A stretch of DNA of 64,000 nucleotides from Candidatus Bathyarchaeota archaeon (GTDB lineage: Archaea > Thermoproteota > Bathyarchaeia > Bathyarchaeales > Bathycorpusculaceae). The notes under the pieces are model-generated. The model saw only the letters and a list, made by a program, of their open reading frames with translations. It searched no databases and was not told the DNA's origin. Made by a program: the position numbers and the translations under genes. The DNA lies in NCBI GenBank assembly GCA_963827165.1, contig CAWGZR010000010.1:192001-256000 (forward strand), written 5' to 3'. Below, piece by piece: positions 1-64,000 of the stretch. The first letter of the stretch is position 1. Each line of letters opens with the position of its first letter.

Positions 1-2
1 TG

Positions 3-344
3 CTCGGTTATGACGTCGCAGTCTTTGTTCGTACAATTCCCGAGCTTAAGGACATTATTGGTTCAGACCCATTTAAGGGGCTGCCAAAAGAAGGTACCAG
101 CTTCTTGGTCACTTTATTGCCAAATTCGCCCGACAGGTTCCCTTTGCAGTTACCCGTAATTATTCCCAAATCAACCGCGCAAATCATTTCAGTTAAGGGC
201 TTGGAGGTTTTCAGCGTAACTCATGGCGGCGGAGAAGGCGCATTGCCCAACCCTTATGTGGAGTCAAAGCTAAAAGTTAAAACGACCACTCGCAACATGA
301 ACATAATAAAAGAAATCGTGGAAAAATACGGCGGAAGCCACTGA
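3..344 (+). CDS. DUF1697-family protein, C-terminal part (truncated by window start)
   Basis: Frame is open from base 3 (LGYDVAVFVRTIPELKDIIGSDPF) and ends ...VESKLKVKTTTRNMNII, resembling the DUF1697 C-terminus (T.RN motif). Confidence 0.7.
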   Translation, partial: LGYDVAVFVRTIPELKDIIGSDPFKGLPKEGTSFLVTLLPNSPDRFPLQLPVIIPKSTAQIISVKGLEVFSVTHGGGEGALPNPYVESKLKVKTTTRNMNIIKEIVEKYGGSH

Positions 345-533
345 AAAACGGCAGTAAAGAACGTTGAAGCATTAGCGGTTAAACGTCATAAGCGATTAGC
401 GGCAGGCTTGCCATAAGTTGTTATTGCATAATCATAAAAGCACAAAATAATTAATATAGTTAAACCAGTGCTTCACGATGAATCTATGAAAAGTCAAAAA
501 CAGAGACCTTTCGATGTAAGATCCTATTTATGC

Positions 534-965
534 TTACACCGACTTTTTGATATAGCCGCAGTCGTAGCATTTTCCATTGTGGACACAAACCACGCCGCCG
601 CAGGTTGGGCATCGAAACTTCTCTACCTGATCCTTCAGAAACACGTCCATTCCTTTGGTTTTCAACATTTTCAGGTTTTCAACCATGCTCATCCCGTAGC
701 GTTCCCGATAACGATTGTCAAGGTGGCTTAGTTTTTCGCATGGCATCGAATTACATTCGCTGCAGCTTTTGATATCATGGTGGGTTAGTTGTTTGCAGTT
801 TCTTTTTATGTAGCAGTTTTTGGCTCTGGGCATGCAGCCTGCACAATGGGTGACTTGGCCTCTCTTTCGCGGAAGACCATACGTGAAAGCTATGTAGCCT
901 TTGCATGAGGCACAGTTCATGCCGCATGGAGCAACTAATTCGGAATCAAACGGCTCTTTGTTCAT
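534..965 (-). CDS. Cys-rich DUF3795-like metal-binding protein
   Basis: VAPCGMNCASC...CAGC...C..C..C pattern plus a C-terminal CPTCGG..C..C. Confidence 0.7.
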   Translation of the reverse strand: MNKEPFDSELVAPCGMNCASCKGYIAFTYGLPRKRGQVTHCAGCMPRAKNCYIKRNCKQLTHHDIKSCSECNSMPCEKLSHLDNRYRERYGMSMVENLKMLKTKGMDVFLKDQVEKFRCPTCGGVVCVHNGKCYDCGYIKKSV

Positions 966-1271
966 AGCTTAGCATTAGATCAGACAGGACTTAACATTTT
1001 TGTCGTTTTCTTCTTTAGGCGATTTGCCATCATAATAAATTAGAATTGACCCCGACAGACTCAGAAAGCACTCATGGAACTAACAAAATCCAATCATTAC
1101 CGTAAAAATACTGAGAGGCTAAATTGGATAACAATGGACGAATTTAAGAAGAGGTAAAACAGAAGATAACAACTGAAATTAGGAGTTTTATCGTGTACGA
1201 TTTTCTTTTTGAATTTCTTTTTTAACCTTTGGCGTCAGCTTTCTTGGAAAAAACTTTACGAGTTCAATTTG

Positions 1272-2967
1272 TTAGGCGCCTTTGCGCCAACGAATCAAGC
1301 GTTTTCTAGTCACCAAGATAATTAACGCTAACAGAACTACTACGAAAAGAATTGTTGCAGTCGCAATCTCAAGGTTTTTGTTTGACGCCGGTGGCGTTGG
1401 GATCGGTGAATTTGAGGGTGAAATTATAGGCGAAGGCGAAAGAGTTGGAGTAGGCGTTGAGGTTGGTACGTAAGTTGGAAGCGGAGAAGCGGTAGGCGGG
1501 TATGTTGGGTGATAAGTCGGCCCCGGGGTTTCTGGATGTACTGAAGTAGGAATAGGCGTGGGCGTTGGAGTTGCTTCTGGAGGTTGAGCGACGAAATCTG
1601 CTGGTTCAATAAGTGTAGATTGAGGCGTTTGACTGAAATCAAAGGAAGCATTCATGTCGTTGGAGATAGCGTCCCTAGCATGTAAAGTTGGAACGTTGAA
1701 TGTGTGTTCCGCTAGAGCAAGCATGGACGAAAATTCGTACTGGGTATTATCGATGAAATTATGTTTTGCCCACGGAGAAATAACCAGCGCTGGTACCCTG
1801 AAGCCTAAGCCACTCGAATCTATTTGCGGAGGCGCCACATGATCGTAGAAACCTCCATAATCATCCCAAGTTACCACGATTGCCGTAGATTGCCAATACG
1901 AACTAGACATTACTTGATTTACAAGGTAGGAAACGTAATCCATTCCGGCGTCAGGACGCGCAGGTGGATGTTCGCTCACAGACTGATTGACGAATGCTGA
2001 TGGAAAGCCAGGAGGCTGCCACATCCCAGGCATTATCCAGCTCACCGCTGGTAAACTATCATTTGCGATATCTGAGACAAAAGTCCGAGGTGCTTTTCAC
2101 GTGCTCAGTAAGTTGGTCTGGGTTTTGTTGGAAGTAACTGAATAATGGAAGAACATCCCAAATCGTCGGCGTCGTCGGATTTGCATTGCCGTCGTACCAT
2201 GTCCAAGTTTGATTTGCAAGAGAAAGCTCTTCAGCAAGAGTAGTCCAGGTCAGGCTAGCACCGGGCCATTCGACTTCAAGTTGGTTAGGAGAGTCTAATG
2301 GACCGCTGGGAGGGTTTTCTATAATGTTTCCATTTGAGACCCAAGGTTCACTTGAGTTGATCGGGCCGTCAGCGCCTGAGGCAATGTAAAGATGATTTGG
2401 AAAACTGGGACCCATTTCCGAAGAAAAGAAGTTGTCATCAAGAACATAGTTGTCTGCGTAGTCCCAATAGTAAGGGATGTCGCTTCTATCATAGTACCCC
2501 ATTGTTAAGCTGTCTCCTTCGGCTTGGACGAAACCATCCATTTTTCCATTGTCATAATCTTCTTGCGCCACTTCTGCGGAGTGATCAAGATTGGCGGTCG
2601 ACTGGGCGCTCAGATGAAAGGGCGAGACCGAATCGAAAGCTTCCTGCGGAAGATCATCTGGGTCAGCTACACCGGGCGGAAGCTCGTCACCAACTATTGA
2701 TACAGGAACAGTGGCGCTGAGATGATATGGCTGTACGTACCCCATAGACGTGTCAGAGAGGCTAACTGGAAGGGAAGTACCGGGTGGAATGCCGTTGGCT
2801 CCGGGATAAGTTCCGAAGTAATTGTCAAAGGAGTGGTTTTCCTGAACTATGAATATTAAATGCTGAATTTTCGACGTTTGCCCGCTCGAAAGATGAATGG
2901 GAGTCGTCACTCCTGCAACCAAGAAAAAAGTCAAGATTAAAAAAACGGCTAAAATCTTTAATTTCAT
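1272..2967 (-). CDS. Secreted phosphoesterase (phospholipase C/acid phosphatase family) with Pro/Thr linker and C-terminal TM anchor; frameshift near 2050-2085
   Basis: Signal peptide, [37 protein letters not shown] and [12 protein letters not shown] motifs spread over ORFs 2059-2967 and 1272-2045. Confidence 0.9.
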
Positions 2968-3220
2968 GACCTACTAGCACTTCGCTCCCAAAAATAAAGC
3001 ATACTAAAACATTTTGGATAAGCCTGAAGCGTTTTATAAACTCAGCGGTCGCGACGGCGAAACAACGGGTTATCATAAAGTCGGCGGTTGTTTAGAGGTC
3101 CGATATCCATTCTTTTTTAGCAAACTTTGCGGCTTATAGCTGCAAAGATATTGATTTGAGCATTTTGGGGAAAAGCGTAAAAGGAAGTTTAATCTAGACT
3201 TATGTTAGGAGGAGTTCTCA

Positions 3221-4801
3221 ATTTTTAGGAAAAGCAGAGGCTTAGTCGTTTTTGTCTGTATAACACTTATCGTGATTCTTGTCCTTGCTATGGGGTTTTT
3301 TAAACCTCAAAAAAACGTGATTGAAACACTCCCTCCCGAAAATTCAGCCTTGCCCTATACGGTTGACACTTACGGAAATGCTTGGGATGGGCCCATAGCT
3401 TTTGGATTATCAGGACCTAACGGAATAAACTATCTGGTTATAATGGATACAAACGGAACGTTGCTGGATCTTCGAACCTCAACTGGCGGTTATGGAGCCG
3501 TAAAAAACATTGCTCAGAACACTTTTCTATTTCAAGGCGAACCACAGCTAAGCGGAGGGGCACAAATCGCACCTAATTGGGCAACACACATCTGGAACGT
3601 CGCCTCAAACACAACACAGGATTTTCCAAACGTGATTTCGCATCACGATGTCGATTACAACCCGATCAACAACACATTTCTCACGTTGCAGGATTACGTC
3701 AGGCAAGTTGGAAACAATTTTTATCTGATAGACAAAATACTAAAGGTTGATGCCCAAGGCAACGTCCTGTGGACTTGGGACGCGTATAATTATTTGCCTC
3801 TGAGCGACGCCGATCCCTTCAATAACACATCGGTCTACAACGGACAGCCAGTCATAGATTTCACCCACACTAACGCTCTTCTCTGGGATTACAACAACGA
3901 CATAATCTATCTGAACGTTCGGAACACCAACACATTTTACAAAATAAACGAGACCACTGGAAACATAATTTGGGGATGCGGTCAATTTGGCAACTTTACG
4001 CTTGTGGATGCCAACGGTTCTGTGCTTCCAAACGGACAAAGCCTTTGGTATCACAGTCATGATCTTGAACAGGTTGCGCCAAACGTTTTCACGATGTTTA
4101 ACGACGATTTCGACAACGTAACAAACTACAACGACGCAAACAGCCAGATGATAGAGTTTACGTTAAACGAGAAGAACATGACAGCCACAATGATTCGAAG
4201 TTGGACTGCGCCAGAACAGTATTACTCATCATACTTGGGGGCAACAGACTTGCTACCAAATGGAGACTGGCTAGGCGACTTCGGAACACCAACCCACCAA
4301 TTTGCCGAAAACCAACCTTGGAACTTCAACGATACTGGAGCTGTTTTGATCGATGTGAACGCAGCCGGACAAATAGTGAGGACCATAACGTTCCCAACAG
4401 GCTGGGCAATCTACAGAAATCAGATAGTGACAAACATAACCAGTGACGCTCTTAGTCCAATACCGACACCAACTCTGACCACACCAACCACCTCAACGCC
4501 GTCAGCATCGACGGGGCAGATGTTTCCATTCCCATATCAATCAACCACTGCGACTCCCGCGCCGACCGCAACCGCAACAAAAACAACAGCTCCAACCAGC
4601 ACCGCGAGACCGACACCCAAACCATCAGCTAACGTCTTATCCAAATCGCCAAGTTCGATCGATTCAATAATCATCACGATTGCTGTAATTGTTATTGTGA
4701 TCGTAGCTGTAAGTCTTGCTTACTTGAAAAAAATAAGGCCAAAAAATAGCATCACAAGTGATACAGGTAACTATCTTAGGATTTCACGACATAATTCTTA
4801 A
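3221..4801 (+). CDS. Arylsulfotransferase (ASST)-like secreted protein with Thr/Pro linker and C-terminal TM anchor
   Basis: SHHD, DFTHTNAL, WYHSHD and MFND motifs; in-frame N-terminal hydrophobic segment extends upstream of the 3272 GTG to 3221. Confidence 0.75.
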   Translation: MFRKSRGLVVFVCITLIVILVLAMGFFKPQKNVIETLPPENSALPYTVDTYGNAWDGPIAFGLSGPNGINYLVIMDTNGTLLDLRTSTGGYGAVKNIAQNTFLFQGEPQLSGGAQIAPNWATHIWNVASNTTQDFPNVISHHDVDYNPINNTFLTLQDYVRQVGNNFYLIDKILKVDAQGNVLWTWDAYNYLPLSDADPFNNTSVYNGQPVIDFTHTNALLWDYNNDIIYLNVRNTNTFYKINETTGNIIWGCGQFGNFTLVDANGSVLPNGQSLWYHSHDLEQVAPNVFTMFNDDFDNVTNYNDANSQMIEFTLNEKNMTATMIRSWTAPEQYYSSYLGATDLLPNGDWLGDFGTPTHQFAENQPWNFNDTGAVLIDVNAAGQIVRTITFPTGWAIYRNQIVTNITSDALSPIPTPTLTTPTTSTPSASTGQMFPFPYQSTTATPAPTATATKTTAPTSTARPTPKPSANVLSKSPSSIDSIIITIAVIVIVIVAVSLAYLKKIRPKNSITSDTGNYLRISRHNS

Positions 4802-5011
4802 TAAGAAATGTAAATGCCTGAAAACAAAAGAATTCCGCATTTAAATGGACATCAAACAAGGTGTTCCATAATAAAATTGCAGAAGCAACGAGGATCGATA
4901 GTTTGGATGATTGAAATAGTTTTTGCGCTGCGCCTCGGTTGTTAAGCGACTAACACGGTTACGCTCATCTTTAAACAGAGAGAAACATAAGATTCAGATG
5001 GAGACAAATTA

Positions 5012-5179
5012 TTGAAGAAAAAAGAAAGCGTAGAAGTAAATGAGGCAGAAACTTTTGAGTCCTACAACGAGAAAATGAGAAAGAAATATGGTGACAACTG
5101 GCTAGGAAAAGGCAAATGCACGGGACTAAAGTTTAAACGTTGGTTAGCTCTACGCGATAATAAAACGGAGATTCCGTGA
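5012..5179 (+). CDS. Small hypothetical protein (55 aa)
   Basis: TTG-started ORF MKKKESVEVNEAETFESYNEKMRKKYGDNWLGKG..., purine-rich, filling an intergenic gap downstream of a TTTAAA box. Confidence 0.45.
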   Translation: MKKKESVEVNEAETFESYNEKMRKKYGDNWLGKGKCTGLKFKRWLALRDNKTEIP

Positions 5180-5348
5180 AGAAAGCGAAGAATCTCGTTC
5201 GGCATAGTAACTATTCAGGGTCCCGATGGGGTCATTTAATAGCCAAATTGGCGAATAATTATTTTAAATATGTTTTCTAGGTTAATACATCTTTTAAGCA
5301 CCATTGAATCTTTAGTTCAGTCAACAAGAATCACGTGATTCTTAAGAG

Positions 5349-6305
5349 ATGCCAATTAAGATGCTGACGAAGCCAAACGCCCACATAGAAGAAATGGCAT
5401 GTTTCACCACCGACTCCTGTTATAAAGGAAAAGTCTCAGTTAATTCAAAAATAAAACTGAAAGACTTAGATACTGGGTGGGCGCAAAATGAGGAAGCCAA
5501 ATTCTTAGGAAAAGGCAAACTAAAGAAAATGGCAAGCAGACTGTTAGAACAGAACTGCCGAGAATTGTCGAAAGCGCAGGAGTTACTTTATGCAAGCAAT
5601 TCTTACTCTTTACTGGTCATATTGCAAGGTATGGATGCAGCTGGCAAAGACGGCATTATCAAACATGTAATGTCAGGAGTTAACCCGCAAGGTTGTCAAG
5701 TGACAAGTTTCAAGCAGCCATCAACTAGAGAGTTGGAGCATGATTTTCTATGGCGACAAATCGTATCTTTACCTGAAAAAGGCGACATAGGCATTTTTAA
5801 CAGATCATACTACGAAGAAGTTTTGATTGTTAAAGTTCATAGAAATCTTTTAGAAAAACAAAATCTTCCGACGAGAAAATACGACAACGAGTTTTGGAAA
5901 AACCGCTATGAGGACATATCAAATTTTGAACATCATCTTGTTCGAAACGGAACACTAGTTTTAAAGTTTTTTTTACATATTTCAAAAGAAGAGCAGGAAA
6001 AACGTTTTGCTGAACGTTTATACGACACTGACAAATGTTGGAAATTTTCGGATGCTGACATTAAAGAAAGAGATTATTGGGATGATTACATGAAAGCATA
6101 CGAGGACATGATAAACAATACAAGCACACAATGGGCTCCTTGGTATATCATTCCAGCAGACTACAAATGGCTATCTCGTTCTCTTGTTGCCGATATAATC
6201 ACCACAAGCATATTGTCTTTGAATATCAAATTTCCGGTCTTAAGTGAGCAGAAACTTGAAGCGATTGAAAAAGCCAAAAGAAAACTTGAATGCACAACAA
6301 AATAG
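5349..6305 (+). CDS. ppk2: Polyphosphate kinase 2 family (class III-like)
   Basis: Walker A QGMDAAGKDG, FKQPS..EL.HDFLWR, IFNRSYYEEVL, KFFLHISKEEQ, APWYIIPAD.KW. Confidence 0.95.
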   Translation: MPIKMLTKPNAHIEEMACFTTDSCYKGKVSVNSKIKLKDLDTGWAQNEEAKFLGKGKLKKMASRLLEQNCRELSKAQELLYASNSYSLLVILQGMDAAGKDGIIKHVMSGVNPQGCQVTSFKQPSTRELEHDFLWRQIVSLPEKGDIGIFNRSYYEEVLIVKVHRNLLEKQNLPTRKYDNEFWKNRYEDISNFEHHLVRNGTLVLKFFLHISKEEQEKRFAERLYDTDKCWKFSDADIKERDYWDDYMKAYEDMINNTSTQWAPWYIIPADYKWLSRSLVADIITTSILSLNIKFPVLSEQKLEAIEKAKRKLECTTK

Positions 6306-6647
6306 CAGACCATGATAAGTTATCTTTCGAAGCAAGCATGTTTCACTATTGACATATTCAAGCGGTTCGTTGGCTTGAAATTTAATACTCTAATAATTAG
6401 ATCAACTGTGAGTTTGGGCATTGTAACATAATCATTGCTGAAGTTTCTAACATAATTCTAAATATGAAATCAATGATGATTCGTGATTATTTAAGCAATT
6501 TAAAGACGGTACGGCAAACTGAAAAGGTCATTGCTTCAAGTTAACGGTTTTTCGATGCCTCATCATCACCACGACTGAGAACAAAGAAAGAAGCGGCGTC
6601 ACAGCAACTTACTCCAAAACGTAATGAAGGGACGCGTCAGCGCGCAT

Positions 6648-6935
6648 TTAGAACACACTATTTTTCAATTCAATTAAAGTTTTTAGCACCAGTTTAAGCG
6701 CAGAGTCGTAGCCGCCGTAGTATTCTGTGCTTTGGTCTGGGTCCGCATACGCTCGCTCCACCATCTCTTTTTCAATACCTTCGTTAGTCAGCTGGATTGA
6801 ACCTTCTTTTAGCCATATCAAAGCATCCACATACCCGTGTTCTGAGTCTGAAAGCTCATCTGTTTCAGATGATTCTGCCTTCCGCCTGATTATTTCATCA
6901 ATCTTTTCTTTTAACTTGTTCTCAACTTTGCTCAC
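6648..6935 (-). CDS. Hypothetical acidic protein
   Basis: 95-aa ORF with an internal repeat (GYVDALIW / GYDSALKL) and an upstream GGTGG RBS-like motif. Confidence 0.6.
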   Translation of the reverse strand: MSKVENKLKEKIDEIIRRKAESSETDELSDSEHGYVDALIWLKEGSIQLTNEGIEKEMVERAYADPDQSTEYYGGYDSALKLVLKTLIELKNSVF

Positions 6936-7207
6936 TTCTTTCCACCCGTTCGATTACTGCCTTGTTATGGAGTTAAATATTTGTTTGCTCATTTGCGATG
7001 CTTTTTTGGGTCTTAATGAAAAAAACATTGGTTAGCAGTCTGTTCTTTTCTTTCAGCCTTCAGCAAACAAGGTGAAGCGCAAACTGTCTTAAGATATTTA
7101 TAGCGGAATTATCGCAAGAAATCCCCCACATAATGCAAAGGCAGTAATTCCCGAATACATAAGGGATAAAGTTAACTTATCGGCTCAGGCATTCTGTACT
7201 TGTTGAG

Positions 7208-7651
7208 TTGATTTTTATGTCCTGGTTAAAAGGTATGCGAGAAAAAGAGCCACCAGAACCCGTGAATCCGATCGGAACAGTTGTGCTAGGTACGCTTCAT
7301 CCGGATATTATGGATACTGCTAAAGAAATGGTTAGAAAATCGCTCAAAGCAGCACAATTCAAAACCATTGACGCGGGAAAAGGCATTTCTCCGGATGCTT
7401 TCGTGGCTAAGGCGAAACAAGCAAACGCTGACATTCTCGTGGTGACGGTTGGTCTAACAGCAGCCAAAGAAAACTTACCTAAACTAATCGCGGAGATAGA
7501 GAATGAGGGTTTGAAGGGAAAAATCACGGTAATGATAGGCGGAGCTGCGGTCACAAAGGAAGACGCAGATAAGATAGGCACATTGTTTGGCAAAACTCGG
7601 GAAGAAGCAGTGGTTCTCGCTAAGAAAGTAATTCAGAATAAAAAAACCTAA
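7208..7651 (+). CDS. Stand-alone cobalamin (B12)-binding Rossmann domain protein, lacking the His ligand
   Basis: GTVVLGTL..DIMD..KEMV, IDAGKGISPDAFV, VMIGGAAVT match corrinoid proteins; DxHxxG reads DIMDTA. Confidence 0.85.
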   Translation: MIFMSWLKGMREKEPPEPVNPIGTVVLGTLHPDIMDTAKEMVRKSLKAAQFKTIDAGKGISPDAFVAKAKQANADILVVTVGLTAAKENLPKLIAEIENEGLKGKITVMIGGAAVTKEDADKIGTLFGKTREEAVVLAKKVIQNKKT

Positions 7652-7906
7652 CTTCCTTGCAAGTCGAAACGTGGCCTTGAAATCCAAGGATCAATGTCAC
7701 TTCCAATAAGTAGTTATAAGCTATGCTCGATTGCCATAAAACGCAGCTTATATCTTTGGTAATTGTCGTTGGGATGGAAGAGGTCATTGCTAAAAGATAG
7801 CAATTTTTTCTATGTCTAACTGTGACACCCAAAATGAATACGGAAAAAGGCAAAAGCAGAATGACAAGACATGATAGCTCTGGACTTTTTTGGAAACAAG
7901 CTCTCA

Positions 7907-8335
7907 TTAAACGATGTTGTAAATATGTATAATCAATCCGAGAACCAATGCGAAAATCCAAATCACGAAAGCTGGTAACATTAGCCTCCACGCTCTTGAA
8001 CAACCGAGCTCCCCCAAAGGATGACTTATCCACGTAACAATAATGCCAAAACCTAACGCTATGGCAGCGATTCCAAAGGCAGCATGAAGCCAAACAATTG
8101 CTGATTGAACAATTGATAATTTGCCGATGAGAGCTAAATTACTGCTTAGAACAGGAATCATTACGTAGAATACGGTGGCAAGGTTTAATGCAAGCGCCAA
8201 GATGCTGAGAAATCCATGCATTATGAGGTTTCTATTCTTGGTTCTTATTCTGTAAGGATAAACTCCTACAGTAAGCAATAGTAATGCCACTATTTGAATG
8301 ATAGAAACTACATTACCTTCAAAGTCAAGCACCAT
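7907..8335 (-). CDS. Four-TM membrane protein with His residues in TM helices (DUF420/cytochrome b-like)
   Basis: Hydrophobic helices containing MHG, WLHA and IIHI. Confidence 0.6.
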   Translation of the reverse strand: MVLDFEGNVVSIIQIVALLLLTVGVYPYRIRTKNRNLIMHGFLSILALALNLATVFYVMIPVLSSNLALIGKLSIVQSAIVWLHAAFGIAAIALGFGIIVTWISHPLGELGCSRAWRLMLPAFVIWIFALVLGLIIHIYNIV

Positions 8336-8791
8336 AAACTAACACCGCAATGCAGATATAGTAATCATACAGCAACCGCTTAATTGGCAGTTACATCGGA
8401 AAAGGTCAGTCATACTAAATAAACAGCTCTATATTCGAGAAAACGAAATTTGGGGCAACTAAAGAAGGGATCAGTTAAATCCCGGGTATGTTGGCGATAA
8501 GTCAATGCAATATAGCGCACGCTATGACGAATCGAAAAATTCATTGCTTCACTAGAGTTTTTTTGATATGAACTATTACAGCGACAGATAAGACGGAAAG
8601 AAGCAAAGGAACAATCCCAACCAAGAGGGGGCGGCAGAGGTTAAGGTTAGTACCTTGCGGCAGAAAAACAGGCAAAATGTTAAATGGCGATAATATTAAA
8701 TAGCGTTAACTAGAGAACTGGAAGCAACCAAGAAGGGGCGCATTCTGGGTAGAGAGATCGTAAAACGAGAAAAAGTTTTCCTGGATTATGT

Positions 8792-9001
8792 GTGTTGCTT
8801 GGACTGTTATGCTTGTTTTATTTAGTTGGAGCAGCCCATGCTGATGCAATTCCGACTAGTCCTATAGTATACTATGGTTTATTTTTCGGAATTCTGTTGA
8901 GTGTAGTCATTGTTTTAGCTATTGTAGGCTGGTTGATTTTGAGAAGGATCCCTCAACAAAAAACAGGGCTAGCAAACTATTTCCTTTCTGACGGCGAATA
9001 A
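8792..9001 (+). CDS. Small membrane protein (signal peptide plus TM)
   Basis: AHA-DAIP signal-cleavage-like site followed by one TM helix and basic residues. Confidence 0.45.
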   Translation: MLLGLLCLFYLVGAAHADAIPTSPIVYYGLFFGILLSVVIVLAIVGWLILRRIPQQKTGLANYFLSDGE

Positions 9002-9017
9002 CTGGGTTGCTTTCAAG

Positions 9018-9368
9018 ATGTTTGCAGGCTTTTTTGATTTCGCCATCGCTTTGTCTTTGACAATCGTCATAGAATGTAGTGTTGCCTTCGCCTTTGGATT
9101 AAGAACAAGAAACGCTTTGTTAGCCGTTTTTGCAATAAATCTAATAACCAATCCCATTCTCAACTGCTTCATCACTATTACAAAGATTCTTAATCTGTTT
9201 CAAATCAATACTTTCATTCTATTGCTCCTAGAGTTACTTGTCGTGTTCGTTGAGTGGAGAATGCTGGTTTATTCTATAGACGGAAGCCTCAAAAAACTGC
9301 TAATACTCTCATTTGTCATGAATACGTGCTCTTTTGTTTCAGGCTTGATTCTTTTCAGTTTATTTTAG
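9018..9368 (+). CDS. Hypothetical integral membrane protein
   Basis: Four hydrophobic segments with LTIVIE, NLITNP, ELLVVFVE and SFVMN.CSF pattern. Confidence 0.7.
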   Translation: MFAGFFDFAIALSLTIVIECSVAFAFGLRTRNALLAVFAINLITNPILNCFITITKILNLFQINTFILLLLELLVVFVEWRMLVYSIDGSLKKLLILSFVMNTCSFVSGLILFSLF

Positions 9369-9438
9369 TGCTTATGGTTTCATCTTAAGTGGATGGCTTA
9401 TATTTTGGCGGGCATAATTATCGCTCGTTTAACCAACA

Positions 9439-9511
9439 TAATTCTTAAATTCATTAATTTGGGAGCAGAAATATCTCTTTTTTTGCTACTCTCTGGGAGT
9501 AGAGATATTTC
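9439..9511. repeat. attL: core plus putative integrase-binding arms
   Basis: Core TAATTCTTAA, then TCATT..GGGAGCAGAAATAT and a second copy GGGAGTAGAGATAT near 9496; GAAATATCTC/GAGATATTTC inverted repeat. Confidence 0.7.
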
Positions 9512-9527
9512 CTTTGGCATTTTGAGG

Positions 9528-10008
9528 TCACTGAGTAGAGGGTACTTGAAAGTTGCTTAAAAATATTATTTCTATTAAATTCAAAGGTTGATTTCTTCGG
9601 GTTTCAAACTTGTTTTCTTGTTCCATAGGTCTTTTCTCATAGCGATTACCGTTTTTGCATAAGTGGCATTTTTCAGGTTTTTGAATAAATTCCTTTAGTG
9701 ATTTGATAACATCATCTGAAGCAAAAAGTAATAAGTTAAACCATTCTGTCACGTACTTCATTCTTCCAGTCTTCAAGGGTTACCAAGTCGGGTCTAAGGT
9801 GTTTAAAATACTTCATTTGGTCGGGTTCGACCACTGATTCGCATCTGAATAACTATAGCCAAATACCTTTTTTCTATTCTCTTTCTGTTCGCTAAATTTG
9901 ATTTGTTTTCTCTTATCAAAATAGTAAGTTAAAGAAGCCGCCAATGATACCAGCACTATCCCAATAAAAGCGACAATCGAAAGCGATTATCTCGTCATAG
10001 CCTACCAT
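9528..10008 (-). CDS. Hypothetical protein with N-terminal TM, multiply frameshifted
   Basis: Fragments IVAFIGIVLVSLAASLTYYFDKRKQ... and EWFNLLLFASDDVIKSLKEF are collinear on the minus strand. Confidence 0.5.
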
Positions 10009-10108
10009 GTTTAACAAATCTCTCCAGCTTTGCAGATTTAAGACTTGTCTACTCTAAATAGCGAAGTTACTAACCCTTGAATGTACTTAATGATAGCTCT
10101 AACCATTT

Positions 10109-10318
10109 CTATAGTAGTGGAGATTTACGCCTTATCTCATCTAATTCTCTTAAATCATTAGCGTTAAGAATACCCCTCTTGAAAAGTTCCTTTATTATTG
10201 CGCCAAGTATAAAGTAGTTTTTTCGATAAGATACTTCCAGCTTTTTAACTTCAAGCCTCAAAGAAGCTATTCTACTTTCAAGTTCAAGTTCCTTAATCTC
10301 TAATTCTTCATTAGACAC
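10109..10318 (-). CDS. Small coiled-coil hypothetical protein
   Basis: Leucine heptads in ELEIKELELESRIASLRLEVKKLE. Confidence 0.55.
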   Translation of the reverse strand: MSNEELEIKELELESRIASLRLEVKKLEVSYRKNYFILGAIIKELFKRGILNANDLRELDEIRRKSPLL

Positions 10319-10720
10319 TGTTTAACCTTCATGTACTCGGTAATAGCCCTTAGAAACTTAGCTAAATAGTCCTTTCTTCTACAGCTTCGGCTAATGCTTC
10401 AAAGAGGACGTTAACCACGACACTCTAACTTTTCTCGCCCTGAATCACTCGTATTTAGATACGTACCTCTTTTCAAGTGGTAATTCATAGCCAAATTCCT
10501 TTTTAATCACTTTCTTAATTATTTCTCGGTTAGCTTCAATGCGTATTTTCTTAGTTTTTAATTGCTTTAAAATCTCGTTGTCCACACATCATTTTTTCAC
10601 CTTAATTCTATTTCAGGCTATACAGATTTAAGACTTATTATGAAAATAACTTACCAGAAATTCATAAATCTTATTTCTTTTTTAGAAAATAACAATTGGT
10701 TATCTGACGTCTGTTAGTAG

Positions 10721-10987
10721 ATGATAGGTATGGACATAGACAAGAAAGAAACTAAACAAGTTTTGAAAGTAGAATTTTTAAAAGAGTTACTTAAAGAAAT
10801 GGCTAACTCTGAAGAATTTAAAGATGACAAAGATTTAATTGAAAACTATTTAATAGTAGAGAATAACGCAAAAATATCCTTTAGTTGGCGTTATTGGATT
10901 CAATCACATGGTGTTCCCGATAAAAGAGTTGAAGAAACCTTAACAAGAATAATTAATTGGTTGGCTTCTAAATTGAGTGACCAATAG
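10721..10987 (+). CDS. Hypothetical protein (element cargo)
   Basis: 88-aa ORF preceded by AAATTCATAAATC promoter-like box at 10658-10670. Confidence 0.6.
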   Translation: MIGMDIDKKETKQVLKVEFLKELLKEMANSEEFKDDKDLIENYLIVENNAKISFSWRYWIQSHGVPDKRVEETLTRIINWLASKLSDQ

Positions 10988-11078
10988 CTTAAAACACAAT
11001 CAGCCGAACAAAAACATTCTTAGTAAGAAAATTGTCTATTATTTACCCGTCAACATTTCAAATTCATAAATCGTAAAT

Positions 11079-12211
11079 ATGCTTAGAAATAGCCTTGAAA
11101 GTAAAGAAGCACCTAACCTCGGTCACAGTAACATGCCAATTGAACCTTTAAGATGTAAAGTATGCGGTGGATTATTAGATGACAGACTTAAGTGTCAACA
11201 CTGCGGAACGCTTCACGAGAGAGTAGAAAATAGGCTTGAAATCATTAGAGTTTGTCCTAAACATTTGATTGGATATTCCGTTTCTGAGTGCCCTAAATGC
11301 ATAGAAGAGCAACAAGCACTAATACTCTATAATCAAGAGCAAGCAAGATTATCTGCTGAAAAAGAAGGGGCACTTAGAAAAGAAAGAGAGGCATTTGAAA
11401 AAGAAAAGTTAAGAAGAATAGAACAAGCAAGACTCGAACATGAACAATGGAAGAAAAGCGCTTACCCCAAACTAAAGAAACTTAGTGTTGTAGCTCTCTT
11501 ATGCTTGATAATTGGGGTTGCTGGTATTTGCTTATCAACAGAGAATTACATATCTCATAATGTTAATGTTGTATCTCATACATCTACTTCGTATGAGCTA
11601 CCTGTTCCAAGTCCCACTCCAACATCAGTAGCACCAACTTCACCGATAACAGTAATTAGTAATAATGGCTTGTTATGATTTCAACCTTTGGGATGGTGAA
11701 CTTAGCGGTATTGATGTTTCTGCTCAACATTTACTGTTCTTCCGTTTCAGTCTATTTGAATAATGGAGAAGCATCTAATTTTCTGTGGACAGACGATTTT
11801 GGTGGTCTTGGTTTACCTAATGGTATTGATGTTATTAGTTTCTCTAAATTGGTTTCTGGTGACACTTATTTTATTTCCGCTACTTATGCTACTGAATATG
11901 ATGGACCAGAATCTTGGGTTACACTGAATGCTACAATAATGATTAATTATATTCCAACAGCCACCCAATTAAATGAATTAGTTAATGGAATGCCTACACC
12001 ACAACCAACTTCACAACCTACAGGGAAATATGTTACTCACACAACCATACTAAATGAAACATACTCTTTCAATCAAGGAATGAGCAAAATAAGCACAAGC
12101 ACAATAGGAATTACTGAAATTCTCTTAATAGTGATTGGAGCCCTTATTCTTGTTGCTATACCGATTGTAGTATATTCAAAAAGCTGTTATGAACTTGAGC
12201 AAGCACCCTGA
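11079..12211 (+). CDS. Zn-ribbon/coiled-coil membrane protein with Pro/Thr-rich external domain; probably one frameshifted gene
   Basis: CKVC..CQHC and CPKH..CPKC, coiled coil, TM, PSPTPT linker; ORF 11675-12211 overlaps it and carries PTPQPT plus a second TM. Confidence 0.6.
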
Positions 12212-12241
12212 CGTTCAATGACATAGATAAAAAAAATGATG

Positions 12242-12267
12242 TTACCGAGAACAAAAATACTCGGTAA
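12242..12267. terminator. Hairpin between convergent genes
   Basis: TTACCGAG-10 nt-CTCGGTAA perfect 8-bp stem with A-rich flanks. Confidence 0.45.
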
Positions 12268-12405
12268 AAGAAATTAATGATACTTGGGGTTTTTGTTCCC
12301 GTAAAGCTCTTGATAGAGTTCTACGGTTTTCTCTTACTTAACCCTATTTGCGTTAAGATTTCTTCTTTAGTGTCTTCTTTGTTGCTCATCAGAAGAACTT
12401 TCTTC

Positions 12406-13085
12406 TTAGTCTGAGTTGTCTGCTAATTCTTCTGGGGTTTGAAACTTTATCGTGTAAGGCTTATTTTCTACTTGTTCAGGTGCTTTGTCTTGGATAACAA
12501 CTGTCCACTTGTTGCTAATGGGGAGATTGGTTTTTGGTATCATACTTGGCTGTGTAATCTTAAGCGTCTTTGTTTTAGGGTCTATCTCTGCCATTCTGTC
12601 AGTACTGGTAAAAGCTTCCGATTGAGCCTTCTCGATAGTCAGCGTTTCCATTTCCAGTAGGAATAAGTAAACCGTATCCAGTAGTTGAAACGTAGATTGT
12701 GATAGGAACAAAAGTCATAGTGCCCATGTTTCTACCTTTTGCTAAGAATCTCTGTAAAATTGTATTGTACTCGGTTTGAAGGTCTTCTCTATACTGTACC
12801 TGATGAACGTGTTATTTGTGGGTCTAACTCGTATAGTCTGTCTAAGTCTTCTATTTGGTATTTGTCTAAGCCCTCTGTTAATTGTGCTCGCTCTGCTTCT
12901 TTTCGTCTCTGTTGTTGCTCTGCGTTTACCTTAGCTGATAATGCTAAGTTTCGGTCTCTTTGTTCTCGCTCTGCTATTCGTCTTTGTTTATCTGCTTCAA
13001 CTATTGCTTTTCTTTCTTCTATTTCCTGTTGCCTTTGCGCTTCTAATTCCTCTGGTGTTGGCTGTTTAGAATTAATCAAAATCAT
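12406..13085 (-). CDS. Coiled-coil hypothetical protein, probably one frameshifted gene
   Basis: ORFs 12789-13085 (E/Q/R-rich helix) and 12406-12711 are collinear with coding-like sequence between them. Confidence 0.5.
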
Positions 13086-13652
13086 TCACGCTACTAAGAT
13101 TGCTCACTTCGTTTATTCTCTAAGTCAACAGAGAAATTGGATAAAAACTTGCTGTTTAACTGTTGAATGCTAATCTCCTTAGCTCTCGGGAGACTTTGTT
13201 TGGTTTGGACATGCTTTTTAATAGAATAACCTCCCTATCCGTATCCTGTCTATACTGAAAACCTTTTAATTCTTTAGCCATTAGTGGCACTTCCCCGAGT
13301 TGCATTGAGCTTGAAAATATCGTTTCAGAAGTCTAATTCGCTCTTTAGCTTTAGGAGAAGGTAAACCGAATTGTAGTTAGGAGAGCTATATCTCCTTCTA
13401 ACTTTGCGATTTTAGCTAATCCTATTCTCTTCTAACTGGACACTTAGACTTATCACAGTCATTATGTCTGAAAGCGTGTTTTTTGATTGTTGACATTAGT
13501 TATACCATCCGTATTGCGAATTTATCTCTGCACTCAATTCTTTGAAAGAGAATCCAGTGTTCAATACGATGCACAAGAATAGACTATGCTGAAGACTTAG
13601 CGTCTGTTTTCTTGTCACAAGTTGGATACAGACATTTCTTACTAGATAACTG

Positions 13653-14306
13653 CTAAAGTGACCTAAGCTTCGACCATTTAGCAAAACTTCCCCTGAGCAT
13701 TTCTTTTTCTTGGGGTAGGATGGTCTCGGTGACATCTTTTACCACAAGAGACTTTATCAGGGTCATAAGTTCGAAAGGCTTCACCTGCACTTTGACACAA
13801 TTTCTTATGTAGAATGAGACTGGGCTAATATTGACTAAGTTAGACAATTTGACCGACCTCGTATCTCTCGGCGTTATGAAAAACTTTACATCTTAGCTTA
13901 TGAACTTCTATTTTCTCTTCTTTGTCCCGACATTTGTTTGGATTAGGATTATGTTTGCTGTATCTAAATTTAGCAAGTGGATTAGCCTTATGATACCGTT
14001 CTTTTTGAGAAATGGATTGTTCTTTTTTAAAATCTGGATGTGACTTCGAGGAGTTCTAAGATATTTTGCATGACCCTTCATTTTTTTAATTAACTTGTTT
14101 CTCAAGAATAAACTTTGTATATTCAGCTTCAATATCACTCTTAGTTATGTCTAGGGTGTGTTCTTGAAAAGTGTCTTAGTTGGTCAGTGTACCGTTTTCG
14201 CTCTCGTTTGCACTCTTTGCTACAACATACCACTTTTGCATCTTGGCTTCATATACTTGTTTCCAGTGAAGGGGTTCCCACAGACAACACAAATAAAATT
14301 ACTCAT
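13653..14306 (-). CDS. Two small Cys-rich Zn-finger proteins (frameshifted)
   Basis: Read across indels: MSNFICVVCGNPF...CCSKECKRERKR (ATG 14306, ATGA overlap with upstream stop) and RNCVKC(G)EAFRTYDPDKVSCGKRCHR (from 13847). Confidence 0.55.
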
Positions 14307-15309
14307 TCAGGGGTAAGCTCCTTTGGTAGTTCAATCGCTATAATAAAATAGGTTTTCTTGGTTGATAATATTTTAGACATGAAGTCTTTCGCTATGTTTT
14401 CCGCAGACGATGAGTAGTTGCTTTCCTCTTTCGTAGTATCTAATTGAAGTTGATATATCTGGTCTGGATACTTAGCTGCTAATGGATTAAATTTCTCGGC
14501 TACTTTAGAAACATCATCAACGTAGCTTTCTGCCTTAGTGTTAACAGTTTTTGGATGTTGTAGGGCTTCTATCTCTTGAGGTATCTCTTTCAATATCTTC
14601 TTAGATGCTGACTTATCCTTGTATTTCAGGGGGTCATATTTGGCTTTTATTTTCTCTTGAAGCTTTACTCGTCTATCTTTTGTTACGCTTTGATTCCAGT
14701 CTGCTCGTGTTGGGATTAACGCTATGCTTTCATCAACCACAGCAGCAGATTCTAAAAGGTCTAAAGTCTCATGCCATTTATTTTCTTCTATGCATTTCTT
14801 TTGTAATTCTGAGGCTAATTCGGGGTTGCAGGTACTCAGTACCGAGGAGGCTAAAATGAGGTTTAATTTCCTAATCTTTTTGACTGTTTCACTGCTTACT
14901 TTCCCAGTTATTTTACTTGCTACTTCTTTATCTGGAATGTCTTTTTCATAACAATCTTTCCATAAACAGCTAGTGCATGAGTAACTCTCTGGTACATGTT
15001 CGAGTGTTTTTGTTTATCGTCTATTTGAAAAGCGTATTCTTTAGCCTCTTGGATTGATACTAAAGTTTAAGACTTTAAAGGTTATTTTGTAGTCTTCTAA
15101 ACCAATACTCATGTAAAGCGTGGTAACGATGATGACCGTTAATAATGGTTTTATCGGACATAACTTCAATGTCTTCTCTTTGACCTTTACTTTTAAGGTC
15201 TGCTACGAAATCGGCGTATTCTTCTTTTGACATCTTAGGCGATAAAGCTTCAAGCTCTGGGTTAATCTTAAATGGTGCTTGCTATTAATTCTTCTGAGTA
15301 TTCTATCAT
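14303..15309 (-). CDS. ParB/Srx N-terminal domain protein (frameshifted; the ORF track shows only its C-terminal part)
   Basis: Manual translation FKINPELEALSPKMSKEEYADFVADLKSKGQREDIEVMSDKTIINGHHRYHAL with GxxR motif at 15126-15137, then helical EVASKITGKVSSETVKK running into ORF 14303-14740. Confidence 0.75.
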
Positions 15310-15753
15310 TCATTGTGTAGTCCATCCATTAACGGTTTTGGCTTTTTGTTTTCTATGTTGCACTCTTTTAAAATCAGAGACGTAACCGAACTTACCAAGC
15401 ACTCTCAATAAGTGCCATGCTTGTTTTCGCTCTTCTCTACCATTATTAAAAGCGTAGAGTAGACCGTCTTTTTTGTTAATATAAATCGTTGGTTTAGTCG
15501 GGTAATTGAATACTATAAATTCTTCTATATCGGAAAAGCTTGTAATGATAAAGTAAACCTTCGCTATTTCTTTCAGCGTTCTAATATCAATCGGCTTAAC
15601 TGTTCCTGTAACTTCATCGTAGAAATTTAGGTCAGTGAATTTTGCTTCTATCTTAATGAGCTTTTCAAAATTTAGACTGTCGTCTACTAAAACATCTCTT
15701 TTTAGAGAAGAATTATTAGTATTAGATAATAAAGCGGTAACCCTCTTACTCAA
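15310..15753 (-). CDS. Hypothetical protein (element)
   Basis: Intact 147-aa ORF whose TGA abuts the ATG of the ParB-like gene. Confidence 0.65.
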   Translation of the reverse strand: MSKRVTALLSNTNNSSLKRDVLVDDSLNFEKLIKIEAKFTDLNFYDEVTGTVKPIDIRTLKEIAKVYFIITSFSDIEEFIVFNYPTKPTIYINKKDGLLYAFNNGREERKQAWHLLRVLGKFGYVSDFKRVQHRKQKAKTVNGWTTQ

Positions 15754-15765
15754 TACTTACACCTT

Positions 15766-15905
15766 CTAACGTTCTGTTGCATTGAGAGCTTTCAATGCCC
15801 TTGAAATTATAGAATCGTAGGTTTCACAGTCTACTAATTTACTCTCATCCAGAGCTTTGTTTAGTATGACTGTGTGAACTACAACAAGATGTTTGCTTGT
15901 TCCAT
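15766..15905 (-). CDS. Small RHH-like DNA-binding protein (start uncertain, likely frameshifted)
   Basis: KHLVVVHT..LNKALDESKLVDCETYDSIISRALKAL; ETYD.II.R.L is typical of archaeal RHH/antitoxin-like proteins. Confidence 0.5.
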
Positions 15906-17198
15906 ACGTACTATCACTATAGCTATTAAGTTTTATCGTGAGTATTATCCTTCAATAGTATGGGTACCAAAGTCGTTTTATAGAAAGATTGAATCCAATG
16001 GAGATTCTTTTATCATTTCCGAATTTAAAGAAGATAACAGTCTCTGACGATGTAATGATCCCACGTCATAGAAGTAACAGTCTATATGTTTCCAAGGAGT
16101 CTTTGTTTTCCTTATAAGGATTTCGAGAACTATGTTGTCTTTGATGTATCTTATCCTAAAAGTCCTTGGTTCTCTTTGTTAATTTGCATGGTAGTTGTCT
16201 ATAGGTTTAAAATGCTTTCTTATAGAACGGTTACATTGTTTAGATATCAGCTTAATCGATCACGACTAACAATTTTTCAATTGATTTAATCATTTCCTTT
16301 AGTAGCTACATCTCTACTTAGTCTTGCCTTCCCTTTACATAATTTGAACAATATACCTTTTCCTGCTGAAGTGTGGTTTTAGCTTTCTTGCCCATAGGAC
16401 ACAATTATCTGTGTTTGTGTCTTCTTTTTTTTGCTGTTCTTTATCTATAACTTTAATTGAGGAATAGATAATTTCGTGTTTTATTAAGCCAACGGAGACT
16501 CTTTGATTAATTTTCTAAATCTTTTGAATCGATAGATTTAGCATGGAAAAGTTTCTTTATTAATGTTTCTTGTTTCTTCTTCTTTCTTACTTATTATATA
16601 GGATATGTTTAGGAGCGTGAAAAGTGGTTTTACATGTATTGACAAATGGTATTCGTTTCGTTTGGTATACAGGTACTGAAATACTCAATGCCTTTGTCTT
16701 CTTTCAATAGTCTACAGATTATTAGCTTTGAATTATTGGTTTCATTAAGAACGAAAATAATTACAAATATGCCTTTGTTGTCTCTATAGTGAATAATGTA
16801 TTTTCAAATATAAAATGAGGTCTAAAGTCTGTAAGTTCTTTCGATTTCTGTCTAAGTATATAATCTATTTCAGAGTCATCGTAACTATCAGGTCTATTCT
16901 ATGCATCTATAATGAGAATGACATCTTACTAATGAGTGAGTATCTCTGATATGACATCGTTTAACACATTCATATACAACATTGCTCGTAGGAGTGTTAG
17001 CCAATTAGAGACTGTAAATCTTGAAACTTCTTTTTCTGTACAAGTTAGAATACTCTCCATTTATGCAAATAAGTAATTGATAGCATAATCAGTTTGTGGC
17101 TCTATTAGAGGGGATCTATACTTGCTAACTGAATCCCTATCCGTTCTAAGTTCTATCAATATCGTGTTTCTTTGAGGTTATCCATCAAACATTATCTC

Positions 17199-17345
17199 CT
17201 ATTTGGTTGTCTTTAGCTTCTCTTTTTCAACCTCAGAGAAAACTCTAACAATAGCTTGCTCAAAGGTTTCTCGTCCTACCATATTTCTTTCTATCAAATC
17301 CTTTGTTGATTGGTGGATTCTGATAGTGCCATTTTTGTCTATCAC
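17199..17345 (-). CDS. Ribbon-helix-helix transcription regulator (48 aa)
   Basis: Manual translation MIDKNGTIRIHQSTKDLIERNMVGRETFEQAIVRVFSEVEKEKLKTTK; TIRI..STK..L...ETF..I.R pattern. Confidence 0.7.
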   Translation of the reverse strand: MIDKNGTIRIHQSTKDLIERNMVGRETFEQAIVRVFSEVEKEKLKTTK

Positions 17346-17363
17346 GTTTATCAATCCTTAATA

Positions 17364-17411
17364 TAGTAGTACAGTGTAGCACTTAATTAAGGTAGTGGTA
17401 CAGTGTGGCAC
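17364..17411 (-). promoter_or_regulatory. TATA box flanked by two 19-bp direct repeats (putative RHH operators)
   Basis: TAGTAGTACAGTGTAGCAC (17364-17382), TTAATTAAG, TAGTGGTACAGTGTGGCAC (17393-17411). Confidence 0.7.
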
Positions 17412-17633
17412 AATTCTACATGCATGTTATATTTGTAAAAACAGTTTAAAATCAAAATAAAGCCCATTTTGAGCTTGTAGGTACTCAGTACCTATCGCCT
17501 CATTTTGGGGTTCTTTTTACTTAGTGGCATAAACAGCCGAGAAGAGAAACTTAACACATTATCAATAAATTTTTATGTGTATTTCCAGCCAAACATTAAA
17601 CTCTCAGGGGCACGCACTCAGAAAGTCACAGCC

Positions 17634-18381
17634 ATAATAAAAGTAACTTAGAGACAGCGTAAGCGTAGTTATTTTTTTATTATTTTTAGTGTCAGCCATT
17701 TTCCTCAATGGCTGTCTCGTTGACCATTGATTACGGACATTATTCGTTTAGCTCTTTAGATTGGGTTCTGTTTACTGGTTGCATGTTGAAAACTTAGGTG
17801 TTTACAATCGAATAGAATTAAGGTGTTTAGTCCCTTCGCATGGAGATTATCGAGGGTAGTTCTAACGGGGTCATGGTAATGTCCATGCCAATCAGTAATT
17901 CCCATGCCAATCTCTAAGGACTAATGGCTTCTTTCAGCTAAAAGCCTTCATTTCGATAAGAACCATTTTGAGTCTCTACAGTAAAAACTAAGGCTTGAGT
18001 TTCTGCTCTGTTCGGTATTGGTACGTTATGCTCTAAGGCGTATCTGCTATGCTTTCGGTGCATGGGTGCGGTGACTACCGTCTAACCCCTTAATAGCGCA
18101 CCCTACCATCCCAGAAACTTAGCCACTTAACCAGCACTCAACATACAATCATTGGTCTGGATGTTGGCTTGATGATGAGATTAGGAGTTTTAGAACCGTG
18201 AAGGGGTAAGATGGTACAGGTGGTAAGGCGTTAGTTAACTTTAATTAAAGTTGTATTCGGGTTACTATTCTATTATAATCATTGCAAACGAGCGTAGCCT
18301 GCAAGGCGCAGCGAGAGCAGCTATGTAGTAGGTTTTACGTATCTCTTCACTCGACTTTGAGTAGCTACCTAATAATGATTA
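17634..18381 (+). ncRNA. Candidate large structured non-coding RNA (alternatively a structured replication origin)
   Basis: No ORF of 60 aa or more; many local and long-range complementary segments (see findings); G-U pairs favour the + strand. Confidence 0.5.
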
Positions 18382-18534
18382 GAGTTGCTTATGTAACGAG
18401 AGCGAAGGAAAAGAGCGAAAGTGATAGTACAAACAGAAAAAGCATGAGAAATTAACGATTGTTGGTAACGGTTTAGTTACCATCTCAAGTATTTTCTGCT
18501 TTAAGAATTTCTGCTTCTTGCTCATGCTCTTACT

Positions 18535-19697
18535 TCATGAATCATGTACCAATTCTTCTATACTGTAGTCTTTAGGCAGTAGTTTACGGTTTTTGAGTGA
18601 GTCCATTAAGATGTCAAACGCATAAGAAATATGGCTGATTTTCTTTTGTTGGTCCAGTTTTGTAGCCTTCAAGTTCACTTTTAATTGCTTCTGGTGTTTG
18701 GGGCAACAAGTAAGGCAATGCAATTTCATATTTAATGAAGTAAGTTCTTTAAAGTCATGGCTCGGAATAATGTGCATCTACACCCTTAACTTTGTGTGCC
18801 ATTAATGAGGACTAATTATGTTTGCGTTGAACACCAGCGTTTTCTAAAGCACTTTGGAAGAATTCCCTTAAGTCATGTGGCGAAAATCGTTTAGTTTCCA
18901 AATCTCCCCATGCGGCAAGGCTCAAATCGTCAAAGATTCCATTCATGCCTTTGATGGTTAGCTCTTGAATTTTGCCTTTCTTCCAGTATGCGATGAATAT
19001 CGGAGAATCGGGTTTCAAATCATAACCTTTCTTTTGTGCTTCCTGTTTGTATGTCATTAACTTCTCGTAAGCGAACTTATGCAAAAACGTAATTTGTTTC
19101 AAGCCTTTGTATTTACCGACTCCAGAGCCTTTTAGTCGTGCACTTTCAACTTCAATAACAAAAGGCACGTTTGGGTTTTCTGTAGGTTTCAAATCTTGCC
19201 ATTTCAATAAAACAAGTGTACCGACCCTAACTGATGTTGAGCCAAAGAACCAAATTAATGCTTTATCCCTTGCTGAATGCGAAACGCTTTCTAAAACTGT
19301 TAAATCTTCAGTTGTTGGCTTGCGCTTTTTAGATTCTAGGGGTTTCATTCTTAACGTTGCTTGCTGTTTGTGCTTCTAATGCTCTCCTGTTATGTTTGTA
19401 GAAACTGAAAACAGCGTTTCTAAGCATAAGTCGGGCTGTTGGTTTCATGTGGGTTTCAGCGAAATAATTTTCTAAAAGGTTCTCTGCTTGCCACTCTTTT
19501 TCTGTTCCTACGTTCTGCAAACCCTCAACTTTTAGTGCAATTAATTGGTCTGGGGTTTTCTGTACAGCATCACAATAAACTTTAAAATATTCTGTGAATT
19601 TCTCTTTTGTCAGTTTACAACTTAGTTTATTTTGCCATGTTTTACCGCTTGCGAAGGTATTAATCCAAGCATCTCTATCTTCATTCATCTTACTCAT
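18535..19697 (-). CDS. Tyrosine recombinase/integrase (frameshifted into 3-4 pieces)
   Basis: RDKALIWFFGSTSVRVGTL (R), PHDLR (HxxR) and, in a shifted frame, LMAHKVKGVDAHYS (H; catalytic Tyr codon 18767-18769). Confidence 0.92.
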
Positions 19698-19740
19698 TAG
19701 AAACCCCCCTTGAAATCTTAACTTTTATGGATTCAAAATA

Positions 19741-19773
19741 ATTACTTCTGCTCCCTGAATGAGTAATTCTTAA
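19741..19773. repeat. attR: inverted arm plus core
   Basis: ATTACTTCTGCTCCCTGAATGAG-TAATTCTTAA; the arm is an imperfect reverse complement of the attL arm. Confidence 0.7.
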
Positions 19774-19814
19774 TTACCTCGTCTTCTATGGGTTCTGGCT
19801 TGAGGTTACATGAA

Positions 19815-20882
19815 ATGGTGAAGATTGATTTCGGTGGCGTCAAAGAAGATGTCATCACCCGCGAAGAATTCACGGTAAAACAAGCTCAAAAAATCCTAAA
19901 AGATGAAGTCGTCGTCTCGCTTGGCTACGGCATTCAAGGTCAAGCTCAATCCCTAAACATGCGTGACAACGGCATAAAAGTAATAATTGGGCAGGAAAAA
20001 GAAGGCGTATTCAAAAAAGAATGGGACAAGGCAATTGCAGATGGCTGGAAACCTGGCGAAAACCTCTTCCCCATGGAAGAAGCATCCAAAAAAGGCACAA
20101 TCAAAATGTACCTACTTACAGACTCAGCTCAAAAATTGGTATGGCCAAAAGTAAAAGCAACACTCAAAAAAGGAGACGCATTATACTTTAGCCATGGATT
20201 TAGCATCGTTTACAAAGAACAAACTGGCGTTATACCACCCAGCGACATAGACGTAATTCTTGTTGCACCAAAAGGCTCAGGTACATCAGTGCGCAGAAAC
20301 TTTGTTGACGGTAGCGGCATAAACTGTAGCTTTGCTGTCCACCAAGACGCGACTGGCAAAGCGATGGATCGTGCAAAAGCGCTTGGCATTGCAATTGGTG
20401 CTGGATATCTGTTTCCAACTACATTTGAAAAAGAAGTTTATAGCGACCTTACAGGGGAACGGGGCACATTAATGGGTGCACTCGCAGGAATACTTGAAGC
20501 ACAGTATAACACCCTTCGCGCGCATGGTCACAGCCCGAGTGAAGCATTTAACGAAAGCGTCGAAGAACTTACCCAGAGCCTTATTCGCTTAGTAGATGAA
20601 AACGGCATGGACTGGATGTACTGCAACTGCAGCGAAACCGCACGCATCGGTGCCCTACGCTGGAGACCCCGATTCCGAGAAGCAACTCAACCTGTCTTCG
20701 ACTCACTCTACGAACTTGTCGCTGCAGGCGAAGAAACTCGGATTGTGCTAGAAAAGAGCAAAGCACCAGATTATCGCCAGAAACTCGCTGACGAACTTAA
20801 AGAAATGGGTAACAGCGAAATGTGGCGTGCAGGTGCAACCGTCCGATCGCTACGACCTGGAAAACAAAAGAAGCAAGAATAA
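19815..20882 (+). CDS. ilvC: Ketol-acid reductoisomerase
   Basis: GYGIQGQAQSLNMRD, YFSHGF, VAPKGSG, SDLTGERG.LMG; start at ATG 19815 after GAGGT RBS. Confidence 0.97.
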   Translation: MVKIDFGGVKEDVITREEFTVKQAQKILKDEVVVSLGYGIQGQAQSLNMRDNGIKVIIGQEKEGVFKKEWDKAIADGWKPGENLFPMEEASKKGTIKMYLLTDSAQKLVWPKVKATLKKGDALYFSHGFSIVYKEQTGVIPPSDIDVILVAPKGSGTSVRRNFVDGSGINCSFAVHQDATGKAMDRAKALGIAIGAGYLFPTTFEKEVYSDLTGERGTLMGALAGILEAQYNTLRAHGHSPSEAFNESVEELTQSLIRLVDENGMDWMYCNCSETARIGALRWRPRFREATQPVFDSLYELVAAGEETRIVLEKSKAPDYRQKLADELKEMGNSEMWRAGATVRSLRPGKQKKQE

Positions 20883-20909
20883 ACTTCTTTTTTCATTTTA
20901 GTTTTTTTA

Positions 20910-21698
20910 TTACATTAAAAAATAATTCTGACTATCAGCGGCCATTTCCATGTAGTCAGTTAAAGCTTGATTCTCAGAGGTTAAATCAGCGACACCTAGC
21001 ATATAGGAGGAGTGTTTCTCTAACTCTACTTCTTTGGAGTATGGGGTTTTGGTAAAGCGTAGCACTGTGTTTGCTTTTGCAGTAGTTATTTCTTGCAGGA
21101 TGCTGTTTCTCCTGCTGCTTTCATGAGGAAGATAGGTTGCAATTATGATAATATGATGTTTTCTTGCGAAGTTTGAAAGGTAATTCATGATTTGGCTGTA
21201 GACTGTTCTTGCTTCTTGGTCATCCACGTTGTCACGTAAGAATGGACTTGCAATGTCTGAGATTACTACGAGTTTTACATCGCATTTTTCCACTACTTCC
21301 TGCAGTTTTTCCATTATTAGAGAAGTTAGCCTGTAGGCTGTGTATACGCGCATATCGTGCACTCTATCAAGTGCTGTTTTAGTGTCTAAATGTTGGTGCT
21401 GTGCGTTGTGTTCGATGTTTGAAAAAGAAGAGCTGCTTGCACAGTCGATGAAAACAACATCGCTGCCTAATCCTCCATGTTGCACTGGCAATTGGGCACG
21501 AACGCAGAATAACGAGGTCAATGAAGTTACTGATTCGGGGCCGTAGAGGATGGCGAATTCTCCTGCGCTGAATCCTGGAAAAAGATTATCGATTTCAGAT
21601 ATGTTAAAAGTAAACCGTATGGCAGTTTGCACGGTATTTTCTTTGTTCAATAACCGTTCTTGCATAATCGATGGTTTGATTATTAGGCTCTGTCGCAT
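20910..21698 (-). CDS. RecA/RadA-superfamily paralog with degenerate Walker A
   Basis: IDNLFPGFSAGEFAILYGP, GGLGSDVVFID, LVVISD; P-loop reads GPESVTS instead of GxxGxGKT. Confidence 0.75.
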   Translation of the reverse strand: MRQSLIIKPSIMQERLLNKENTVQTAIRFTFNISEIDNLFPGFSAGEFAILYGPESVTSLTSLFCVRAQLPVQHGGLGSDVVFIDCASSSSFSNIEHNAQHQHLDTKTALDRVHDMRVYTAYRLTSLIMEKLQEVVEKCDVKLVVISDIASPFLRDNVDDQEARTVYSQIMNYLSNFARKHHIIIIATYLPHESSRRNSILQEITTAKANTVLRFTKTPYSKEVELEKHSSYMLGVADLTSENQALTDYMEMAADSQNYFLM

Positions 21699-22030
21699 GT
21701 GCTTTCACTAAAACCCGTTACGTCTGATTAGCCTATTTAAACTATCAGTTAACCAACATTACTGACTAGGGGAGGGTAGACTGAAAGTGAAACTTAAACT
21801 TTCGTTGCGACCCATTGTCCTTACGGTTTGGCCTGTCTAAGGCATATTGAACCAACCGATTGTTGGGGAAAGACAGAAGAAGCAAGAGTAATCTTCGCTC
21901 TATTTCTTTAGTTATACTCTTGTAATTTTGGAGCAGTTTAGACTATTATTTATACTATAAAAAATAAAAAACAAAGATTTAGTCCTAAAAAATTTAGGAC
22001 CAAAAACTCTCTATTGGCTAAGCGATAGTC

Positions 22031-22249
22031 TTAGAGCCATGATTTAGAAAGGATTCTTTTGCAGGTGCTGCAAACAGTATAGATCTCTTGCTCGTTTTTT
22101 ATGAGCAGTTCGGTCTCTGCCGTTGACTTGCAATTTGGGCAAATGTCATTATGTAGCATATATTCATCTCCGATTTGTTTGAGGCAGGTCTTACATGAAC
22201 CAAAAATTTGAGTTTCAGCGTGGCTTAATGTTGTAAACAGTAAGGACAC
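22031..22249 (-). CDS. Small Zn-finger protein
   Basis: Three CxxC pairs (CKTC, CPNC, CSTC). Confidence 0.6.
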   Translation of the reverse strand: MSLLFTTLSHAETQIFGSCKTCLKQIGDEYMLHNDICPNCKSTAETELLIKNEQEIYTVCSTCKRILSKSWL

Positions 22250-22536
22250 AAAACCAGTTTTTGGGTATCTTGTTTACGCTGTCGACTGATAGGTATAACT
22301 CGCTTGGCTGGATATATCTTTTACTCATCTGAACTAAGCCTTCTCGACGTTAAATGCCAAGTTCTCCCACCCATTATGGATGTTTTTGATTGTATTTTCT
22401 GCACAGCAAGAGCTTTTTGTTAGCAACCCAAAACGTTAAAGAACAAACAAATTTAACTATGAAAGGCAACGCTGAGTATTCGCTTCAAACTGGATTAATG
22501 CGCGGCGTCAGCAACGGTGAAGGCAAGGATGAAAAA

Positions 22537-23655
22537 ATGAATCGGAAAACAACAAAAACATTGAGGGCAGGATGCATCTTTTTTGCTATCTTTTTCTGCG
22601 CTTCCGCGTTATTGACTCAACCAGCCGAAGCGGCAAACACGGTTACAGCGACCATAACTGTGGGAAGTCAACCTGACGGCGTGGCTTTTGCCCCTGATGG
22701 TACACACGCATATGTTACGCATTACGTCAACGGTTCAGTTTCGGTCATAGATACGGCAACGAAAACCGTGAAGGCGACGGTTAGCCTTGGAAGCCAACCT
22801 GGCGGCGTAGCTGTGACCCCAAACAATGAGAATATTTATGTAACCAACAGCGGGAGCAATTCGGTTTCAGTGATAAGTGCAACTTTGAATTCTGTAATTG
22901 CGACCATTTCCGTCGGAAGCTACCCAGTGGGAGTTGCAGTAACGCCTAATGGCAAATACGCGTATGTGGCGAATGAAGGTAGCAACTCAGTCTCTGTTAT
23001 CAACACAGCCACAAACTCGGTGACGGCGACGATAATGGTTCTCCTTGACCCATGGGGAGTGGCTATAACGCACAGCGGCGCATACGCCTACGTTACAGAT
23101 GCCGGAAGCAACTCGGTTTCGGTCATAAACACGGCGACCAACACAGTGACTGCCACGGTAACTGTTGGAAATGAGCCTTTCGGGGTAGCCATAACACCTA
23201 ACGGCATCGCCTACGTAGTTAATGAACTGAATGCTTCGGTCTCAGTGATAGGCACAGCAACCAACATAGTCAAAGCAACAATAGCCGTTGGAATGGGCCC
23301 AACCAACGTGGCTGTAAGCCCAAACAACAAATACGCGTATGTCACGAACGAATTCAGCCAATCCCTCTCAGTAATCGATACAACGAACAACCAAGTCTCG
23401 GGAACGGTACCGCTTGGCGCTAATCCCAGCGTTGTTGCTGTAGCTCCCAACGGCTCATACATCTATGTTGCACTCGGAGAAAGCGGTACGATAAAAGTCA
23501 TAAACACATCGACGGCACCCGCGGCGAACAAGCTTTTGAGCGCATTAGACTGGACCATATTGATCGTTGCTATCATCATCATGGTGGTCTTTCTCATAGT
23601 TTTCGCGATGTTAAGACGCGGCAGAAAAAAGATCCAGTCGACAAAGACAGCTTGA
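22537..23655 (+). CDS. Secreted YVTN-repeat beta-propeller protein with C-terminal TM anchor
   Basis: Signal peptide from MNRK; about 7 repeats of P.GVAVTP.G..AYVTN.GSNSVSVI.TATN.V.ATI.VG. Confidence 0.92.
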   Translation: MNRKTTKTLRAGCIFFAIFFCASALLTQPAEAANTVTATITVGSQPDGVAFAPDGTHAYVTHYVNGSVSVIDTATKTVKATVSLGSQPGGVAVTPNNENIYVTNSGSNSVSVISATLNSVIATISVGSYPVGVAVTPNGKYAYVANEGSNSVSVINTATNSVTATIMVLLDPWGVAITHSGAYAYVTDAGSNSVSVINTATNTVTATVTVGNEPFGVAITPNGIAYVVNELNASVSVIGTATNIVKATIAVGMGPTNVAVSPNNKYAYVTNEFSQSLSVIDTTNNQVSGTVPLGANPSVVAVAPNGSYIYVALGESGTIKVINTSTAPAANKLLSALDWTILIVAIIIMVVFLIVFAMLRRGRKKIQSTKTA

Positions 23656-23740
23656 AAGATTCTCTCGATATCTTGCTTGTGGGGCAAGCTAATTTTTTAT
23701 ACTTGAAAACGACGCTTCCTAAACGACAGGGGCAAGAAAT

Positions 23741-25084
23741 TTGGATTACATCGCAGTTGCTGCAGTAGCCATCTTTGCGGTGACGCTTTTTCTTATGATT
23801 AAGCGCCCCTTCGGTTTGCGGTTGGGCTACGCAGCGGGAATCGGCGCTGCCGCCTCGCTCCTCTTAGGCACGGTTAGTTTGGGGCAGGCTGCACGGTCTT
23901 TCCTCGATATTTGGGACGCAGCATTAGCGTTCCTTGGCATAGTAGCGCTCTCCGTAACGTTGGATGCGATGGGCTTCTTTAGATGGGCTGCGCTGCGCGT
24001 AGTCAGGATTGCTGGTGGCAGCGGATTGAGACTTTTCATCTACATTTGCCTGCTCACTGCAGCCGTTAGCATTCTTTTTGCGAATGACAGCGCAGTTTTG
24101 ATTTTGATCCCAATCGTTTTGGAAATTGTAACTTGTCTGGGCATTGACTCAAAGGGTAAACTCGCGTACCTCTTCAGCGCAGGCCTAATGGCTGACACAG
24201 CTGCAATGCCGCTCATCACAAGCAATCCCATCAACATTTTAAGCGCTGACTTTTTCAAATACAGCTTCGCCGACCACCTGGTTTTAATGGGACCCGTAGC
24301 CGTAGCAACAATTCTAAGCAGCTTACTTCTGTTTTACCTGTTCTTTAGAAAACAGATTCCCAAATCCTATAACATGGAAGCTGCGGATTCACTAAATTCT
24401 GGAAAACCAGTTATTTCTCCCCTTCTTCTAAGGATAAGCTTGGCAACACTCGTTGCAATCGACATAGGTTACGTACTGACCTCTTTGAATCGGTTCCCAG
24501 TTTCAATAATCATTTGCAGCGGAACGGTTTTTCTGGTCGCAGTTTACTGGTTTACGTTGAAGTGGAATGGCTCGGTGAACGGTGAGAAAAAAGGGGTCGT
24601 TGGCTTGGCACGGGACATCAACTGGGATATCGTGCTTTTCATGTTCAGCATTTTTCTGGTCGTCCAAGGACTGGAAACCGCCGGCATCACGAATTTGATT
24701 GCGTCTGCACTTCTTGCAACAAGCAAGTTACCCTCGGTTCTTGGGATTTTTGGGCCAAGCATGGTTGTAACGATTGGAGCAAGTTTCATGAATAATTGGC
24801 CCATGACAATTCTCGGGCTACTAAGCATCCAACACATAGGAGCGACTGGATCCGAATTAACAGGACTGATTTTTAGCAATATAATCGGAAACAACTTGGG
24901 TCCGCACTTCTTCCCTCTGGGATCACTGGCGATTGTGATTTGGCTGGAAACGATGAAGCGAAAAGGAGTCACCATTAGTCTCAAAGAATATCTCAAAGTT
25001 GGCGCTGTACTGTCTATTGCACAGGTTGCAATTGCTTCGGCTGTTCTGTGGGCTGAATTAATCGCAGGCTTCCATTTGCTATAA
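23741..25084 (+). CDS. arsB: ArsB/NhaD-family arsenite efflux membrane protein
   Basis: LFANDSAVLILIPIV, ADTAAMPLITSNPINI, MNNWP, NLGPHFFPLGSLA; about 12 TM helices. Confidence 0.85.
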   Translation: MDYIAVAAVAIFAVTLFLMIKRPFGLRLGYAAGIGAAASLLLGTVSLGQAARSFLDIWDAALAFLGIVALSVTLDAMGFFRWAALRVVRIAGGSGLRLFIYICLLTAAVSILFANDSAVLILIPIVLEIVTCLGIDSKGKLAYLFSAGLMADTAAMPLITSNPINILSADFFKYSFADHLVLMGPVAVATILSSLLLFYLFFRKQIPKSYNMEAADSLNSGKPVISPLLLRISLATLVAIDIGYVLTSLNRFPVSIIICSGTVFLVAVYWFTLKWNGSVNGEKKGVVGLARDINWDIVLFMFSIFLVVQGLETAGITNLIASALLATSKLPSVLGIFGPSMVVTIGASFMNNWPMTILGLLSIQHIGATGSELTGLIFSNIIGNNLGPHFFPLGSLAIVIWLETMKRKGVTISLKEYLKVGAVLSIAQVAIASAVLWAELIAGFHLL

Positions 25085-25107
25085 ATTTGGATGAAAATTA
25101 TACTCGG

Positions 25108-26147
25108 TTAAGATAACTTGAGTTTGCTGAATATTTCCCTGTATACTCTTAGGGCTTCTTGCTCGCTTGAAACTTTCTTGATTAGCATTCGCCCGCCGTT
25201 GAATAAGCTAACTTCATAGTTATTATAAGTGAACATTAGAGCCAAACTTGATTTTAAACGGACATTAAACTTCTGTTTTACGGCTGGATAGATTTCTTCA
25301 AGGTTAAGTTTTAAGGGTTTTTCAGGGTTGATGTTGGCTGTGTCGCGTCCGCAAAGCCAAACTAGCCGTTCGCCGCCAGCGGCAGTGGATATTTCCCCGT
25401 GGCAAACGGGGCAACGGGTACTCTTTGAAATGTCTATGGTTGTGAAATCCATGTCTCTAAAGTCACAGACCAAAAGCTTGCCCTTCAAGGTTGGTCCCGC
25501 ATCGGCAAGAAGCTTTATGGTTTCCATTGCTTGCAGAGCGCCGATTATTCCCGGCGTAGCCCCAATAACACCCCGTGTGCTACAAGTTAGTAAATCGTTG
25601 TCGGAGAGATTTGGCAACAGACACTCTAAGCAGCCAGTTTGAGGTGGCTGAAAGACTGAGAGATTCCCTTCGATGCCGATTGCTGCCCCAAAAACGTAGG
25701 GGATCCTCATCTTTATGCAGGCTCGGTTAACTAGGTAACGGGTAACCATATTGTCTAAACCGTCAACAACGCAATCTACACCTTGCAAAAGTCTTTCCAC
25801 GTTGCCTATGTTCACGTTCTCGGTGAAAGCCTCAGCCTTAACCAACGGATTGAGTTCCTGCAAGCGTCTTGCAGCGACTTCAGCCTTTGGGTAATGCAAG
25901 TCAGCTGGCGTATAAAGGATTTGGCGGTGAAGATTCTGCATTTCAATCGTATCTTGGTCAATTAATCTGATATAACCGACACCGCTTAAAGCAAGATACA
26001 GCGAAGAAACCGCGCCCAACCCACCTACGCCGACCACTACAACTTTGGATTTGCACAGACGGCTTTGCCCTTTTTCCCTAGCTCCTTCATTGCGACTTGA
26101 CGACTGTAGAATTCTTTAGCGAAGGCGTCCTTGTCTGCTGCATCCAC
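25108..26147 (-). CDS. ThiF/MoeB/HesA E1-like adenylyltransferase (frameshift near N-terminus)
   Basis: FYSRQ in the upstream frame, VVGVGGLG, NLHRQ, DGLDN, CLEC, CPVC and C-terminal WLCGRD domain. Confidence 0.9.
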
Positions 26148-26272
26148 TTCAATCAATCTCCAAAAAGAAGTTGTTATGCAGTCTTATATTTGCCTTTACA
26201 GCGAAGTCGAAAAAGCCTCAGGCTAAAAAAGTCGGAGGAATTTTGGGGCGCATCGATTTTGGTAACATTCAG

Positions 26273-27541
26273 CTATGGAAATAACCCTTGCTGAATGATA
26301 GGGATTGCTGAATCGTTAGAGTTCACCAAAATCTCAATGCTTTGTAGGTTTGGTAAATTCGGCGTTGAAAAATTTGGACCAGTCACAATAACGCTTTGAT
26401 TTGTGAATTGAGTGTTAATAATTTGACCATGCGAGAGAAATATGGGATTTGTTTGAAGAAAAGAGGTTTGGGCGTTCACTGCAGCGTACCCCGCCAATAT
26501 AGCGGTAGAAATAAGAATAGCCATAAGCAACGCGGTGGCAACTCGGCGATGAGATTTAATACTCTGCTTTGACGTCGCGACATTAATTTTGTTTACTCTG
26601 TGAAGGACCTGAGGATGGGCCGCAAGTATTTCGGGTCTACGAGCAAGTGGAGAAACAAGAAACAGGCTTGCTGAAAGCCTATTTGAAAACCGTTCTCTCG
26701 GGTAACCTTGAAGAACACCTTCAATCTTTGTAAGCACACTTGCCATAAGTTCAGGTTTCCTCAGCAAAGTAGCACCTTTCTCGTCCGCGAGAAACTCTCT
26801 TTCTTGCTGAGCATACGAAGATGCAAAATACGACAATGGATTAAAAAAAGAAAGCAAGTTCAAGCTGCACGAAATACTCTTGAAAAAGTAATCTCTAGCT
26901 TTAATATGCGAAAGTTCATGGGAAACAACCGCCTCCAACTCTTCTGTGTCAAGAATCTTTAAAATGCCCAAAGAGAAAACAAGCACAGTTCCCCGCCCAT
27001 AGCCCAAGGTAAAAGCGTTAGGTCTCAAATCATCAATCAACCCCACTTTCGGAGAAGAAATACTCATTTTTTGAGCGATTGCCTTCACCTTTTCCTGAAC
27101 AAGCACATATTCCTCTTGACCCATCATAACCACGTGAAAAGATCTCATCGCTATTCTTCGCCCAAAAACAAAAGTCACCGTAAAATACGCAGCGGCCGCA
27201 ACCACCCCGCCAATACATAACAAGCCAGTGATTGAAACAACACTCAAGAACGGAATTTTGCCGGCGCCCAAAACAATGCCGGCTGAAGTGTTGGCCGTAA
27301 CCGAAAGTGGGTGTGGCGGCAGCGGCAGCAGAGAAATTTGAGTTTTTGGCTGGAAGAATATTAGGCTGAAGACGGGTAAGAAAAGCGGCATCAAGTGCAG
27401 AATACTGCGAGTTTTCACGTTTAGTGAAGAACTGAACTTCAGGAAGATTTCAACGCATATGAAAGAGAGTAAGAGGAAAAACAGAGAGTAGAAAAAGTAG
27501 GGTTGATAGAACTGCGTTACAAAGTCGCCTAAACTCACCAT
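26273..27541 (-). CDS. Membrane zinc metallopeptidase (M48 HtpX / M56 BlaR1-like)
   Basis: PNAF, EELEAVVSHELSHIK, REFLAD, AHP...R motifs and several TM helices. Confidence 0.88.
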   Translation of the reverse strand: MVSLGDFVTQFYQPYFFYSLFFLLLSFICVEIFLKFSSSLNVKTRSILHLMPLFLPVFSLIFFQPKTQISLLPLPPHPLSVTANTSAGIVLGAGKIPFLSVVSITGLLCIGGVVAAAAYFTVTFVFGRRIAMRSFHVVMMGQEEYVLVQEKVKAIAQKMSISSPKVGLIDDLRPNAFTLGYGRGTVLVFSLGILKILDTEELEAVVSHELSHIKARDYFFKSISCSLNLLSFFNPLSYFASSYAQQEREFLADEKGATLLRKPELMASVLTKIEGVLQGYPRERFSNRLSASLFLVSPLARRPEILAAHPQVLHRVNKINVATSKQSIKSHRRVATALLMAILISTAILAGYAAVNAQTSFLQTNPIFLSHGQIINTQFTNQSVIVTGPNFSTPNLPNLQSIEILVNSNDSAIPIIQQGLFP

Positions 27542-27949
27542 TTAAGTCACTGCTTCTTTTCTTTCATAATTTTTTCTTTTTGCTTCTATCTAATTTAGCG
27601 AATATTCTGGGTTTATAGTTTGTTAAGTTATTTGCTGGACAGTTTTTGGTTAAAGCCATGAGTGAACTGGGGGCAAATTGGAAAAAAGTTTATACGCTTT
27701 AGTTACTATCGTCAATAGTAGCCAAGGAAAGAAAGGAGGCAAATGAACCGGCGAAAAACCACAAAAAAAGACAAAACCGCCAAAATAGCATTTACCCTAA
27801 AGCCGCCGCTAGCATAACAGCCCTTTACCCAAGACCCTAACAAAACTCTTCTTCTCCTTTTAAGAGTTGAACTCCCTGCCCAATGGGAGCTTCAATGCTG
27901 GCGGCGGCTGCAAAATCAGTGGGTTAGAAAAACCGTTGTTTCGGTTGAG

Positions 27950-29651
27950 TTACCGCGGATTTTCCGCGTATTTTCCTTTTTTCAGGAATTGTTTTTCATA
28001 GATTTCCTTGACTTTGTCGATGGTATCTGCCTCTTGCGGCGTCTTGTCATCTCGGATGCGGCTTATGCGAGCGAACCTTAACGCCATTTGGCTTTGGTAT
28101 TTGGGGCTTCTTCTGAACCTCGTTGTACACCACTTCCACCACGATTTTGGGTATAACAATAACCCGATGACCTTCTTCCGCGACGACGGATTCTTTTAGT
28201 CTCCGTGTCATCTCGATTATTTCAGCGTCCGTTAGCCCCTTGAAAGTTTTTCCCAACTCCAAATACCCGCCCGTCTCTGTGTCTCTCGCTGCAAGGTAAT
28301 AGTCTGAAAGCCAACCTTTACGTCGCCCGTAGCCGTATTCTGCAGCTGTTATTACGAGGTCTAAGGGTTCAAGGGCGGTTTTGATTTTCAACCATTTTTT
28401 TCCTCTCCTCCCAGGAGTGTACGGACTGTCGAGTTTCTTCGCCATCAATCCTTCATGACCCGCCGCCATGGCATCTTTGAAGAAAGACTCAGCTTCACCA
28501 GCTTTTTCGGTGACTATTTGCTTGCTCAACGGTACTTGGCCTGCGGTTTCCACTAGGATTTGCCTGCGCTTGGCATAGGGTACTGCGATTAGGCTTTCGC
28601 CGTTGAGGTAGAGTATATCGAAAAGGTACAGGGTTAAAGGGATTTTCTTGGCCGCCCCAGACACATCGCGGATCCGCTTGAATCGTCGCATCAGATGCTG
28701 AAAAGCTATCGGGAACCCACCGCTGTTGAGCGCGACCACTTCGCCTTCAATTATAGCTGACTGAGCTTTGACATTGAACTTTACGGTTTCAACGATTTCA
28801 GGGAGGCTCTCTGTCACGTTGGTTAGTCTCCTACTGAAAACCGCTACCTCACCGTTTTGCAGGTGAATCTGAACCCTAGCGCCGTCATACTTGAATTCAA
28901 AAGCAGATTTGCAATCCTGCGCGTCCAACGCTTCTTTCACGGTTTGGGCAGTCTGGGCAAGCATAAGTTTGACAGGTCTAAAAACGTTGAAGCCTGCTTT
29001 TGCTAAACCCTCAGCCCCTTCGGTTTTCAACTTTAACGCGACTTCGCCGATGTCACCCAAAAGCATGTTTGCTTTCTGAATCTGTTTCACTGAAACTTGG
29101 AACGCCTTCGCAACAGCCTGCTCCATCAATCCTTCCTGAAGACCGGTGCGCATCTCACCAGTGAAGATTTTAACGAGATATTTGGCTTCAACTGGAGCGG
29201 CTTGGCTTAACAAAGCGGTTATTAGACGTTCTTTTCGGGTTCTTGAGCCTGCGCCGCCAGTTTGAGCAATGGCTGCTAGCGACCGCCTTACTTCGGTTAT
29301 GGTAAGCGAGGTTTCGGTTAGCTGCGTTTGTTTTTTTGTCTTTGCTTGTTCAAGAACGGTTTTTGTTGCTGAGCCTATGTCGCCTGTGGCTACCATGGCT
29401 TGACGAAAAAGACTCCAGTCAAATTCGCTTACGCACTCCAACACGCGCGTCAGAGTTGACCAATTCACGTCAAGCGTTTTTTGGCTATACTTTGGGAATG
29501 CTCTGCCAACCATCATGTTCGTGGCAGGTTCAATCTCCACCCAATCGAGCGTCTTTAGGTAGTTTGCAGTCAAATCTATGATTTCCAGCCGTTTCCTTGT
29601 GGCTTCGACTTTTTCCAGCAGTTCCGACAGCGATCTAAAAGACGCGGGCAT
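27950..29651 (-). CDS. lig: ATP-dependent DNA ligase (C-terminal frameshift)
   Basis: Motif I EFKYDGARVQ, IIEGE, FDILY, EGLMAK, WLKIK; ALRFARISRIRDDK in a shifted frame. Confidence 0.96.
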
Positions 29652-29951
29652 AATTTGAACCTAAAAATGGACTATCAAAAGAAGACGTCTCGCACCTTAT
29701 TTATTTGCTTATTTTTAGCATTTCTTGTTAGTTTCGTTTGCTTCTAAGGATAACTAAGAGGATTATAGAGCATATACCCAAAAACGGCACAATTCGTCTA
29801 TGCAAAAGAGCGAGAGCTTAACTAGGGCGCAGGTCATTTCGGCGAGCTCTCAGAATTTTCGCGATTTTGAAAATTTAGAAGCCTATAAAATAAAGTTGAC
29901 AAAAGACTAAACCGCAAAACTAATAACTCAACACGAATGCCTACAAGCTGA

Positions 29952-30563
29952 ATGGGAAAAACTACAAAGGCTGGACGATTAAGAGAAAAAACGCTTGCTG
30001 ATGTGCAACTATCCAAGCAAACCACATTTGACAGCTTGCCCGTTGAACGGGAAAAGCCAACAGAAAAAGCTGATCTAAGCCACATTAAGAGAATATTGAT
30101 CACCGAAGTGTGCAGTGAAACAAAGGAAGATGACTTGGAGCTCAAAGTTGGGTTCAGATTGATTCCTTCTAAGTCTTCCTTTTCGAGGGTAGTTGAAGAA
30201 CTGTTTTTTGACGGGCAAAAACTGAATAGCTGCGTAGTCCGAATTCCTCAAGGTCCACTTTCAGCTGACGATTTGGAGTTACCTGTTTCCTCTTTAGACA
30301 TGAAAGGAATAATCGCTGGGCAGCACGTTATCCGAGTTGAAATGTATGAGTTGTGGAACTCCAAGGAAAAACTCTCTTGCACTTCTAAAGAAGTAACCGT
30401 GAACTATGTTCCAGTACGAAGGCAAGATAGGTACATAAAAATTCCGATAGTGAAAAACCTCTCGACAGAGATCGATGTGATTTTGGGCTCTGAAAAGAGG
30501 CTCTATGAAGAGATGGGAAAGGATCTTGAAAAAGAACGCGTAGGTAAACGGGACGAGTGGTAA
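29952..30563 (+). CDS. Hypothetical protein
   Basis: Intact 203-aa ORF with a beta-rich centre. Confidence 0.7.
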   Translation: MGKTTKAGRLREKTLADVQLSKQTTFDSLPVEREKPTEKADLSHIKRILITEVCSETKEDDLELKVGFRLIPSKSSFSRVVEELFFDGQKLNSCVVRIPQGPLSADDLELPVSSLDMKGIIAGQHVIRVEMYELWNSKEKLSCTSKEVTVNYVPVRRQDRYIKIPIVKNLSTEIDVILGSEKRLYEEMGKDLEKERVGKRDEW

Positions 30564-30652
30564 GTTATGTGGTTAATTCGTGAATCTTCGGCATGGCAAA
30601 ATATAATATGCACTTTATTTGAAAAGAGTTCGAGTTCTCTGAGGGGATAAAG

Positions 30653-30898
30653 ATGAAGCCGCTAAACCAAAAAACCAAAGATCAGTTGGTAGTCATCGGA
30701 TTGCTAGCTTTAGAATCAGGTTTCGTTTACAATGTGGTGATCAATTTTTACAATTACGCTGTCAAAGGAAGGTGGTACTTTTTGGTTCTCGGCATTTTAG
30801 CGACAATCGGAACAATCATCCTTATTGTTTATTTGCTTGTGATTCTCTTCACTTTTTTAGATAAAAGAAAGGTCCTAAAAGAATTCCAAACGACTTAA
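30653..30898 (+). CDS. Small 2-TM membrane protein
   Basis: Two hydrophobic helices; GAGGGG RBS upstream. Confidence 0.65.
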   Translation: MKPLNQKTKDQLVVIGLLALESGFVYNVVINFYNYAVKGRWYFLVLGILATIGTIILIVYLLVILFTFLDKRKVLKEFQTT

Positions 30899-30952
30899 AA
30901 ACTGGGACGAGAAATCAAAGAAAGAAAAAATCTGATTGACAACTCTGAACAA

Positions 30953-31354
30953 TCAGGAAAATATTGAGAACGATGATTCGCCTTCGGGTTCCTTTTGTTT
31001 GTCGTTGATTTCTTTGATTTTCTTGTTAAGTTCCTCTACTTCTTTGGTGTTGCCTAAAGCGTTCTGACTGTCTCTCGCCTGTTCAAGCGCGCTGACCCCG
31101 TATCGGTCAAATCCCTTGCTGAAGGCTACGTCAGCCGATTTCATGAAGAACTCAACCGCTTTCGGATAATCTTTTAGTTGGAAGCTGCATTCGCCGGCTT
31201 TGTAGTTCATTTCGGCTGAGCCAAAATAGTTTTGGCTTTTGTAGTACATTTCTGCTACTTTCATGAAAAGGTCGCGGGCTTCGGCGTAGTTGCCATTTTC
31301 CATCATCGCGTTAGCGTCTTTGTGAAGTTTAATCGGATCTTCTTTTACGCTCAT
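30953..31354 (-). CDS. TPR/SNAP-like helical repeat protein
   Basis: A...Y.KA.E repeats (NYAEARDLFMKVAEMY, DYPKAVEFFMKSAD). Confidence 0.75.
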   Translation of the reverse strand: MSVKEDPIKLHKDANAMMENGNYAEARDLFMKVAEMYYKSQNYFGSAEMNYKAGECSFQLKDYPKAVEFFMKSADVAFSKGFDRYGVSALEQARDSQNALGNTKEVEELNKKIKEINDKQKEPEGESSFSIFS

Positions 31355-31552
31355 GACTTATCACAGGCAATATTCTGCGAGAACTCCAATTTAGATTTTC
31401 CCCTTTCGCGATGCTACCAAGTTATCTGTGAACGCCCATTTTCGGCTAGTGAATTAAGCTTTGATCTAACTTTCCCGGAAGACTTCTATTGAAACGTTTA
31501 TTAAAAGCTTCAAACTCTGAATTAATTGTCAATTTTTAGGTTTTGATAGAAA

Positions 31553-31942
31553 ATGCTAGAGCCTAAGAACATTATTTTGGAATATCTCAAATTATTGGGT
31601 TCGGGAAAATTTAAAGAAGGGCTGCGTTTTTTTGCGCCCGATTGCATAACGCATAATCCATTCATTTCTGGCAACATAGAAACGTTAACCGATGCAATGA
31701 TCGCGGCAAGTAAAGATATGAATACAAATAGCACAGATTCTGAATTTGTAGTCAAAAATGTCCTCGCTGACGGAAACCTTGTTGCAGCCCACACTGAATT
31801 TCTGAACTCCAAATCTAGACCCAGCGAAGGTGGTTTGAGGCAAGTTCATCTTTTCAAGTTCAAAGATGACAAAATCGTTGAGTACTGGGATATTACACAA
31901 CAAGTAATGCCGAACATGCCTAATGCCGCAGGGGCTTTCTAA
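31553..31942 (+). CDS. SnoaL/NTF2-like domain protein
   Basis: THNP, VLADGNLVAAH, FKFKDDKIVEYWD. Confidence 0.85.
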   Translation: MLEPKNIILEYLKLLGSGKFKEGLRFFAPDCITHNPFISGNIETLTDAMIAASKDMNTNSTDSEFVVKNVLADGNLVAAHTEFLNSKSRPSEGGLRQVHLFKFKDDKIVEYWDITQQVMPNMPNAAGAF

Positions 31943-31969
31943 ACCAAGAATCTTTAATGGGATGATGAC

Positions 31970-32569
31970 TTGAGAAATCTTGTTGTTTTATCTTTCGTGA
32001 CACTTGATGGCGTTATGCAGGCTCCCGGAGGACCCGAAGAAGACACTAGCGGGAATTTCAAGTACGGTGGATGGACAGTTGGCTACTGGGACGATTTCAT
32101 GGCAGAGGTCATGGCAATACAAATGGGAAAACCGTTTGATCTATTGCTTGGCCGCAAAACCTATGAAATATTTGCAGGTTACTGGCCGCACGCGACAAAC
32201 GAGCCAGCCCATAAGCTCAATGAAGCAAGAAAATATGTTGTCTCTACCAAACTAACTATACTTGATTGGAATAATTCCACTCTCATTTCAGGTGACACCG
32301 TGGATTTAATCAAAAAACTAAAGACACGCGATGGACCTGAGATTCAGGTGCACGGCAGTTCTAATCTTATTCAAACTCTGCTACGAAATGACCTTGTCGA
32401 TGAATTCCGCTTAAAAATATTTCCGCTTACCATAGGCACAGGCAAGCGTCTCTTTGGAGACGGCACCATGCCGGCCGGTTTTAAACTTGTCGAATGTAAG
32501 ATTTCAACAAAGGGTGTAATAATAGCAACATACGTGCGTGACGGGGAGATAAAAACGGGATCGTTTTAA
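31970..32569 (+). CDS. Dihydrofolate reductase-like (RibD C-terminal) protein
   Basis: FVTLDGVMQAPGGPEED, LLGRKTYE, HGSSNLIQTL, G.GKRLF. Confidence 0.9.
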   Translation: MRNLVVLSFVTLDGVMQAPGGPEEDTSGNFKYGGWTVGYWDDFMAEVMAIQMGKPFDLLLGRKTYEIFAGYWPHATNEPAHKLNEARKYVVSTKLTILDWNNSTLISGDTVDLIKKLKTRDGPEIQVHGSSNLIQTLLRNDLVDEFRLKIFPLTIGTGKRLFGDGTMPAGFKLVECKISTKGVIIATYVRDGEIKTGSF

Positions 32570-32739
32570 TGCATAATCCCCAGTCGGCGCAATATTAATC
32601 CTATCAAACACGGGAGATCCCCTGTTCATCAATTTTGCGACAACGCGTATAGTTCAAAAACTCATTCCAGAAAATGACCATTCTTAGAGAAACAGTTTTT
32701 ATCCTTCCCTGCGGCATTATAAGTAGATAAACCAATTGT

Positions 32740-33552
32740 GTGGATGATATGGATGATATAGTGCTTTCTCTCAAAATTGTTGTTGCCACTTTGTTGATAT
32801 TAACGATGTTGGGTGGAGTTGGGACCATTTTTGCGCTCACATACGGGCCATCAAACGGTTACGTGCAATACAAAATCGCTGCAACCGGTTCATCTAGCTT
32901 TTTTCAACCTACTAGCGGCATCATAAACGAGTCTGTTCAACCCACTGGACAAACGGGATTTCTGAACCTCATTCTGGACATTTCCTCGTTGTCTGCAAAC
33001 CTTACCTACTCAAAAGTTGTTAATGCCACTTCTCTGCTAGAAATCTTCCCCTATTTGCCCGCCGTAACAAATCAGTCACTTTCATACCAAGTGAAAGGAA
33101 CCTCAATTAACGCAAACTTGATAAACACAGGTCAGACTCCAGTAACCTTCAGTAACGCGACGTACCAAGCAACAAGGTTTTTAGTCGCCTTCTCAGCGGT
33201 CAACTCATCCAGTGATTTATCATTCTCGGGAAATGGCAGCATAGTCACCATGCCATCGGGCTTAATCGACACGGTTCAACTCTCGCTGAACCAAACAGGT
33301 TCAATCAACGCGGCCCTCTTATCGACAAATCTTTCACTTAAAACGCCAGCTGGCAACATAAATCCCATTGGTGCCTCAGTTCTGGGCGCCGCCCTGTCAG
33401 TGGCAGTTGTAATTGCAGCTCCAACAATATACAAAAGAGAGAAGAAAAAACACGAAGAGCAACAGTGCGAAGCCGAAAACAAAAATAATCAGGAAAGCGA
33501 TGCGAAAAAAGAAAACGAGGACAAAAACAAGCCGTCTTACTGGGTTGATTAG
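32740..33552 (+). CDS. Secreted/membrane-anchored hypothetical protein
   Basis: Signal peptide, S/T/N-rich domain, TM and charged tail ending KPSYWVD. Confidence 0.7.
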   Translation: MDDMDDIVLSLKIVVATLLILTMLGGVGTIFALTYGPSNGYVQYKIAATGSSSFFQPTSGIINESVQPTGQTGFLNLILDISSLSANLTYSKVVNATSLLEIFPYLPAVTNQSLSYQVKGTSINANLINTGQTPVTFSNATYQATRFLVAFSAVNSSSDLSFSGNGSIVTMPSGLIDTVQLSLNQTGSINAALLSTNLSLKTPAGNINPIGASVLGAALSVAVVIAAPTIYKREKKKHEEQQCEAENKNNQESDAKKENEDKNKPSYWVD

Positions 33553-33607
33553 CATTGAGTTATTCTAAAAGCGGCAGTTCAAGATCAAACATAAAAGTTT
33601 AGGTGGA

Positions 33608-34595
33608 ATTGTAACGGCTGACTTTTCGGAGGTAATTGAGCTAAACAATGCAGTAAAAGATTATGGCAGCAACAGGCGAATTGGCCCCGCAAATCTCACG
33701 ATCAGAAAAGGAGAGATTGTGGGTTTTCTCGGTCCTAACGGATCAGGCAAGACCACCTGCATCAGACTTATCTTAGGTTTAATCAGGCCAACCTCAGGCA
33801 TGGTGAAAGTCAACGGGTTTGACCCAATTGCCAACCATGTTGAAGCATTAAGGCACGTAGCGTATTCTCCTGAGTTGCCTAACATACAGACTTTTCTAAG
33901 CCCAAGAGAACTTCTTAATTTAATTTCTCATGAACTCTATTTCCCGGATAACGCAAACAGAAGTGGCGAGATAGACCGAGTGATTGAACTGGTCGGTTTA
34001 CACGACTACGCGGACACAAAGGTCGGCAAACTCAGTAAAGGGATGATTCAAAGACTGAGCGTTGCCCAAGCGTTAGTCGGCTCGCCAGAAACTTTAATTC
34101 TGGATGAACCGATGATCGGTTTGGACCCCGCAGGGGTTGTTCATTTTAGGGATGTTTTCAGGGATTTCGCAGCCCATGGGAAAGGGACAGTATTCATGTC
34201 GTCACATATCATGAGTGAGGTGGAATCGCTTTGTACCTCAGTAGCAATGATTCACCATGGGAAAATACTATTCAAAGGGTCAGTCGAGGAAGTAGTTGGA
34301 AAAGTGTTGGATTATTCTCTTGTTGAACTGGAGACTAGCCCTTTAACGCCTCAAACAATCCAACAACTAAAAGAGATTCCCGGAATAACTCAAATAAACA
34401 TGGCAGACAACGACCAAGCGGATGCCATGCTCAGTCGAAATTACAGTTTGTGAACGTGACCATGATATTAGACCAGCAATTGCCGATATCGTAGTCAAGT
34501 CGGGCGCCAAACTCTACACCATCAAGCAGGGTGAAAACATGCTAGAGAAGGCTTACATAGAAGCGCTTAAAGAAACGAAAGGTGGCAAACCTTGA
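33608..34595 (+). CDS. ABC-2 type transporter ATP-binding protein (start codon unclear; C-terminal frameshift)
   Basis: GPNGSGKTT, LSKGMIQR, ILDEP, MSSH; frame open upstream of 33719; tail LEKAYIEAL in shifted frame ends at 34595. Confidence 0.9.
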
Positions 34596-35442
34596 AACGC
34601 GCTGAAGTCATTTTCACTTTTGCAAGGTATGAAATCAAGCGTGCCATCGCGCGCAAAAAAGTTTTGGCTCTAGTTGCTTTCACAATACTTCTGAGCGTAC
34701 TACCATATTACGCTTTGTCCCAAGCAGGAACCAATCTGATTCCCACAAATGTCTACTCGTACCTTTGGGTACTTGCAGTACTCCTGGTTGGTCCGCTCTT
34801 CTTAAACTTCACTGCAATCCTGATAGCTGCAGGGTCGATGTCAGAAGAATACGAGCAGGGCACAGCCGAACTTCTTTTGTCAAAACCAGTAAGACGAAGC
34901 GACTACATCGCTGGCAAATTCCTCGGCGGTTATATTCTGTTTCTTTTTATTCTTAGCTTTAACTCTTGTCTTATCCATTTCATCAGCCTTCACTTTTTTT
35001 GGCGCCCAAAACAACCTTTACCTAATTCCCGGATTATTCATAGCTCAAGCCTTTAGTTCACTATTATTCTTTTCTTTGGCTTTCATGCTTGGAGAACTAA
35101 TCAGGCGCTCTTCTCTTGCGTACATTTTCTCGTCAGCGGTTTTCTTTTCAAGTTACATTATAAGCATTTTTTTGAGCGCAATCTTTAGGGCCACGGGTAA
35201 AGTAGTTTATAAAACCGTTCAGATGTATCTTCCAACTTCGGCTGCAAGCTCGCTTCCTATTCAATATGCTTTACCGAGGCTTCCCTCGACTTTATCAACA
35301 GCCCTTTCGTCCATTCAACACTTCAACTTCTGGACCCACCATCAGCTTCTCAATCGAAATCCTGCTTGTCTACATAATCATATCAGTAACAATTGCAGCA
35401 GCTTACTTCCTGCATGCTGACATTTCAAGAAAACTAAGTTAA
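34592..35442 (+). CDS. ABC-2 type transporter permease (frameshifted)
   Basis: SEEYEQGTAELLLSKPVRR.DYIAGKF motif; TM helices across ORFs; ends YFLHADISRKLS. Confidence 0.85.
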
Positions 35443-35557
35443 TTTTATGTGAAGGATACATCACAGTTAACGAATAGATTTCTTCTCCTTTTTCCCTTTT
35501 TGCTGTTTTTGCCTGAATGGTATAACATAAAAGCAGGTTTAGGCAACATACCCAAAG

Positions 35558-36958
35558 ATGACCTCAACTCTCAAATGCATCCACTGTCAGAGTGAATTTC
35601 CAGTTTATCCCTTGAGAAGTAACTGCGAAAAATGCGGAGGAACATTAGAATTCACGGCAGACTTACCTAGAAGCAGGGGAACTGAGTTTTTCAGATCAAC
35701 TTGGATTCTGGCGATACAGGCAGGTGCTTCCCCCTGTAAATCATGTAGTAAGCTTAGGAGAAGGCGGAACGCCGATGCATAAGGCTGAGAGACTTGCTGG
35801 AGCAATCGGCTTAAAAGAACTCTACTTAAAAGATGAGACGCGCAATCCGACCAACAGTTACAGAGATCGGGCAGCCGCTTTCTTGACATCAAACGCGATT
35901 GACCGAGGCTTTGGTACACTGGTTTGTGCCAGCAACGGTAACATGGGAGCTTCCTTAGCTGCCTACACCGCAAAAGCAAGCTTGATCTGCCACGTGTTGG
36001 TCCCTAAAGTGGTCGATGTAGGCAAGTTGGCGCAAATGATCGCTTACGACGCCGTAATTGAAGAATCAGGGAATATCGTAGATGACTCCATTCGCAAAGC
36101 TTCTGACTTAGCAAAAGAATCAGGCTGGTACCAAGCAACCGCAGAACTTAACCCGTTCGTCGTTGAGGCACAAAAAACTATTTCCTACGAGATAAACGAG
36201 CAATTGTCAACCCCTGGCTGGATTATTGTCCCGATGGGAAGCGGCGGTACAATCTATTCGCTTTGGAAAGGCTTCAAAGAACTCAAACAGCTTGGGCTCA
36301 CTCAAATCGCTGCCTCGAATGGTTGGGGTTCAGACTGAAGGCTGCGCGCCAATAGTCAGCAAATTAAAAGAAAAAGCGCCAGTCAAAATCGTGCAACCCG
36401 TCGACCCGTGCATTGGCTATCCTCGTTGGCGAACCCTTGCAAAGCGACTTAGCTGTGAAAGCAATTAAGGAATCGAACGGATTGGCTTTAACAGTTTCAG
36501 ATGGCGAAATTTTGGCTTCTGAGCTTTTAGTGGCAAAACTGGAAGGGGTCTTCGCTGAACCTGCAAGTTCAGCCGCCGTGGCAGCGTTACAGAAACTGAA
36601 AGACAATCAGGTTTCTAGTGACGATAGCGTGGTGTGCCTTATCACTGGGAGCGGCTTAAAAGCCACTGATGTTTTGCAGGCGTTGAATAAAAAGCAGAAG
36701 GCGGCTGGCTTGGGACTTGCGGTCAGTACTAAACAGAAGATTCTCAAGATTCTCAGCGAAAAAGACTCCTACGGTTATGATTTGTGGAAATTGCTGGGGC
36801 AGGTTATGACCCGTGGTGCTGTTTATCAGCATCTTAATGAGTTGGCTGATAGAGGTTTGGTGGTTGGTTACGAGGCGGATGGGAAGAGGTTTTTCCGCAT
36901 CACTGAACGTGGAAGGAAGGTTTTGGCTGCGTTTGATGAGATTCAGTTGCTTATGTGA
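35558..36958 (+). CDS. Threonine synthase-like fold-II PLP protein fused to C-terminal winged HTH (PadR/ArsR-like); two frameshifts; PLP Lys replaced by Arg
   Basis: CIHC..CEKCGG, SLGEGGTP, KDETRNPTNSYRDR, ASNGNMG, VPMGSGG, EPASSAA, ITGSGLK, then KQKILKIL..KDSYGYDLW..TRGAVYQHLNELADRGLV..FRITERG. Confidence 0.85.
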
Positions 36959-36970
36959 GTTTTGGGAATG

Positions 36971-37014
36971 CTTATTAGGAATATAGCCACAACTATAATA
37001 TAGTTATAACTATA
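36971..37014 (+). promoter_or_regulatory. Promoter with tandem palindromic operator boxes
   Basis: CTTATTA (TATA-like), then TATAGCCACAACTATA (36982-36997) and perfect palindrome TATAGTTATAACTATA (36999-37014). Confidence 0.75.
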
Positions 37015-37016
37015 CT

Positions 37017-37577
37017 ATGGCGGTAAACATGGGATTCCGAACTAATCGAACAATAACACTCACAGTTGCACAGGCAGGAATCATGGCAGCACTAGTAGCA
37101 GTCGCAACGTATGCAGTGCAGGTTCCTATCCCAGCCACAAAGGGGTACCTGAACTTCGGCGACATAATGATCTTCGTTAGCGCTTTGACTTTCGGTCCAT
37201 TGGTTGGCAGCTTCGCAGGAGGCGTTGGATCTGCGTTATCTGACGTCGCAGGGGGATACGCATCAACGTACGCCCCGTTTACACTAATCATAAAAGGTGC
37301 AGAAGGAATCATCGTTGGCTTGATCGCTAAAAGGGGAAGCAGAAAAAGAAGCATCTTAGCCGTCGCCGTGGCGGGCGTGGAAATGGTGTCAGGATACTTT
37401 TTGGCTGAATTCTTCGGTCTTTCCCTCGGGTGGGCGGCGGCAACAGAAGTGCCCTTCAACATATTACAGATAGTCGCAGGCGGCGTAATCGGAATTCCAA
37501 TTGCTGTAATTCTTTGGAAGAGACTTCCCGAAGCTTGGCTAAACCCAAAATCCGCCCCAACAGTTCAGACAGCTTAA
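37017..37577 (+). CDS. ECF transporter S component (COG4720-like)
   Basis: ALVAVAT, P.TKGYLNFGD, GGVGSALSD, APFTLIIKGAEG, GYFLAE, N..Q. Confidence 0.9.
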   Translation: MAVNMGFRTNRTITLTVAQAGIMAALVAVATYAVQVPIPATKGYLNFGDIMIFVSALTFGPLVGSFAGGVGSALSDVAGGYASTYAPFTLIIKGAEGIIVGLIAKRGSRKRSILAVAVAGVEMVSGYFLAEFFGLSLGWAAATEVPFNILQIVAGGVIGIPIAVILWKRLPEAWLNPKSAPTVQTA

Positions 37578-37603
37578 AAGCTAGATTTCACAGAGGATAA
37601 GTT

Positions 37604-38611
37604 ATGAAACTTCCCCCAGGAAAAATCCCGGTTGAAATCCTCAAGGAAATCGTTTTCAAAAATTTAGGCGCTGAACGCAGCGAAGTAATTTTGGGTCCAG
37701 CCGCAGGATTAGACGGCGCAGTCTTGGACGTTGGAAGCAAAAATGCAATCGTCTCGATGGATCCGATAACGGGCGCGGTTGAACGCATAGGTTGGGAAGC
37801 CGTCAATGTCAACGCCAACGACGTCGCAACCTTCGGGGTTGAACCCGCCTTCCTATTTTCATGTCTGATGCTACCAGAAAACGCGGATAGCGAGATAGTC
37901 CAAAACATAGCAACCCAAATGAACGCTGCCGCAAAAGAGCTTGGTATCGCAATAGTTGGCGGGCACTGTGAGTCAACGCCAGGACTAACTAACCCCATCG
38001 TTGTCGGTTGTATTATGGGGTTAACTGAAAAAGGCAAATACGTCACAGCGGCAGGAGCCAAGAGCGGCGACAAATTGATTTTAACGAAAAGCGCAGGGAT
38101 CGAGGGCACAGCTATTTTGGCTTTTGATCGAGCGGACCAATTGAAAAAGGTCCTCAATCCATCTCTACTTTACAACGCAAGAAACTTTTACAATCAAATA
38201 AGCGTGGTAAAAGATGCGTTAACTGCTTATAAGGCGGGTGGAGTTCACGCGATGCATGATCCAACCGAAGGCGGGATCTTAAACGGCATCCACGAATTGG
38301 CAGATGCGGCAGGGTTAGGTGTAAAGGTTTTTGAGGACAAAATCGCGGTTGAGCCTGAAACAGCTAAAATCTGCCGTTTCTACGAAATAGACCCGTTACA
38401 GTTGATGGGTTCAGGCGCGTTACTCATATCTGCGGAGCCAGAAACCGCACCCAAAATACTCGATGCATTAAGCCAAGCACACATTGTTGCGGAAGAAATC
38501 GGTGAATTCAACCCGAGCCCGCAAAAGCGAATACTGATACTTAAGAACGAGTTGTCCAAGATGCTGCCAAGACCAGTCTCAGACCACTTATGGATTGCGT
38601 TAACCCACTGA
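37604..38611 (+). CDS. AIR synthase (PurM)-superfamily protein, PurM-like
   Basis: GKIP, GLDGAVL, SMDPITGA, NANDVAT.G, IVGGHCE, MHDPTEGG, DPLQLMGSGALL. Confidence 0.9.
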   Translation: MKLPPGKIPVEILKEIVFKNLGAERSEVILGPAAGLDGAVLDVGSKNAIVSMDPITGAVERIGWEAVNVNANDVATFGVEPAFLFSCLMLPENADSEIVQNIATQMNAAAKELGIAIVGGHCESTPGLTNPIVVGCIMGLTEKGKYVTAAGAKSGDKLILTKSAGIEGTAILAFDRADQLKKVLNPSLLYNARNFYNQISVVKDALTAYKAGGVHAMHDPTEGGILNGIHELADAAGLGVKVFEDKIAVEPETAKICRFYEIDPLQLMGSGALLISAEPETAPKILDALSQAHIVAEEIGEFNPSPQKRILILKNELSKMLPRPVSDHLWIALTH

Positions 38612-38647
38612 CCCTTTGACGAACGAGTGAAAACAACAAAACCGCGT

Positions 38648-39514
38648 TTAGGATTCGATTTTCTGTCTTGCCACTGTTTCTTCTGAAAAAGGCGCAATCT
38701 TATCAGAGTTCGGTTGGAACACTTGTTGCGTCATGATCGGGCTCTGATGCTGGTTAGGTTTCGGAATCGAGTTGTTTCTTAACCAGTTAAGGGGCACTTG
38801 GAACATCCAGTATAGCAAAAAGGCTGGGTAGAACAAGGTGTAGGCGTATAGATGTGAATAGACTAAACCGCATTTAAATTCGACTATGGCTTGTGAGAAA
38901 CCGGTTTTTACGTTCCAGCTGGTCGGTGGCTTGAAGTGAAGGCAGTATGCTTCTGTGGCAACCTGCACTTTGAAGCCTTGTTCCTTGATATGCTCGATAA
39001 TATAGGCGTCTTCGTAGATCTGCAGGTGATCGGGAACGATTATACCATTGACCGATTTGGTGAGAATCAGAGTGTCGTGGGTTCCGCCGCGTAAATTGAA
39101 GCATTCCCGGGCAAGTATACTCTGCAACCGAAGAACCCGCTTATCCCTCACGTTTGGGATAACATCAACGTTTAAACCCCAAATCGCTGCAACACCATTG
39201 CTCATATCCCTCTGCGCTTTTCTGTACCAGTCCTTGCAAAGAACAACGTCACTGTCAACAAACAAAAACCATTCAGTGTTGACGTGGCGGATGCCTTCGG
39301 TTCGTGCTTTAGCCCTTGAACCGTCAATTTGAATAAGTACAATGTTTCCATGCGCCTTGTTGAAGCCGTCAAGGATTTCCAGGGTTCTGTCGGTTGAGAA
39401 GCCGTCGATCACGATTAAGTTTTTCACGGGCACATTTTCATAAACCGACGTTAAACAATTGCTGAGAACGTGCTCACTGTTCTTAGTCAGCAATACCACG
39501 TCAACTTGATCCAT
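38648..39514 (-). CDS. Glycosyltransferase family 2
   Basis: VVLLTKNS, IDGFSTD.T, FVDSD, YED. Confidence 0.9.
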   Translation of the reverse strand: MDQVDVVLLTKNSEHVLSNCLTSVYENVPVKNLIVIDGFSTDRTLEILDGFNKAHGNIVLIQIDGSRAKARTEGIRHVNTEWFLFVDSDVVLCKDWYRKAQRDMSNGVAAIWGLNVDVIPNVRDKRVLRLQSILARECFNLRGGTHDTLILTKSVNGIIVPDHLQIYEDAYIIEHIKEQGFKVQVATEAYCLHFKPPTSWNVKTGFSQAIVEFKCGLVYSHLYAYTLFYPAFLLYWMFQVPLNWLRNNSIPKPNQHQSPIMTQQVFQPNSDKIAPFSEETVARQKIES

Positions 39515-39577
39515 CAGTGTGCCTCAAAGTTTGGGTTTTGTATAGCATTACACATTTAGCACTTAAAAAGGTAAAGT

Positions 39578-40369
39578 TTAACGCTGCCCCTCTCGCCTGG
39601 CAACCTCATAGAGCGCGTAGCCTGAGTAAAACGCGTAGGCAGCAAGCAACTTGCCGATCAACCATACATCCCCAAGCGTAAGGGCTTCAGCAAACAACCC
39701 TATGCTGCCTCTAAATGTCCAAACGTTCGGCGGACGGTAATGAATGCAGAATGGGATGTAGCAGGGGATTACGCGGTAGCCTTTTTGTTCAATCCAGTCT
39801 TTTATGTAGGCGTCTTCGTAAACATGAAGTTTCTTTGGAATTTGAATATCTTTAACTAGTTCGGTTTTGATGAGGGTGTCGTGGGTTCCGCCGCGGACCT
39901 CAAAAATTTTCCGTGTAATCCGCAAAAAAATGCCCATGGTCACGGAGCTTCCGATTGTTGACCAAATCTCTGTTCCCCAAACCGCACCAACATCCTCGTT
40001 AATGTACTGTTGGGCTTTTTTGTACCAATCATTACAGAGGATGACATCACTGTCGACAAACAGAAACCATTCTGTGTTTACGTCAGCTATGCCTTTTTGG
40101 CGTGCAGTGGCACGGTTGCCTTTGTCCATTATGATTTTTACGTTGTGGTATTTTTCGTCAAACCAATTAAGAACATCCAAGGTTTTGTCCGTTGAGTATC
40201 CGTCGACTGCTATGAGTCGGGCAACTGGCACGTTGTTATACACGGATTCTAGGCATTCTTTGAGTTTTCTGTCGCTGTTCTTAGTCAACAGCACAACGTC
40301 AACCGAGTCCACGCAACCAACTCCTTTCTTGACCGCTAAGTTAACGGTCAACTCATAGAGGCTATGCAA
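39578..40369 (-). CDS. Glycosyltransferase family 2 (tandem paralog)
   Basis: Same motifs as the neighbour (VDGYSTD, EWFLFVDSDV, RGGTHDTLI, YEDAYI). Confidence 0.9.
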   Translation of the reverse strand: MHSLYELTVNLAVKKGVGCVDSVDVVLLTKNSDRKLKECLESVYNNVPVARLIAVDGYSTDKTLDVLNWFDEKYHNVKIIMDKGNRATARQKGIADVNTEWFLFVDSDVILCNDWYKKAQQYINEDVGAVWGTEIWSTIGSSVTMGIFLRITRKIFEVRGGTHDTLIKTELVKDIQIPKKLHVYEDAYIKDWIEQKGYRVIPCYIPFCIHYRPPNVWTFRGSIGLFAEALTLGDVWLIGKLLAAYAFYSGYALYEVARREGQR

Positions 40370-40573
40370 AACAACTTAAAAAACAACTTGCTTGACAAAA
40401 CAATAAGGGTTGAATGTTTGCGCAAAAAATAGCCAGAAAACTTCGCATTTAACGCACAAGTTAGCGCTATACAACCGATTCTGGGCATGTACAATCCGTA
40501 CTTAAATGATTTATATTTCCGCATGAACTACAGGAAAATGAGTTCAGAGTCTTTTGTGTCTGAGGCGGGTTGA

Positions 40574-41186
40574 TTGATGATTGTTGGAGCCGTCGTTCTT
40601 GCAGCGGGCAAATCTGAAAGGATGGGTCATAACAAGCTTCTTTTAAGTTTGAATGGGAAGAAACTGATTGATAATATTTTGGATGCGCTGGCGGAGTCGG
40701 GCATAGATGAGCAGGTGGTTGTGTTGGGGCATAAACCGGATCAGAGTTGTAGAAGCCTTAAACCGAGAATGGACAAAGTCAAATAGCTATAAACAGTGGA
40801 TTATCGAGCACGGGATGACTTCCTCATTCCAACTGGATTGCAATTTTTGAGGCATGTAGATGCGGCGTTTCTGGTTCTTGGCGATGAACCCATCTTTGAC
40901 CCAAGATTATGCGCTCATTGATCGAGACTAATGGAAAAAAACCATATAGCGTTGATTGTGAGCCCCGATTTACAAAGGAAAAAAGGGTCATCCGCTTCTT
41001 TTCCACAGCCAACTCTTCGCGGAAATATTAGATTTGAAGAGTTCCCAGACCATCCGCGATGTTGTTCATCGCCACGTGGACAAAGTGGTCAAAATTGAGG
41101 CACCACAGTGGACAACTATGGATATAGATACGCCTGAAGACTACCGCCGCATAAGCGACTTTATGAAAACAAATCAAGTTCGATAA
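40574..41186 (+). CDS. MocA/MobA-like molybdenum cofactor nucleotidyltransferase (multiply frameshifted)
   Basis: VLAAGKSERMGHNKLLL; later frames give LVLGDEP, KKGHPLLF and DIDTPEDY. Confidence 0.85.
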
Positions 41187-41200
41187 ATGGTTCTTTCTAT

Positions 41201-42010
41201 TTATTTTTGCTGTTGCCGCTTAAATTGTATGATTTGCGCCAGAATGCTTACTCCGATTTCTTCAGGAGTCTCTGCACCTATGTCCAAACCAACTGGGGTA
41301 TGGAGTTTTTGGAGTTGAACATCGCTTAAACCTTCAGCCTTTAGCTTCTCGGTTAGACTTGCGGCTTTTTTTGAACTGCCTAGTAACCCGACGTAGTCAG
41401 GGTTCTTTTCAAGAAGCTTTTTCACGGCCATGAAGTCATGTTGGGGTTCGCCATGGGCTACTACTGCATAGTCACCTGAACCCAATTCCAGAGCGCCGAG
41501 AACCTCGCTGAAGTCGCCTGCGATAACTTGCTCAGCCATCGGGAAAGCGTCTTTAGTGACTAATCGGCGTTCATCGTCAACAATAACTATTTTGAACCCT
41601 GCGAGGCTGGCGAGTTTAGCTAGGGGCAAGGCAACATGACCCGCCCCGACAATTAGCAGTCTAGGGACAGGTTCCATTACATCAGCAAGAACGGTTAATT
41701 CCCCACCGCACATCATGCATGTTACAACTGCGCCCTCCCTCTGCTCCGGTGAAAGGCTGAAGGTGACGGTTTTCGACCTCCGTTCCCTCAATGCTCCGAG
41801 GCATTCGCCAACCAAAGTGCGTTCGAAGTCGCCGCCACCTATGGTTCCCAAGGTTTTCCCGTCCTCTGTGACAACCATTTTTGTACCAACATCTCTCGGT
41901 CCATGACCCTTTTTCTCAACAACCGTGCAGAAAACAAGCCTTTTTCGGCTTTCAAGAAGGCGAGACGCTTCATTCAAAAGCTCAAGGTCAGAAGGCATAA
42001 AAATCAACAA
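41201..42010 (-). CDS. xdhC: XdhC/CoxI family Moco maturation chaperone
   Basis: GTIGGG..E, CGG, GAGHVA, YVGLLGS, P.GLDIGAETPEEI. Confidence 0.9.
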   Translation of the reverse strand: MLIFMPSDLELLNEASRLLESRKRLVFCTVVEKKGHGPRDVGTKMVVTEDGKTLGTIGGGDFERTLVGECLGALRERRSKTVTFSLSPEQREGAVVTCMMCGGELTVLADVMEPVPRLLIVGAGHVALPLAKLASLAGFKIVIVDDERRLVTKDAFPMAEQVIAGDFSEVLGALELGSGDYAVVAHGEPQHDFMAVKKLLEKNPDYVGLLGSSKKAASLTEKLKAEGLSDVQLQKLHTPVGLDIGAETPEEIGVSILAQIIQFKRQQQK

Positions 42011-42055
42011 TAGTGTTATTTGCAGCTTCTGATTTTAGGTTACCGCTGAACCCTG

Positions 42056-44081
42056 TTATTCAATTAATTCTTCAGGTTTAACGGGCGTGTGTCTTATGCG
42101 TTTTCCGGAAACTTTTTCGATCGCTCTTACCAAAGCGATGGGAACGCCTATTGTCGGCGCTTCTCCTAAGCCTTTGGCATGATGTGGCTCAAATGAGGGA
42201 TTCTCAACTATCTGAATCGAAAAGGTGGGCATGTTTTCAGCCGTGGGCAAACCCGCTTCAAAAAGGTTTTTTGTAGCCAAATTGCCTTCGGCGTCATGGA
42301 TAACTTCTTCGTAAAGCACTTGTCCTATGCCTTGTATGGTTCCGCCGATTATTTGGCTTTCAACCATCTTGGGGTTAATCGACCGGCCAACGTCGTAGCA
42401 TGCTACGCATTCCTTCACTTTCACCATCCCGAACTTGTCGATGTCTACGGTTGCCAGTTCAGCGCCAAAAGAATTCAACTGAGGCTGAATTGGCCGCTCC
42501 CACACTTCAGATGAATTATTCACCCGAAAGCAAGTTCTCCAATGAGAATTTTCCCCATTTCTTTTCAACCTGCGCTTTCAATTTTCGAGCTGCGGCTACA
42601 ATTGCTGCCCCTCCAACAATGGCACTGCGGCTACCCCACGTGCCCACGCCGCCCTCAAGCATGTCAGTGTCGCCGTGGTTCAACATTACTAGTTCTTCAG
42701 GGATGCCTAGTTCATCCTTGAGCAGTTTCCTAACAAAAACGTAGTGTTCTTGACCGTGTTGGTTCCCGCCTAACCAAACGTTCACTTTACCATCTTTAAC
42801 AATTATACGTGCGGACTCTCCGGCCGAAATGAACCCTGGGACCAAAGTGAAGAAGCCAAGCCCAGCGTTCTCGCTTTTTGATCTTTCCCTGTATTTGAGG
42901 TCGGTAACGGCTTTAGTGAAGAATGGTCGTGAAGCATCTATTTCTATTCCTAATGGCGACTTGAATGGCTCGGTTGTCGTGTTGATGAGGCGGACCTCGT
43001 CGGCTTCCAAGCCTAGTTCATCTGCAAGTAGATCCATCATGCGTTCCATAAAGAATGCTGCTTCAGGCCTTCCTGCGCCGCGGTATGGTCCTTGTGGAGG
43101 CTTGTTAGTCATAACCGCCCTTGCGAGAACACGTGCTTTTTCGATGCCATAGGGACCCGTCATCTGCATTGAAATGAAAAAAGGCGCCCTTGACCCAGCA
43201 GTGCCGCCGTATGCGCCTGCATCCACAGTTACTTCTCCTCTTAGCGCTGCCACTTTGCCTTTCCTGTCGGCGAACAACTTGATTTTTCCCTGCACACCTC
43301 TGCCGGGCTGCATAGCAGTCAGTTCCTCGTTTCTGCTTGCAACCCATTTTATCGGTCGCTTAAACTTCATGGCAGCGTATGAAGCAATAATATATTCTGG
43401 GTAAATGGCGCTTTTCGAACCGAAGGCGCCTCCGGTATCCGCTTGGATAACATGCAGCTGCTTCCTATCTATTTTTAGAGAAGCGCTTATGCCTTCTTGC
43501 ATACTGTTGACTGACTGGGTGGAGATGTAAACTGTTAGTCTTGACCCGTCAAAATCCGCGATTAAACCGTGGGGTTCCAAGGAGTTATTGGCTATTCTGG
43601 CGTTTGCAAACTCATCCTCAAGCACTACTGGCGAATTTGGGTCTTCGAAATCGTTGCCGACCCACGTTTGGCTGATAACATTGGATTGCGTCCTAGGGTG
43701 CATTGGACTGGCAGCAAGGGATTCCTCCACGTTCATTGCGGGCTTGAGTTTTTCATACTCAACCTCCACTTCATCCAACTTGTCTTCTGCTTCATAGCGA
43801 TCATCTGCAAAAACAGCGGCAACTGGTTGACCCGCATAGTACACTTTTTCTTGGGCAAGGGCTGGATGCTGCAAAGCTGGATTCATTCCGCCTCCGACGC
43901 TTCCCTCACCTGCGCTACCCACTGCCAATTTCAGCTCGTTGCCGTTCAAGCCGCCTTTTACCGAAATTATGCGCGCGTGTGCATAGGGGCTTCGTGCAAC
44001 CATCATATATAGTATGTTTGGAAGTTTAATGTCGTCAACGTATCTTCCTGCGCCTTTAACCAGAAGGTTGGATTCACTCAC
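42056..44081 (-). CDS. Xanthine oxidase-family molybdopterin large subunit (CoxL/CutA-like); frameshift near 42530
   Basis: G.GRYVDDI, RSPYAHA, GGAFGSK, PYRGAGRPEA, HGQ.H, GTWGSRS, INP..VESQ..GG, KGLGE. Confidence 0.92.
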
Positions 44082-44569
44082 TGCTTGACAGCCTCCTGCT
44101 TCTTCATCATTTCTTGAGCGTACTTGACTGCCTCAACGATTCCGCGGTAGCCTGTGCATCGGCAGATGTTGCCGTGCAGCATGTGCTTTATTTCTTCTTC
44201 GCTCAGGTGCCTGTTTTGATTTAGCATCCAGCAACTGGTCATTATCATTCCGGGCGTTGAGAAACCGCATTGCAATCCTTGCTTTTCAATAAAAGCGCGC
44301 TGAATAAGATGCAAATGGCCTTTTTCCTCCAAGCCTTCGATAGTGAGTATTTCTTTGCCGTTAGCTTGGACGCCTAGTATCGTACAGGATTTGACCGCTT
44401 TGCCATCAACCAGGACTGTGCATGCACCGCAATTTGTTGTTTCGCAGCCCTGATGGGTTCCCGTCAGACCAAGGTCATCTCGGAGTACGCTTACCAAAAG
44501 GCGCCTAGGTTCCAACTCAAGCTCAAATGGTCTTCCGTTCACCCTAAAATTTGTCTTAACTTTTTTCAT
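44078..44569 (-). CDS. Xanthine oxidase-family 2Fe-2S small subunit (CoxS-like)
   Basis: GCETTNCGACTV, SC, QCGFSTPG, GNICRCTGY. Confidence 0.93.
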   Translation of the reverse strand: MKKVKTNFRVNGRPFELELEPRRLLVSVLRDDLGLTGTHQGCETTNCGACTVLVDGKAVKSCTILGVQANGKEILTIEGLEEKGHLHLIQRAFIEKQGLQCGFSTPGMIMTSCWMLNQNRHLSEEEIKHMLHGNICRCTGYRGIVEAVKYAQEMMKKQEAVKQ

Positions 44570-45461
44570 AATCTCCCATCACCGCTCTTTTGAAAGACAA
44601 TTCCAAAGCGTCTTTCACAAGAATACCCAAAATTTTCCGTCGATACTCAGCTGAAGCGTAAAGGTCACTGACCGGTTGGGAAGCCTTCACCGCGAGCTCG
44701 GCAGCGAGATCCGAAAGAACAGGCTCTAACTTTTTTCCCACAAGTGCTTGTTCGGCTTTTTGAAGCCTGAGAGTTTTTGGCCCCACACCGGTCAACGCCA
44801 ATCTGCATGATGAGACCGAATTATCGTCTTCAATGGAAATGTTTGCTGCCACACCAGCTATTGTAAAGCCGCCGCAGCCCTTCTTGACCTTGCGATAAGC
44901 ATTTCCACATCTTTCTGTTTGCAAAGGAATTTGAATTTCCGTGAGAATCTCGCATGGTTCAATTAAAGTTTTGTGAGAGCTGACGTAAAGCCGTTCCACA
45001 TCAATTTTTCGGTTCCCGCCAAAAGAAGACAAAACAACTGAAGCATTAAGGGCGATCATCGGAGCAGGCAAATCGTTTACTGGGTCGCCGTAGCAAAGAT
45101 TGCCGCCGACCGTTCCGAGGTTTCTCACGAGCGGGTCGGCAATTTCGGAAGCTGCATCCTTTAGAATAGGCAGCGAAGAAGAAAGCGGTAAATCGTTTTC
45201 TAAGGTACTCACCGTTGTTAAGGCACCGATTTTATACGTATCGCTTTCTTTGCGGATGTAATTGAGCTGTTCGATTCCAGTTATGTCAACGACGCTCTTG
45301 AGCGAAGATATCAATGTGGAATTGCGTGTTTTCAGGGCGGGTATGAGACTTTGACCACCCGCCAACACTTTCACTTGTGAATCGCCATTTTTGAGAAGCT
45401 CTAAAGCCTCGCCGAGACTTTTCGGCGCGAAATAATCAAAAGATCGAGGAAACATGACCAA
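44556..45461 (-). CDS. Xanthine oxidase-family FAD-binding medium subunit (CoxM-like)
   Basis: LAGGQSLIP, IGAL, VRNLGTVGGN, SAEYRR. Confidence 0.93.
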   Translation of the reverse strand: MVMFPRSFDYFAPKSLGEALELLKNGDSQVKVLAGGQSLIPALKTRNSTLISSLKSVVDITGIEQLNYIRKESDTYKIGALTTVSTLENDLPLSSSLPILKDAASEIADPLVRNLGTVGGNLCYGDPVNDLPAPMIALNASVVLSSFGGNRKIDVERLYVSSHKTLIEPCEILTEIQIPLQTERCGNAYRKVKKGCGGFTIAGVAANISIEDDNSVSSCRLALTGVGPKTLRLQKAEQALVGKKLEPVLSDLAAELAVKASQPVSDLYASAEYRRKILGILVKDALELSFKRAVMGDYEKS

Positions 45462-45606
45462 ACACTACTCGCAAGAGAAAGTTCAACAGTTTGCAGGATA
45501 TAAACAATTGTTGGCACGCAACGGTTTCAATTTTAATTTATAACCCAAGAAAAACCGCAAAATTATTTGGACGAGATCATTTGTGAAAAAAACAAAAAGA
45601 AGTTCG

Positions 45607-46725
45607 TTAAGCCGCCGAATTAGCTTTTTCGAAGAGCACATTCGGGCTCATTAGATTAGCCTGTAACTCTTTTCGGAGTTCCTGCAGCGAAATGTTTGTG
45701 CGAACAATCGGCAGCTTGTATCCGCCCTTTTTCAGAAGTGATCTGACGACTGTGTTTTCCCGAACTTTATCTTCGAAAACCACGAAACGAACCCGGAAGT
45801 TGTTTTTCTCAAGAATAACCAATAACTCATCCATCTTTTGAGGAGAAATAAACGGCAACCCATAGTGCAGCTCAACAAGAATTTTGACGTCGCCTTTGAG
45901 GGTTTCAGGCATCCCTTTGATGATTTGGTATTCCCATCCTTCAACGTCCATTCGAATTAGTTTGGGACTATCCTTTCCTTTGCAAAAAGAATCCACTGTT
46001 TCAACTTGCACTGGCTGCGCGCGTTGGATTTTGCCGCCGACAGCGTTTTTATTCATGGCGCATAAGTTGGATTCGTTACAGACGTAGATTTCTGATGTTT
46101 CGACTTTTTCGCCGAAGGCAAAATTAAACGCCGAAACATTCTTCAGGTTGTTTAGGCGCACGTTGTTCTCCATTAATTGAAAGGTGCTGGTTACGGGTTC
46201 TACGGCAAAGACCTTTCCTGTTTTCCCAACGAGCTGCGATTCAATTAGAACGTAGTAGCCAATGTTGGCTCCTATGTCTAATACGGTGTCGCCTTCTTTG
46301 AGGATTTTTGAGTTAATCAAAAACTCGGTGCAGAGCGGTTCTCTCTTCTTGTACAGAAAAAGATCGTAGTTGATACCGCCTTGCCTTGGGAAAAGAAACA
46401 TTTTTGAGTTATTTATTCTTGTAATGGTTGCTTCGGGTAGGTATTTTATGCGTTCGCCAACTCGTTTTAGTGCTATCGCCAAAATCATTGAGGACGTCTT
46501 AGCTAACCCGTTACGTCGGGCAAGTTTTATTGTTCTGGAAAAAGGAACACTCAAGTTAAACCCTCCTGTAAACCCAAACTTAGTTTTTTCTTTTCGAGAG
46601 GCACACTGTTGGGACATCTCTCTGAACGAGTCCAGTCGGGAATGTCTAGCTTCATTTTCAAGCGTCTGTTTAACGAAAACTGTTGTTGCTTCATTTAAAC
46701 ATGTTGCTAAACCACGCAGACCCAC
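45607..46725 (-). CDS. FkbM-family SAM methyltransferase (true start probably downstream)
   Basis: VLDIGANIGYY, VFAVEP, IRMDVEGWE. Confidence 0.88.
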   Translation of the reverse strand: MGLRGLATCLNEATTVFVKQTLENEARHSRLDSFREMSQQCASRKEKTKFGFTGGFNLSVPFSRTIKLARRNGLAKTSSMILAIALKRVGERIKYLPEATITRINNSKMFLFPRQGGINYDLFLYKKREPLCTEFLINSKILKEGDTVLDIGANIGYYVLIESQLVGKTGKVFAVEPVTSTFQLMENNVRLNNLKNVSAFNFAFGEKVETSEIYVCNESNLCAMNKNAVGGKIQRAQPVQVETVDSFCKGKDSPKLIRMDVEGWEYQIIKGMPETLKGDVKILVELHYGLPFISPQKMDELLVILEKNNFRVRFVVFEDKVRENTVVRSLLKKGGYKLPIVRTNISLQELRKELQANLMSPNVLFEKANSAA

Positions 46726-46757
46726 GCAGAAAACGACAATCGAAAAAACCGGCCAAT

Positions 46758-49700
46758 TTAACGTTGTTTTGGCGGGAAGAGGTCTTGAAAGTCAATGTTA
46801 ATCTGGCCATATTTCTGTTGTATCGCCCTGTTTATGTTTAGCCAATCGTCAAATATCAAAGGCCAAATGTCGCTGGTTACGACGCGCTTGGTCACGTATT
46901 CTTTGATCGGCCCCGTCCTCTTGATTATACGCCTGTGCCAATCAACCTCGATTAAACCACCCCGACGCAGATGCTGCAAGTTCTGATAGACGCGGTCTGG
47001 GTCAGCGGGAAAGTTTAGACTCTTCAGATCTTCAATTAGAGAATCAAGTGAGATCTCGTTTTCTTGGCGCAAGCAAACTACTGCAGCTATGTCTAGAGCC
47101 AACCTTCTGTTTGAACTTAAGTACAAAGTTCTCCGTTTCGGAACTAAAACCTGCTCAATCCTAAACGCGTGGCGTTTGTAGAACCAGCGTTTGACAACTT
47201 CAGCGAGCATCAGGTAAACCACGATAAATGTCACTAGGAAAGCGTAGAATAATGGAGGAGGAGGATAAAACTTGAACACTCTGCCCAACGGTGTGTAGGG
47301 TATTATGAAGGCTGCGGCAACCACTGAGAAACTGCTGACAACCAGATATTTCCCAGGTTTGCTTTTCCAAAACGGCGACTGCCTAGTCCTAATCACAAAA
47401 ACAACGATTGTTTGGGTACAAAGTGACTCTATGAACCAAGCCGTTTGAAATTGTGATTGCTGAATAGCCGTTGCTAACGGAACCCCTGCCGCAGTCACAC
47501 CAAGAGGAATACCAAAAACCAGAACCATAGTGAAGAAAGTTGCGTAATCGAAAATTGAGCTTAAAGGCCCTTCAAGAATCATAAAGTTCCTAATGAAAGA
47601 TATGTCCCACCTTTTTGGGCGCTCTAAATATTCTTCATCTACGTTATCAGTTGCTATCGTGGTTTGGGAAGCTGTGTACAAAAGGTTGTTTAGCAATATT
47701 TGAATGGAAATCATCGGAAAGAATGGTAAGAAAAGAGCCCCACCCGCTACACTGAACATGTTCCCAAAGTTTGAGCTGATACCCATCATCACGTACTTCA
47801 TTGTGTTGCCGAATGTTTTCCTACCTTCAACCACACCTTCGGCTAGCACCGTTAAGTCATTTTCTAAAAGAATAATGTCTGCCGCTTCTTTAGCGACGTC
47901 TACAGCGTTGTTAACAGAAACACCGACATCAGACGTTTTAAGAGAGGGCGCATCGTTTATTCCATCACCCATGAAGCCGACAACATGACCATTGCTCTTC
48001 AACAAATTGATTATCCGGTCCTTTTGCACAGGAGTAACGCGAGCAAACACGTTAGCCTCTTCAACGACCCTGGCTAACGCGTCATCGTGCATCTGGGCGA
48101 TTTCCCCTCCCAGAACTACACCTTTAATTTCGAAACCAAGCTGCTCACACACTTTTCTTGTAACTAGTTCATTGTCACCAGTCACGATTTTTAGTTCAAT
48201 TCCTTCTTTGGCAAGCAGTCGTATTGACTCTTTAGCTGTCTGCTTCGGCGGGTCCAAGAAAGCGATAAAACCAAGAAAGACCATGTCAGTTTCATCGTTT
48301 ACCGAGTAGGTAGTTTTTTCTATTTTGAGTTTTTTGTATGCTACGCCTAAGACCCTTAAGCCTTCAGAACTCAAGTCGAAGTATTTCTGTTCTATTCTTT
48401 TTCTGACTTCTTCGCTTATGTCCTGGATAAAACCGTCTATTTCGCAATAAGTTGAGACCTTCAAAATCTCTTCTGGAGCTCCTTTTGCTATCAAAATTCT
48501 TTCCCGTTGCTGCTCGACTACGACTGAAACACGTCTTCTTACAAAATCAAAAGGAACTTCATCGATTTTCTGGAAAGGGGACACGTCAATTTCTTTGTGG
48601 ATAAGGATAGCCTCGTCGAGTGGGCTTTTGAGTCCAGTTTGGTAAAAGCTGTTTAGATATGAGTAATGGAGAACTTTGTCGTCGTCTTTACCTTCAAAAT
48701 CAATATGCATAATAAGAGATATGCTGTTTTCCGTCAAGGTTCCTGTTTTGTCCGTGCACAAAACATTCATGCTGCCGAAATTCTCGATCGAAGGCAAATG
48801 CTTGACTATGACGCCTTTCTTGGACATGTTTACTGCGCCCTTCGATAGGTTCATAGTAATAATCATGGGCAAGAGCTCAGGAGTCAACCCTACTGCGAGA
48901 GCAGCAGCAAAAAGCAGTGAATCTATCAAACTGCGGTGGAACAAGGCGAGAACGGCAAAAACGAAGATGATAAGAACAAAAGTGACTTGCATGATGAGAT
49001 AACTGAAGCCTTTAACGCCTCGTTCAAATTCAGTTTCAGGCGGCTTCGAAACGAGCCTCTTAGCGATTTTCCCATACTCTGTTGAACCACCTGTTTTCGC
49101 AACCACAGCCGTTGAACTGCCGCTTACGACGGAAGTCCCCATGAACAAGTAGTTATCCCATTCTGTGATTGAACCAGACGATAGATTAACAGAAGCTAAC
49201 TTGTTTGCTGTTTTTTCAACTGGGAATGATTCCCCAGTTAAAGAGCTCTGATTGATAAAGAGGTCTTTAGCTGTAATTATTCTTGCGTCAGCGGGAGCTA
49301 TGTCTCCGGCAGAAAGGTAAATTATGTCTCCAGGAACCACCTGGGAAAGCTTAACCTCTTTCTTGGCGTTATCGCGGATCACAGTCGCTGTAGTGCTGAC
49401 CTTTTCCCTTAGAAGTTCAGCGGAGTTTTCAGCTTTAGACTCCTGGTAATGATCGATGCTGACGCTGATCAATACGATCACAAAAATTATGGAGAAGTCT
49501 GGAATGTCGCCGGTGGCTCCTGCGAAAGCGCTCGCAGCTAAAAGTATCAGGATAAGCGGGCTTTTAAAATGGAGAAGAAAACTGACGATGTTGGAACGTT
49601 TCATTTTTCGCGCTAATTCGTTGGTACCGTAAATACTGATTCTTCGTTCCGCGTCTTCGGTGCTAAGACCTTGTGTTGAAGTCCCAAGCTTGGACAGTAA

Positions 49701-49832
49701 GTCATCCGCGGGCAGAGTCAAAACTTCGTCCGTGGTTACCGGCGGCTGCGCTACAGGAACATTTTCTTTGACTGTGAATATTTCTGGGTTGCTTTGCGCG
49801 CCATTCGCCAAGTTCTCCCCGCCAGCATCCAC
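46758..49832 (-). CDS. mgtA: Mg2+-translocating P-type ATPase with extra C-terminal domain
   Basis: LTGES, VGLTPELLP, DKTGTLT, PFDFVRRR, KGAPEE, TGDN, GDGINDAP, SSNFGNMFS. Confidence 0.93.
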   Translation of the reverse strand: MDAGGENLANGAQSNPEIFTVKENVPVAQPPVTTDEVLTLPADDLLSKLGTSTQGLSTEDAERRISIYGTNELARKMKRSNIVSFLLHFKSPLILILLAASAFAGATGDIPDFSIIFVIVLISVSIDHYQESKAENSAELLREKVSTTATVIRDNAKKEVKLSQVVPGDIIYLSAGDIAPADARIITAKDLFINQSSLTGESFPVEKTANKLASVNLSSGSITEWDNYLFMGTSVVSGSSTAVVAKTGGSTEYGKIAKRLVSKPPETEFERGVKGFSYLIMQVTFVLIIFVFAVLALFHRSLIDSLLFAAALAVGLTPELLPMIITMNLSKGAVNMSKKGVIVKHLPSIENFGSMNVLCTDKTGTLTENSISLIMHIDFEGKDDDKVLHYSYLNSFYQTGLKSPLDEAILIHKEIDVSPFQKIDEVPFDFVRRRVSVVVEQQRERILIAKGAPEEILKVSTYCEIDGFIQDISEEVRKRIEQKYFDLSSEGLRVLGVAYKKLKIEKTTYSVNDETDMVFLGFIAFLDPPKQTAKESIRLLAKEGIELKIVTGDNELVTRKVCEQLGFEIKGVVLGGEIAQMHDDALARVVEEANVFARVTPVQKDRIINLLKSNGHVVGFMGDGINDAPSLKTSDVGVSVNNAVDVAKEAADIILLENDLTVLAEGVVEGRKTFGNTMKYVMMGISSNFGNMFSVAGGALFLPFFPMISIQILLNNLLYTASQTTIATDNVDEEYLERPKRWDISFIRNFMILEGPLSSIFDYATFFTMVLVFGIPLGVTAAGVPLATAIQQSQFQTAWFIESLCTQTIVVFVIRTRQSPFWKSKPGKYLVVSSFSVVAAAFIIPYTPLGRVFKFYPPPPLFYAFLVTFIVVYLMLAEVVKRWFYKRHAFRIEQVLVPKRRTLYLSSNRRLALDIAAVVCLRQENEISLDSLIEDLKSLNFPADPDRVYQNLQHLRRGGLIEVDWHRRIIKRTGPIKEYVTKRVVTSDIWPLIFDDWLNINRAIQQKYGQINIDFQDLFPPKQR

Positions 49833-50116
49833 TCCGAGAAGAGCGAAAAGATTCTAGCATACAACCAGTACACATCATTTATAAAAACCCTCGCAAAACT
49901 AATCCAAAACTCTGCCTGAAAAAAGTGTCACCCGACTTCTCTTAACCATCTTTATATGTGTTTTCGAAAAACCGCTTGAAAGCTTGCCAAAAAAAGCGCC
50001 TTCTCGAAAAATTTCTTCAAACAAAAAATAGGTTAAGAAAAATTGATAATTAATAATTCTTTTTATACCCTACTTTTATTACTCTAACCATCCAATAAGC
50101 AGCCCGTGATAATTGT

Positions 50117-51163
50117 TTGAGTCCAGACCTCAAAAAAGCAGCATCCGTTACATTACGCTCACTTGCACCAGGTAAACCTCATCACGCTCAGTGGCTAGTA
50201 ACAAGAAAATGCAATTACCGCTGTGCAGGCTGCAGCGTCTGGAAAGAACAGAATGATGAAAGTGAACTTCCGGCTGAAGAGATAAAAAAAGGGTTGGATA
50301 TCTTAAAGAAACTTGGAGTAGCAGAAGTGGTTATCTCAGGAGGAGACCCCCTTCTTAGAGACGATATCGGCGAAATAATCGATCACGCCACAAAATCATT
50401 CATCACAACAGTCTATGACAACGGCAGTATGGCTGCAAAAAAAATTGATCTTCTCCGAAACGTAGATTTCGTCGCCATTTCAATCGACAGTCTGGACGAA
50501 GCGAAAAACGATTCGATCAAAACTGTCCCTGGCGCATGGAAAAGGGCGATGGAAACGGTGGAGACCCTACACAGTGAAGGAATAAACGTCAGTGTGACGC
50601 CGACAATCTCGCAGAAAAACCTGTATGAAATTGCCGAATTAACCGAATATTTCACCCAAAAAGAAATCCCAGTTTGGTACTCGCTCTACTCGTACGATGC
50701 TTCAGCGAATGAAGAACAACTTTTTAGAATCGGAAAAGAAAACGACGAATTCATAATTACCGACAAGCAAGCCATGGTTAAACTCTGGGATTCAATAATT
50801 GAAATGAAAAAGAAAAACAAGAAAATACTGATGACAAAAAAACTGCTAAAATCACTGAAAAACTTCTACCAAGAAGACAAAAGAACATGGAAATGCGAGG
50901 CACTCAAAAACTTTTTCGTCATTGACCCATTAGGCAGAGTAGCAGGATGCCACAGCCAAGACTTCGCAGGCTCGGTGTTCGATTTGCCTAAGCTCTGGAA
51001 AAGCCAAGAATTTAAAGACCTACGCCGAGGCTACCGAGAATGCAAAGAATGCAATTATTTGTGCTACATTTTTTATTCGCTGCAGGGAGGCCCGCGTGGA
51101 AATGTGTCTGTAGCTTTTGACCAATGGAGAAACGCTGGTTTAGTTTTTAAAAAAAGCCGTTAA
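50117..51163 (+). CDS. Radical SAM protein with C-terminal SPASM/twitch-like Cys cluster
   Basis: CNYRCAGC, SGGDP, C-terminal C..G.V.GC..CKEC..C. Confidence 0.9.
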   Translation: MSPDLKKAASVTLRSLAPGKPHHAQWLVTRKCNYRCAGCSVWKEQNDESELPAEEIKKGLDILKKLGVAEVVISGGDPLLRDDIGEIIDHATKSFITTVYDNGSMAAKKIDLLRNVDFVAISIDSLDEAKNDSIKTVPGAWKRAMETVETLHSEGINVSVTPTISQKNLYEIAELTEYFTQKEIPVWYSLYSYDASANEEQLFRIGKENDEFIITDKQAMVKLWDSIIEMKKKNKKILMTKKLLKSLKNFYQEDKRTWKCEALKNFFVIDPLGRVAGCHSQDFAGSVFDLPKLWKSQEFKDLRRGYRECKECNYLCYIFYSLQGGPRGNVSVAFDQWRNAGLVFKKSR

Positions 51164-51218
51164 GACTTTGTATTTCAAATGGTCTATATACAATCAGCAG
51201 TCTTTATGGTGGACAGTC

Positions 51219-51869
51219 TCATTGCGTCAACGCAGAACTCGGTACAACAACGCTGCCTATTACTCTGCACAAAACCTCAAAAACTTCGTCAGCATTCAAT
51301 TTATCAGTATCTAAAACCAAGTCAAAAGGCGCGAAATCTTCACCCAAAACAAAACCGTAAAGCTTCTGATAAATCGCTCTCGTTCTAGATTCCTTCTCTT
51401 CCAGAACCTTTATCGCCTCTTCAGGGGAAATTCCGTCACGCACGGCAACTCTGGCAGCTCTCTTCTCAATCGAAGCCATCAGCCAAATTTTAAAACCGCC
51501 TTTCAGCAGCCACGGCATGGTCCAGCTGTCCAAAAGGACATTTCCTTTAGCAGCGTACTCCAACAGTTTGGCATCTACGGCCTGATCAAATTTAGGGTCA
51601 CCAGCTCTTTTCTTAAGAAAATTCAAGCCTTCAGTGGTTTCCCACCAACCTTCACATGACGCGTCCAAACCCTCGGCTTTTGCCAGCTCCTTTAGCGCGT
51701 CGCCGCCTGAATAACATTTAAGGTCGTATTTTTTCGCAAGCTTCTTTGATAACGTGCTTTTTCCTGTTCCAGCCATTCCTGAAATACAGATTACCATTTT
51801 TGTGTCATGAAAACATGGGACAGATTGTTTTGACATCCTTGGGCACCTTTTTGCTGAGTTAGGGTTCAA
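51219..51869 (-). CDS. cmk: Cytidylate kinase (archaeal type; start probably downstream)
   Basis: ICISGMAGTGKST, D..VD, KIWL.AS...RA.RV..RD; usual position after the DUF106 gene. Confidence 0.88.
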   Translation of the reverse strand: MNPNSAKRCPRMSKQSVPCFHDTKMVICISGMAGTGKSTLSKKLAKKYDLKCYSGGDALKELAKAEGLDASCEGWWETTEGLNFLKKRAGDPKFDQAVDAKLLEYAAKGNVLLDSWTMPWLLKGGFKIWLMASIEKRAARVAVRDGISPEEAIKVLEEKESRTRAIYQKLYGFVLGEDFAPFDLVLDTDKLNADEVFEVLCRVIGSVVVPSSALTQ

Positions 51870-52809
51870 TCGGCATTATTCCAAGTAATCGTGATGCTAA
51901 CAGTCCGAGGAAGAACGAGCAGATTGGATACCAGTAGACTACTGAGACGCCGCCGAGACCTGGCAGGTAAACCATTGAGGTAATTCCATAGGTTGGTGTC
52001 AAAACGAAAATCCATATGAAGATATACAGAAATGATACGCCAAGTTGAACCATCTGCGGCTTGAGCATTTTTGCCTGCATGTTATTAATTTGGGATTGCC
52101 TTTTCTTGAGTTTTTCCATCTGTTTCTTGTCCTTACTTCTTGCGGCGGCCATAGTTTCTTGTCTGTACTCGTTCATCTCCTTTTGCATAACCCTGTACTG
52201 TTCCCAGCCTATGAAATAGTTGATTAGAACTCTGTTCAACGCGGTGTTTAAGAAGGCGATGCCTAGCGCGATAACCAATATCAAAAGGGCAGCGGTAATC
52301 GAGCTTATGGCGACGGAAGAACTTTTCGTTAGGGTAATTAGTTGTGGGACGTTAACTCCGGTAGAGGTCGTATTTCCGTTAACGCCAACCACCCAGTTGT
52401 AAGTCCCTTCAGGCAAGGGGTTTCTTGCATTAAAAGTGAAAGTGACACCCTGACTCGAGCTTAACCCTGTTGCTGATCCATAAAGAAGAATGTATTCTTT
52501 AGAACTGGTTTTGGAAGTTTCCAGAGTCGCGGTCCATCCCTGCGAAGTTGGCTGCGTAACAGCAAAATTGCCGATGTTACTGTAGCCAGATGGAACCGTT
52601 ATGTTCGCGCTGCCAATGGTGTCGGTTCCAGTGTTGGTTATTGCAACCGTGTACGATGTATTTTGCCCAACGGCGGAAGACTTAGCGGAGATAGATGCTG
52701 AAGCGCTCAAACCGCTTGAAGCTGACGCCGAAGCAGTTAAGAGGCTTATTGCTGAAACTGCAACCAACGCAAGTATCAAGGCAATAAACATTTTCTTCAT
52801 TACTTTCAT
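51859..52809 (-). CDS. EMC3/TMCO1 (DUF106) insertase-family protein with N-terminal secreted domain
   Basis: C-terminal TM-coiled coil (MQKEMNEY..KKQMEKLKK.Q)-TM..WY.ICSF; N-terminal signal peptide and S/T-rich beta domain. Confidence 0.8.
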   Translation of the reverse strand: MKVMKKMFIALILALVAVSAISLLTASASASSGLSASASISAKSSAVGQNTSYTVAITNTGTDTIGSANITVPSGYSNIGNFAVTQPTSQGWTATLETSKTSSKEYILLYGSATGLSSSQGVTFTFNARNPLPEGTYNWVVGVNGNTTSTGVNVPQLITLTKSSSVAISSITAALLILVIALGIAFLNTALNRVLINYFIGWEQYRVMQKEMNEYRQETMAAARSKDKKQMEKLKKRQSQINNMQAKMLKPQMVQLGVSFLYIFIWIFVLTPTYGITSMVYLPGLGGVSVVYWYPICSFFLGLLASRLLGIMPIEP

Positions 52810-53201
52810 GCATCAATCTTCCTGTTTCACGGTCAACCGCGGTTTCTTATCTTTGGGTAATGCGTAACTTGTTTCCTTGTTAATAACCGTTTTTGCTTCT
52901 AAACGTTGCAAGGTGGTATGATTTTGGTTACTTTTGAAACAGGTAGAGGCTTAGGTATGGTAGATAATCTCGGGATTTTTTCTTTGCGTTTTGCGTTGCT
53001 TTTCTTGTTTGGGACTTGGATTGTTTGTAGGTTGAGTCTTAAAATCTCTATAAATCTCCTTAAATCTCTATGAATCTCTCTCCTCCCAAAGCCGACATGG
53101 CACAAAATTTTCCTCAACTCTTTTGAAAAATCATTATCAAACTTAAGGAGAAAACCTCCGGAATTTCGATTGAAACGGAGGACAAAAATTTTGGTTGAAG
53201 A

Positions 53202-54053
53202 CTAAGCTTGACTATTGAATGGGTAAACTCTATTTGTTTCTAAATATCTCAACGATTCAACGGTTTTCTTTATTGTTTCGGTTTCAAATACGACTTCGGG
53301 GTTAACTTCGTATTTCTCGACGGTTTCTGTTAACGCAAGCCAATTGATATTTCCGCAGCCTATCTGCAGGTGCTGATCCGACTCGCCCATGTTGTCGCTT
53401 AAATGCATATAAGGAATTTGTTTTCCCAGTTTTGCCACCCATTCGTCCATGCACACTTTCGAGAAAGCATTTACGTGCCCTGTGTCCAAGCAGACTTTTA
53501 GGCGAGGCATGTTTACCTCCTTTAGTAGTGCATTAAAAATTTCGGGTGAAAACTCCCAAAAATTCTCCAGAAGTACTGTAGTCTCGTAGCTCTCGAGAAC
53601 TTTTCGCCAGAAATCGGCGTTTCTTGCGATCCAATTGCTTTTGTAGAGTTCGCCATAGACGAAGGGGTTGAAGTTTGCGTGGAAAACCACGTATTTGGCG
53701 TTGAGGAATTGGGCAATTTCCATATTCCTGAGTATTCGCTGTTTTGAGACCTTGGCTATTTTGCTGTCATTGCTGTGTACGCAGATATCCTGGAAGACAC
53801 CATGAACCGACACTTTGCCTTTGAACGTTGATAGTGCTCGTTGATGCCCCCTCACGAGGCTGCGCCAATTACTGTCTAACGCGTTAGCGTAGGCAAAGGT
53901 TCCCAGTTCAAGGTTGCAGTCGTTTGCTTCGGCAAATCTTAGAAAATCATCAAAACAATACTCAGAATGCTCTGCTATGCCTTGGCTCTTCCAAATTCTA
54001 GGCTGCACATATATAATTGACACTTTAATTTTCCCACGTTTGAATCTACACAA
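53202..54053 (-). CDS. Sugar phosphate isomerase/epimerase (AP endonuclease 2 TIM-barrel family)
   Basis: SVHG, VVFH, LLEN, CLDTGH, HLSDN.G..D.H, E. Confidence 0.85.
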   Translation of the reverse strand: MCRFKRGKIKVSIIYVQPRIWKSQGIAEHSEYCFDDFLRFAEANDCNLELGTFAYANALDSNWRSLVRGHQRALSTFKGKVSVHGVFQDICVHSNDSKIAKVSKQRILRNMEIAQFLNAKYVVFHANFNPFVYGELYKSNWIARNADFWRKVLESYETTVLLENFWEFSPEIFNALLKEVNMPRLKVCLDTGHVNAFSKVCMDEWVAKLGKQIPYMHLSDNMGESDQHLQIGCGNINWLALTETVEKYEVNPEVVFETETIKKTVESLRYLETNRVYPFNSQA

Positions 54054-54499
54054 TCCCTTATCTGCTTATCGCCCACGCGCTGCATTGCTAAACATAATCT
54101 TCGAGGGTCTTATTATTTCCACGAATAAGTTAACTTGGTTTGAATCAATATGCCCATGATCTTTAGAAGTTGGGGTTTACTTTCTTGTTCCATATGAAAG
54201 CCGATGACTATGTCATTTAACCCTTATTCATTGGAAAACTTCGCTTCTGTCGATTCATAGAAGGCATTTTTTTTAAAGTGCAAATAACTTTGAAAGGTTC
54301 GCGCTGAATTTTCGGTAGCTCAGTTCGAAAATATTCGCCTTATACATTCATGAGGCGAGACTAAAAAGCAAGGTTGGTTCTAATTCAAAATATTCTGGCG
54401 AGGGCGTTACTGAAAGACTGGATTTCCAATCTAAAATACACACAAAACTATCTCTGGCAAAGAAGACAAAGACCCTGATCATCATGCCTCAGGTAGATT

Positions 54500-54540
54500 T
54501 GAAAAAAACTTAAAAAAAAATTAAAAAAAGGGAAATAGTT
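54500..54540 (-). terminator. Oligo-T archaeal terminator of the beta-propeller gene
   Basis: Minus strand reads TTTCCCTTTTTTTAATTTTTTTTT shortly after the stop codon. Confidence 0.6.
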
Positions 54541-54558
54541 GTTGTTTTTGCCTTTAGT

Positions 54559-57338
54559 TTACGGGTGTTTTCTTGTGACGAGGAGTGCTAGTACTGCGCC
54601 GATTATAACGATGACGATGATGATTGCGATGCCTAAGTATTCAAGTGTGGCTTGTGTTGCGATGCCGCTGAGAGGTGTCGCTGTTGGCACCGCTGTTGCT
54701 GCTGGTGTGCCTGCATAGAAGAATGTTGATGATGATGATGAGTAGTATGCGTCTGTGCCTGGGAATGTTGCGTAGACTGTGTAGTTGCCTGCGATGTCTG
54801 GTTTCCATGTCAAGCCGTAGTCGCCTAAAGCGTTGGTTGTTGTTGTGCCGATTACGCGGTAGTTATTGTTGCTGTCTAAGACTGATAATGTGACTGGTAC
54901 TCCGGTTGCGTTGTGTGGCATTGGCTGCTGCATATATACTGCTGCCATAAACTGTGACATGCTGGCATCGGAAACGCATGGTAATCCGTTGGGGAAGTTT
55001 AATGCTACTGCAGCTTGGGATGCGCCTGCAGAAATGTCTGTGACTGAGCCAGTTATGGTTATGGGTGTAGATGTTGTTACGCCAGTTTCTGGTGCGGAAA
55101 TTGTTGTTTTGCTTGGTCCTTGCCCGTAAGCATATACTTGGTTGTCGTAGGCGTTTAGTGTTGTCATTATACCGTAGGCTAATTCAGGGTTCGAATCAAC
55201 GTCCATAGATGGAATGCTCCAGATTAGTTTTCCAGTCGTTGTGTTTAGGGCTAACAGTTGCGCTCCGATGAATAGTGGTGGAGCATATTCGTGACCTTCT
55301 TCAAGGAATTCTACTCCGCCGCCTCCGCCGATGCCGGTTTGTACCCAAATAGGCCATACGTTGTATGGAGTGTTAAAGCCTGCTGCACCGGTGAGTTGGG
55401 TGGTGTTGGTGTACCAATTGAGTTTGCCGGTTGCTATGTCAAGTGACCAGGCGTCGCCACCGAAGCCGAAGAGAAGGAAGCTGTTGCCGTAGACGCTCCC
55501 TTTGATTCCGCCGACTGTGTCGTATGGTTGGATGTTTGCGCCGTTGGCACCTGTAAGCGTTGTTTGCCATACTAGGTTTCCTGTCTGAGTACTGTAAGCA
55601 GTGACTTGGCCTGTTTCTTTGATGACTGTCGTAAAGACGCCGTCGCCGACGTTGCCATAGTTGTCTAAGTTGTCTGCTGCGTAAGGTGTGAGGGTTATGT
55701 TTTTCTCAAAAAGCATGTTGCCTGTCGTTAAGGAGTAGCCAGTGAAGATTGTGTAGCCTGTCGTGAAGTAGTTTGTAAGCCCGAAGTTAGCTGCTGAATA
55801 AAGAAGGGCTACGCCGCTGTTACATCCAATAATAGTCCAAGTGTTTGGCAGCGTTCCAACGTTTCCATCAGCTGGAACGGGTACTGTACCTGGGAGTTGC
55901 CATGCTGATTGTATTCCGTATGAGAACGAAAGCACTCCGTCTTGTGGGGGTCTCCATTGCCAACCTGAGGCTGATGAAGCCCAATTTCCGTTTGCAAGTT
56001 CGATGCATTGTGTTGAGTTCCATGCTTCAAGTAGCGTGTTACCTGCGGTTAAAGAGACTTTTGTGGGTGATGGTCCGACGTTAGGTATCATTACATGCGG
56101 GTTATAGTATGTTTGTGTGCCGACTGTTGTGTTGGTGTAATATGAACCAGGTCTCCACCTTGGTCGACGGTGAGTCCGTAGCTGAAGCCTGTGCCGTTTA
56201 CAATGCTCAATATGTATTTTCCAGTCATCGCGTCAAACATGTTCAAGCATGTTCCAGTTGATACGATTCCAGCAGGTGTTCCAGATTCCCAAAGGTATGG
56301 GATGCCTCCGTACTGGTTGGGTGATACGTAGTCAAGTACTTGTCCGCATGAAAAGGGCATGACTATACCAGCTGATGTTAAAGCAGTCTGTTGTGGAGAA
56401 CCGCCGCCATAGTTGCTGCTGTCGTCTGTCCAAACAGTTTGCCCAGTGTATAGGTCGATGCAAATGTTTGCGACTGGGGTAGTCGAGCTTCCTGGAAACT
56501 CTGTGTAGAAGAGGTAGCCGTTGATGACTATTGGGTCGTATTTGCGTTCGTACTGGGATGTTGAGTAGTAGTTACCATAGGTGGTTGTTCCGCCTGCGTC
56601 TCCGCCGATGGCGCCTCCGTAGGCGACTGGTCTTGTCCAAATGATGTGTGAACTCATTGGTGCTGTTGAGTATGGGTTAAAGTTTGTCGTGGTATTGTAG
56701 TTTCCGGCGCCTTTTCCCGCACTATAACCAGTGTAGAGAGAAAGGTATGGACCGCCGAGAACGTACCAATTTTGGACATTCATTGCGTTAATTGGGGTCT
56801 GCCAGTAGCTGGTTGGAAGCGGGGTTGCTGGGATTGATCCGACTGGACTTTGCTGCACGTCGAGTGTTGCAATGTTGCTGGTTGCGGGCAAAATTGTGTC
56901 GTTGACGTATGCATTGGTGCTGGGTGCTACGTAGGTATTGTAGGTTGAGCCTGTTAGATTTTCGCCTGGGAAATACATCTGGAATGTGTAGACACCGACT
57001 TGAGTAGGTGTAAACTGGGTGGATGTTCCGCCTGTGTCGTCAGAGATGAATGGACCCAGCGTTTCATTTTGTCCGTTGGGTTCAGTTACCGTGACTTTCA
57101 TGCCGCCGAATCTGTCACCATAGGGACCACTTGCCGTCATTGGAGGTTGGTTGAGCCAGAAGCCGACCGTGGCAGTTTGTCCTAACCCGATGGGACTTGG
57201 ACCGACGTTGCAGAAAGCGAAGAACTGAATCTGCCAAGCGGGGGTGTGAGCGTTAGCATTGGGCAATATCGTAACCATTGAAAGAGCGAAGAATATAGCT
57301 ATAGCAATTGCTAGAGATTTCTTTTTACTAATAATCAT
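54559..57338 (-). CDS. Large secreted PQQ-like beta-propeller surface protein with C-terminal TM; frameshift near 56100-56140
   Basis: Signal peptide ANA-HTPAW; repeats such as ALNTTTGKLIW and SLDIATGKLNW; GQGPSKTT..VSDASM..YMQQP domain; TM anchor. Confidence 0.85.
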
Positions 57339-57367
57339 TTCTTTTTTCTCCTATTTTTTTGTTTGAA

Positions 57368-57431
57368 AACGAGAGCCAAAAGGCCTCGTTATGAACTAAT
57401 GTTTTCTAAAACTTCTCTTATAAACTTTTTT
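57368..57431 (-). promoter_or_regulatory. BRE-TATA promoter and 5'-UTR hairpin
   Basis: Minus strand AAAAAAGTTTATAA (57418-57431) and hairpin AACGAG-GCC-TTTT-GGC-T-CTCGTT (57368-57390). Confidence 0.6.
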
Positions 57432-57572
57432 CAGCTCAAATTTTAAAGAACGCTGTGTCGAGCATTGTATCTATAGGCATTTTTCAATGCAGTCACAGTA
57501 TTCAACGCATAACTAGCCTAAAACGTTAGAAATAAAAAGTTTTAACAAGAGGGAAAAAAGCCCGATTTTATG

Positions 57573-59003
57573 CTATTCGCCTAGGATTCGTCGGAAGGCT
57601 GGATACATTTCCGCGGCGCGTTCTTGCATTAGCAGTTCATAGTATTGGTAGATTATGCCCACTGACAGCAGTATACCTGTTCCTGTACCGAAGGTGCCGA
57701 AGAAATCTGCGCTTGCAGCTACGAGCCCCACGATGATTCCTCCGAGCACTGTAACTACGGGGATGTAGCGTTTAAGGACGGCTTCGATGGGTTTTCCTGA
57801 TCTGCGGTACCCTGGGATTTGCATGCCTGAATCCATGAGTTGCTGTGCAACTTTTGATGGGCCTAAGCCGCCGACTTCGAGCCAAATTAGGGAGAAGACA
57901 GCGCAGAAGGCCACAAGAATCCCTAGGTAGGCAGCGGCTCTTATTGGAGCAAGTGCAACTTGTTGTATGTTGGCTGGCGCTGTTACAAGCCATGCGAGCC
58001 CTCCGACTGGTGCAACGCTTGTGCTTCCTGTTGATGGGTTAACCGTTGCGTTGAATTGCCCCAGTAGTGAGAATAGCAGATTGTGTGCGGAGGGTGGGGG
58101 GCTGCCCATTTGGCTCCAGAGCAGCTGTGTGAAGAAATAAACGTTTGCAAAGAGGGCTGATGCAAAGATTACAGGTAAGTTTGAAACATATAGCAGTTTA
58201 ATTGGGTATCTGCTTCGGAAGCCCTTGTATCCTGCGTAGCTCATCGGAAGCTCGATTCTCACGCCGTTTAGGTAGATAACTACTAGGAAGGCAGCTATTG
58301 TGGCGAAGAATCCGATTAGAGAGGGGTATACGCCTGAAGATGAGCCGACTATCCAAGTCACTAGATTCATGCCGTGACGTAAATAAGCGTCTAGTGATCC
58401 AACAAATAATCCTGTGGCGGGCGAAAACATATCCCAAACTACTGATTGAGCGACACCTGCCATGATGAAGAGGCTGATTCCGCTGCCTAGACCCCAGCCT
58501 TTCTGGATGAGTTCGTCCATAAGCATGACCATGAGTCCTGCGGTGAGAAGCTGGAAAAAGATAATCAGTGCAGTTGACCCTGCGAGGGAGCCGAACATGC
58601 CGCTTATGATGTATGCGGCTGCTTGGATTCCTGTAAGGGCGATGCTGAATACTTTGCTCGCGGAGGTGAATAGTCCCCTGTCCTCCGAGTTGGACATGTC
58701 ACATTGAATGATTGAGGAACCTGCGAGTAACTGCAGAATCAAACCAGCTGTAACGATAGGTCCAATGCCCAGCTGCATCAAGGTTCCGTTATTAGAAGCA
58801 AAGATAACTCTTAATTGACTAAATGAACTTGAAACTGATGAGGAAATCCCGTAAAGCGGGATTTGAGACATAACTAGGAAAATGACTAGGGTAAGGCCGG
58901 TCCAGAAGATTTTTTCATTGAAACTTACTTTTCGCTCGGGCTTCTTGATTTCAGGCAGAACTCTTCCAATTGGCTTGAAGAGGCTGAGGAATCTTCCGGG
59001 CAT
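57573..59003 (-). CDS. secY: Preprotein translocase SecY
   Basis: LGIGPIVTA, KGWGLGSGISLFI, YPIKLLYVSNLP, QIPGYRRS, GTGILLSV. Confidence 0.98.
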   Translation of the reverse strand: MPGRFLSLFKPIGRVLPEIKKPERKVSFNEKIFWTGLTLVIFLVMSQIPLYGISSSVSSSFSQLRVIFASNNGTLMQLGIGPIVTAGLILQLLAGSSIIQCDMSNSEDRGLFTSASKVFSIALTGIQAAAYIISGMFGSLAGSTALIIFFQLLTAGLMVMLMDELIQKGWGLGSGISLFIMAGVAQSVVWDMFSPATGLFVGSLDAYLRHGMNLVTWIVGSSSGVYPSLIGFFATIAAFLVVIYLNGVRIELPMSYAGYKGFRSRYPIKLLYVSNLPVIFASALFANVYFFTQLLWSQMGSPPPSAHNLLFSLLGQFNATVNPSTGSTSVAPVGGLAWLVTAPANIQQVALAPIRAAAYLGILVAFCAVFSLIWLEVGGLGPSKVAQQLMDSGMQIPGYRRSGKPIEAVLKRYIPVVTVLGGIIVGLVAASADFFGTFGTGTGILLSVGIIYQYYELLMQERAAEMYPAFRRILGE

Positions 59004-59012
59004 TTAGCAGCT

Positions 59013-59426
59013 TTACTCTCCGTTGACTGGGGAGCCGACTATTTCTCCGCCTGCTTTTTTGATTTTGTCAGCTGCTGCTTTAGAGAAAAAGGGTACCTGC
59101 ACGGTCAAAGCCTTCGTGATTTTGCCCGAACCTAAAAGTTTTGTGTAACCTAATGCTGATAGATCAATCCGCTGGTTTGCTTGGGCTAATTCTTCAAGTT
59201 TCTTGAGGTTAATCGGGTTCACCCGTGTATGAAGGCTTTTAGGTGAAACGAAGCCGGTTTTTCCGAAGTATTCAGGTTCATGAGTTACAACCCAGCTCCA
59301 CAAATGCTTGTGTCGTCCAACTTTTCTGTGCCCTTTAGACCCAGAGTCTCGGTGCTGGCCTATTCTACCGTAGCCTACCGTTCTTGAGCCCCTAAATTTC
59401 CGTATTTTTCTAAGTTTATGCGGCAT
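59013..59426 (-). CDS. rpl15: 50S ribosomal protein uL15
   Basis: RKFRGSRTVGYGRIGQHR..G..G, YFGK.GF, KLLGSG; start MPHK at 59426. Confidence 0.96.
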   Translation of the reverse strand: MPHKLRKIRKFRGSRTVGYGRIGQHRDSGSKGHRKVGRHKHLWSWVVTHEPEYFGKTGFVSPKSLHTRVNPINLKKLEELAQANQRIDLSALGYTKLLGSGKITKALTVQVPFFSKAAADKIKKAGGEIVGSPVNGE

Positions 59427-59907
59427 TTTGGTCAGCTTCTTTGTCAATTGCTGTCTCTGCTTTTCGCAGTTTTATTTCGAGCACACCATTCTTGAATTTG
59501 GTGTACATGACGTCTGGAATCACTAACTTCGGCAGATTTAAACTTTTATAGTATCTTCGATCTTTTGATTTTGCCGACAACGTGATTTTCTGGTCTTTCA
59601 CATGAATTTTAAGGGTATCCTTATTAAACCCTGTGATTTCGGCTACGACTGTTATGAAGTTGTTTTCTTGGAAAATGTCAATTAATGGCTTTTGCTCTTG
59701 GAATTTTCGTTCGCTGAAGTTTTTGGATGGCCGAAAGCTTGCGGGAACAGATATGGATTTTAATCGGTAAGCGTGTTCGGGTCGAACCGTTTTCGATTTG
59801 CCGGTTTTAGATGGTTGGTCGTTAAAATCTAGCCACTTACGGTTTTTTGCGCTTCTACGCCATTTTGCACTCGTGTCTTTCCCCCTCCAATACCTAACGG
59901 ATTTCAA
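59416..59907 (-). CDS. Hsp20/alpha-crystallin domain protein
   Basis: PLIDIFQE...VVAEITG, RYYK.L.LP, FKNGVLEIKL. Confidence 0.85.
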   Translation of the reverse strand: MKSVRYWRGKDTSAKWRRSAKNRKWLDFNDQPSKTGKSKTVRPEHAYRLKSISVPASFRPSKNFSERKFQEQKPLIDIFQENNFITVVAEITGFNKDTLKIHVKDQKITLSAKSKDRRYYKSLNLPKLVIPDVMYTKFKNGVLEIKLRKAETAIDKEADQNAA

Positions 59908-60761
59908 ACTCGTAACTATAAAATGTATCGCACATAAAAGATGAATAAACGCGGCTTTTCAAAGAGGGAGTTTTATGTCAAAAATAGCCACTGTGGAAAA
60001 TGGAGCTTGGTTTTAAGGTCAGCCTTGGCTTTTTCTTACGCTTCTTTGACAGCTTTTGAGCTTTTCTGGTCATCTGCCGTCGCACATTTCTTAATTGAAA
60101 TGTTTGGTTTTGTGAATGATGCGACTTTCGTGAAAACTTTTTGTGTTTTGAGTTGCTTCCTTGGAATAAAGCTTGGATTGGCAGCAACAGTTCTCTAAAA
60201 AAATCTTAGAAACATCTAAATTCATCTGAAAAGTTCAAAAAAAACTGAAAAAGATCCGAGTTAATAGCAAATAAAAACCGAAAAAAGCTAATAGAAGTCC
60301 CAGTTGACCAAGGCTTCACGATTTCAGGGTGTAGAAATTTTTCTCGGTACTGTGTTTTTTTGGTTTGGAACCAGAAAGGGTTTGCAGGTTGCGACTTTTG
60401 AAGCAGTGTTCCTCTTTATTGTCTCTTGATGCTGTTTTGGTAGTTTCCAGCAGGCATACAGACACCTTTGTTGAAGCAGAGAGATTGTGCTTTCTTATTC
60501 GGATAAGATTAACTTTTCTCGTTTAGTTCTTTCTGCAATTGATCCAAATTGGCTTGAGTGCTACGAAAGATAGTGGAGTGAATATTCAACAATTTATCTG
60601 GTTACACCGACGTCCTGAAATTGGATAAAGTTAGTTGCCGTCTTCTTTTCTCCATCAACTAGTTTTTTAGCTACGCTTCGTCTATACAATTTATGGTGTA
60701 TATTTTGAAAAACCTGACCTCAGACACATTTTTTTCATGTAGGGCAGTTGAAGCGTATGTT

Positions 60762-60860
60762 TTGCCCGAAGAGCCGCCCACTCCTTTTCCTCAGCCGAAT
60801 CCTGAACCAGAACCGGAACCTGATCCTCAACCGGGACCGAAGCCAGAAGGGAGTCTTTAA
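60762..60860 (+). CDS. Putative Pro/Glu-rich microprotein (32 aa)
   Basis: TTG-start MPEEPPTPFPQPNPEPEPEPDPQPGPKPEGSL with varied synonymous codons. Confidence 0.35.
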   Translation: MPEEPPTPFPQPNPEPEPEPDPQPGPKPEGSL

Positions 60861-60930
60861 GACTCTTGCAAAGAATTAACTGAAGGAAGTTTAAAAGAAA
60901 TTAATAAAAAAATTTGATTTAAGTGGGGAC

Positions 60931-61419
60931 TTAAATCATGCGTTTTACTAGGTCGTTTATTTTTTCTCCGCGGTACCCTGCTTCGCCGCCCGCGTTGAAG
61001 CTTTTCTTGGTTTTTCCTTTGTATCCTTTGCTTGGCGGATGAAATCTGAACACGGGCTGTGTATCTGGCAATTTTTGGTAAGCGACTTTGCAGTTTATGA
61101 TGGCTTCGGCGAGGTCGTCGAATGATTTGTAGCCTTGTTTTTGGATGTATTCTTCTGTGAGTTTTTTTCCGCCTACCAATTTGGCGCGTTTCTGCAGCAT
61201 CGCCGAGACGATTTCTTTTGTGGGTTCGCCGTAAGTTACGTAGTTGTTTACGCGTTGTAGCATTCCAAGGTAGGCTGGTCGGCTGTCGAGGAGCAATGCG
61301 TGGTTAGTGTGGTTTAAATGCAGGAGTTCAAGAGTTTCGCGTGCTTCTTTTTGGGCGCTTACTGTTCCTCGGACACGAACGGCTACGAGGCATTTGCAAT
61401 CTTCGGTTTTCTGTGCCAT
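60931..61419 (-). CDS. rpl30: 50S ribosomal protein uL30
   Basis: AVRVRG, TLELL.L, GMLQRV..YVTYGE, FRFHPP.KG, GYRGEKINDL. Confidence 0.97.
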   Translation of the reverse strand: MAQKTEDCKCLVAVRVRGTVSAQKEARETLELLHLNHTNHALLLDSRPAYLGMLQRVNNYVTYGEPTKEIVSAMLQKRAKLVGGKKLTEEYIQKQGYKSFDDLAEAIINCKVAYQKLPDTQPVFRFHPPSKGYKGKTKKSFNAGGEAGYRGEKINDLVKRMI

Positions 61420-61420
61420 T

Positions 61421-62071
61421 TTACCGCACCCAATCCACTTGAGTGATCAAGTAGTATGTTTTCTTTAGACCGTCGAAGATTGCGCATGCGTAAGAGGGCA
61501 CTGTTCTTGTTGAACCATAACTTCTCATCCAGAGATCTTTCACTCCTGCTAAGCCCAAGATGACCTTGGCTACTTCGCTTGAAACCAAACCTAGGCCTCT
61601 TGGTCCCGGAACAATGACAACTCGGACGCCGCCGCATTTTCCTTCGACTTGGAATGGTACTGAATGTGGTTTGCCGCATCCGCATTCCCAACTGCCGCAT
61701 CCACGTTTAACGGGGATAATGTTTAGGCGGGCGTTAGCTGCTGCTTTTTCAATGGCGTTTCGCACTTGACTGGCTTTTCCTGAGCCTAAGCCGATGTAAC
61801 CGTCTCGGTTTCCAACTGCAACGATGGCTTTGAACCGGGATTTTTCGCCGGCGTCAGTTTGTTTCTGTACCAAGTTAACGTTTATGACTTCTTCTTGCAA
61901 GTCAGGAATCAGGGAATCGACGATTTGGGCTTCTGAAATTTTTATGCCACTTAGGAAAACGTCTTCTATGGTTGTTATTTTGCCTTCCTGGATCATTTTG
62001 CCCAAACGGGTTTTCGGTACCCATGCTTCCAAGTTACTTTGTCTATTATCTCGCCTTTGCGTTTGACTCAT
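61421..62071 (-). CDS. rps5: 30S ribosomal protein uS5
   Basis: WVPKTRLG, VQKQTDAGE, GCGSWECGCG..HSVP, GPRGLGL. Confidence 0.98.
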   Translation of the reverse strand: MSQTQRRDNRQSNLEAWVPKTRLGKMIQEGKITTIEDVFLSGIKISEAQIVDSLIPDLQEEVINVNLVQKQTDAGEKSRFKAIVAVGNRDGYIGLGSGKASQVRNAIEKAAANARLNIIPVKRGCGSWECGCGKPHSVPFQVEGKCGGVRVVIVPGPRGLGLVSSEVAKVILGLAGVKDLWMRSYGSTRTVPSYACAIFDGLKKTYYLITQVDWVR

Positions 62072-62817
62072 TCTTTCTTTCCACCTTTTTTACTTGCCTT
62101 CGCCTTTTCTTTGGGTGCCTTCGCAGCTTTTTCTTTCACCGCTTTTGGAGCTTTTTCCTTTGGCGCTTTAGCCGCAGTCTTTTTCGGAACCTCTTCAGCT
62201 TTATTTTCGGTTTCAGCCGCGGGCTTGCCGCCTTTAAAGACCGCTGTTATTTCGCCCTTGACTTTGGTGAAGTGCTCTGGCAGCTTCTCTGGAGCAACAC
62301 CTTGAGCGATGTACTTTGAGAATTTTGCGTTGTACTCTTCCGATCCGACGCCTAAACTTTTGGCGTATTTAGCTATATGTTCGCCTTTCATTCGTTCCTT
62401 GACGATTTTCTCTTCACTGTGAGGTACATCCACGCCGGCGTCCACAACTCCGCTCATGGCGGCGAAAACTTTAGCGCCCTTGGTTGGAGCAATCAAACCG
62501 ATGTCTAAAATGGCTTCTTTTATGCCTTTGGCTTTCGCCTTTAAGCCGCAAAGATAGCCAGTCAGGTAGGCTGATGAAATGTTGCCGGTTGGAGCTTTCC
62601 ACCCATAGGTTTTGCCGAGTTCACGGCTATTTGCTGCCGCTAACACTTCGTCACCAGAAGGTTTAGCAATCGCTATCTGCACGGTGATGTTTTTCAGTGA
62701 AGCGCGTGTTATAAGCCGTGGCTTTTTAGAAGTCACTAGAGCTTTACGTGCTTGGTAGTCGGTTTTTCCTTCTCGTCTACGCCTAAGTTTTACTCGGTAA
62801 TGACCGTTTGTCGCCAA
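62068..62817 (-). CDS. rpl18: 50S ribosomal protein uL18 with Lys/Ala-rich tail
   Basis: RRRREGKTDY..R, AYLTG, LDIGL, G.HIA.YA. Confidence 0.97.
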   Translation of the reverse strand: MATNGHYRVKLRRRREGKTDYQARKALVTSKKPRLITRASLKNITVQIAIAKPSGDEVLAAANSRELGKTYGWKAPTGNISSAYLTGYLCGLKAKAKGIKEAILDIGLIAPTKGAKVFAAMSGVVDAGVDVPHSEEKIVKERMKGEHIAKYAKSLGVGSEEYNAKFSKYIAQGVAPEKLPEHFTKVKGEITAVFKGGKPAAETENKAEEVPKKTAAKAPKEKAPKAVKEKAAKAPKEKAKASKKGGKKE

Positions 62818-62818
62818 C

Positions 62819-63274
62819 TTAACGTTTCCTCCATAAATCGTTTGCTTTTAGGTTGCGTTCCAACTCCGCTATTGACTGGAATCTTCCGCTGCCAGCCATT
62901 CGGTAATATTGGGTGTATGTATCTTCTGTTATAGTTCTGGCGGCTTTTAACTCGCGGAGCTTCCGTCTAAGAGAGCGTATCCTGATCATCCAAGCCTCTT
63001 TCTTAGTAACTTTTGCGTGGGCAGCTCCAGTTATGCTGCCAGGTCCGCTTCGCCTGCCCTTGACTTTTTTGGCTCGAATAACTTTCGCTCTTGAACGACT
63101 TACGCCTTTCTCAGGCAGAGAAATGATGACTCGCTCGTGAATCAGCTTTCTAACTTCTTCGCGTGTAATTGCGCTTTCAACATCATCCATGAATTCTGGG
63201 TTAATCCAAACGCGGTTTCGCCCAATCTTTAGGATTTGAGATGCTAAACGCCTTTGACTGGTCAGGTTAGTCAT
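62819..63274 (-). CDS. rpl19e: 50S ribosomal protein eL19
   Basis: QRRLAS.IL..G..RVW, ITREEVR.LI, GPGS..G, W..RIR.LRR. Confidence 0.97.
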   Translation of the reverse strand: MTNLTSQRRLASQILKIGRNRVWINPEFMDDVESAITREEVRKLIHERVIISLPEKGVSRSRAKVIRAKKVKGRRSGPGSITGAAHAKVTKKEAWMIRIRSLRRKLRELKAARTITEDTYTQYYRMAGSGRFQSIAELERNLKANDLWRKR

Positions 63275-63928
63275 TGTTCTTCTTCCCCTTCCTCTTCAGT
63301 TTCTTCCGTATCCTTTTTAGACTTGGATTTTTTAGGTTTCTTTTCTTTCTTCGGTTTCTCTTCCGCTTCTTCTGGCTCTTCTGTTTCGGTTTCCTCTACT
63401 TCTGCGTCCTTCGTACCCTTGGGGGCTTCTTCCTTTTCAGCCTCGGTTTCCTCGTCTTCAGTCTGTACTGTTTCTTCGCCTTCAGCTTCTTCTTCGTCCG
63501 CTTTCTTTTTCAGGCACCGCAGAAACTTTGACGTTTAGGATTTTAATGTTTAGTTTCTTGGCGTCTGCGATGATTAAGGCACGTTTTCTTTTGCCGACGG
63601 TGTGTGCTATACGCGCAGCTTGAGTGTTAAGGTCAACTTTGGATAAGTCCTCAACATTAAAAACTATAACTTCCCTGTAACCTGAAGGATGAAGACCTCT
63701 TGCGATTTTTGGCCCTTTGTAACCGGTGCTTGAACCCGGTGGCCAACCCTTGATTTTTCGGCGGATCTTGTTGTCTAAGCCTCTAGGTCTTCTCCAGCTA
63801 ATGCTGAATCGGTCATATTTCCAGCTTTCAGCTCTCACGAACTTTGGTTTCTTGTTTCTTGAGCGTGCTCTAAGTCTTAGAGCTTCTCGTGAAAGTTTAG
63901 GTTTCTTTTCGATTTTTTCAGCTGTCAT
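63271..63928 (-). CDS. rpl32e: 50S ribosomal protein eL32 with long Glu/Lys-rich C-terminal extension (frameshift near 63505)
   Basis: KPKFVR, WRRPRGLDNK, RGLHPSG, VGKRKR; acidic tail ends EEEQ-TGA overlapping the eL19 ATG. Confidence 0.93.
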
Positions 63929-64000
63929 TAGGCTACTCCCTCGTTTCTTTCATAAACATACATGCCGTCAAGGAAGACTCGGGGGTCTTTTCCTCTTACT
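63928..64000 (-). CDS. rpl6: 50S ribosomal protein uL6, C-terminal end (partial)
   Basis: VRGKDPRVFLDGMYVYE motif; TAA overlaps the eL32 ATG. Confidence 0.9.
   Translation of the reverse strand, partial: VRGKDPRVFLDGMYVYERNEGVA

Follow-up and report, generated by a model that had tools for sequence, protein, structure and literature searches.

Non-split (type II) archaeal integrases of the pNOB8, pTN3 and SNJ2 types are encoded by genes that stay whole after integration, with attP adjacent to the gene and outside it. They mostly target tRNA genes, with longer identity segments. In the SSV1 type of the fuselloviruses, attP lies inside int, and the gene is split upon integration.

The cryptic integrated elements (CIEs) of Thaumarchaeota, as described in the available part of Krupovic et al. 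2019 (PMC6563490), are small (mostly < 20 kb) and carry a tyrosine integrase, short att repeats (often < 25 bp) and no viral or plasmid hallmarks. According to the same part, 15 of 68 elements are intergenic, so that archaeal elements placed outside tRNA genes are nothing out of the ordinary, and one site can be re-used in tandem. From Bathyarchaeia, the Fuxi-, Kunpeng-, Chiyou- and Huangdiviridae (PMC10848311) and a siphovirus-like provirus of 46.8 kb (PMC11697101) have been reported; the accessible portions of these two papers describe neither 8–10-kb integrase elements nor ilvC as a target.

We analysed a window of 64,000 nucleotides from Candidatus Bathyarchaeota archaeon (GCA_963827165.1, CAWGZR010000010.1:192001-256000). 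Our overall reading, to which we assign a probability of about 0.8, is that positions 9449–19763 are a site-specific integrative element (a cryptic integrated element) of this Bathyarchaeia archaeon, in which the many gene breaks are most likely insertion errors of the consensus. The features of its ends, integrase and target are as follows.

9412..9438, plus strand: host side of attL, the upstream piece of the ilvC core (GCATAATTATC..CCAACA, TATA-like), 89% identical to G001 directly upstream of the core
9439..9448, plus strand: core at attL (TAATTCTTAA), read from the sequence
9449..19763, no strand: integrated element body of 10,315 bp (10,325 bp counting one core)
9462..9471, plus strand: left inverted arm GGGAGCAGAA, about 12–13 nt inside the core
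18640..19697, minus strand (lower end approximate): tyrosine integrase gene (PF00589, phrog_1), whole relative to the att site, with five small insertions in the assembly
19735..19743, no strand: TATA-like AAATAATTA, 20 nt ahead of the core, a candidate promoter box that may serve the divergent int, ilvC once integration has taken place, or both
19747..19756, plus strand: right inverted arm TTCTGCTCCC, 8 nt ahead of the core
19764..19773, plus strand: core at attR, read from the sequence; DNA alignments of ilvC begin at most 4 nt from 19764 in 14 of 20 relatives
19815..20882, plus strand: ilvC (ketol-acid reductoisomerase; KARI_N 5.8e-44, KARI_C 2.2e-38), with the conserved start MVKIDFGG, which is kept in relatives

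The element has an integrase and att repeats and no capsid, packaging, conjugation or casposase hallmark in frames that are broken by indels, and it shares with the thaumarchaeal CIEs, so far as the available part of PMC6563490 goes, the small size, the tyrosine integrase and the short repeats. It adds a new member to the cryptic integrated elements of archaea, a fairly ordinary kind of integrated element. By description, it is set apart from the CIEs in that part of the survey by its Bathyarchaeia host, its target in the ilvC promoter/5' region, arms that co-vary 8–12 nt from the core, and an integrase family without a close match in named models. Compared by description with the pNOB8, pTN3 and SNJ2 types, int likewise stays whole with attP outside and adjacent, but the target is the 5' region of ilvC rather than a tRNA gene. 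With SSV1 it shares the tyrosine recombinase superfamily on an archaeal mobile element; the core, however, lies 66 nt outside the int start codon. The host class is that of the Bathyarchaeia viruses and proviruses, some of which have tyrosine integrases and integrate, but those in the accessible portions of PMC10848311 and PMC11697101 are larger and have recognisable capsid or structural genes.

The preliminary description had placed a 10-bp core at each end of the element with inverted arms inside, and both were found at these positions. Copies of TAATTCTTAA at 9439–9448 (attL) and 19764–19773 (attR) flank 9449–19763, and the two inverted arms, each 10 nt long, lie just within the element ends. 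A third copy is located at 4792–4801; three copies in the window compare with 0.34 expected, and none of 100 shuffles reached three. The 3.13-Mb genome contains 22 copies when both strands are counted, so that the repeat by itself is weak evidence. The spacing of the arms from the core (8 and about 12–13 nt) is larger than that of classical core-type half-sites, which counts against our reading. The G+C content of the element is 0.28–0.42, versus 0.44–0.51 in ilvC and past it.

The unoccupied site was recovered in relatives and in public metagenome data. Among 20 same-genus genomes read at this site, 17 have one core immediately ahead of ilvC without the right arm of the element, and the empty junction in G001 (...TACCAACATAATTCTTAATTATGCC...) is the one predicted for an unoccupied site. 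Relatives that lack the element join both flanks via the core, and the core in direct orientation is present once at the empty site and twice at the filled site. In the public metagenome X4, a contig (record 25, 5973 nt, depth 11.3) had 0 differences over 8800–9438 and then joined 9438 to 19764. This joint skips 10325 bases, with 10 letters that fit either side, and its short side comprises only 28 letters. Filled and empty alleles of one strain are both present in public data. The runs searched, which possibly do not include the source sample, gave no read or contig across attL or attR of this genome, nor the circular attP of this exact element. At a depth of 13.6, X4 contained the junction of a related variant, in which another right-arm-like sequence and the core precede an element-left-like end; this may represent attP, a tandem array or another site.

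The host piece at 9412–9438, now separated from ilvC by the element, occurs in the same flavour in G002, G012, G013, G020, G010, G023 and G024. The conserved ATG of ilvC at 19815 is 41 nt past the core, close to the 40 nt given previously. Targeting of a tRNA was considered and rejected: no tRNA was found in window positions 1–24000, in line with the earlier view, and tRNA-Glu near the G001 and G093 elements had no repeat of at least 12 nt in common with the element ends. Putative integrase-less cassettes lie at the ilvC core, at 4802–9438 in the window and with lengths of 2.2 kb in G012 and 1.6 kb in G002.

Related elements occupy the same base as the window element in two other species, G075 and G022, and the integrases of these same-base elements are 61–85% identical. 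In G075, one contig covers host DNA, attL, an 8335-bp element with the core GAATTCTTAA and an intact 392-aa integrase, attR and the adjoining ilvC; it was found independently as a JGI metagenome contig with 99.9% identity. A pattern scan of metagenomes for the left end returned the G075 contig alone. In G022, attL is at one contig end, and attR is on another contig together with the integrase. The arm pairs co-vary: they are TTCTGCTCCC/GGGAGCAGAA in the window, TTCTACTCCC/GGAAGTAGAA in G075 (altered on both sides relative to the window), CCTACCCCAG/CTGGGGTTAGG in G022 and TTTCCCAGAA/TTCTGGAAC in G124. For G075 and G016, a tandem array involving another type of element was rejected, as the sequence left of the G075 attL is another flavour of the host sequence left of attB; an ancestral Cys-rich neighbour gene lies about 200 bp from it. 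The boundaries proposed earlier, a 10-bp core at each end about 40 nt ahead of the ilvC start, are thus backed by three independent tests, namely empty relatives, the same-strain empty-site contig and related elements at the same base.

Two other origins of this structure were weighed against these data. If the element were a transposon, the 10-bp repeat would be a target-site duplication and the arms terminal inverted repeats. The inverted repeats near each end, and one repeat copy when empty and two when filled, are also expected in that case. However, three sequence-diverged elements sit at one exact base in three species, the elements of more distant integrases of the family have other, longer direct repeats (12–22 bp), and the arms (8 and about 12–13 nt off) do not abut the duplicated repeat. 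The tyrosine integrase was the sole recombinase found, with no match to a transposase family by Pfam, PHROGs or stop-to-stop frames, and we regard a transposon as very improbable. An unrelated contig joined to the chromosome via a short repeat during assembly would account for the poorer consensus quality of the element relative to its flanks and for the missing reads across this genome's own junctions. An overlap of 10 bp is too short for a mis-join at both ends, though, and the single G075 contig with its independent JGI copy has the same anatomy. The chimeric contig that had been named as a risk is disfavoured by these independent assemblies of related elements whose junctions have the same anatomy, and an artefact is scarcely conceivable.

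The integrase gene lies entirely inside the element, starts 66 nt inside attR and reads inward from attR, as previously noted; the core is upstream of its start, so that integration does not split it. The region 18812–19348 matched PF00589 with 29.2 bits (cutoff, 27.1), and the match to phrog_1 had an E-value of 4.8e-7. Among 16 members of the integrase family, the catalytic residues R160, K192, R280, H303 and Y312 are invariant and H277 is nearly so; the window integrase retains SPHDLR, AHK and AHY and is 85% and 75% identical to the G075 integrase. The nearest NCBIfam model to the family was XerA (35 bits vs a cutoff of 220); three members scored 23.7–36.6 bits with NF040815, below its equivalog cutoff of 220 bits. 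The family lies far from the XerA and SSV types. Members of it were present in 51 of 120 genus genomes, which agrees with the earlier proposal of a family of elements. IMG/VR contained no close relative and one match only, at 26% identity, the phage collection gave no match for the G075 integrase, and a PDB profile search with the integrase alignment returned 0 matches.

Small insertions in the assembly interrupt the integrase gene and at least four genes of the cargo. The stretch at 15.95–17.1 kb had been called too error-ridden to read; this was right, and it extends to the whole element. Relative to G075, the integrase gene has five insertions (19338, 18826, 18811-10, 18765 and 18744-43) and no substitution-type stop in the correct frame. 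For two cargo genes, intact database proteins are 93–97% identical to the window pieces. Among the records listed (32 of 72), nine near-identical read contigs that fall within the element (1761 nt) showed 7 substitutions and 10 gaps, and six in the flanks (2185 nt) showed 0 of either. Read contig record 22 (19143–19525) crosses the first integrase frameshift with 0 substitutions and 1 gap. In X4, the depth of element pieces was 3–6.6 versus 10.4–11.9 for the flanks.

Because of the intact copies and the gap-rich read contigs, we attribute the breaks to consensus errors that affect a minority variant and not to decay; the gaps would correspond to the frameshifts, with the positions of most 1-nt gaps unlisted. 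Such errors would be expected where only some members of the population carry the region. We initially took the integrase to be decayed and gave this up after the frame-aware comparison and the read contigs. In the corresponding alternative, the frameshifts would be real, the element would be a decaying immobile relic, and the empty allele elsewhere would never have gained it. A single frameshift in the integrase is uncompensated, two of its short stretches are out of frame and contain TAG, TGA and TAA, at least four cargo genes are split, and ORFs of at least 100 aa cover 0.0–0.58 of the region versus 0.7–1.0 for most of the window. Most of the insertions fall outside homopolymers, and in two cases a pair adds up to 3 nt, an odd outcome if errors are random. 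However, the shifted frames retain 75–97% amino acid identity to intact homologues, nonsense substitutions are absent from the proper frame, the excess of gaps over substitutions is confined to the element, and record 22 has its gap without any substitution. We therefore consider a relic rather doubtful. The broken genes most likely reflect erroneous insertions in the assembly consensus, and the element is accordingly predicted to be probably still functional.

The cargo and other internal features of the element are as follows.

9528..10010, minus strand: gene of a 138-aa membrane-anchored protein, in pieces over several frames (tblastx pieces 50–80% identical to homologues)
10026..10109, minus strand: conserved promoter-like motif upstream of the 138-aa gene, multi-copy in the genus (83–97% matches at several loci of G016, G019 and G020)
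10445..10600, minus strand: gene of a 75-aa protein family, shortened by a frame change (intact homologue L042:8690-8917)
11079..11678, plus strand: 199-aa ORF containing CxxC pairs as well as one coiled coil and one hydrophobic helix, read from its sequence; no family match
11675..12211, plus strand: 178-aa ORF with hydrophobic helices at its N and C termini and a linker rich in P and T, read from its sequence; no family match
12409..13085, minus strand: gene of a protein of about 228 aa, with a long N-terminal helix and a beta-rich C-terminal part, split over three frames
14297..14312, minus strand: perfect inverted 16-nt copy of the attR spacer and first core half (CCCTGAATGAGTAATT), located where the ParB-like gene has its stop codon
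14303..15290, minus strand: ParB-like gene of about 330 aa, whose product starts with a ParB/Srx-like domain and also has a likely HTH and a further C-terminal part; three frame changes needed
15310..15753, minus strand: 147-aa ORF without relatives (0 of 119 other genus genomes; no Pfam or PHROG match)
15754..18600, no strand: 2.8 kb without ORFs of at least 80 aa, with protein-like fragments spread over shifting frames; neither an RNA family nor excess folding was found
17834..17893, plus strand: copy of about 58 nt (about 80%) of a conserved single-copy non-coding host segment (match, G000:C3:206131-206187)

Intact homologues of the 138-aa protein are encoded at L043:9625-10041 and L044:7307-7723, and a second copy of the promoter-like motif (10589–10646) precedes the 75-aa gene. 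The intact 228-aa protein P0157 maps to frames −2, −3 and −1, and the last two of these pieces are identical at 56/60 and 61/64 positions; its structure model (pLDDT 58.8) is confident in the helical part only, and the phage collection gave no match for it. The ESM Atlas gave no usable match for a 162-aa protein. The 16-nt inverted copy CCCTGAATGAGTAATT has no counterpart in G075; as a measure of chance, 22 of 3000 random host 40-mers had 14-mer matches. The host segment copied at 17834–17893 was also matched in G001, G002, G010, G012, G021 and G023, and its host locus contains no long ORF and no Rfam match.

The ParB-like assignment made in the preliminary description stood, but weakly. Its intact homologues are P0002 (329 aa, 97%), P0003 (332 aa) and P0004 (334 aa); P0002 matched ParB_N (PF02195) with 17.8 bits, below the cutoff of 26.3, and among 30 sampled homologues nine matched it at E ≤ 0.001 and two exceeded the cutoff. 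Six of the 30 matched a DNA-methyltransferase family, and in at least five of them the query-matched part precedes the methyltransferase domain. The C-terminal part was found in 0 of 119 other genus genomes. Two RHH proteins named in the same description had no Pfam match at E ≤ 0.01, and its long structured non-coding region was not borne out, as Rfam gave nothing in 9000–20000 at E ≤ 0.1 and two 951-nt folds of the minus strand did not surpass those of shuffled sequence (z −0.40 and −1.11). A spacer match had been suggested as a check; the single CRISPR array of the genome (contig C4, 17 inter-repeat stretches) gave chance matches of 15–16 nt only. The cargo, as far as it can be read from sequence, appears to comprise ParB-like/HTH, Zn-ribbon, membrane and coiled-coil/beta proteins, with no clue to replication or packaging.

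As first described, no Rep, primase, capsid or packaging ATPase was recognised: in frames broken by indels, replication, capsid and packaging genes were absent from 22 ORFs (Pfam), 20 of these (PHROGs) and 67 stop-to-stop frames. This bears on whether the element, instead of being plasmid-like, is a small integrated virus or the satellite of some tailed virus of archaea. A more distant relative, the G072 element (8.5 kb), encodes an HK97-gp10-like neck/tail-completion protein (phrog_5 4e-13, PF04883 1.9e-4) and a P-loop ATPase, related ATPases occur at the same element end in G086 and G124, and all of these are 8–10 kb, as such an origin would have it. However, these genes have no counterpart in the window element, whose cargo gave weak scraps only in tblastx against 20 related loci. 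No major capsid protein, terminase, portal or packaging ATPase was matched, and the searches of IMG/VR (one integrase match at 26%) and the phage collection (none) also argue against it, making a virus or satellite unlikely. Still more speculatively, and with quite a low probability in our view, an undescribed lineage of 8–10-kb Bathyarchaeia elements might act as virus satellites or mini-viruses that swap cargo freely, borrow tailed-virus parts (a neck protein and a packaging-type ATPase) and insert at promoters with a replacement TATA box that keeps the target expressed. If so, the ilvC core would be an accretion hotspot, and the integrase-less cassettes would be moved in trans by such integrases.

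For the cryptic integrated element that we favour, the excised circle would carry attP as arm, 8 nt, core, 12 nt and inverted arm. The inverted arms would be bound by integrase protomers, and strand exchange would occur within the core common to attP and attB, the latter being the putative promoter/transcription-start region of ilvC. The TATA-like box of attB is 18 nt ahead of the core, and a box identical to AAATAATTA is present at the identical place in the attR of G075. Integration would sever ilvC from its upstream TATA-like box, and the right end of the element would provide a similar one at nearly equal distance. This promoter replacement, proposed from a 9-nt AT-rich box within AT-rich DNA, may accompany integration. 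The ilvC promoter is a hotspot that insertions have used more than once.

The mobile elements of Bathyarchaeia have hardly been charted, and the literature searched, in its accessible portions, describes viruses with recognisable capsids. The locus provides a small element with clear limits and, from the same strain, an empty-site control, and the natural covariation of the attP arms could help in the design of a recombination assay. In long-read metagenome assemblies, insertions that vary between strains may hold uncorrected indels that mimic pseudogenes. The integrase family is widespread in the genus, and the promoter/transcription-start region of a core biosynthetic gene can act as a conserved attachment site and insertion hotspot.

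We located the ends of the element by its repeats. The preliminary description had placed a 10-bp core at both ends and inverted arms just inside them, and both were recovered exactly. The features used here are as follows.

9439 to 9448: core TAATTCTTAA, left end (attL)
19764 to 19773: core TAATTCTTAA, right end (attR), on the ilvC side
4792 to 4801: third copy of the core TAATTCTTAA
9462 to 9471: left arm GGGAGCAGAA, just inside the left end
19747 to 19756: right arm TTCTGCTCCC, just inside the right end
19697 to about 18640, minus strand: integrase gene, PF00589 match above cutoff

The window contains three core copies against 0.34 expected, and none of 100 shuffles reached three. The core occurs 22 times in the source genome (G000, 3.13 Mb, 14 contigs, the window being C10:192001-256000); therefore, the repeat alone proves little. 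The G+C content of the element interior is 0.28–0.42 versus 0.44–0.51 from ilvC onward.

In a DNA search over 40 relatives, ilvC was detected in 20 genomes other than the source genome, and the ilvC alignment started within 4 nt of position 19764 in 14 of them. In one relative, G001, a 37-nt match to 9412–9448 shares exactly the 10-bp core with the ilvC match. The region upstream of ilvC was then read in 20 same-genus genomes, with G007 left out as its contig ends before the site. Seventeen of the 20 carried one core directly before ilvC and no trace of the right arm of the element. The core was exact in 13 of these 17 and was TAATTCTTAT in G008 and G017, CAATTCTTAA in G019, and ATACTCTTAA in G005. 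The sequence upstream of it occurred in two conserved flavours. The first, GCATAATTATC..CCAACA, is the one present at window 9412–9438, and the second ends with ..TTTTGAGGGA; the sequences of G015 and G021 fit neither cleanly. The site was occupied in three of the 20 genomes, namely the source genome, G022, and G075.

The site was also studied at the population level in four public metagenome runs from two studies, read as Logan contigs. A contig of run X4 (record 25, 5973 nt, depth 11.3) showed 0 differences over 8800–9438 and then joined to 19764, skipping 10325 bases, with 10 letters fitting both sides and a short side of 28 letters. An empty junction from 9438 to 19764 through the core, as had been predicted, is thus present in the run. 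Record 30 showed 0 differences over 19769–20435 at a depth of 10.4, and pieces of the element were found at depths of 3–6.6.

G075 carries an 8335-bp element between copies of GAATTCTTAA. Its intact 392-aa integrase gene points into the element from attR, and ilvC follows immediately after the site. A JGI metagenome contig has the same arrangement at 99.9% identity. In G022, the site is divided over two contigs, one ending in attL and the other beginning with attR, the integrase gene, and ilvC. The element boundaries are real, as indicated by three independent lines: relatives, population contigs, and related elements at the same base.

The arm sequences vary among elements yet remain inverted: TTCTGCTCCC/GGGAGCAGAA in the window, TTCTACTCCC/GGAAGTAGAA in G075, CCTACCCCAG/CTGGGGTTAGG in G022, and TTTCCCAGAA/TTCTGGAAC in the more distant element of G124. 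The G075 arms differ from those of the window at 2 and 1 positions, one change being mirrored on both arms, and are complementary at 9 of 10 positions. It is this covariation that argues most strongly for the arms being functional parts of attP, the junction of the excised circle.

Other junctions were seen at or near these ends. A contig of X4 (depth 13.6) with a loose end before 9441 runs from another right-arm-like sequence (..GAAATAATTCTTGTCT..) through the core to an end resembling the left end of the element, with internal skips from 9722 to 9892 and from 9939 to 10615. A circular attP, a tandem array, or a different site could each account for this junction. A contig of run X2 with a loose end before 19765 carries a G075-like right arm followed by the core and ilvC. 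Thus, related elements circulate in these communities. Within the element itself, the attR spacer and the first five bases of the core (19753–19768) recur in inverted orientation, with all 16 nt matching, at 14297–14312, at the stop codon of the ParB-like gene. This repeat has no counterpart in G075 and may be a site of secondary recombination, a relic, or a chance match.

The integrase gene starts 66 nt inside attR and therefore is not split by integration, in agreement with the preliminary description. An alignment of 16 intact relatives shows conservation of the catalytic residues R, K, H-x-x-R, H, and Y. The closest named model to the family is archaeal XerA (24–37 bits versus a cutoff of 220), and a PDB profile search with the integrase gave no match. 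The family was detected at E ≤ 1e-10 in 51 of 120 genus genomes, including the source genome. Among the 18 loci fetched for the best integrase matches, ilvC was beside the integrase gene only in G075; with the source genome and G022, this makes three cases.

Elements with more distant integrases have other direct repeats (12–22 bp): in G086, a 22-bp repeat at what appears to be the 3' end of a TFB-like gene; in G072, an AT-rich repeat of 20 bp before a gene; and in G124, TTACTCTTAAAT. Target choice therefore tracks the integrase, as expected for site-specific recombination. These three elements (loci L027, L038, and L029, respectively) are 8.5–10.3 kb long and encode a P-loop ATPase (GHGKSF motif) at the integrase-distal end. 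The G072 element also encodes an HK97-gp10-like neck/tail-completion protein (phrog_5, 4e-13), the G124 element a C39-type peptidase with a long P/T-rich region, and the G075 element an HNH endonuclease and Zn-ribbon proteins.

Several genes of the element are interrupted in the assembly. Frame-aware comparison with the G075 gene revealed five small insertions in the integrase gene: 1 nt at 19338, 1 and 2 nt at 18826 and 18811–10, and 1 and 2 nt at 18765 and 18744–43. The three apparent in-frame stops fall within short shifted stretches, and the protein in its correct frames is 75–85% identical to that of G075. Thus, classification of the gene as a pseudogene was dropped. The ParB-like gene requires three frame changes, and intact proteins of 329–334 aa exist, one of them 97% identical. 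An intact 228-aa protein (P0157) covers three window frames with 56/60 and 61/64 identities, and genes for 138-aa and 75-aa proteins are also split here versus intact homologues in G020 and G013.

Such interruptions could reflect true evolutionary decay; the insertions are mostly not in homopolymers, and two insertion pairs add up to three bases. Metagenome contigs were compared using 32 of 72 records, in which positions are given for few gaps. Among the matches listed, nine near-identical contigs inside the element (1761 nt) had 7 substitutions and 10 gaps, and six flank contigs (2185 nt) had 0 substitutions and 0 gaps. One contig with 0 substitutions and 1 gap crosses the first integrase frameshift. 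Because gaps exceed substitutions, and solely within a strain-variable insert of lower depth, decay fits less well, and the interruptions are probably uncorrected consensus errors.

The cargo was searched with Pfam (22 ORFs), with PHROGs (20 of these 22), and with Pfam again on 67 stop-to-stop frames chosen from the 108 in 9449–18600 with 35 aa or more. A weak ParB-like match was the sole cargo signal. It concerns a 330-aa protein, whose N-terminal ~100 residues show a ParB/Srx-type relation when viewed through intact homologues. Among 30 sampled relatives of this protein, ParB_N was matched at E ≤ 0.001 in nine and above the cutoff in two. The sequence suggests that an HTH likely follows this domain. 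Six of the 30 relatives matched a DNA-methyltransferase family, and in at least five of these six that match lay downstream of the segment aligned to the 330-aa protein. The other cargo features are as follows.

199-aa ORF: CxxC pairs, judged by eye
178-aa ORF: hydrophobic helices at both termini, judged by eye
13.1–14.3 kb: Zn-ribbon-like fragments
228-aa protein: helix plus beta, the model being confident in the helix only
147-aa ORF: no relative in 119 genus genomes

Pfam and PHROGs revealed no Rep, primase, capsid, or packaging ATPase among the ORFs and frames, within the limits set by broken frames, in agreement with the preliminary description. For the 2.8 kb adjoining the integrase gene, the long structured non-coding region of that description was not supported: Rfam gave no match, folding was not in excess in either of two 951-nt tests (z = −0.40 and −1.11), and the region contains protein-like fragments in shifting frames and no long ORF. 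Compared by tblastx with 20 loci, the cargo gave scraps only and is almost unrelated to that of the sister elements.

Two short repeated sequences were also observed. A 60–80-nt motif (..CAGATTTAAGACTTATCTACTCTAAATAGCGAAGTT..) at 10026–10109 and 10589–10646 recurs at several loci of G016, G019, and G020 with 83–97% identity; on the minus strand, it looks like a common promoter or leader before small genes (138-aa and 75-aa families). A ~58-nt segment at 17834–17893 is a ~80% copy of a host segment (G000:C3:206131-206187, locus L058) present in a single copy and conserved across seven or more genomes of the genus. The host locus lies outside any long ORF, has inverted CATGGAG/CTCCATG ends followed by a T-run, and matched no Rfam family. 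This segment might represent a small RNA gene of the host, and a past or alternative attachment site.

The neighbourhood of the site was also surveyed. A second copy of the left attB sequence and core lies at 4768–4801, at the 3' end of a 509-aa ORF (3272–4801), with 83% identity to the G001 attB over 35 nt. This copy and attL bracket an integrase-less 4.6-kb segment (4802–9438) that carries a PPK2-like gene, a B12-binding-like gene, and membrane protein genes. In G012 (L021) and G002 (L014), a second core, which encloses 2.2 and 1.6 kb, respectively, lies ~90 nt from the Cys-rich gene that was the ancestral neighbour. This gene (window 534–965) is 0.6 kb from attB in G001 versus 18.8 kb here. 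The ilvC promoter would seem to be a hotspot of accretion. In the extra DNA that separates the Cys-rich gene from the second core copy, two adjacent minus-strand ORFs of 302 and 257 aa (1272–2967) resemble, by eye, the two parts of a single secreted protein of phosphoesterase type, interrupted by a frame change or a stop.

Of the classes described, the cryptic integrated elements of Thaumarchaeota come closest; in their survey, these are small, integrase-defined elements with short att sites (PMC6563490). Fifteen of 68 had intergenic targets, and sites were re-used in tandem (PMC6563490); therefore, insertion outside a tRNA is not remarkable. The available text of papers on Bathyarchaeia viruses and MAGs describes capsid-bearing viruses and a 46.8-kb provirus, and no such small elements (PMC10848311, PMC11697101). 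The integrase-element family and its ilvC-promoter target appear to be undescribed in the literature searched. The source genome has a single CRISPR array (contig C4:272137-273606, ~21 repeats of 37 nt, near the contig end), and its spacers matched neither the element nor the fetched loci.

In this pattern, attB has a single core and the occupied site has two, an unsplit integrase gene lies adjacent, the target is conserved, and the arms co-vary. In the mechanism we propose, the excised circle would carry attP in the order arm, 8 nt, core, 12 nt, and inverted arm; the integrase would bind the arms, and strand exchange would occur inside the core. Because textbook core-type half-sites lie closer to the core than these arms do, the arms may be accessory sites.

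The core was measured to be 41 nt ahead of the conserved ilvC ATG (19815), close to the ~40 nt first estimated, with a GAGGT box in between. In type-1 hosts, a TATA-like CATAATTATC lies 18 nt upstream of the core, a position that, by general archaeal promoter geometry, would put the transcription start near the core. Insertion would displace this host box by 10.3 kb from ilvC. At the right end of the element, AAATAATTA lies at a distance of 20 nt from the core, and an identical box occupies the identical place in G075. This candidate box could act on ilvC, on the divergent int gene, or on both.

What the first reader, a model, noticed from the sequence alone, without database searches (positions are those of the whole stretch)
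35558..38611. Pseudo-threonine-synthase/wHTH regulator, operator, ECF S-component and PurM-like enzyme: candidate vitamin B6 sensing and salvage module
Seen: the ThrC-like protein has NPTNSYRDR where threonine synthases have NPTGSFKDR, so the Schiff-base Lys is Arg (AGA 35862-35864). The phosphate-binding loop PMGSGG is kept and a PadR/ArsR-like wHTH is fused C-terminally. Just downstream, two tandem TATAG-N6-CTATA boxes lie between a TATA-like box and the start of the S-component/PurM-like gene pair. Established: archaea build regulators from enzyme domains (ThiR from ThiN, RbkR from riboflavin kinase); this S-component group includes predicted pyridoxine/HMP transporters; the PurM superfamily includes the kinases ThiL and SelD. 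Inference: a one-component repressor sensing a B6 vitamer phosphate non-covalently and controlling uptake plus a non-orthologous salvage kinase.
Basis: partly seen in the sequence, partly recalled or inferred. Interest (0 to 1): 0.82.

Follow-up and report, generated by a model that had tools for sequence, protein, structure and literature searches.

The report
Archaeal vitamin B6 sensor-repressor and salvage operon
A threonine-synthase look-alike that has lost its catalytic lysine and gained a DNA-binding domain most likely acts in these archaea as a vitamin B6 sensor that shuts off a B6 uptake gene and a candidate new kind of B6 kinase.

Summary
The ThrC-like gene (35558-36958) carries Arg for the Schiff-base Lys and a C-terminal PadR-type wHTH. 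All 80 of 80 related Bathyarchaeia loci show both features. The window copy is split by three single-base insertions, which contigs of independent sequencing runs lack, so the gene is intact. The two TATAG-N6-CTATA boxes are copies of a family-wide 22-bp palindrome, TAGTATAGTTnnAACTATACTA. It abuts a TATA-like box just upstream of the next gene in 73 of 80 loci. In 6 more loci it has moved with the displaced S-component gene. That next gene is a PF07155 S-component whose only solved relative is the pyridoxamine-binding HmpT/PdxU2. In three genomes it is pdxS-pdxT instead. A second Lys-less ThrC-wHTH lineage sits divergent to pdxST or to the same S-component. The window's genome has no pdxS, pdxJ or PdxK/ThiD-family kinase. 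Best reading: a one-component B6 (probably PLP) repressor of B6 uptake. The PurM-like gene is tightly linked to the S-component and to pdxST, and is a plausible but untested B6 vitamer kinase. I found no published description. No ligand binding, DNA binding or enzyme activity was tested here.

The parts
35558..36958 (+). Regulator gene ('ThrCR'). It has an N-terminal CxxC...CxxC zinc ribbon, a Lys-less threonine-synthase-like (fold-type II PLP) domain, a flexible linker and a PadR-type wHTH. The assembly carries one extra base at each of 35668, 36300 and 36384.
   Evidence: The ORFs and frames are. Pfam PALP gives 5.7e-48 and PadR 1e-10. Reads-derived contigs lack the three bases. The AF2 model has pLDDT 88, with the linker at residues 368-387 below 50. 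Foldseek finds ThrC 2zsj, 6nmx and others at TM 0.83-0.87.
35862..35864 (+). AGA codon: Arg in place of the Schiff-base Lys (NPTNSYRDR against NPTGSFKDR in ThrC).
   Evidence: alignment to 2zsj. Arg is present in 80 of 80 loci. Four runs show no variant here.
36231..36248 (+). The retained Gly-rich loop PMGSGG, at the position of PVGNAGN in ThrC.
36740..36928 (+). PadR-type winged helix-turn-helix DNA-binding domain.
   Evidence: Pfam PF03551 scores 41.9 bits against a cut-off of 27. In the AF2 model, residues 390-464 form helices and a beta hairpin at pLDDT around 90.
36971..36978 (+). TATA-box-like CTTATTAG, immediately upstream of the operator.
   Evidence: The consensus of 79 loci shows a conserved A/T-rich 'tta.a' / 'ctaatata' / 'tttattag' abutting the left half-site.
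36982..36997 (.). Operator box 1, TATAGCCACAACTATA. It is a degenerate copy of the family palindrome.
36999..37014 (.). Operator box 2, TATAGTTATAACTATA. It is the core of aTATAGTTATAACTATAc and the best match in this genome to GTATAG-N6-CTATAC.
37017..37577 (+). ECF S-component of the HmpT/PdxU2 type. It is the predicted B6 vitamer uptake protein. The likely true start is 37029.
   Evidence: Pfam PF07155 gives 4.1e-37. The only PDB hit is 4hzu_S at 2e-15, with Tyr120, Asn140 and Gln143 of that chain identical in the alignment. It is replaced by pdxST in L006, L011 and L013.
37604..38611 (+). PurM-superfamily protein ('PurM-like A'). It is the candidate B6 vitamer kinase.
   Evidence: Pfam AIRS and AIRS_C match. 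It falls below every NCBIfam equivalog cut-off: HypE 108.6 against 251.6, and ThiL 95.3 against 184. Invariant residues include D37, D53, N72-D73, G120-H121 and HDPTEGG at 218-224. It is found in 163 of 201 class genomes. It lies next to an S-component or pdxST in 14 of 20 genomes without the group-1 regulator.

Best explanation
The 465-aa protein is not a threonine synthase. It is a one-component transcription factor built from a duplicated archaeal ThrC. This ThrC copy lost the Schiff-base Lys and the residues that in ThrC hold the substrate. It kept the framework around the cofactor and is joined by a flexible linker to a PadR-type wHTH.

Proposed mechanism (inferred):
1. When intracellular B6 is sufficient, the ThrC-like domain binds a B6 vitamer phosphate reversibly, without an aldimine. 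The vitamer is most likely PLP.
2. The protein, presumably a dimer, then occupies the palindrome TAGTATAGTTnnAACTATACTA. In this genome there are two adjacent copies.
3. The palindrome abuts the TATA box and covers the region up to the transcription start of the next gene. Binding therefore blocks initiation.

The repressed operon encodes an HmpT/PdxU2-type ECF S-component for B6 vitamer uptake and a PurM-superfamily ATP-using enzyme. This organism has neither de novo PLP synthesis (PdxST, PdxJ) nor a PdxK/ThiD-family kinase. It must therefore import B6, and something must phosphorylate it. I propose, at about 40%, that the PurM-like protein is that kinase.

Shown: the anatomy, the conservation, the gene linkage and the gene absences. 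Inferred: the ligand, the direction of regulation, the dimer and the enzyme activity.
For: Sensor domain and fusion:
- Arg at the Lys position and an intact wHTH fusion occur in 80 of 80 Bathyarchaeia loci and in the 11 full-length proteins aligned.
- Consensus comparison of 3 true ThrC, 80 group-1 and 13 group-2 proteins shows which motifs are kept: GN, the Gly-rich loop, EPAS and TGxGLK. Lost are K, the S-T..T-S motif, N-S and R of NPxRxEGQKT.
- The AF2 model (pLDDT 88) shows a ThrC fold, a disordered linker and a wHTH.

Operator:
- It is present at 2 or fewer mismatches of 12 within 150 nt after the regulator's stop codon in 73 of 80 loci, and is perfect in 56.
- In 6 of the other 7 loci it sits just upstream of the displaced S-component.
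- The background is 25 sites in 786 kb.
- Its position between the TATA-like box and the start codon is shown.
- Four of 4 same-genus genomes that lack the regulator keep the S-component/PurM-like pair but lack the operator.

B6 link:
- pdxS-pdxT follows the operator in L006, L011 and L013.
- Group-2 Lys-less ThrC-wHTH proteins (Lys replaced by M/L/I/V in 13 of 13) are divergent to pdxST in L088 and L089, and to the S-component in 6 loci.
- Across the phylum, 16 of 16 further ORFs lack Lys. The S-component is adjacent in 11 of 20 loci and pdxST in 1.
- The S-component's only PDB relative is 4hzu_S. The substrate extracted from that protein was pyridoxamine (PMC4860826, passages read).
- A PurM-like/pdxS/pdxT cluster occurs in G007.

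Auxotrophy:
- G000 is 94.5% complete. It has no pdxS, no PdxJ and no PF08543 above cut-off. The controls for PF08543 matched in 14 of 14 named genomes.
- 57 of 61 class genomes with the group-1 regulator lack PdxS.
- EcfT homologues are present, so energising modules exist.

PurM-like protein:
- Canonical ThiL, HypE and SelD are all present elsewhere in G000, so it is none of these.
- The Asp and HDPTEGG motifs of the superfamily are invariant in 83 orthologues.
- 11 of 38 class genomes without it have PdxS, against 18 of 163 with it.
Against: - No binding or activity was measured here or found in print.
- The effector could be another B6 vitamer, or an amino acid acting together with PLP.
- The operator was not found upstream of non-adjacent pdxS genes in the 4 class genomes that have both the regulator and PdxS. 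A scan of G000 gave no second convincing site: 49 hits at 2 or fewer mismatches, which is the background level. The regulon therefore appears to be one operon, which gives little cross-validation.
- No member of the PurM superfamily is known to me to phosphorylate an alcohol (recalled). The kinase idea thus asks for new chemistry.
- PurM-like A also occurs in 18 of 29 PdxS-positive genomes, so it is not strictly a substitute for synthesis.
- Kin genomes are not independent, so the counts overstate the support.
Confidence: 0.72

Rival explanations
1. The ThrC-like domain senses an amino acid or a phosphorylated intermediate, such as O-phosphohomoserine, threonine or another amine. PLP would be a non-covalently held cofactor, as in GabR-type MocR regulators where the effector forms an external aldimine. 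B6 itself would not be the signal.
For: The cofactor-side motifs are retained. The free aldehyde of a non-covalently bound PLP could react with an amine effector (inference). The domain descends from an amino-acid enzyme.
Against: The regulated genes are a B6-type S-component or pdxST in two independent lineages. They are not amino-acid genes. The ThrC positions corresponding to substrate binding are replaced in both lineages (roles recalled).
Confidence: 0.12
2. The S-component/PurM-like operon serves thiamine pyrimidine (HMP) salvage rather than B6. The S-component would import HMP and the PurM-like enzyme would be a ThiD- or ThiL-like kinase.
For: 4hzu_S was first named HmpT for hydroxymethylpyrimidine (PMC4860826). 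PurM-like A scores 95 bits on the ThiL model. A paralogous S-component/PurM-like pair sits next to ThiE in the same genome.
Against: That thiamine-linked module is a separate paralogue of only 33% identity. pdxST, not thi genes, alternates with or neighbours this module. The sensor descends from a PLP enzyme. A canonical ThiL exists elsewhere in the genome.
Confidence: 0.07
3. The regulator and transporter readings are right, but PurM-like A is not a vitamer kinase. It would be another ATP-dependent enzyme of B6 or neighbouring metabolism, or a widely conserved enzyme that is only loosely linked.
For: It occurs in 163 of 201 class genomes, far more than carry the regulator (61). In distant families it is convergent to the S-component rather than co-transcribed. 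Its best matches are HypE-type enzymes. No alcohol kinase is known in the superfamily (recalled).
Against: Its adjacency to the S-component or pdxST persists across families and orientations, in 14 of 20 loci and in 71 of 80 regulator loci. The genome has no known B6 kinase. It lacks HypE's C-terminal Cys.
Confidence: 0.45
4. In this genome the regulator is a decaying pseudogene, and the operator is a relic.
For: The assembly shows three frameshifts in 1.4 kb.
Against: Contigs from runs of two studies lack exactly those three bases. Otherwise they differ at only 10 listed positions. Neighbouring genes in the window are also split into adjacent ORFs, which suggests assembly indels (not verified).
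Confidence: 0.03

Closest known systems
PdxR / MocR-family regulators of bacteria (GntR wHTH plus a fold-type I aminotransferase-like domain)
   Same: A PLP-enzyme-derived sensor domain is fused to a wHTH and controls pdxST or other B6 genes. PLP is the effector (PMC5320631, abstract seen in the listing).
   Different: The sensor has a different fold (fold-type II ThrC-like). The DNA-binding family is different (PadR). The domain order is opposite, with the wHTH C-terminal. The Schiff-base Lys is absent. The host is archaeal. Pfam gave no GntR or aminotransferase match.
RbkR (riboflavin kinase/regulator) and ThiR (ThiN-derived regulator) of archaea
   Same: These are archaeal vitamin regulators made from an enzyme domain of the same pathway plus a DNA-binding domain. 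They control synthesis and transport genes. For RbkR I saw the abstract of PMC5397151 in the listing. ThiR is recalled.
   Different: They are unrelated in sequence. The sensor here comes from a PLP-using enzyme, not a B6 pathway enzyme. It looks catalytically dead, whereas RbkR is described as bifunctional.
Threonine synthase ThrC (TIGR00260; PDB 2zsj, 6nmx, 1uim)
   Same: The fold matches at 38-40% identity over about 335 residues. The N-terminal zinc ribbon is shared with the genome's own true ThrC paralogues. The protein passes the TIGR00260 cut-off (206 bits against 167), so databases name it 'threonine synthase'.
   Different: There is no Schiff-base Lys. The positions of the S-T-G-N-T, N-S and R motifs are changed. 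An extra wHTH is present. A true ThrC with Lys exists elsewhere in the genome (G000:C5, 43% identity).
HmpT/PdxU2 ECF S-component of Lactobacillus brevis (PDB 4hzu chain S)
   Same: It is the only PDB sequence match, at E 2e-15, and belongs to the same Pfam family PF07155. Of the six conserved pocket residues the paper names, Tyr120, Asn140 and Gln143 are identical, Glu41 is Asp and His84 is Lys. The further contact residue Trp76 is Tyr.
   Different: Identity is low overall. His84 is Lys here. The substrate here is untested. The regulation is different.
ThiL, HypE, SelD and PurM (PurM superfamily), and PdxK/ThiD (ribokinase superfamily)
   Same: PurM-like A has the AIRS and AIRS_C domains and the conserved Asp and DPTxGG motifs. 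ThiL shows that the superfamily includes a vitamin kinase. The A and B paralogue pair, in B6 and thiamine contexts, mirrors the PdxK and ThiD paralogue pair.
   Different: It is below every equivalog cut-off. It has no HypE C-terminal Cys. It is not homologous to PdxK. The proposed substrate is an alcohol rather than a phosphate, an amide or selenide.

Membership tests
Threonine synthase (EC 4.2.3.1) | Fold-type II PLP (PALP) fold with ThrC-level similarity | tested here: met
   PF00291 gives 5.7e-48. PDB 2zsj gives 6e-63. Foldseek gives TM 0.83-0.87. TIGR00260 scores 206 bits against a cut-off of 167.
Threonine synthase (EC 4.2.3.1) | Schiff-base lysine in NPTGSFKDR | tested here: not met
   Arg is present in the window, in 80 of 80 loci and in read-derived contigs.
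Threonine synthase (EC 4.2.3.1) | Residues holding the substrate's phosphate and carboxylate (S-T-G-N-T, N-S, R of NPxRxEGQKT; roles recalled) | tested here: not met
   The consensus of 80 group-1 and 13 group-2 proteins against 3 true ThrC and 2zsj shows these positions replaced.
PadR-family transcription factor | PadR-type wHTH domain | tested here: met
   PF03551 scores 41.9 bits against a cut-off of 27. The domain is precomputed on all 120 listed homologues. The model shows three helices and a beta hairpin.
PadR-family transcription factor | Binds a palindromic operator as a dimer | not testable with these tools
MocR/PdxR regulators | N-terminal GntR wHTH plus a fold-type I aminotransferase-like domain with Lys | tested here: not met
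   Pfam finds only PALP and PadR/ArsR-type HTH. The resemblance is in how it works, not in family membership.
ECF S-component, HmpT/PdxU2 group | PF07155 membrane domain with similarity to 4hzu_S | tested here: met
   PF07155 scores 128 bits. 4hzu_S gives 2e-15 and is the only PDB hit.
ECF S-component, HmpT/PdxU2 group | Binds or transports a B6 vitamer | not testable with these tools
   The only support is context (pdxST alternation) and 3 of 6 identical pocket residues.
ECF S-component, HmpT/PdxU2 group | An energising module (EcfT, EcfA) is available in the genome | tested here: met
   G000 has four PF02361 matches over the cut-off. EcfA was not searched.
PurM superfamily | AIRS N- and C-domains with conserved Asp and DxTxGG motifs | tested here: met
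   PF00586 scores 62.9 bits and PF02769 scores 82.6 bits.
ThiL / HypE / SelD / PurM equivalogs | Score over the curated NCBIfam cut-off | tested here: not met
   HypE 108.6 against 251.6. ThiL 95.3 against 184. SelD 75 against 125. PurM 46 against 236. The genome has its own ThiL, HypE and SelD.
Pyridoxal kinase (function, not homology) | ATP-dependent 5'-phosphorylation of PL, PN or PM | not testable with these tools
   This is inferred from the absence of PF08543 and from gene linkage.

The most novel reading that the evidence does not exclude
Bathyarchaeia and other Thermoproteota, and by the Atlas listing also Nitrososphaerota and Thorarchaeota, run B6 homeostasis with three parts that I could not find described:
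1. A Lys-less ThrC-derived PLP sensor-repressor.
2. A PdxU2-like importer.
3. A PurM-superfamily enzyme that phosphorylates B6 vitamers in place of PdxK.

The enzyme's paralogue (PurM-like B) sits in an S-component/methyltransferase/PurM-like/ThiE operon. It is found only in genomes without ThiD. It would likewise replace ThiD as the hydroxymethylpyrimidine kinase. That would be a new reaction class for the PurM fold. It would also fill a salvage-kinase gap in the many B6- and thiamine-auxotrophic archaea.
Probability: 0.35. Interest if true: 0.88.

Novelty: new variant of a known kind. Interest (0 to 1): 0.78.

Why it matters
1. Several thousand database proteins named 'threonine synthase' would be misannotated regulators. 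Examples are the names and the Atlas cluster of 1978 members.

2. In my searches I found no transcription factor for vitamin B6 described in Archaea. This one comes with a defined 22-bp operator, so it can be tested directly by EMSA or ITC.

3. Loss of the Schiff-base Lys in two lineages is notable: Arg in one and M/L/I/V in the other. It suggests that reversible, non-covalent PLP sensing was selected for. This contrasts with bacterial PdxR.

4. PdxS was found in only 29 of 201 sampled Bathyarchaeia genomes. B6 cross-feeding therefore looks central to the ecology of this abundant soil and sediment group. The module names its likely importer and a candidate for the missing salvage kinase.

5. 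The paralogous thiamine-linked module hints at a general pairing of an S-component with a PurM-like kinase for vitamin salvage.

Tried and rejected
Frameshift positions. I first placed the three frameshifts in homopolymer runs by eye. The laid contigs put them at 35668, 36300 and 36384. At least the first two are not in homopolymers, so I dropped the homopolymer claim.

Wider regulon. A genome scan for GTATAG-N6-CTATAC at 2 or fewer mismatches gave 49 sites, which is the background level, with no convincing second target. The exact pattern gave three other sites that I did not follow. The operator was not found upstream of non-adjacent pdxS in G151, G082, G190 or G056.

Other scans. An Rfam scan of 35000-39000 at E up to 1 gave no match, so no riboswitch was found. 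The sigma-70 and terminator scan is not informative for an archaeon.

Structure. The first AF2 run, on the shallow 11-row alignment, gave pLDDT 44 and I discarded it. The 62-row alignment gave pLDDT 88.

NCBIfam NF004170 (PRK05638). It covers the whole fusion at 403.6 bits against a cut-off of 421. It is over the cut-off in none of the 14 named control genomes, so I could not name a cultured carrier.

PF01174 (PdxT/SNO). G000 gave two matches at 28 bits, at the cut-off, in a 537-aa and a 238-aa ORF. I read them as other glutamine amidotransferases. With no PdxS they do not change the picture.

Literature. The searches, and passages read in PMC9997740 and PMC5397151, found no description of a ThrC-wHTH regulator or a PurM-like B6 kinase. 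The supplementary tables of PMC9997740 could bear on the 'missing kinase' claim, and I did not see them. The library lacks most subscription journals.

The Atlas was closed for the PurM-like sequence.

Full report
**What is in the window**

The window is G000:C10:192001-256000, from a 3.13-Mb genome in 14 contigs that is 94.5% complete. Related loci carry Bathyarchaeia record titles.

Between 35558 and 36958 the plus strand encodes a threonine-synthase-like protein. As assembled it falls into four overlapping ORFs in frames 2, 0, 1 and 2. Pfam finds PALP on the middle pieces (5.7e-48). On the last piece it finds the end of PALP followed by a PadR wHTH (1e-10, 41.9 bits against a cut-off of 27).

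I laid Logan contigs of four public soil and sediment runs on 35558-37100. Every contig that covers the sites lacks one base at 35668 (X1, X3), at 36300 (X1, X2) and at 36384 (X1, X2, X3). The runs come from two studies. Apart from these sites, only 10 base differences are listed, and none is at the Arg codon 35862-35864. Without the three bases the frame is a single one of 465 codons. It matches intact homologues of 462-469 aa at up to 97% identity on the last 181 residues. The gene is therefore intact in nature and the fusion is real. Other genes in the window are also split into adjacent ORFs: the ABC transporter at 33719-35420 and a MobA-like gene at 40574-41186. That fits an indel-prone assembly, but I did not verify those cases.

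**The Lys-less ThrC domain is a family trait**

A search with the C-terminal piece gave 903 proteins at E of 0.001 or better. All 120 listed carry PALP and PadR, and many are named 'threonine synthase' by their sources.

I fetched 80 species-representative loci at 58-91% identity. All 80 have NPT[NHSQ]S[YF]RDR with Arg at the Schiff-base position, and all 80 have an uninterrupted wHTH (72 by pattern, the other 8 by eye).

Alignment to Aquifex ThrC (2zsj, E 6e-63) shows these changes:
- NPTGSFKDR becomes NPTNSYRDR.
- CASTGNTSAS becomes CASNGNMGAS.
- NPYRIEGQKT becomes NPLVVEAQKT.
- PVGNAGNITA becomes PMGSGGTIYS.

I compared consensus sequences of 3 true ThrC paralogues from these genomes, the 80 group-1 proteins and the 13 group-2 proteins. 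Three things are kept in all:
- the Asn of GN;
- the Gly-rich loop;
- EPAS and TGxGLK.

Four things are lost in both regulator groups:
- the Lys;
- the Ser/Thr pairs around GN;
- the N-S pair;
- the Arg.

From what I recall of ThrC structures (not read here), the kept positions line the cofactor and the lost ones hold the phosphohomoserine. If so, the domain keeps a PLP-shaped pocket and has given up catalysis and substrate binding.

The N-terminal CxxC...CxxC ribbon is shared with the true ThrC paralogues, so it is ancestral and not a regulator feature. G000 keeps a true ThrC with Lys on contig 5.

With a 62-row alignment AF2 gives pLDDT 88 and pTM 0.78. The model has a ribbon, a ThrC fold, a linker below pLDDT 50 at residues 368-387, and a wHTH at 390-464. 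Foldseek places the body on ThrC structures at TM 0.83-0.87. The protein passes the TIGR00260 cut-off (206 bits against 167), which explains the database name.

**The operator**

Across the 80 loci, the sequence just after the regulator's stop codon holds a longer palindrome, TAGTATAGTTnnAACTATACTA. I scored it as GTATAG-N6-CTATAC with at most 2 mismatches of 12:
- It lies within 150 nt of the stop in 73 of 80 loci, and is perfect in 56.
- In six of the other seven loci (L010, L046, L047, L072, L076, L079) another gene has been inserted, and the site sits right before the displaced S-component gene.
- L071 has a variant palindrome.
- Elsewhere in 786 kb of locus sequence there are 25 such sites, six of which are the displaced ones.

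The consensus of 79 loci shows an A/T-rich TATA-like element ('ctaatata', 'tttattag') abutting the left half-site. The next gene's start codon follows 12-40 nt after the right half-site. A protein bound there would sit on the core promoter, which is the usual place for an archaeal repressor. This reading of direction is an inference.

Close relatives have a second, weaker box downstream, as the window does. Four same-genus genomes lack the regulator, keep the S-component/PurM-like pair, and lack the operator. No Rfam family matches the region.

**Why vitamin B6**

1. In L006, L011 and L013 the gene behind the same operator is not an S-component but pdxS followed by pdxT. The PurM-like gene lies 2-3 kb further on.

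2. A second lineage of ThrC-wHTH fusions of about 490-500 aa has M, L, I or V at the Lys position in 13 of 13 loci. It lies divergent to pdxS-pdxT in L088 and L089. It lies divergent to the same kind of S-component in six loci, with the PurM-like gene beside it in L092 and L096. It has its own related A/T palindrome, ATATATAAG-N6/7-CCTATATAT, 15-45 nt before its start in about 10 of 13 loci.

3. A profile search across the phylum found full-length fusions in many further families. In 20 fetched loci, all 16 ORFs recognised lack Lys (L, M, V, I, T or R). An S-component is adjacent in 11 loci, and pdxST in one, G022. The ESM Atlas lists PALP and PadR clusters commonest in Bathyarchaeota (1978 members), Nitrososphaerota (53) and Thorarchaeota (50).

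4. The S-component is PF07155 (4.1e-37). Its only PDB sequence match is 4hzu chain S (2e-15). This is the L. brevis 'HmpT/PdxU2', whose extracted substrate was pyridoxamine by mass spectrometry (PMC4860826, abstract and passages read). Of the six conserved pocket residues that paper names, Tyr120, Asn140 and Gln143 are identical in the alignment, Glu41 is Asp and His84 is Lys. The further contact residue Trp76 is Tyr.

5. G000 has no pdxS, no PdxJ and only cut-off-level amidotransferase matches to PdxT. It does have four EcfT-family genes.

6. In a sample of 201 class genomes, PdxS is found in 29. The group-1 regulator is found in 61, by score and coverage. 57 of those 61 lack PdxS.

The pattern is simple. 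The regulator and its operator stand before either the de novo synthase or the importer, and mostly before the importer in auxotrophs.

**The PurM-like gene**

It has both AIRS domains. It falls far below the HypE, ThiL, SelD and PurM cut-offs. G000 has its own ThiL (255.6 bits), HypE (367.5 bits) and SelD (337 bits) elsewhere.

In 83 orthologues the superfamily's Asp residues, GGH and HDPTEGG are invariant, and there is no HypE-type C-terminal Cys. tblastn finds it in 71 of 80 regulator loci, and finds the S-component in 74 of 80.

It is present in 163 of 201 class genomes at E of 1e-70 or better, so it is much more widespread than the regulator. I looked at 20 genomes without the group-1 regulator:
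- It is next to an S-component in 13. The arrangement is co-directional in the same genus and convergent in distant families.
- It forms a PurM-like/pdxS/pdxT cluster in G007.

Of the 38 genomes without it, 11 have PdxS. Of the 163 with it, 18 do. Kin are not independent, and the threshold may miss divergent copies.

G000 has no PF08543 (PdxK/ThiD) match over the cut-off, while all 14 control genomes do. In the class, PF08543 occurs in 87 of 201 genomes, almost always as a single ORF of about 450-480 aa. Both ORFs that I checked are ThiD-ThiN fusions. I saw no stand-alone PdxK.

An auxotroph that imports an unphosphorylated vitamer needs a kinase. This is the conserved, ATP-using, B6-linked enzyme of unknown function on hand. 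I put about 40% on a vitamer kinase. The main doubt is chemistry: I know of no alcohol kinase in this fold (recalled).

**A parallel module**

Seventy kilobases upstream of the window, at G000:C10:121883-124856, the genome has a second operon. It encodes a PF07155 S-component, a SAM methyltransferase, a PurM-like paralogue (33% identical to PurM-like A) and ThiE. This four-gene order recurs in G072, G148 and G077. The paralogue is in 17 of 201 class genomes, and none of the 17 has PF08543, against 87 of the other 184. This suggests the same trick for hydroxymethylpyrimidine. By analogy with the PdxK/ThiD pair, it supports the kinase reading.

**What is known**

The closest system in how it works is bacterial PdxR/MocR (PMC5320631, abstract in listing). 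It is not homologous in either domain, and it keeps its Lys. Archaeal RbkR (PMC5397151, abstract) and ThiR (recalled) share the design principle.

The 2023 survey of PLP pathway holes does not mention threonine synthase, PurM, PadR or ECF in its main text (PMC9997740). Eight text searches found no description.

I file the regulator as a new variant of a known kind, namely enzyme-derived vitamin regulators. The PurM-like kinase is an open and more novel possibility.

**Limits**

- Everything here is comparative. No ligand, DNA binding, direction of control or enzyme activity has been shown.
- The regulon seems to be a single operon.

Noticed in passing
G000:C10:121883-124856 (locus L105 4383-7356; outside the window, about 70 kb upstream): A paralogous operon encodes a PF07155 S-component, a SAM methyltransferase, a PurM-like paralogue (33% identical) and ThiE. 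The same four-gene order occurs in G072, G148 and G077. The paralogue occurs in 17 of 201 class genomes, none of which has PF08543 (ThiD). It is a candidate non-orthologous HMP kinase and salvage module.
   Followed up: partly
L088-L100 and L129-L148 (other genomes): A second lineage of ThrC-wHTH fusions of about 480-500 aa has M, L, I, V or T at the Lys position. It lies divergent to pdxST or to the S-component. It has its own palindrome, ATATATAAG-N6/7-CCTATATAT, just upstream of its start.
   Followed up: partly
Matches from family f37 and others (for example G234:C4:4205-5599 and G248:C14:20025-21434): In several families the match to the fusion profile reads through one stop codon near the junction. 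These may be split forms, with sensor and wHTH as two genes, or they may be assembly errors.
   Followed up: no
window 33719-35420 and 40574-41186: The ABC transporter ATPase and permease genes and a MobA-like nucleotidyltransferase gene are each split into adjacent or overlapping ORFs. They probably carry the same kind of single-base assembly indels as the regulator gene.
   Followed up: no
window 38648-39514 (-) and 39578-40369 (-): Two tandem paralogous glycosyltransferase-like genes lie convergent to the PurM-like gene. They mark the end of the operon.
   Followed up: no
class sample of 201 genomes: PdxS was found in only 29 of 201 Bathyarchaeia genomes, and in 19 of the 121 that are at least 90% complete. 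B6 auxotrophy therefore seems to be the rule in this class.
   Followed up: partly
G000:C10:352395, C12:80328 and C3:137487: These are three further exact TATAG-N6-CTATA sites in the genome. The first follows a T-run and could be a promoter. I did not examine their neighbouring genes.
   Followed up: no
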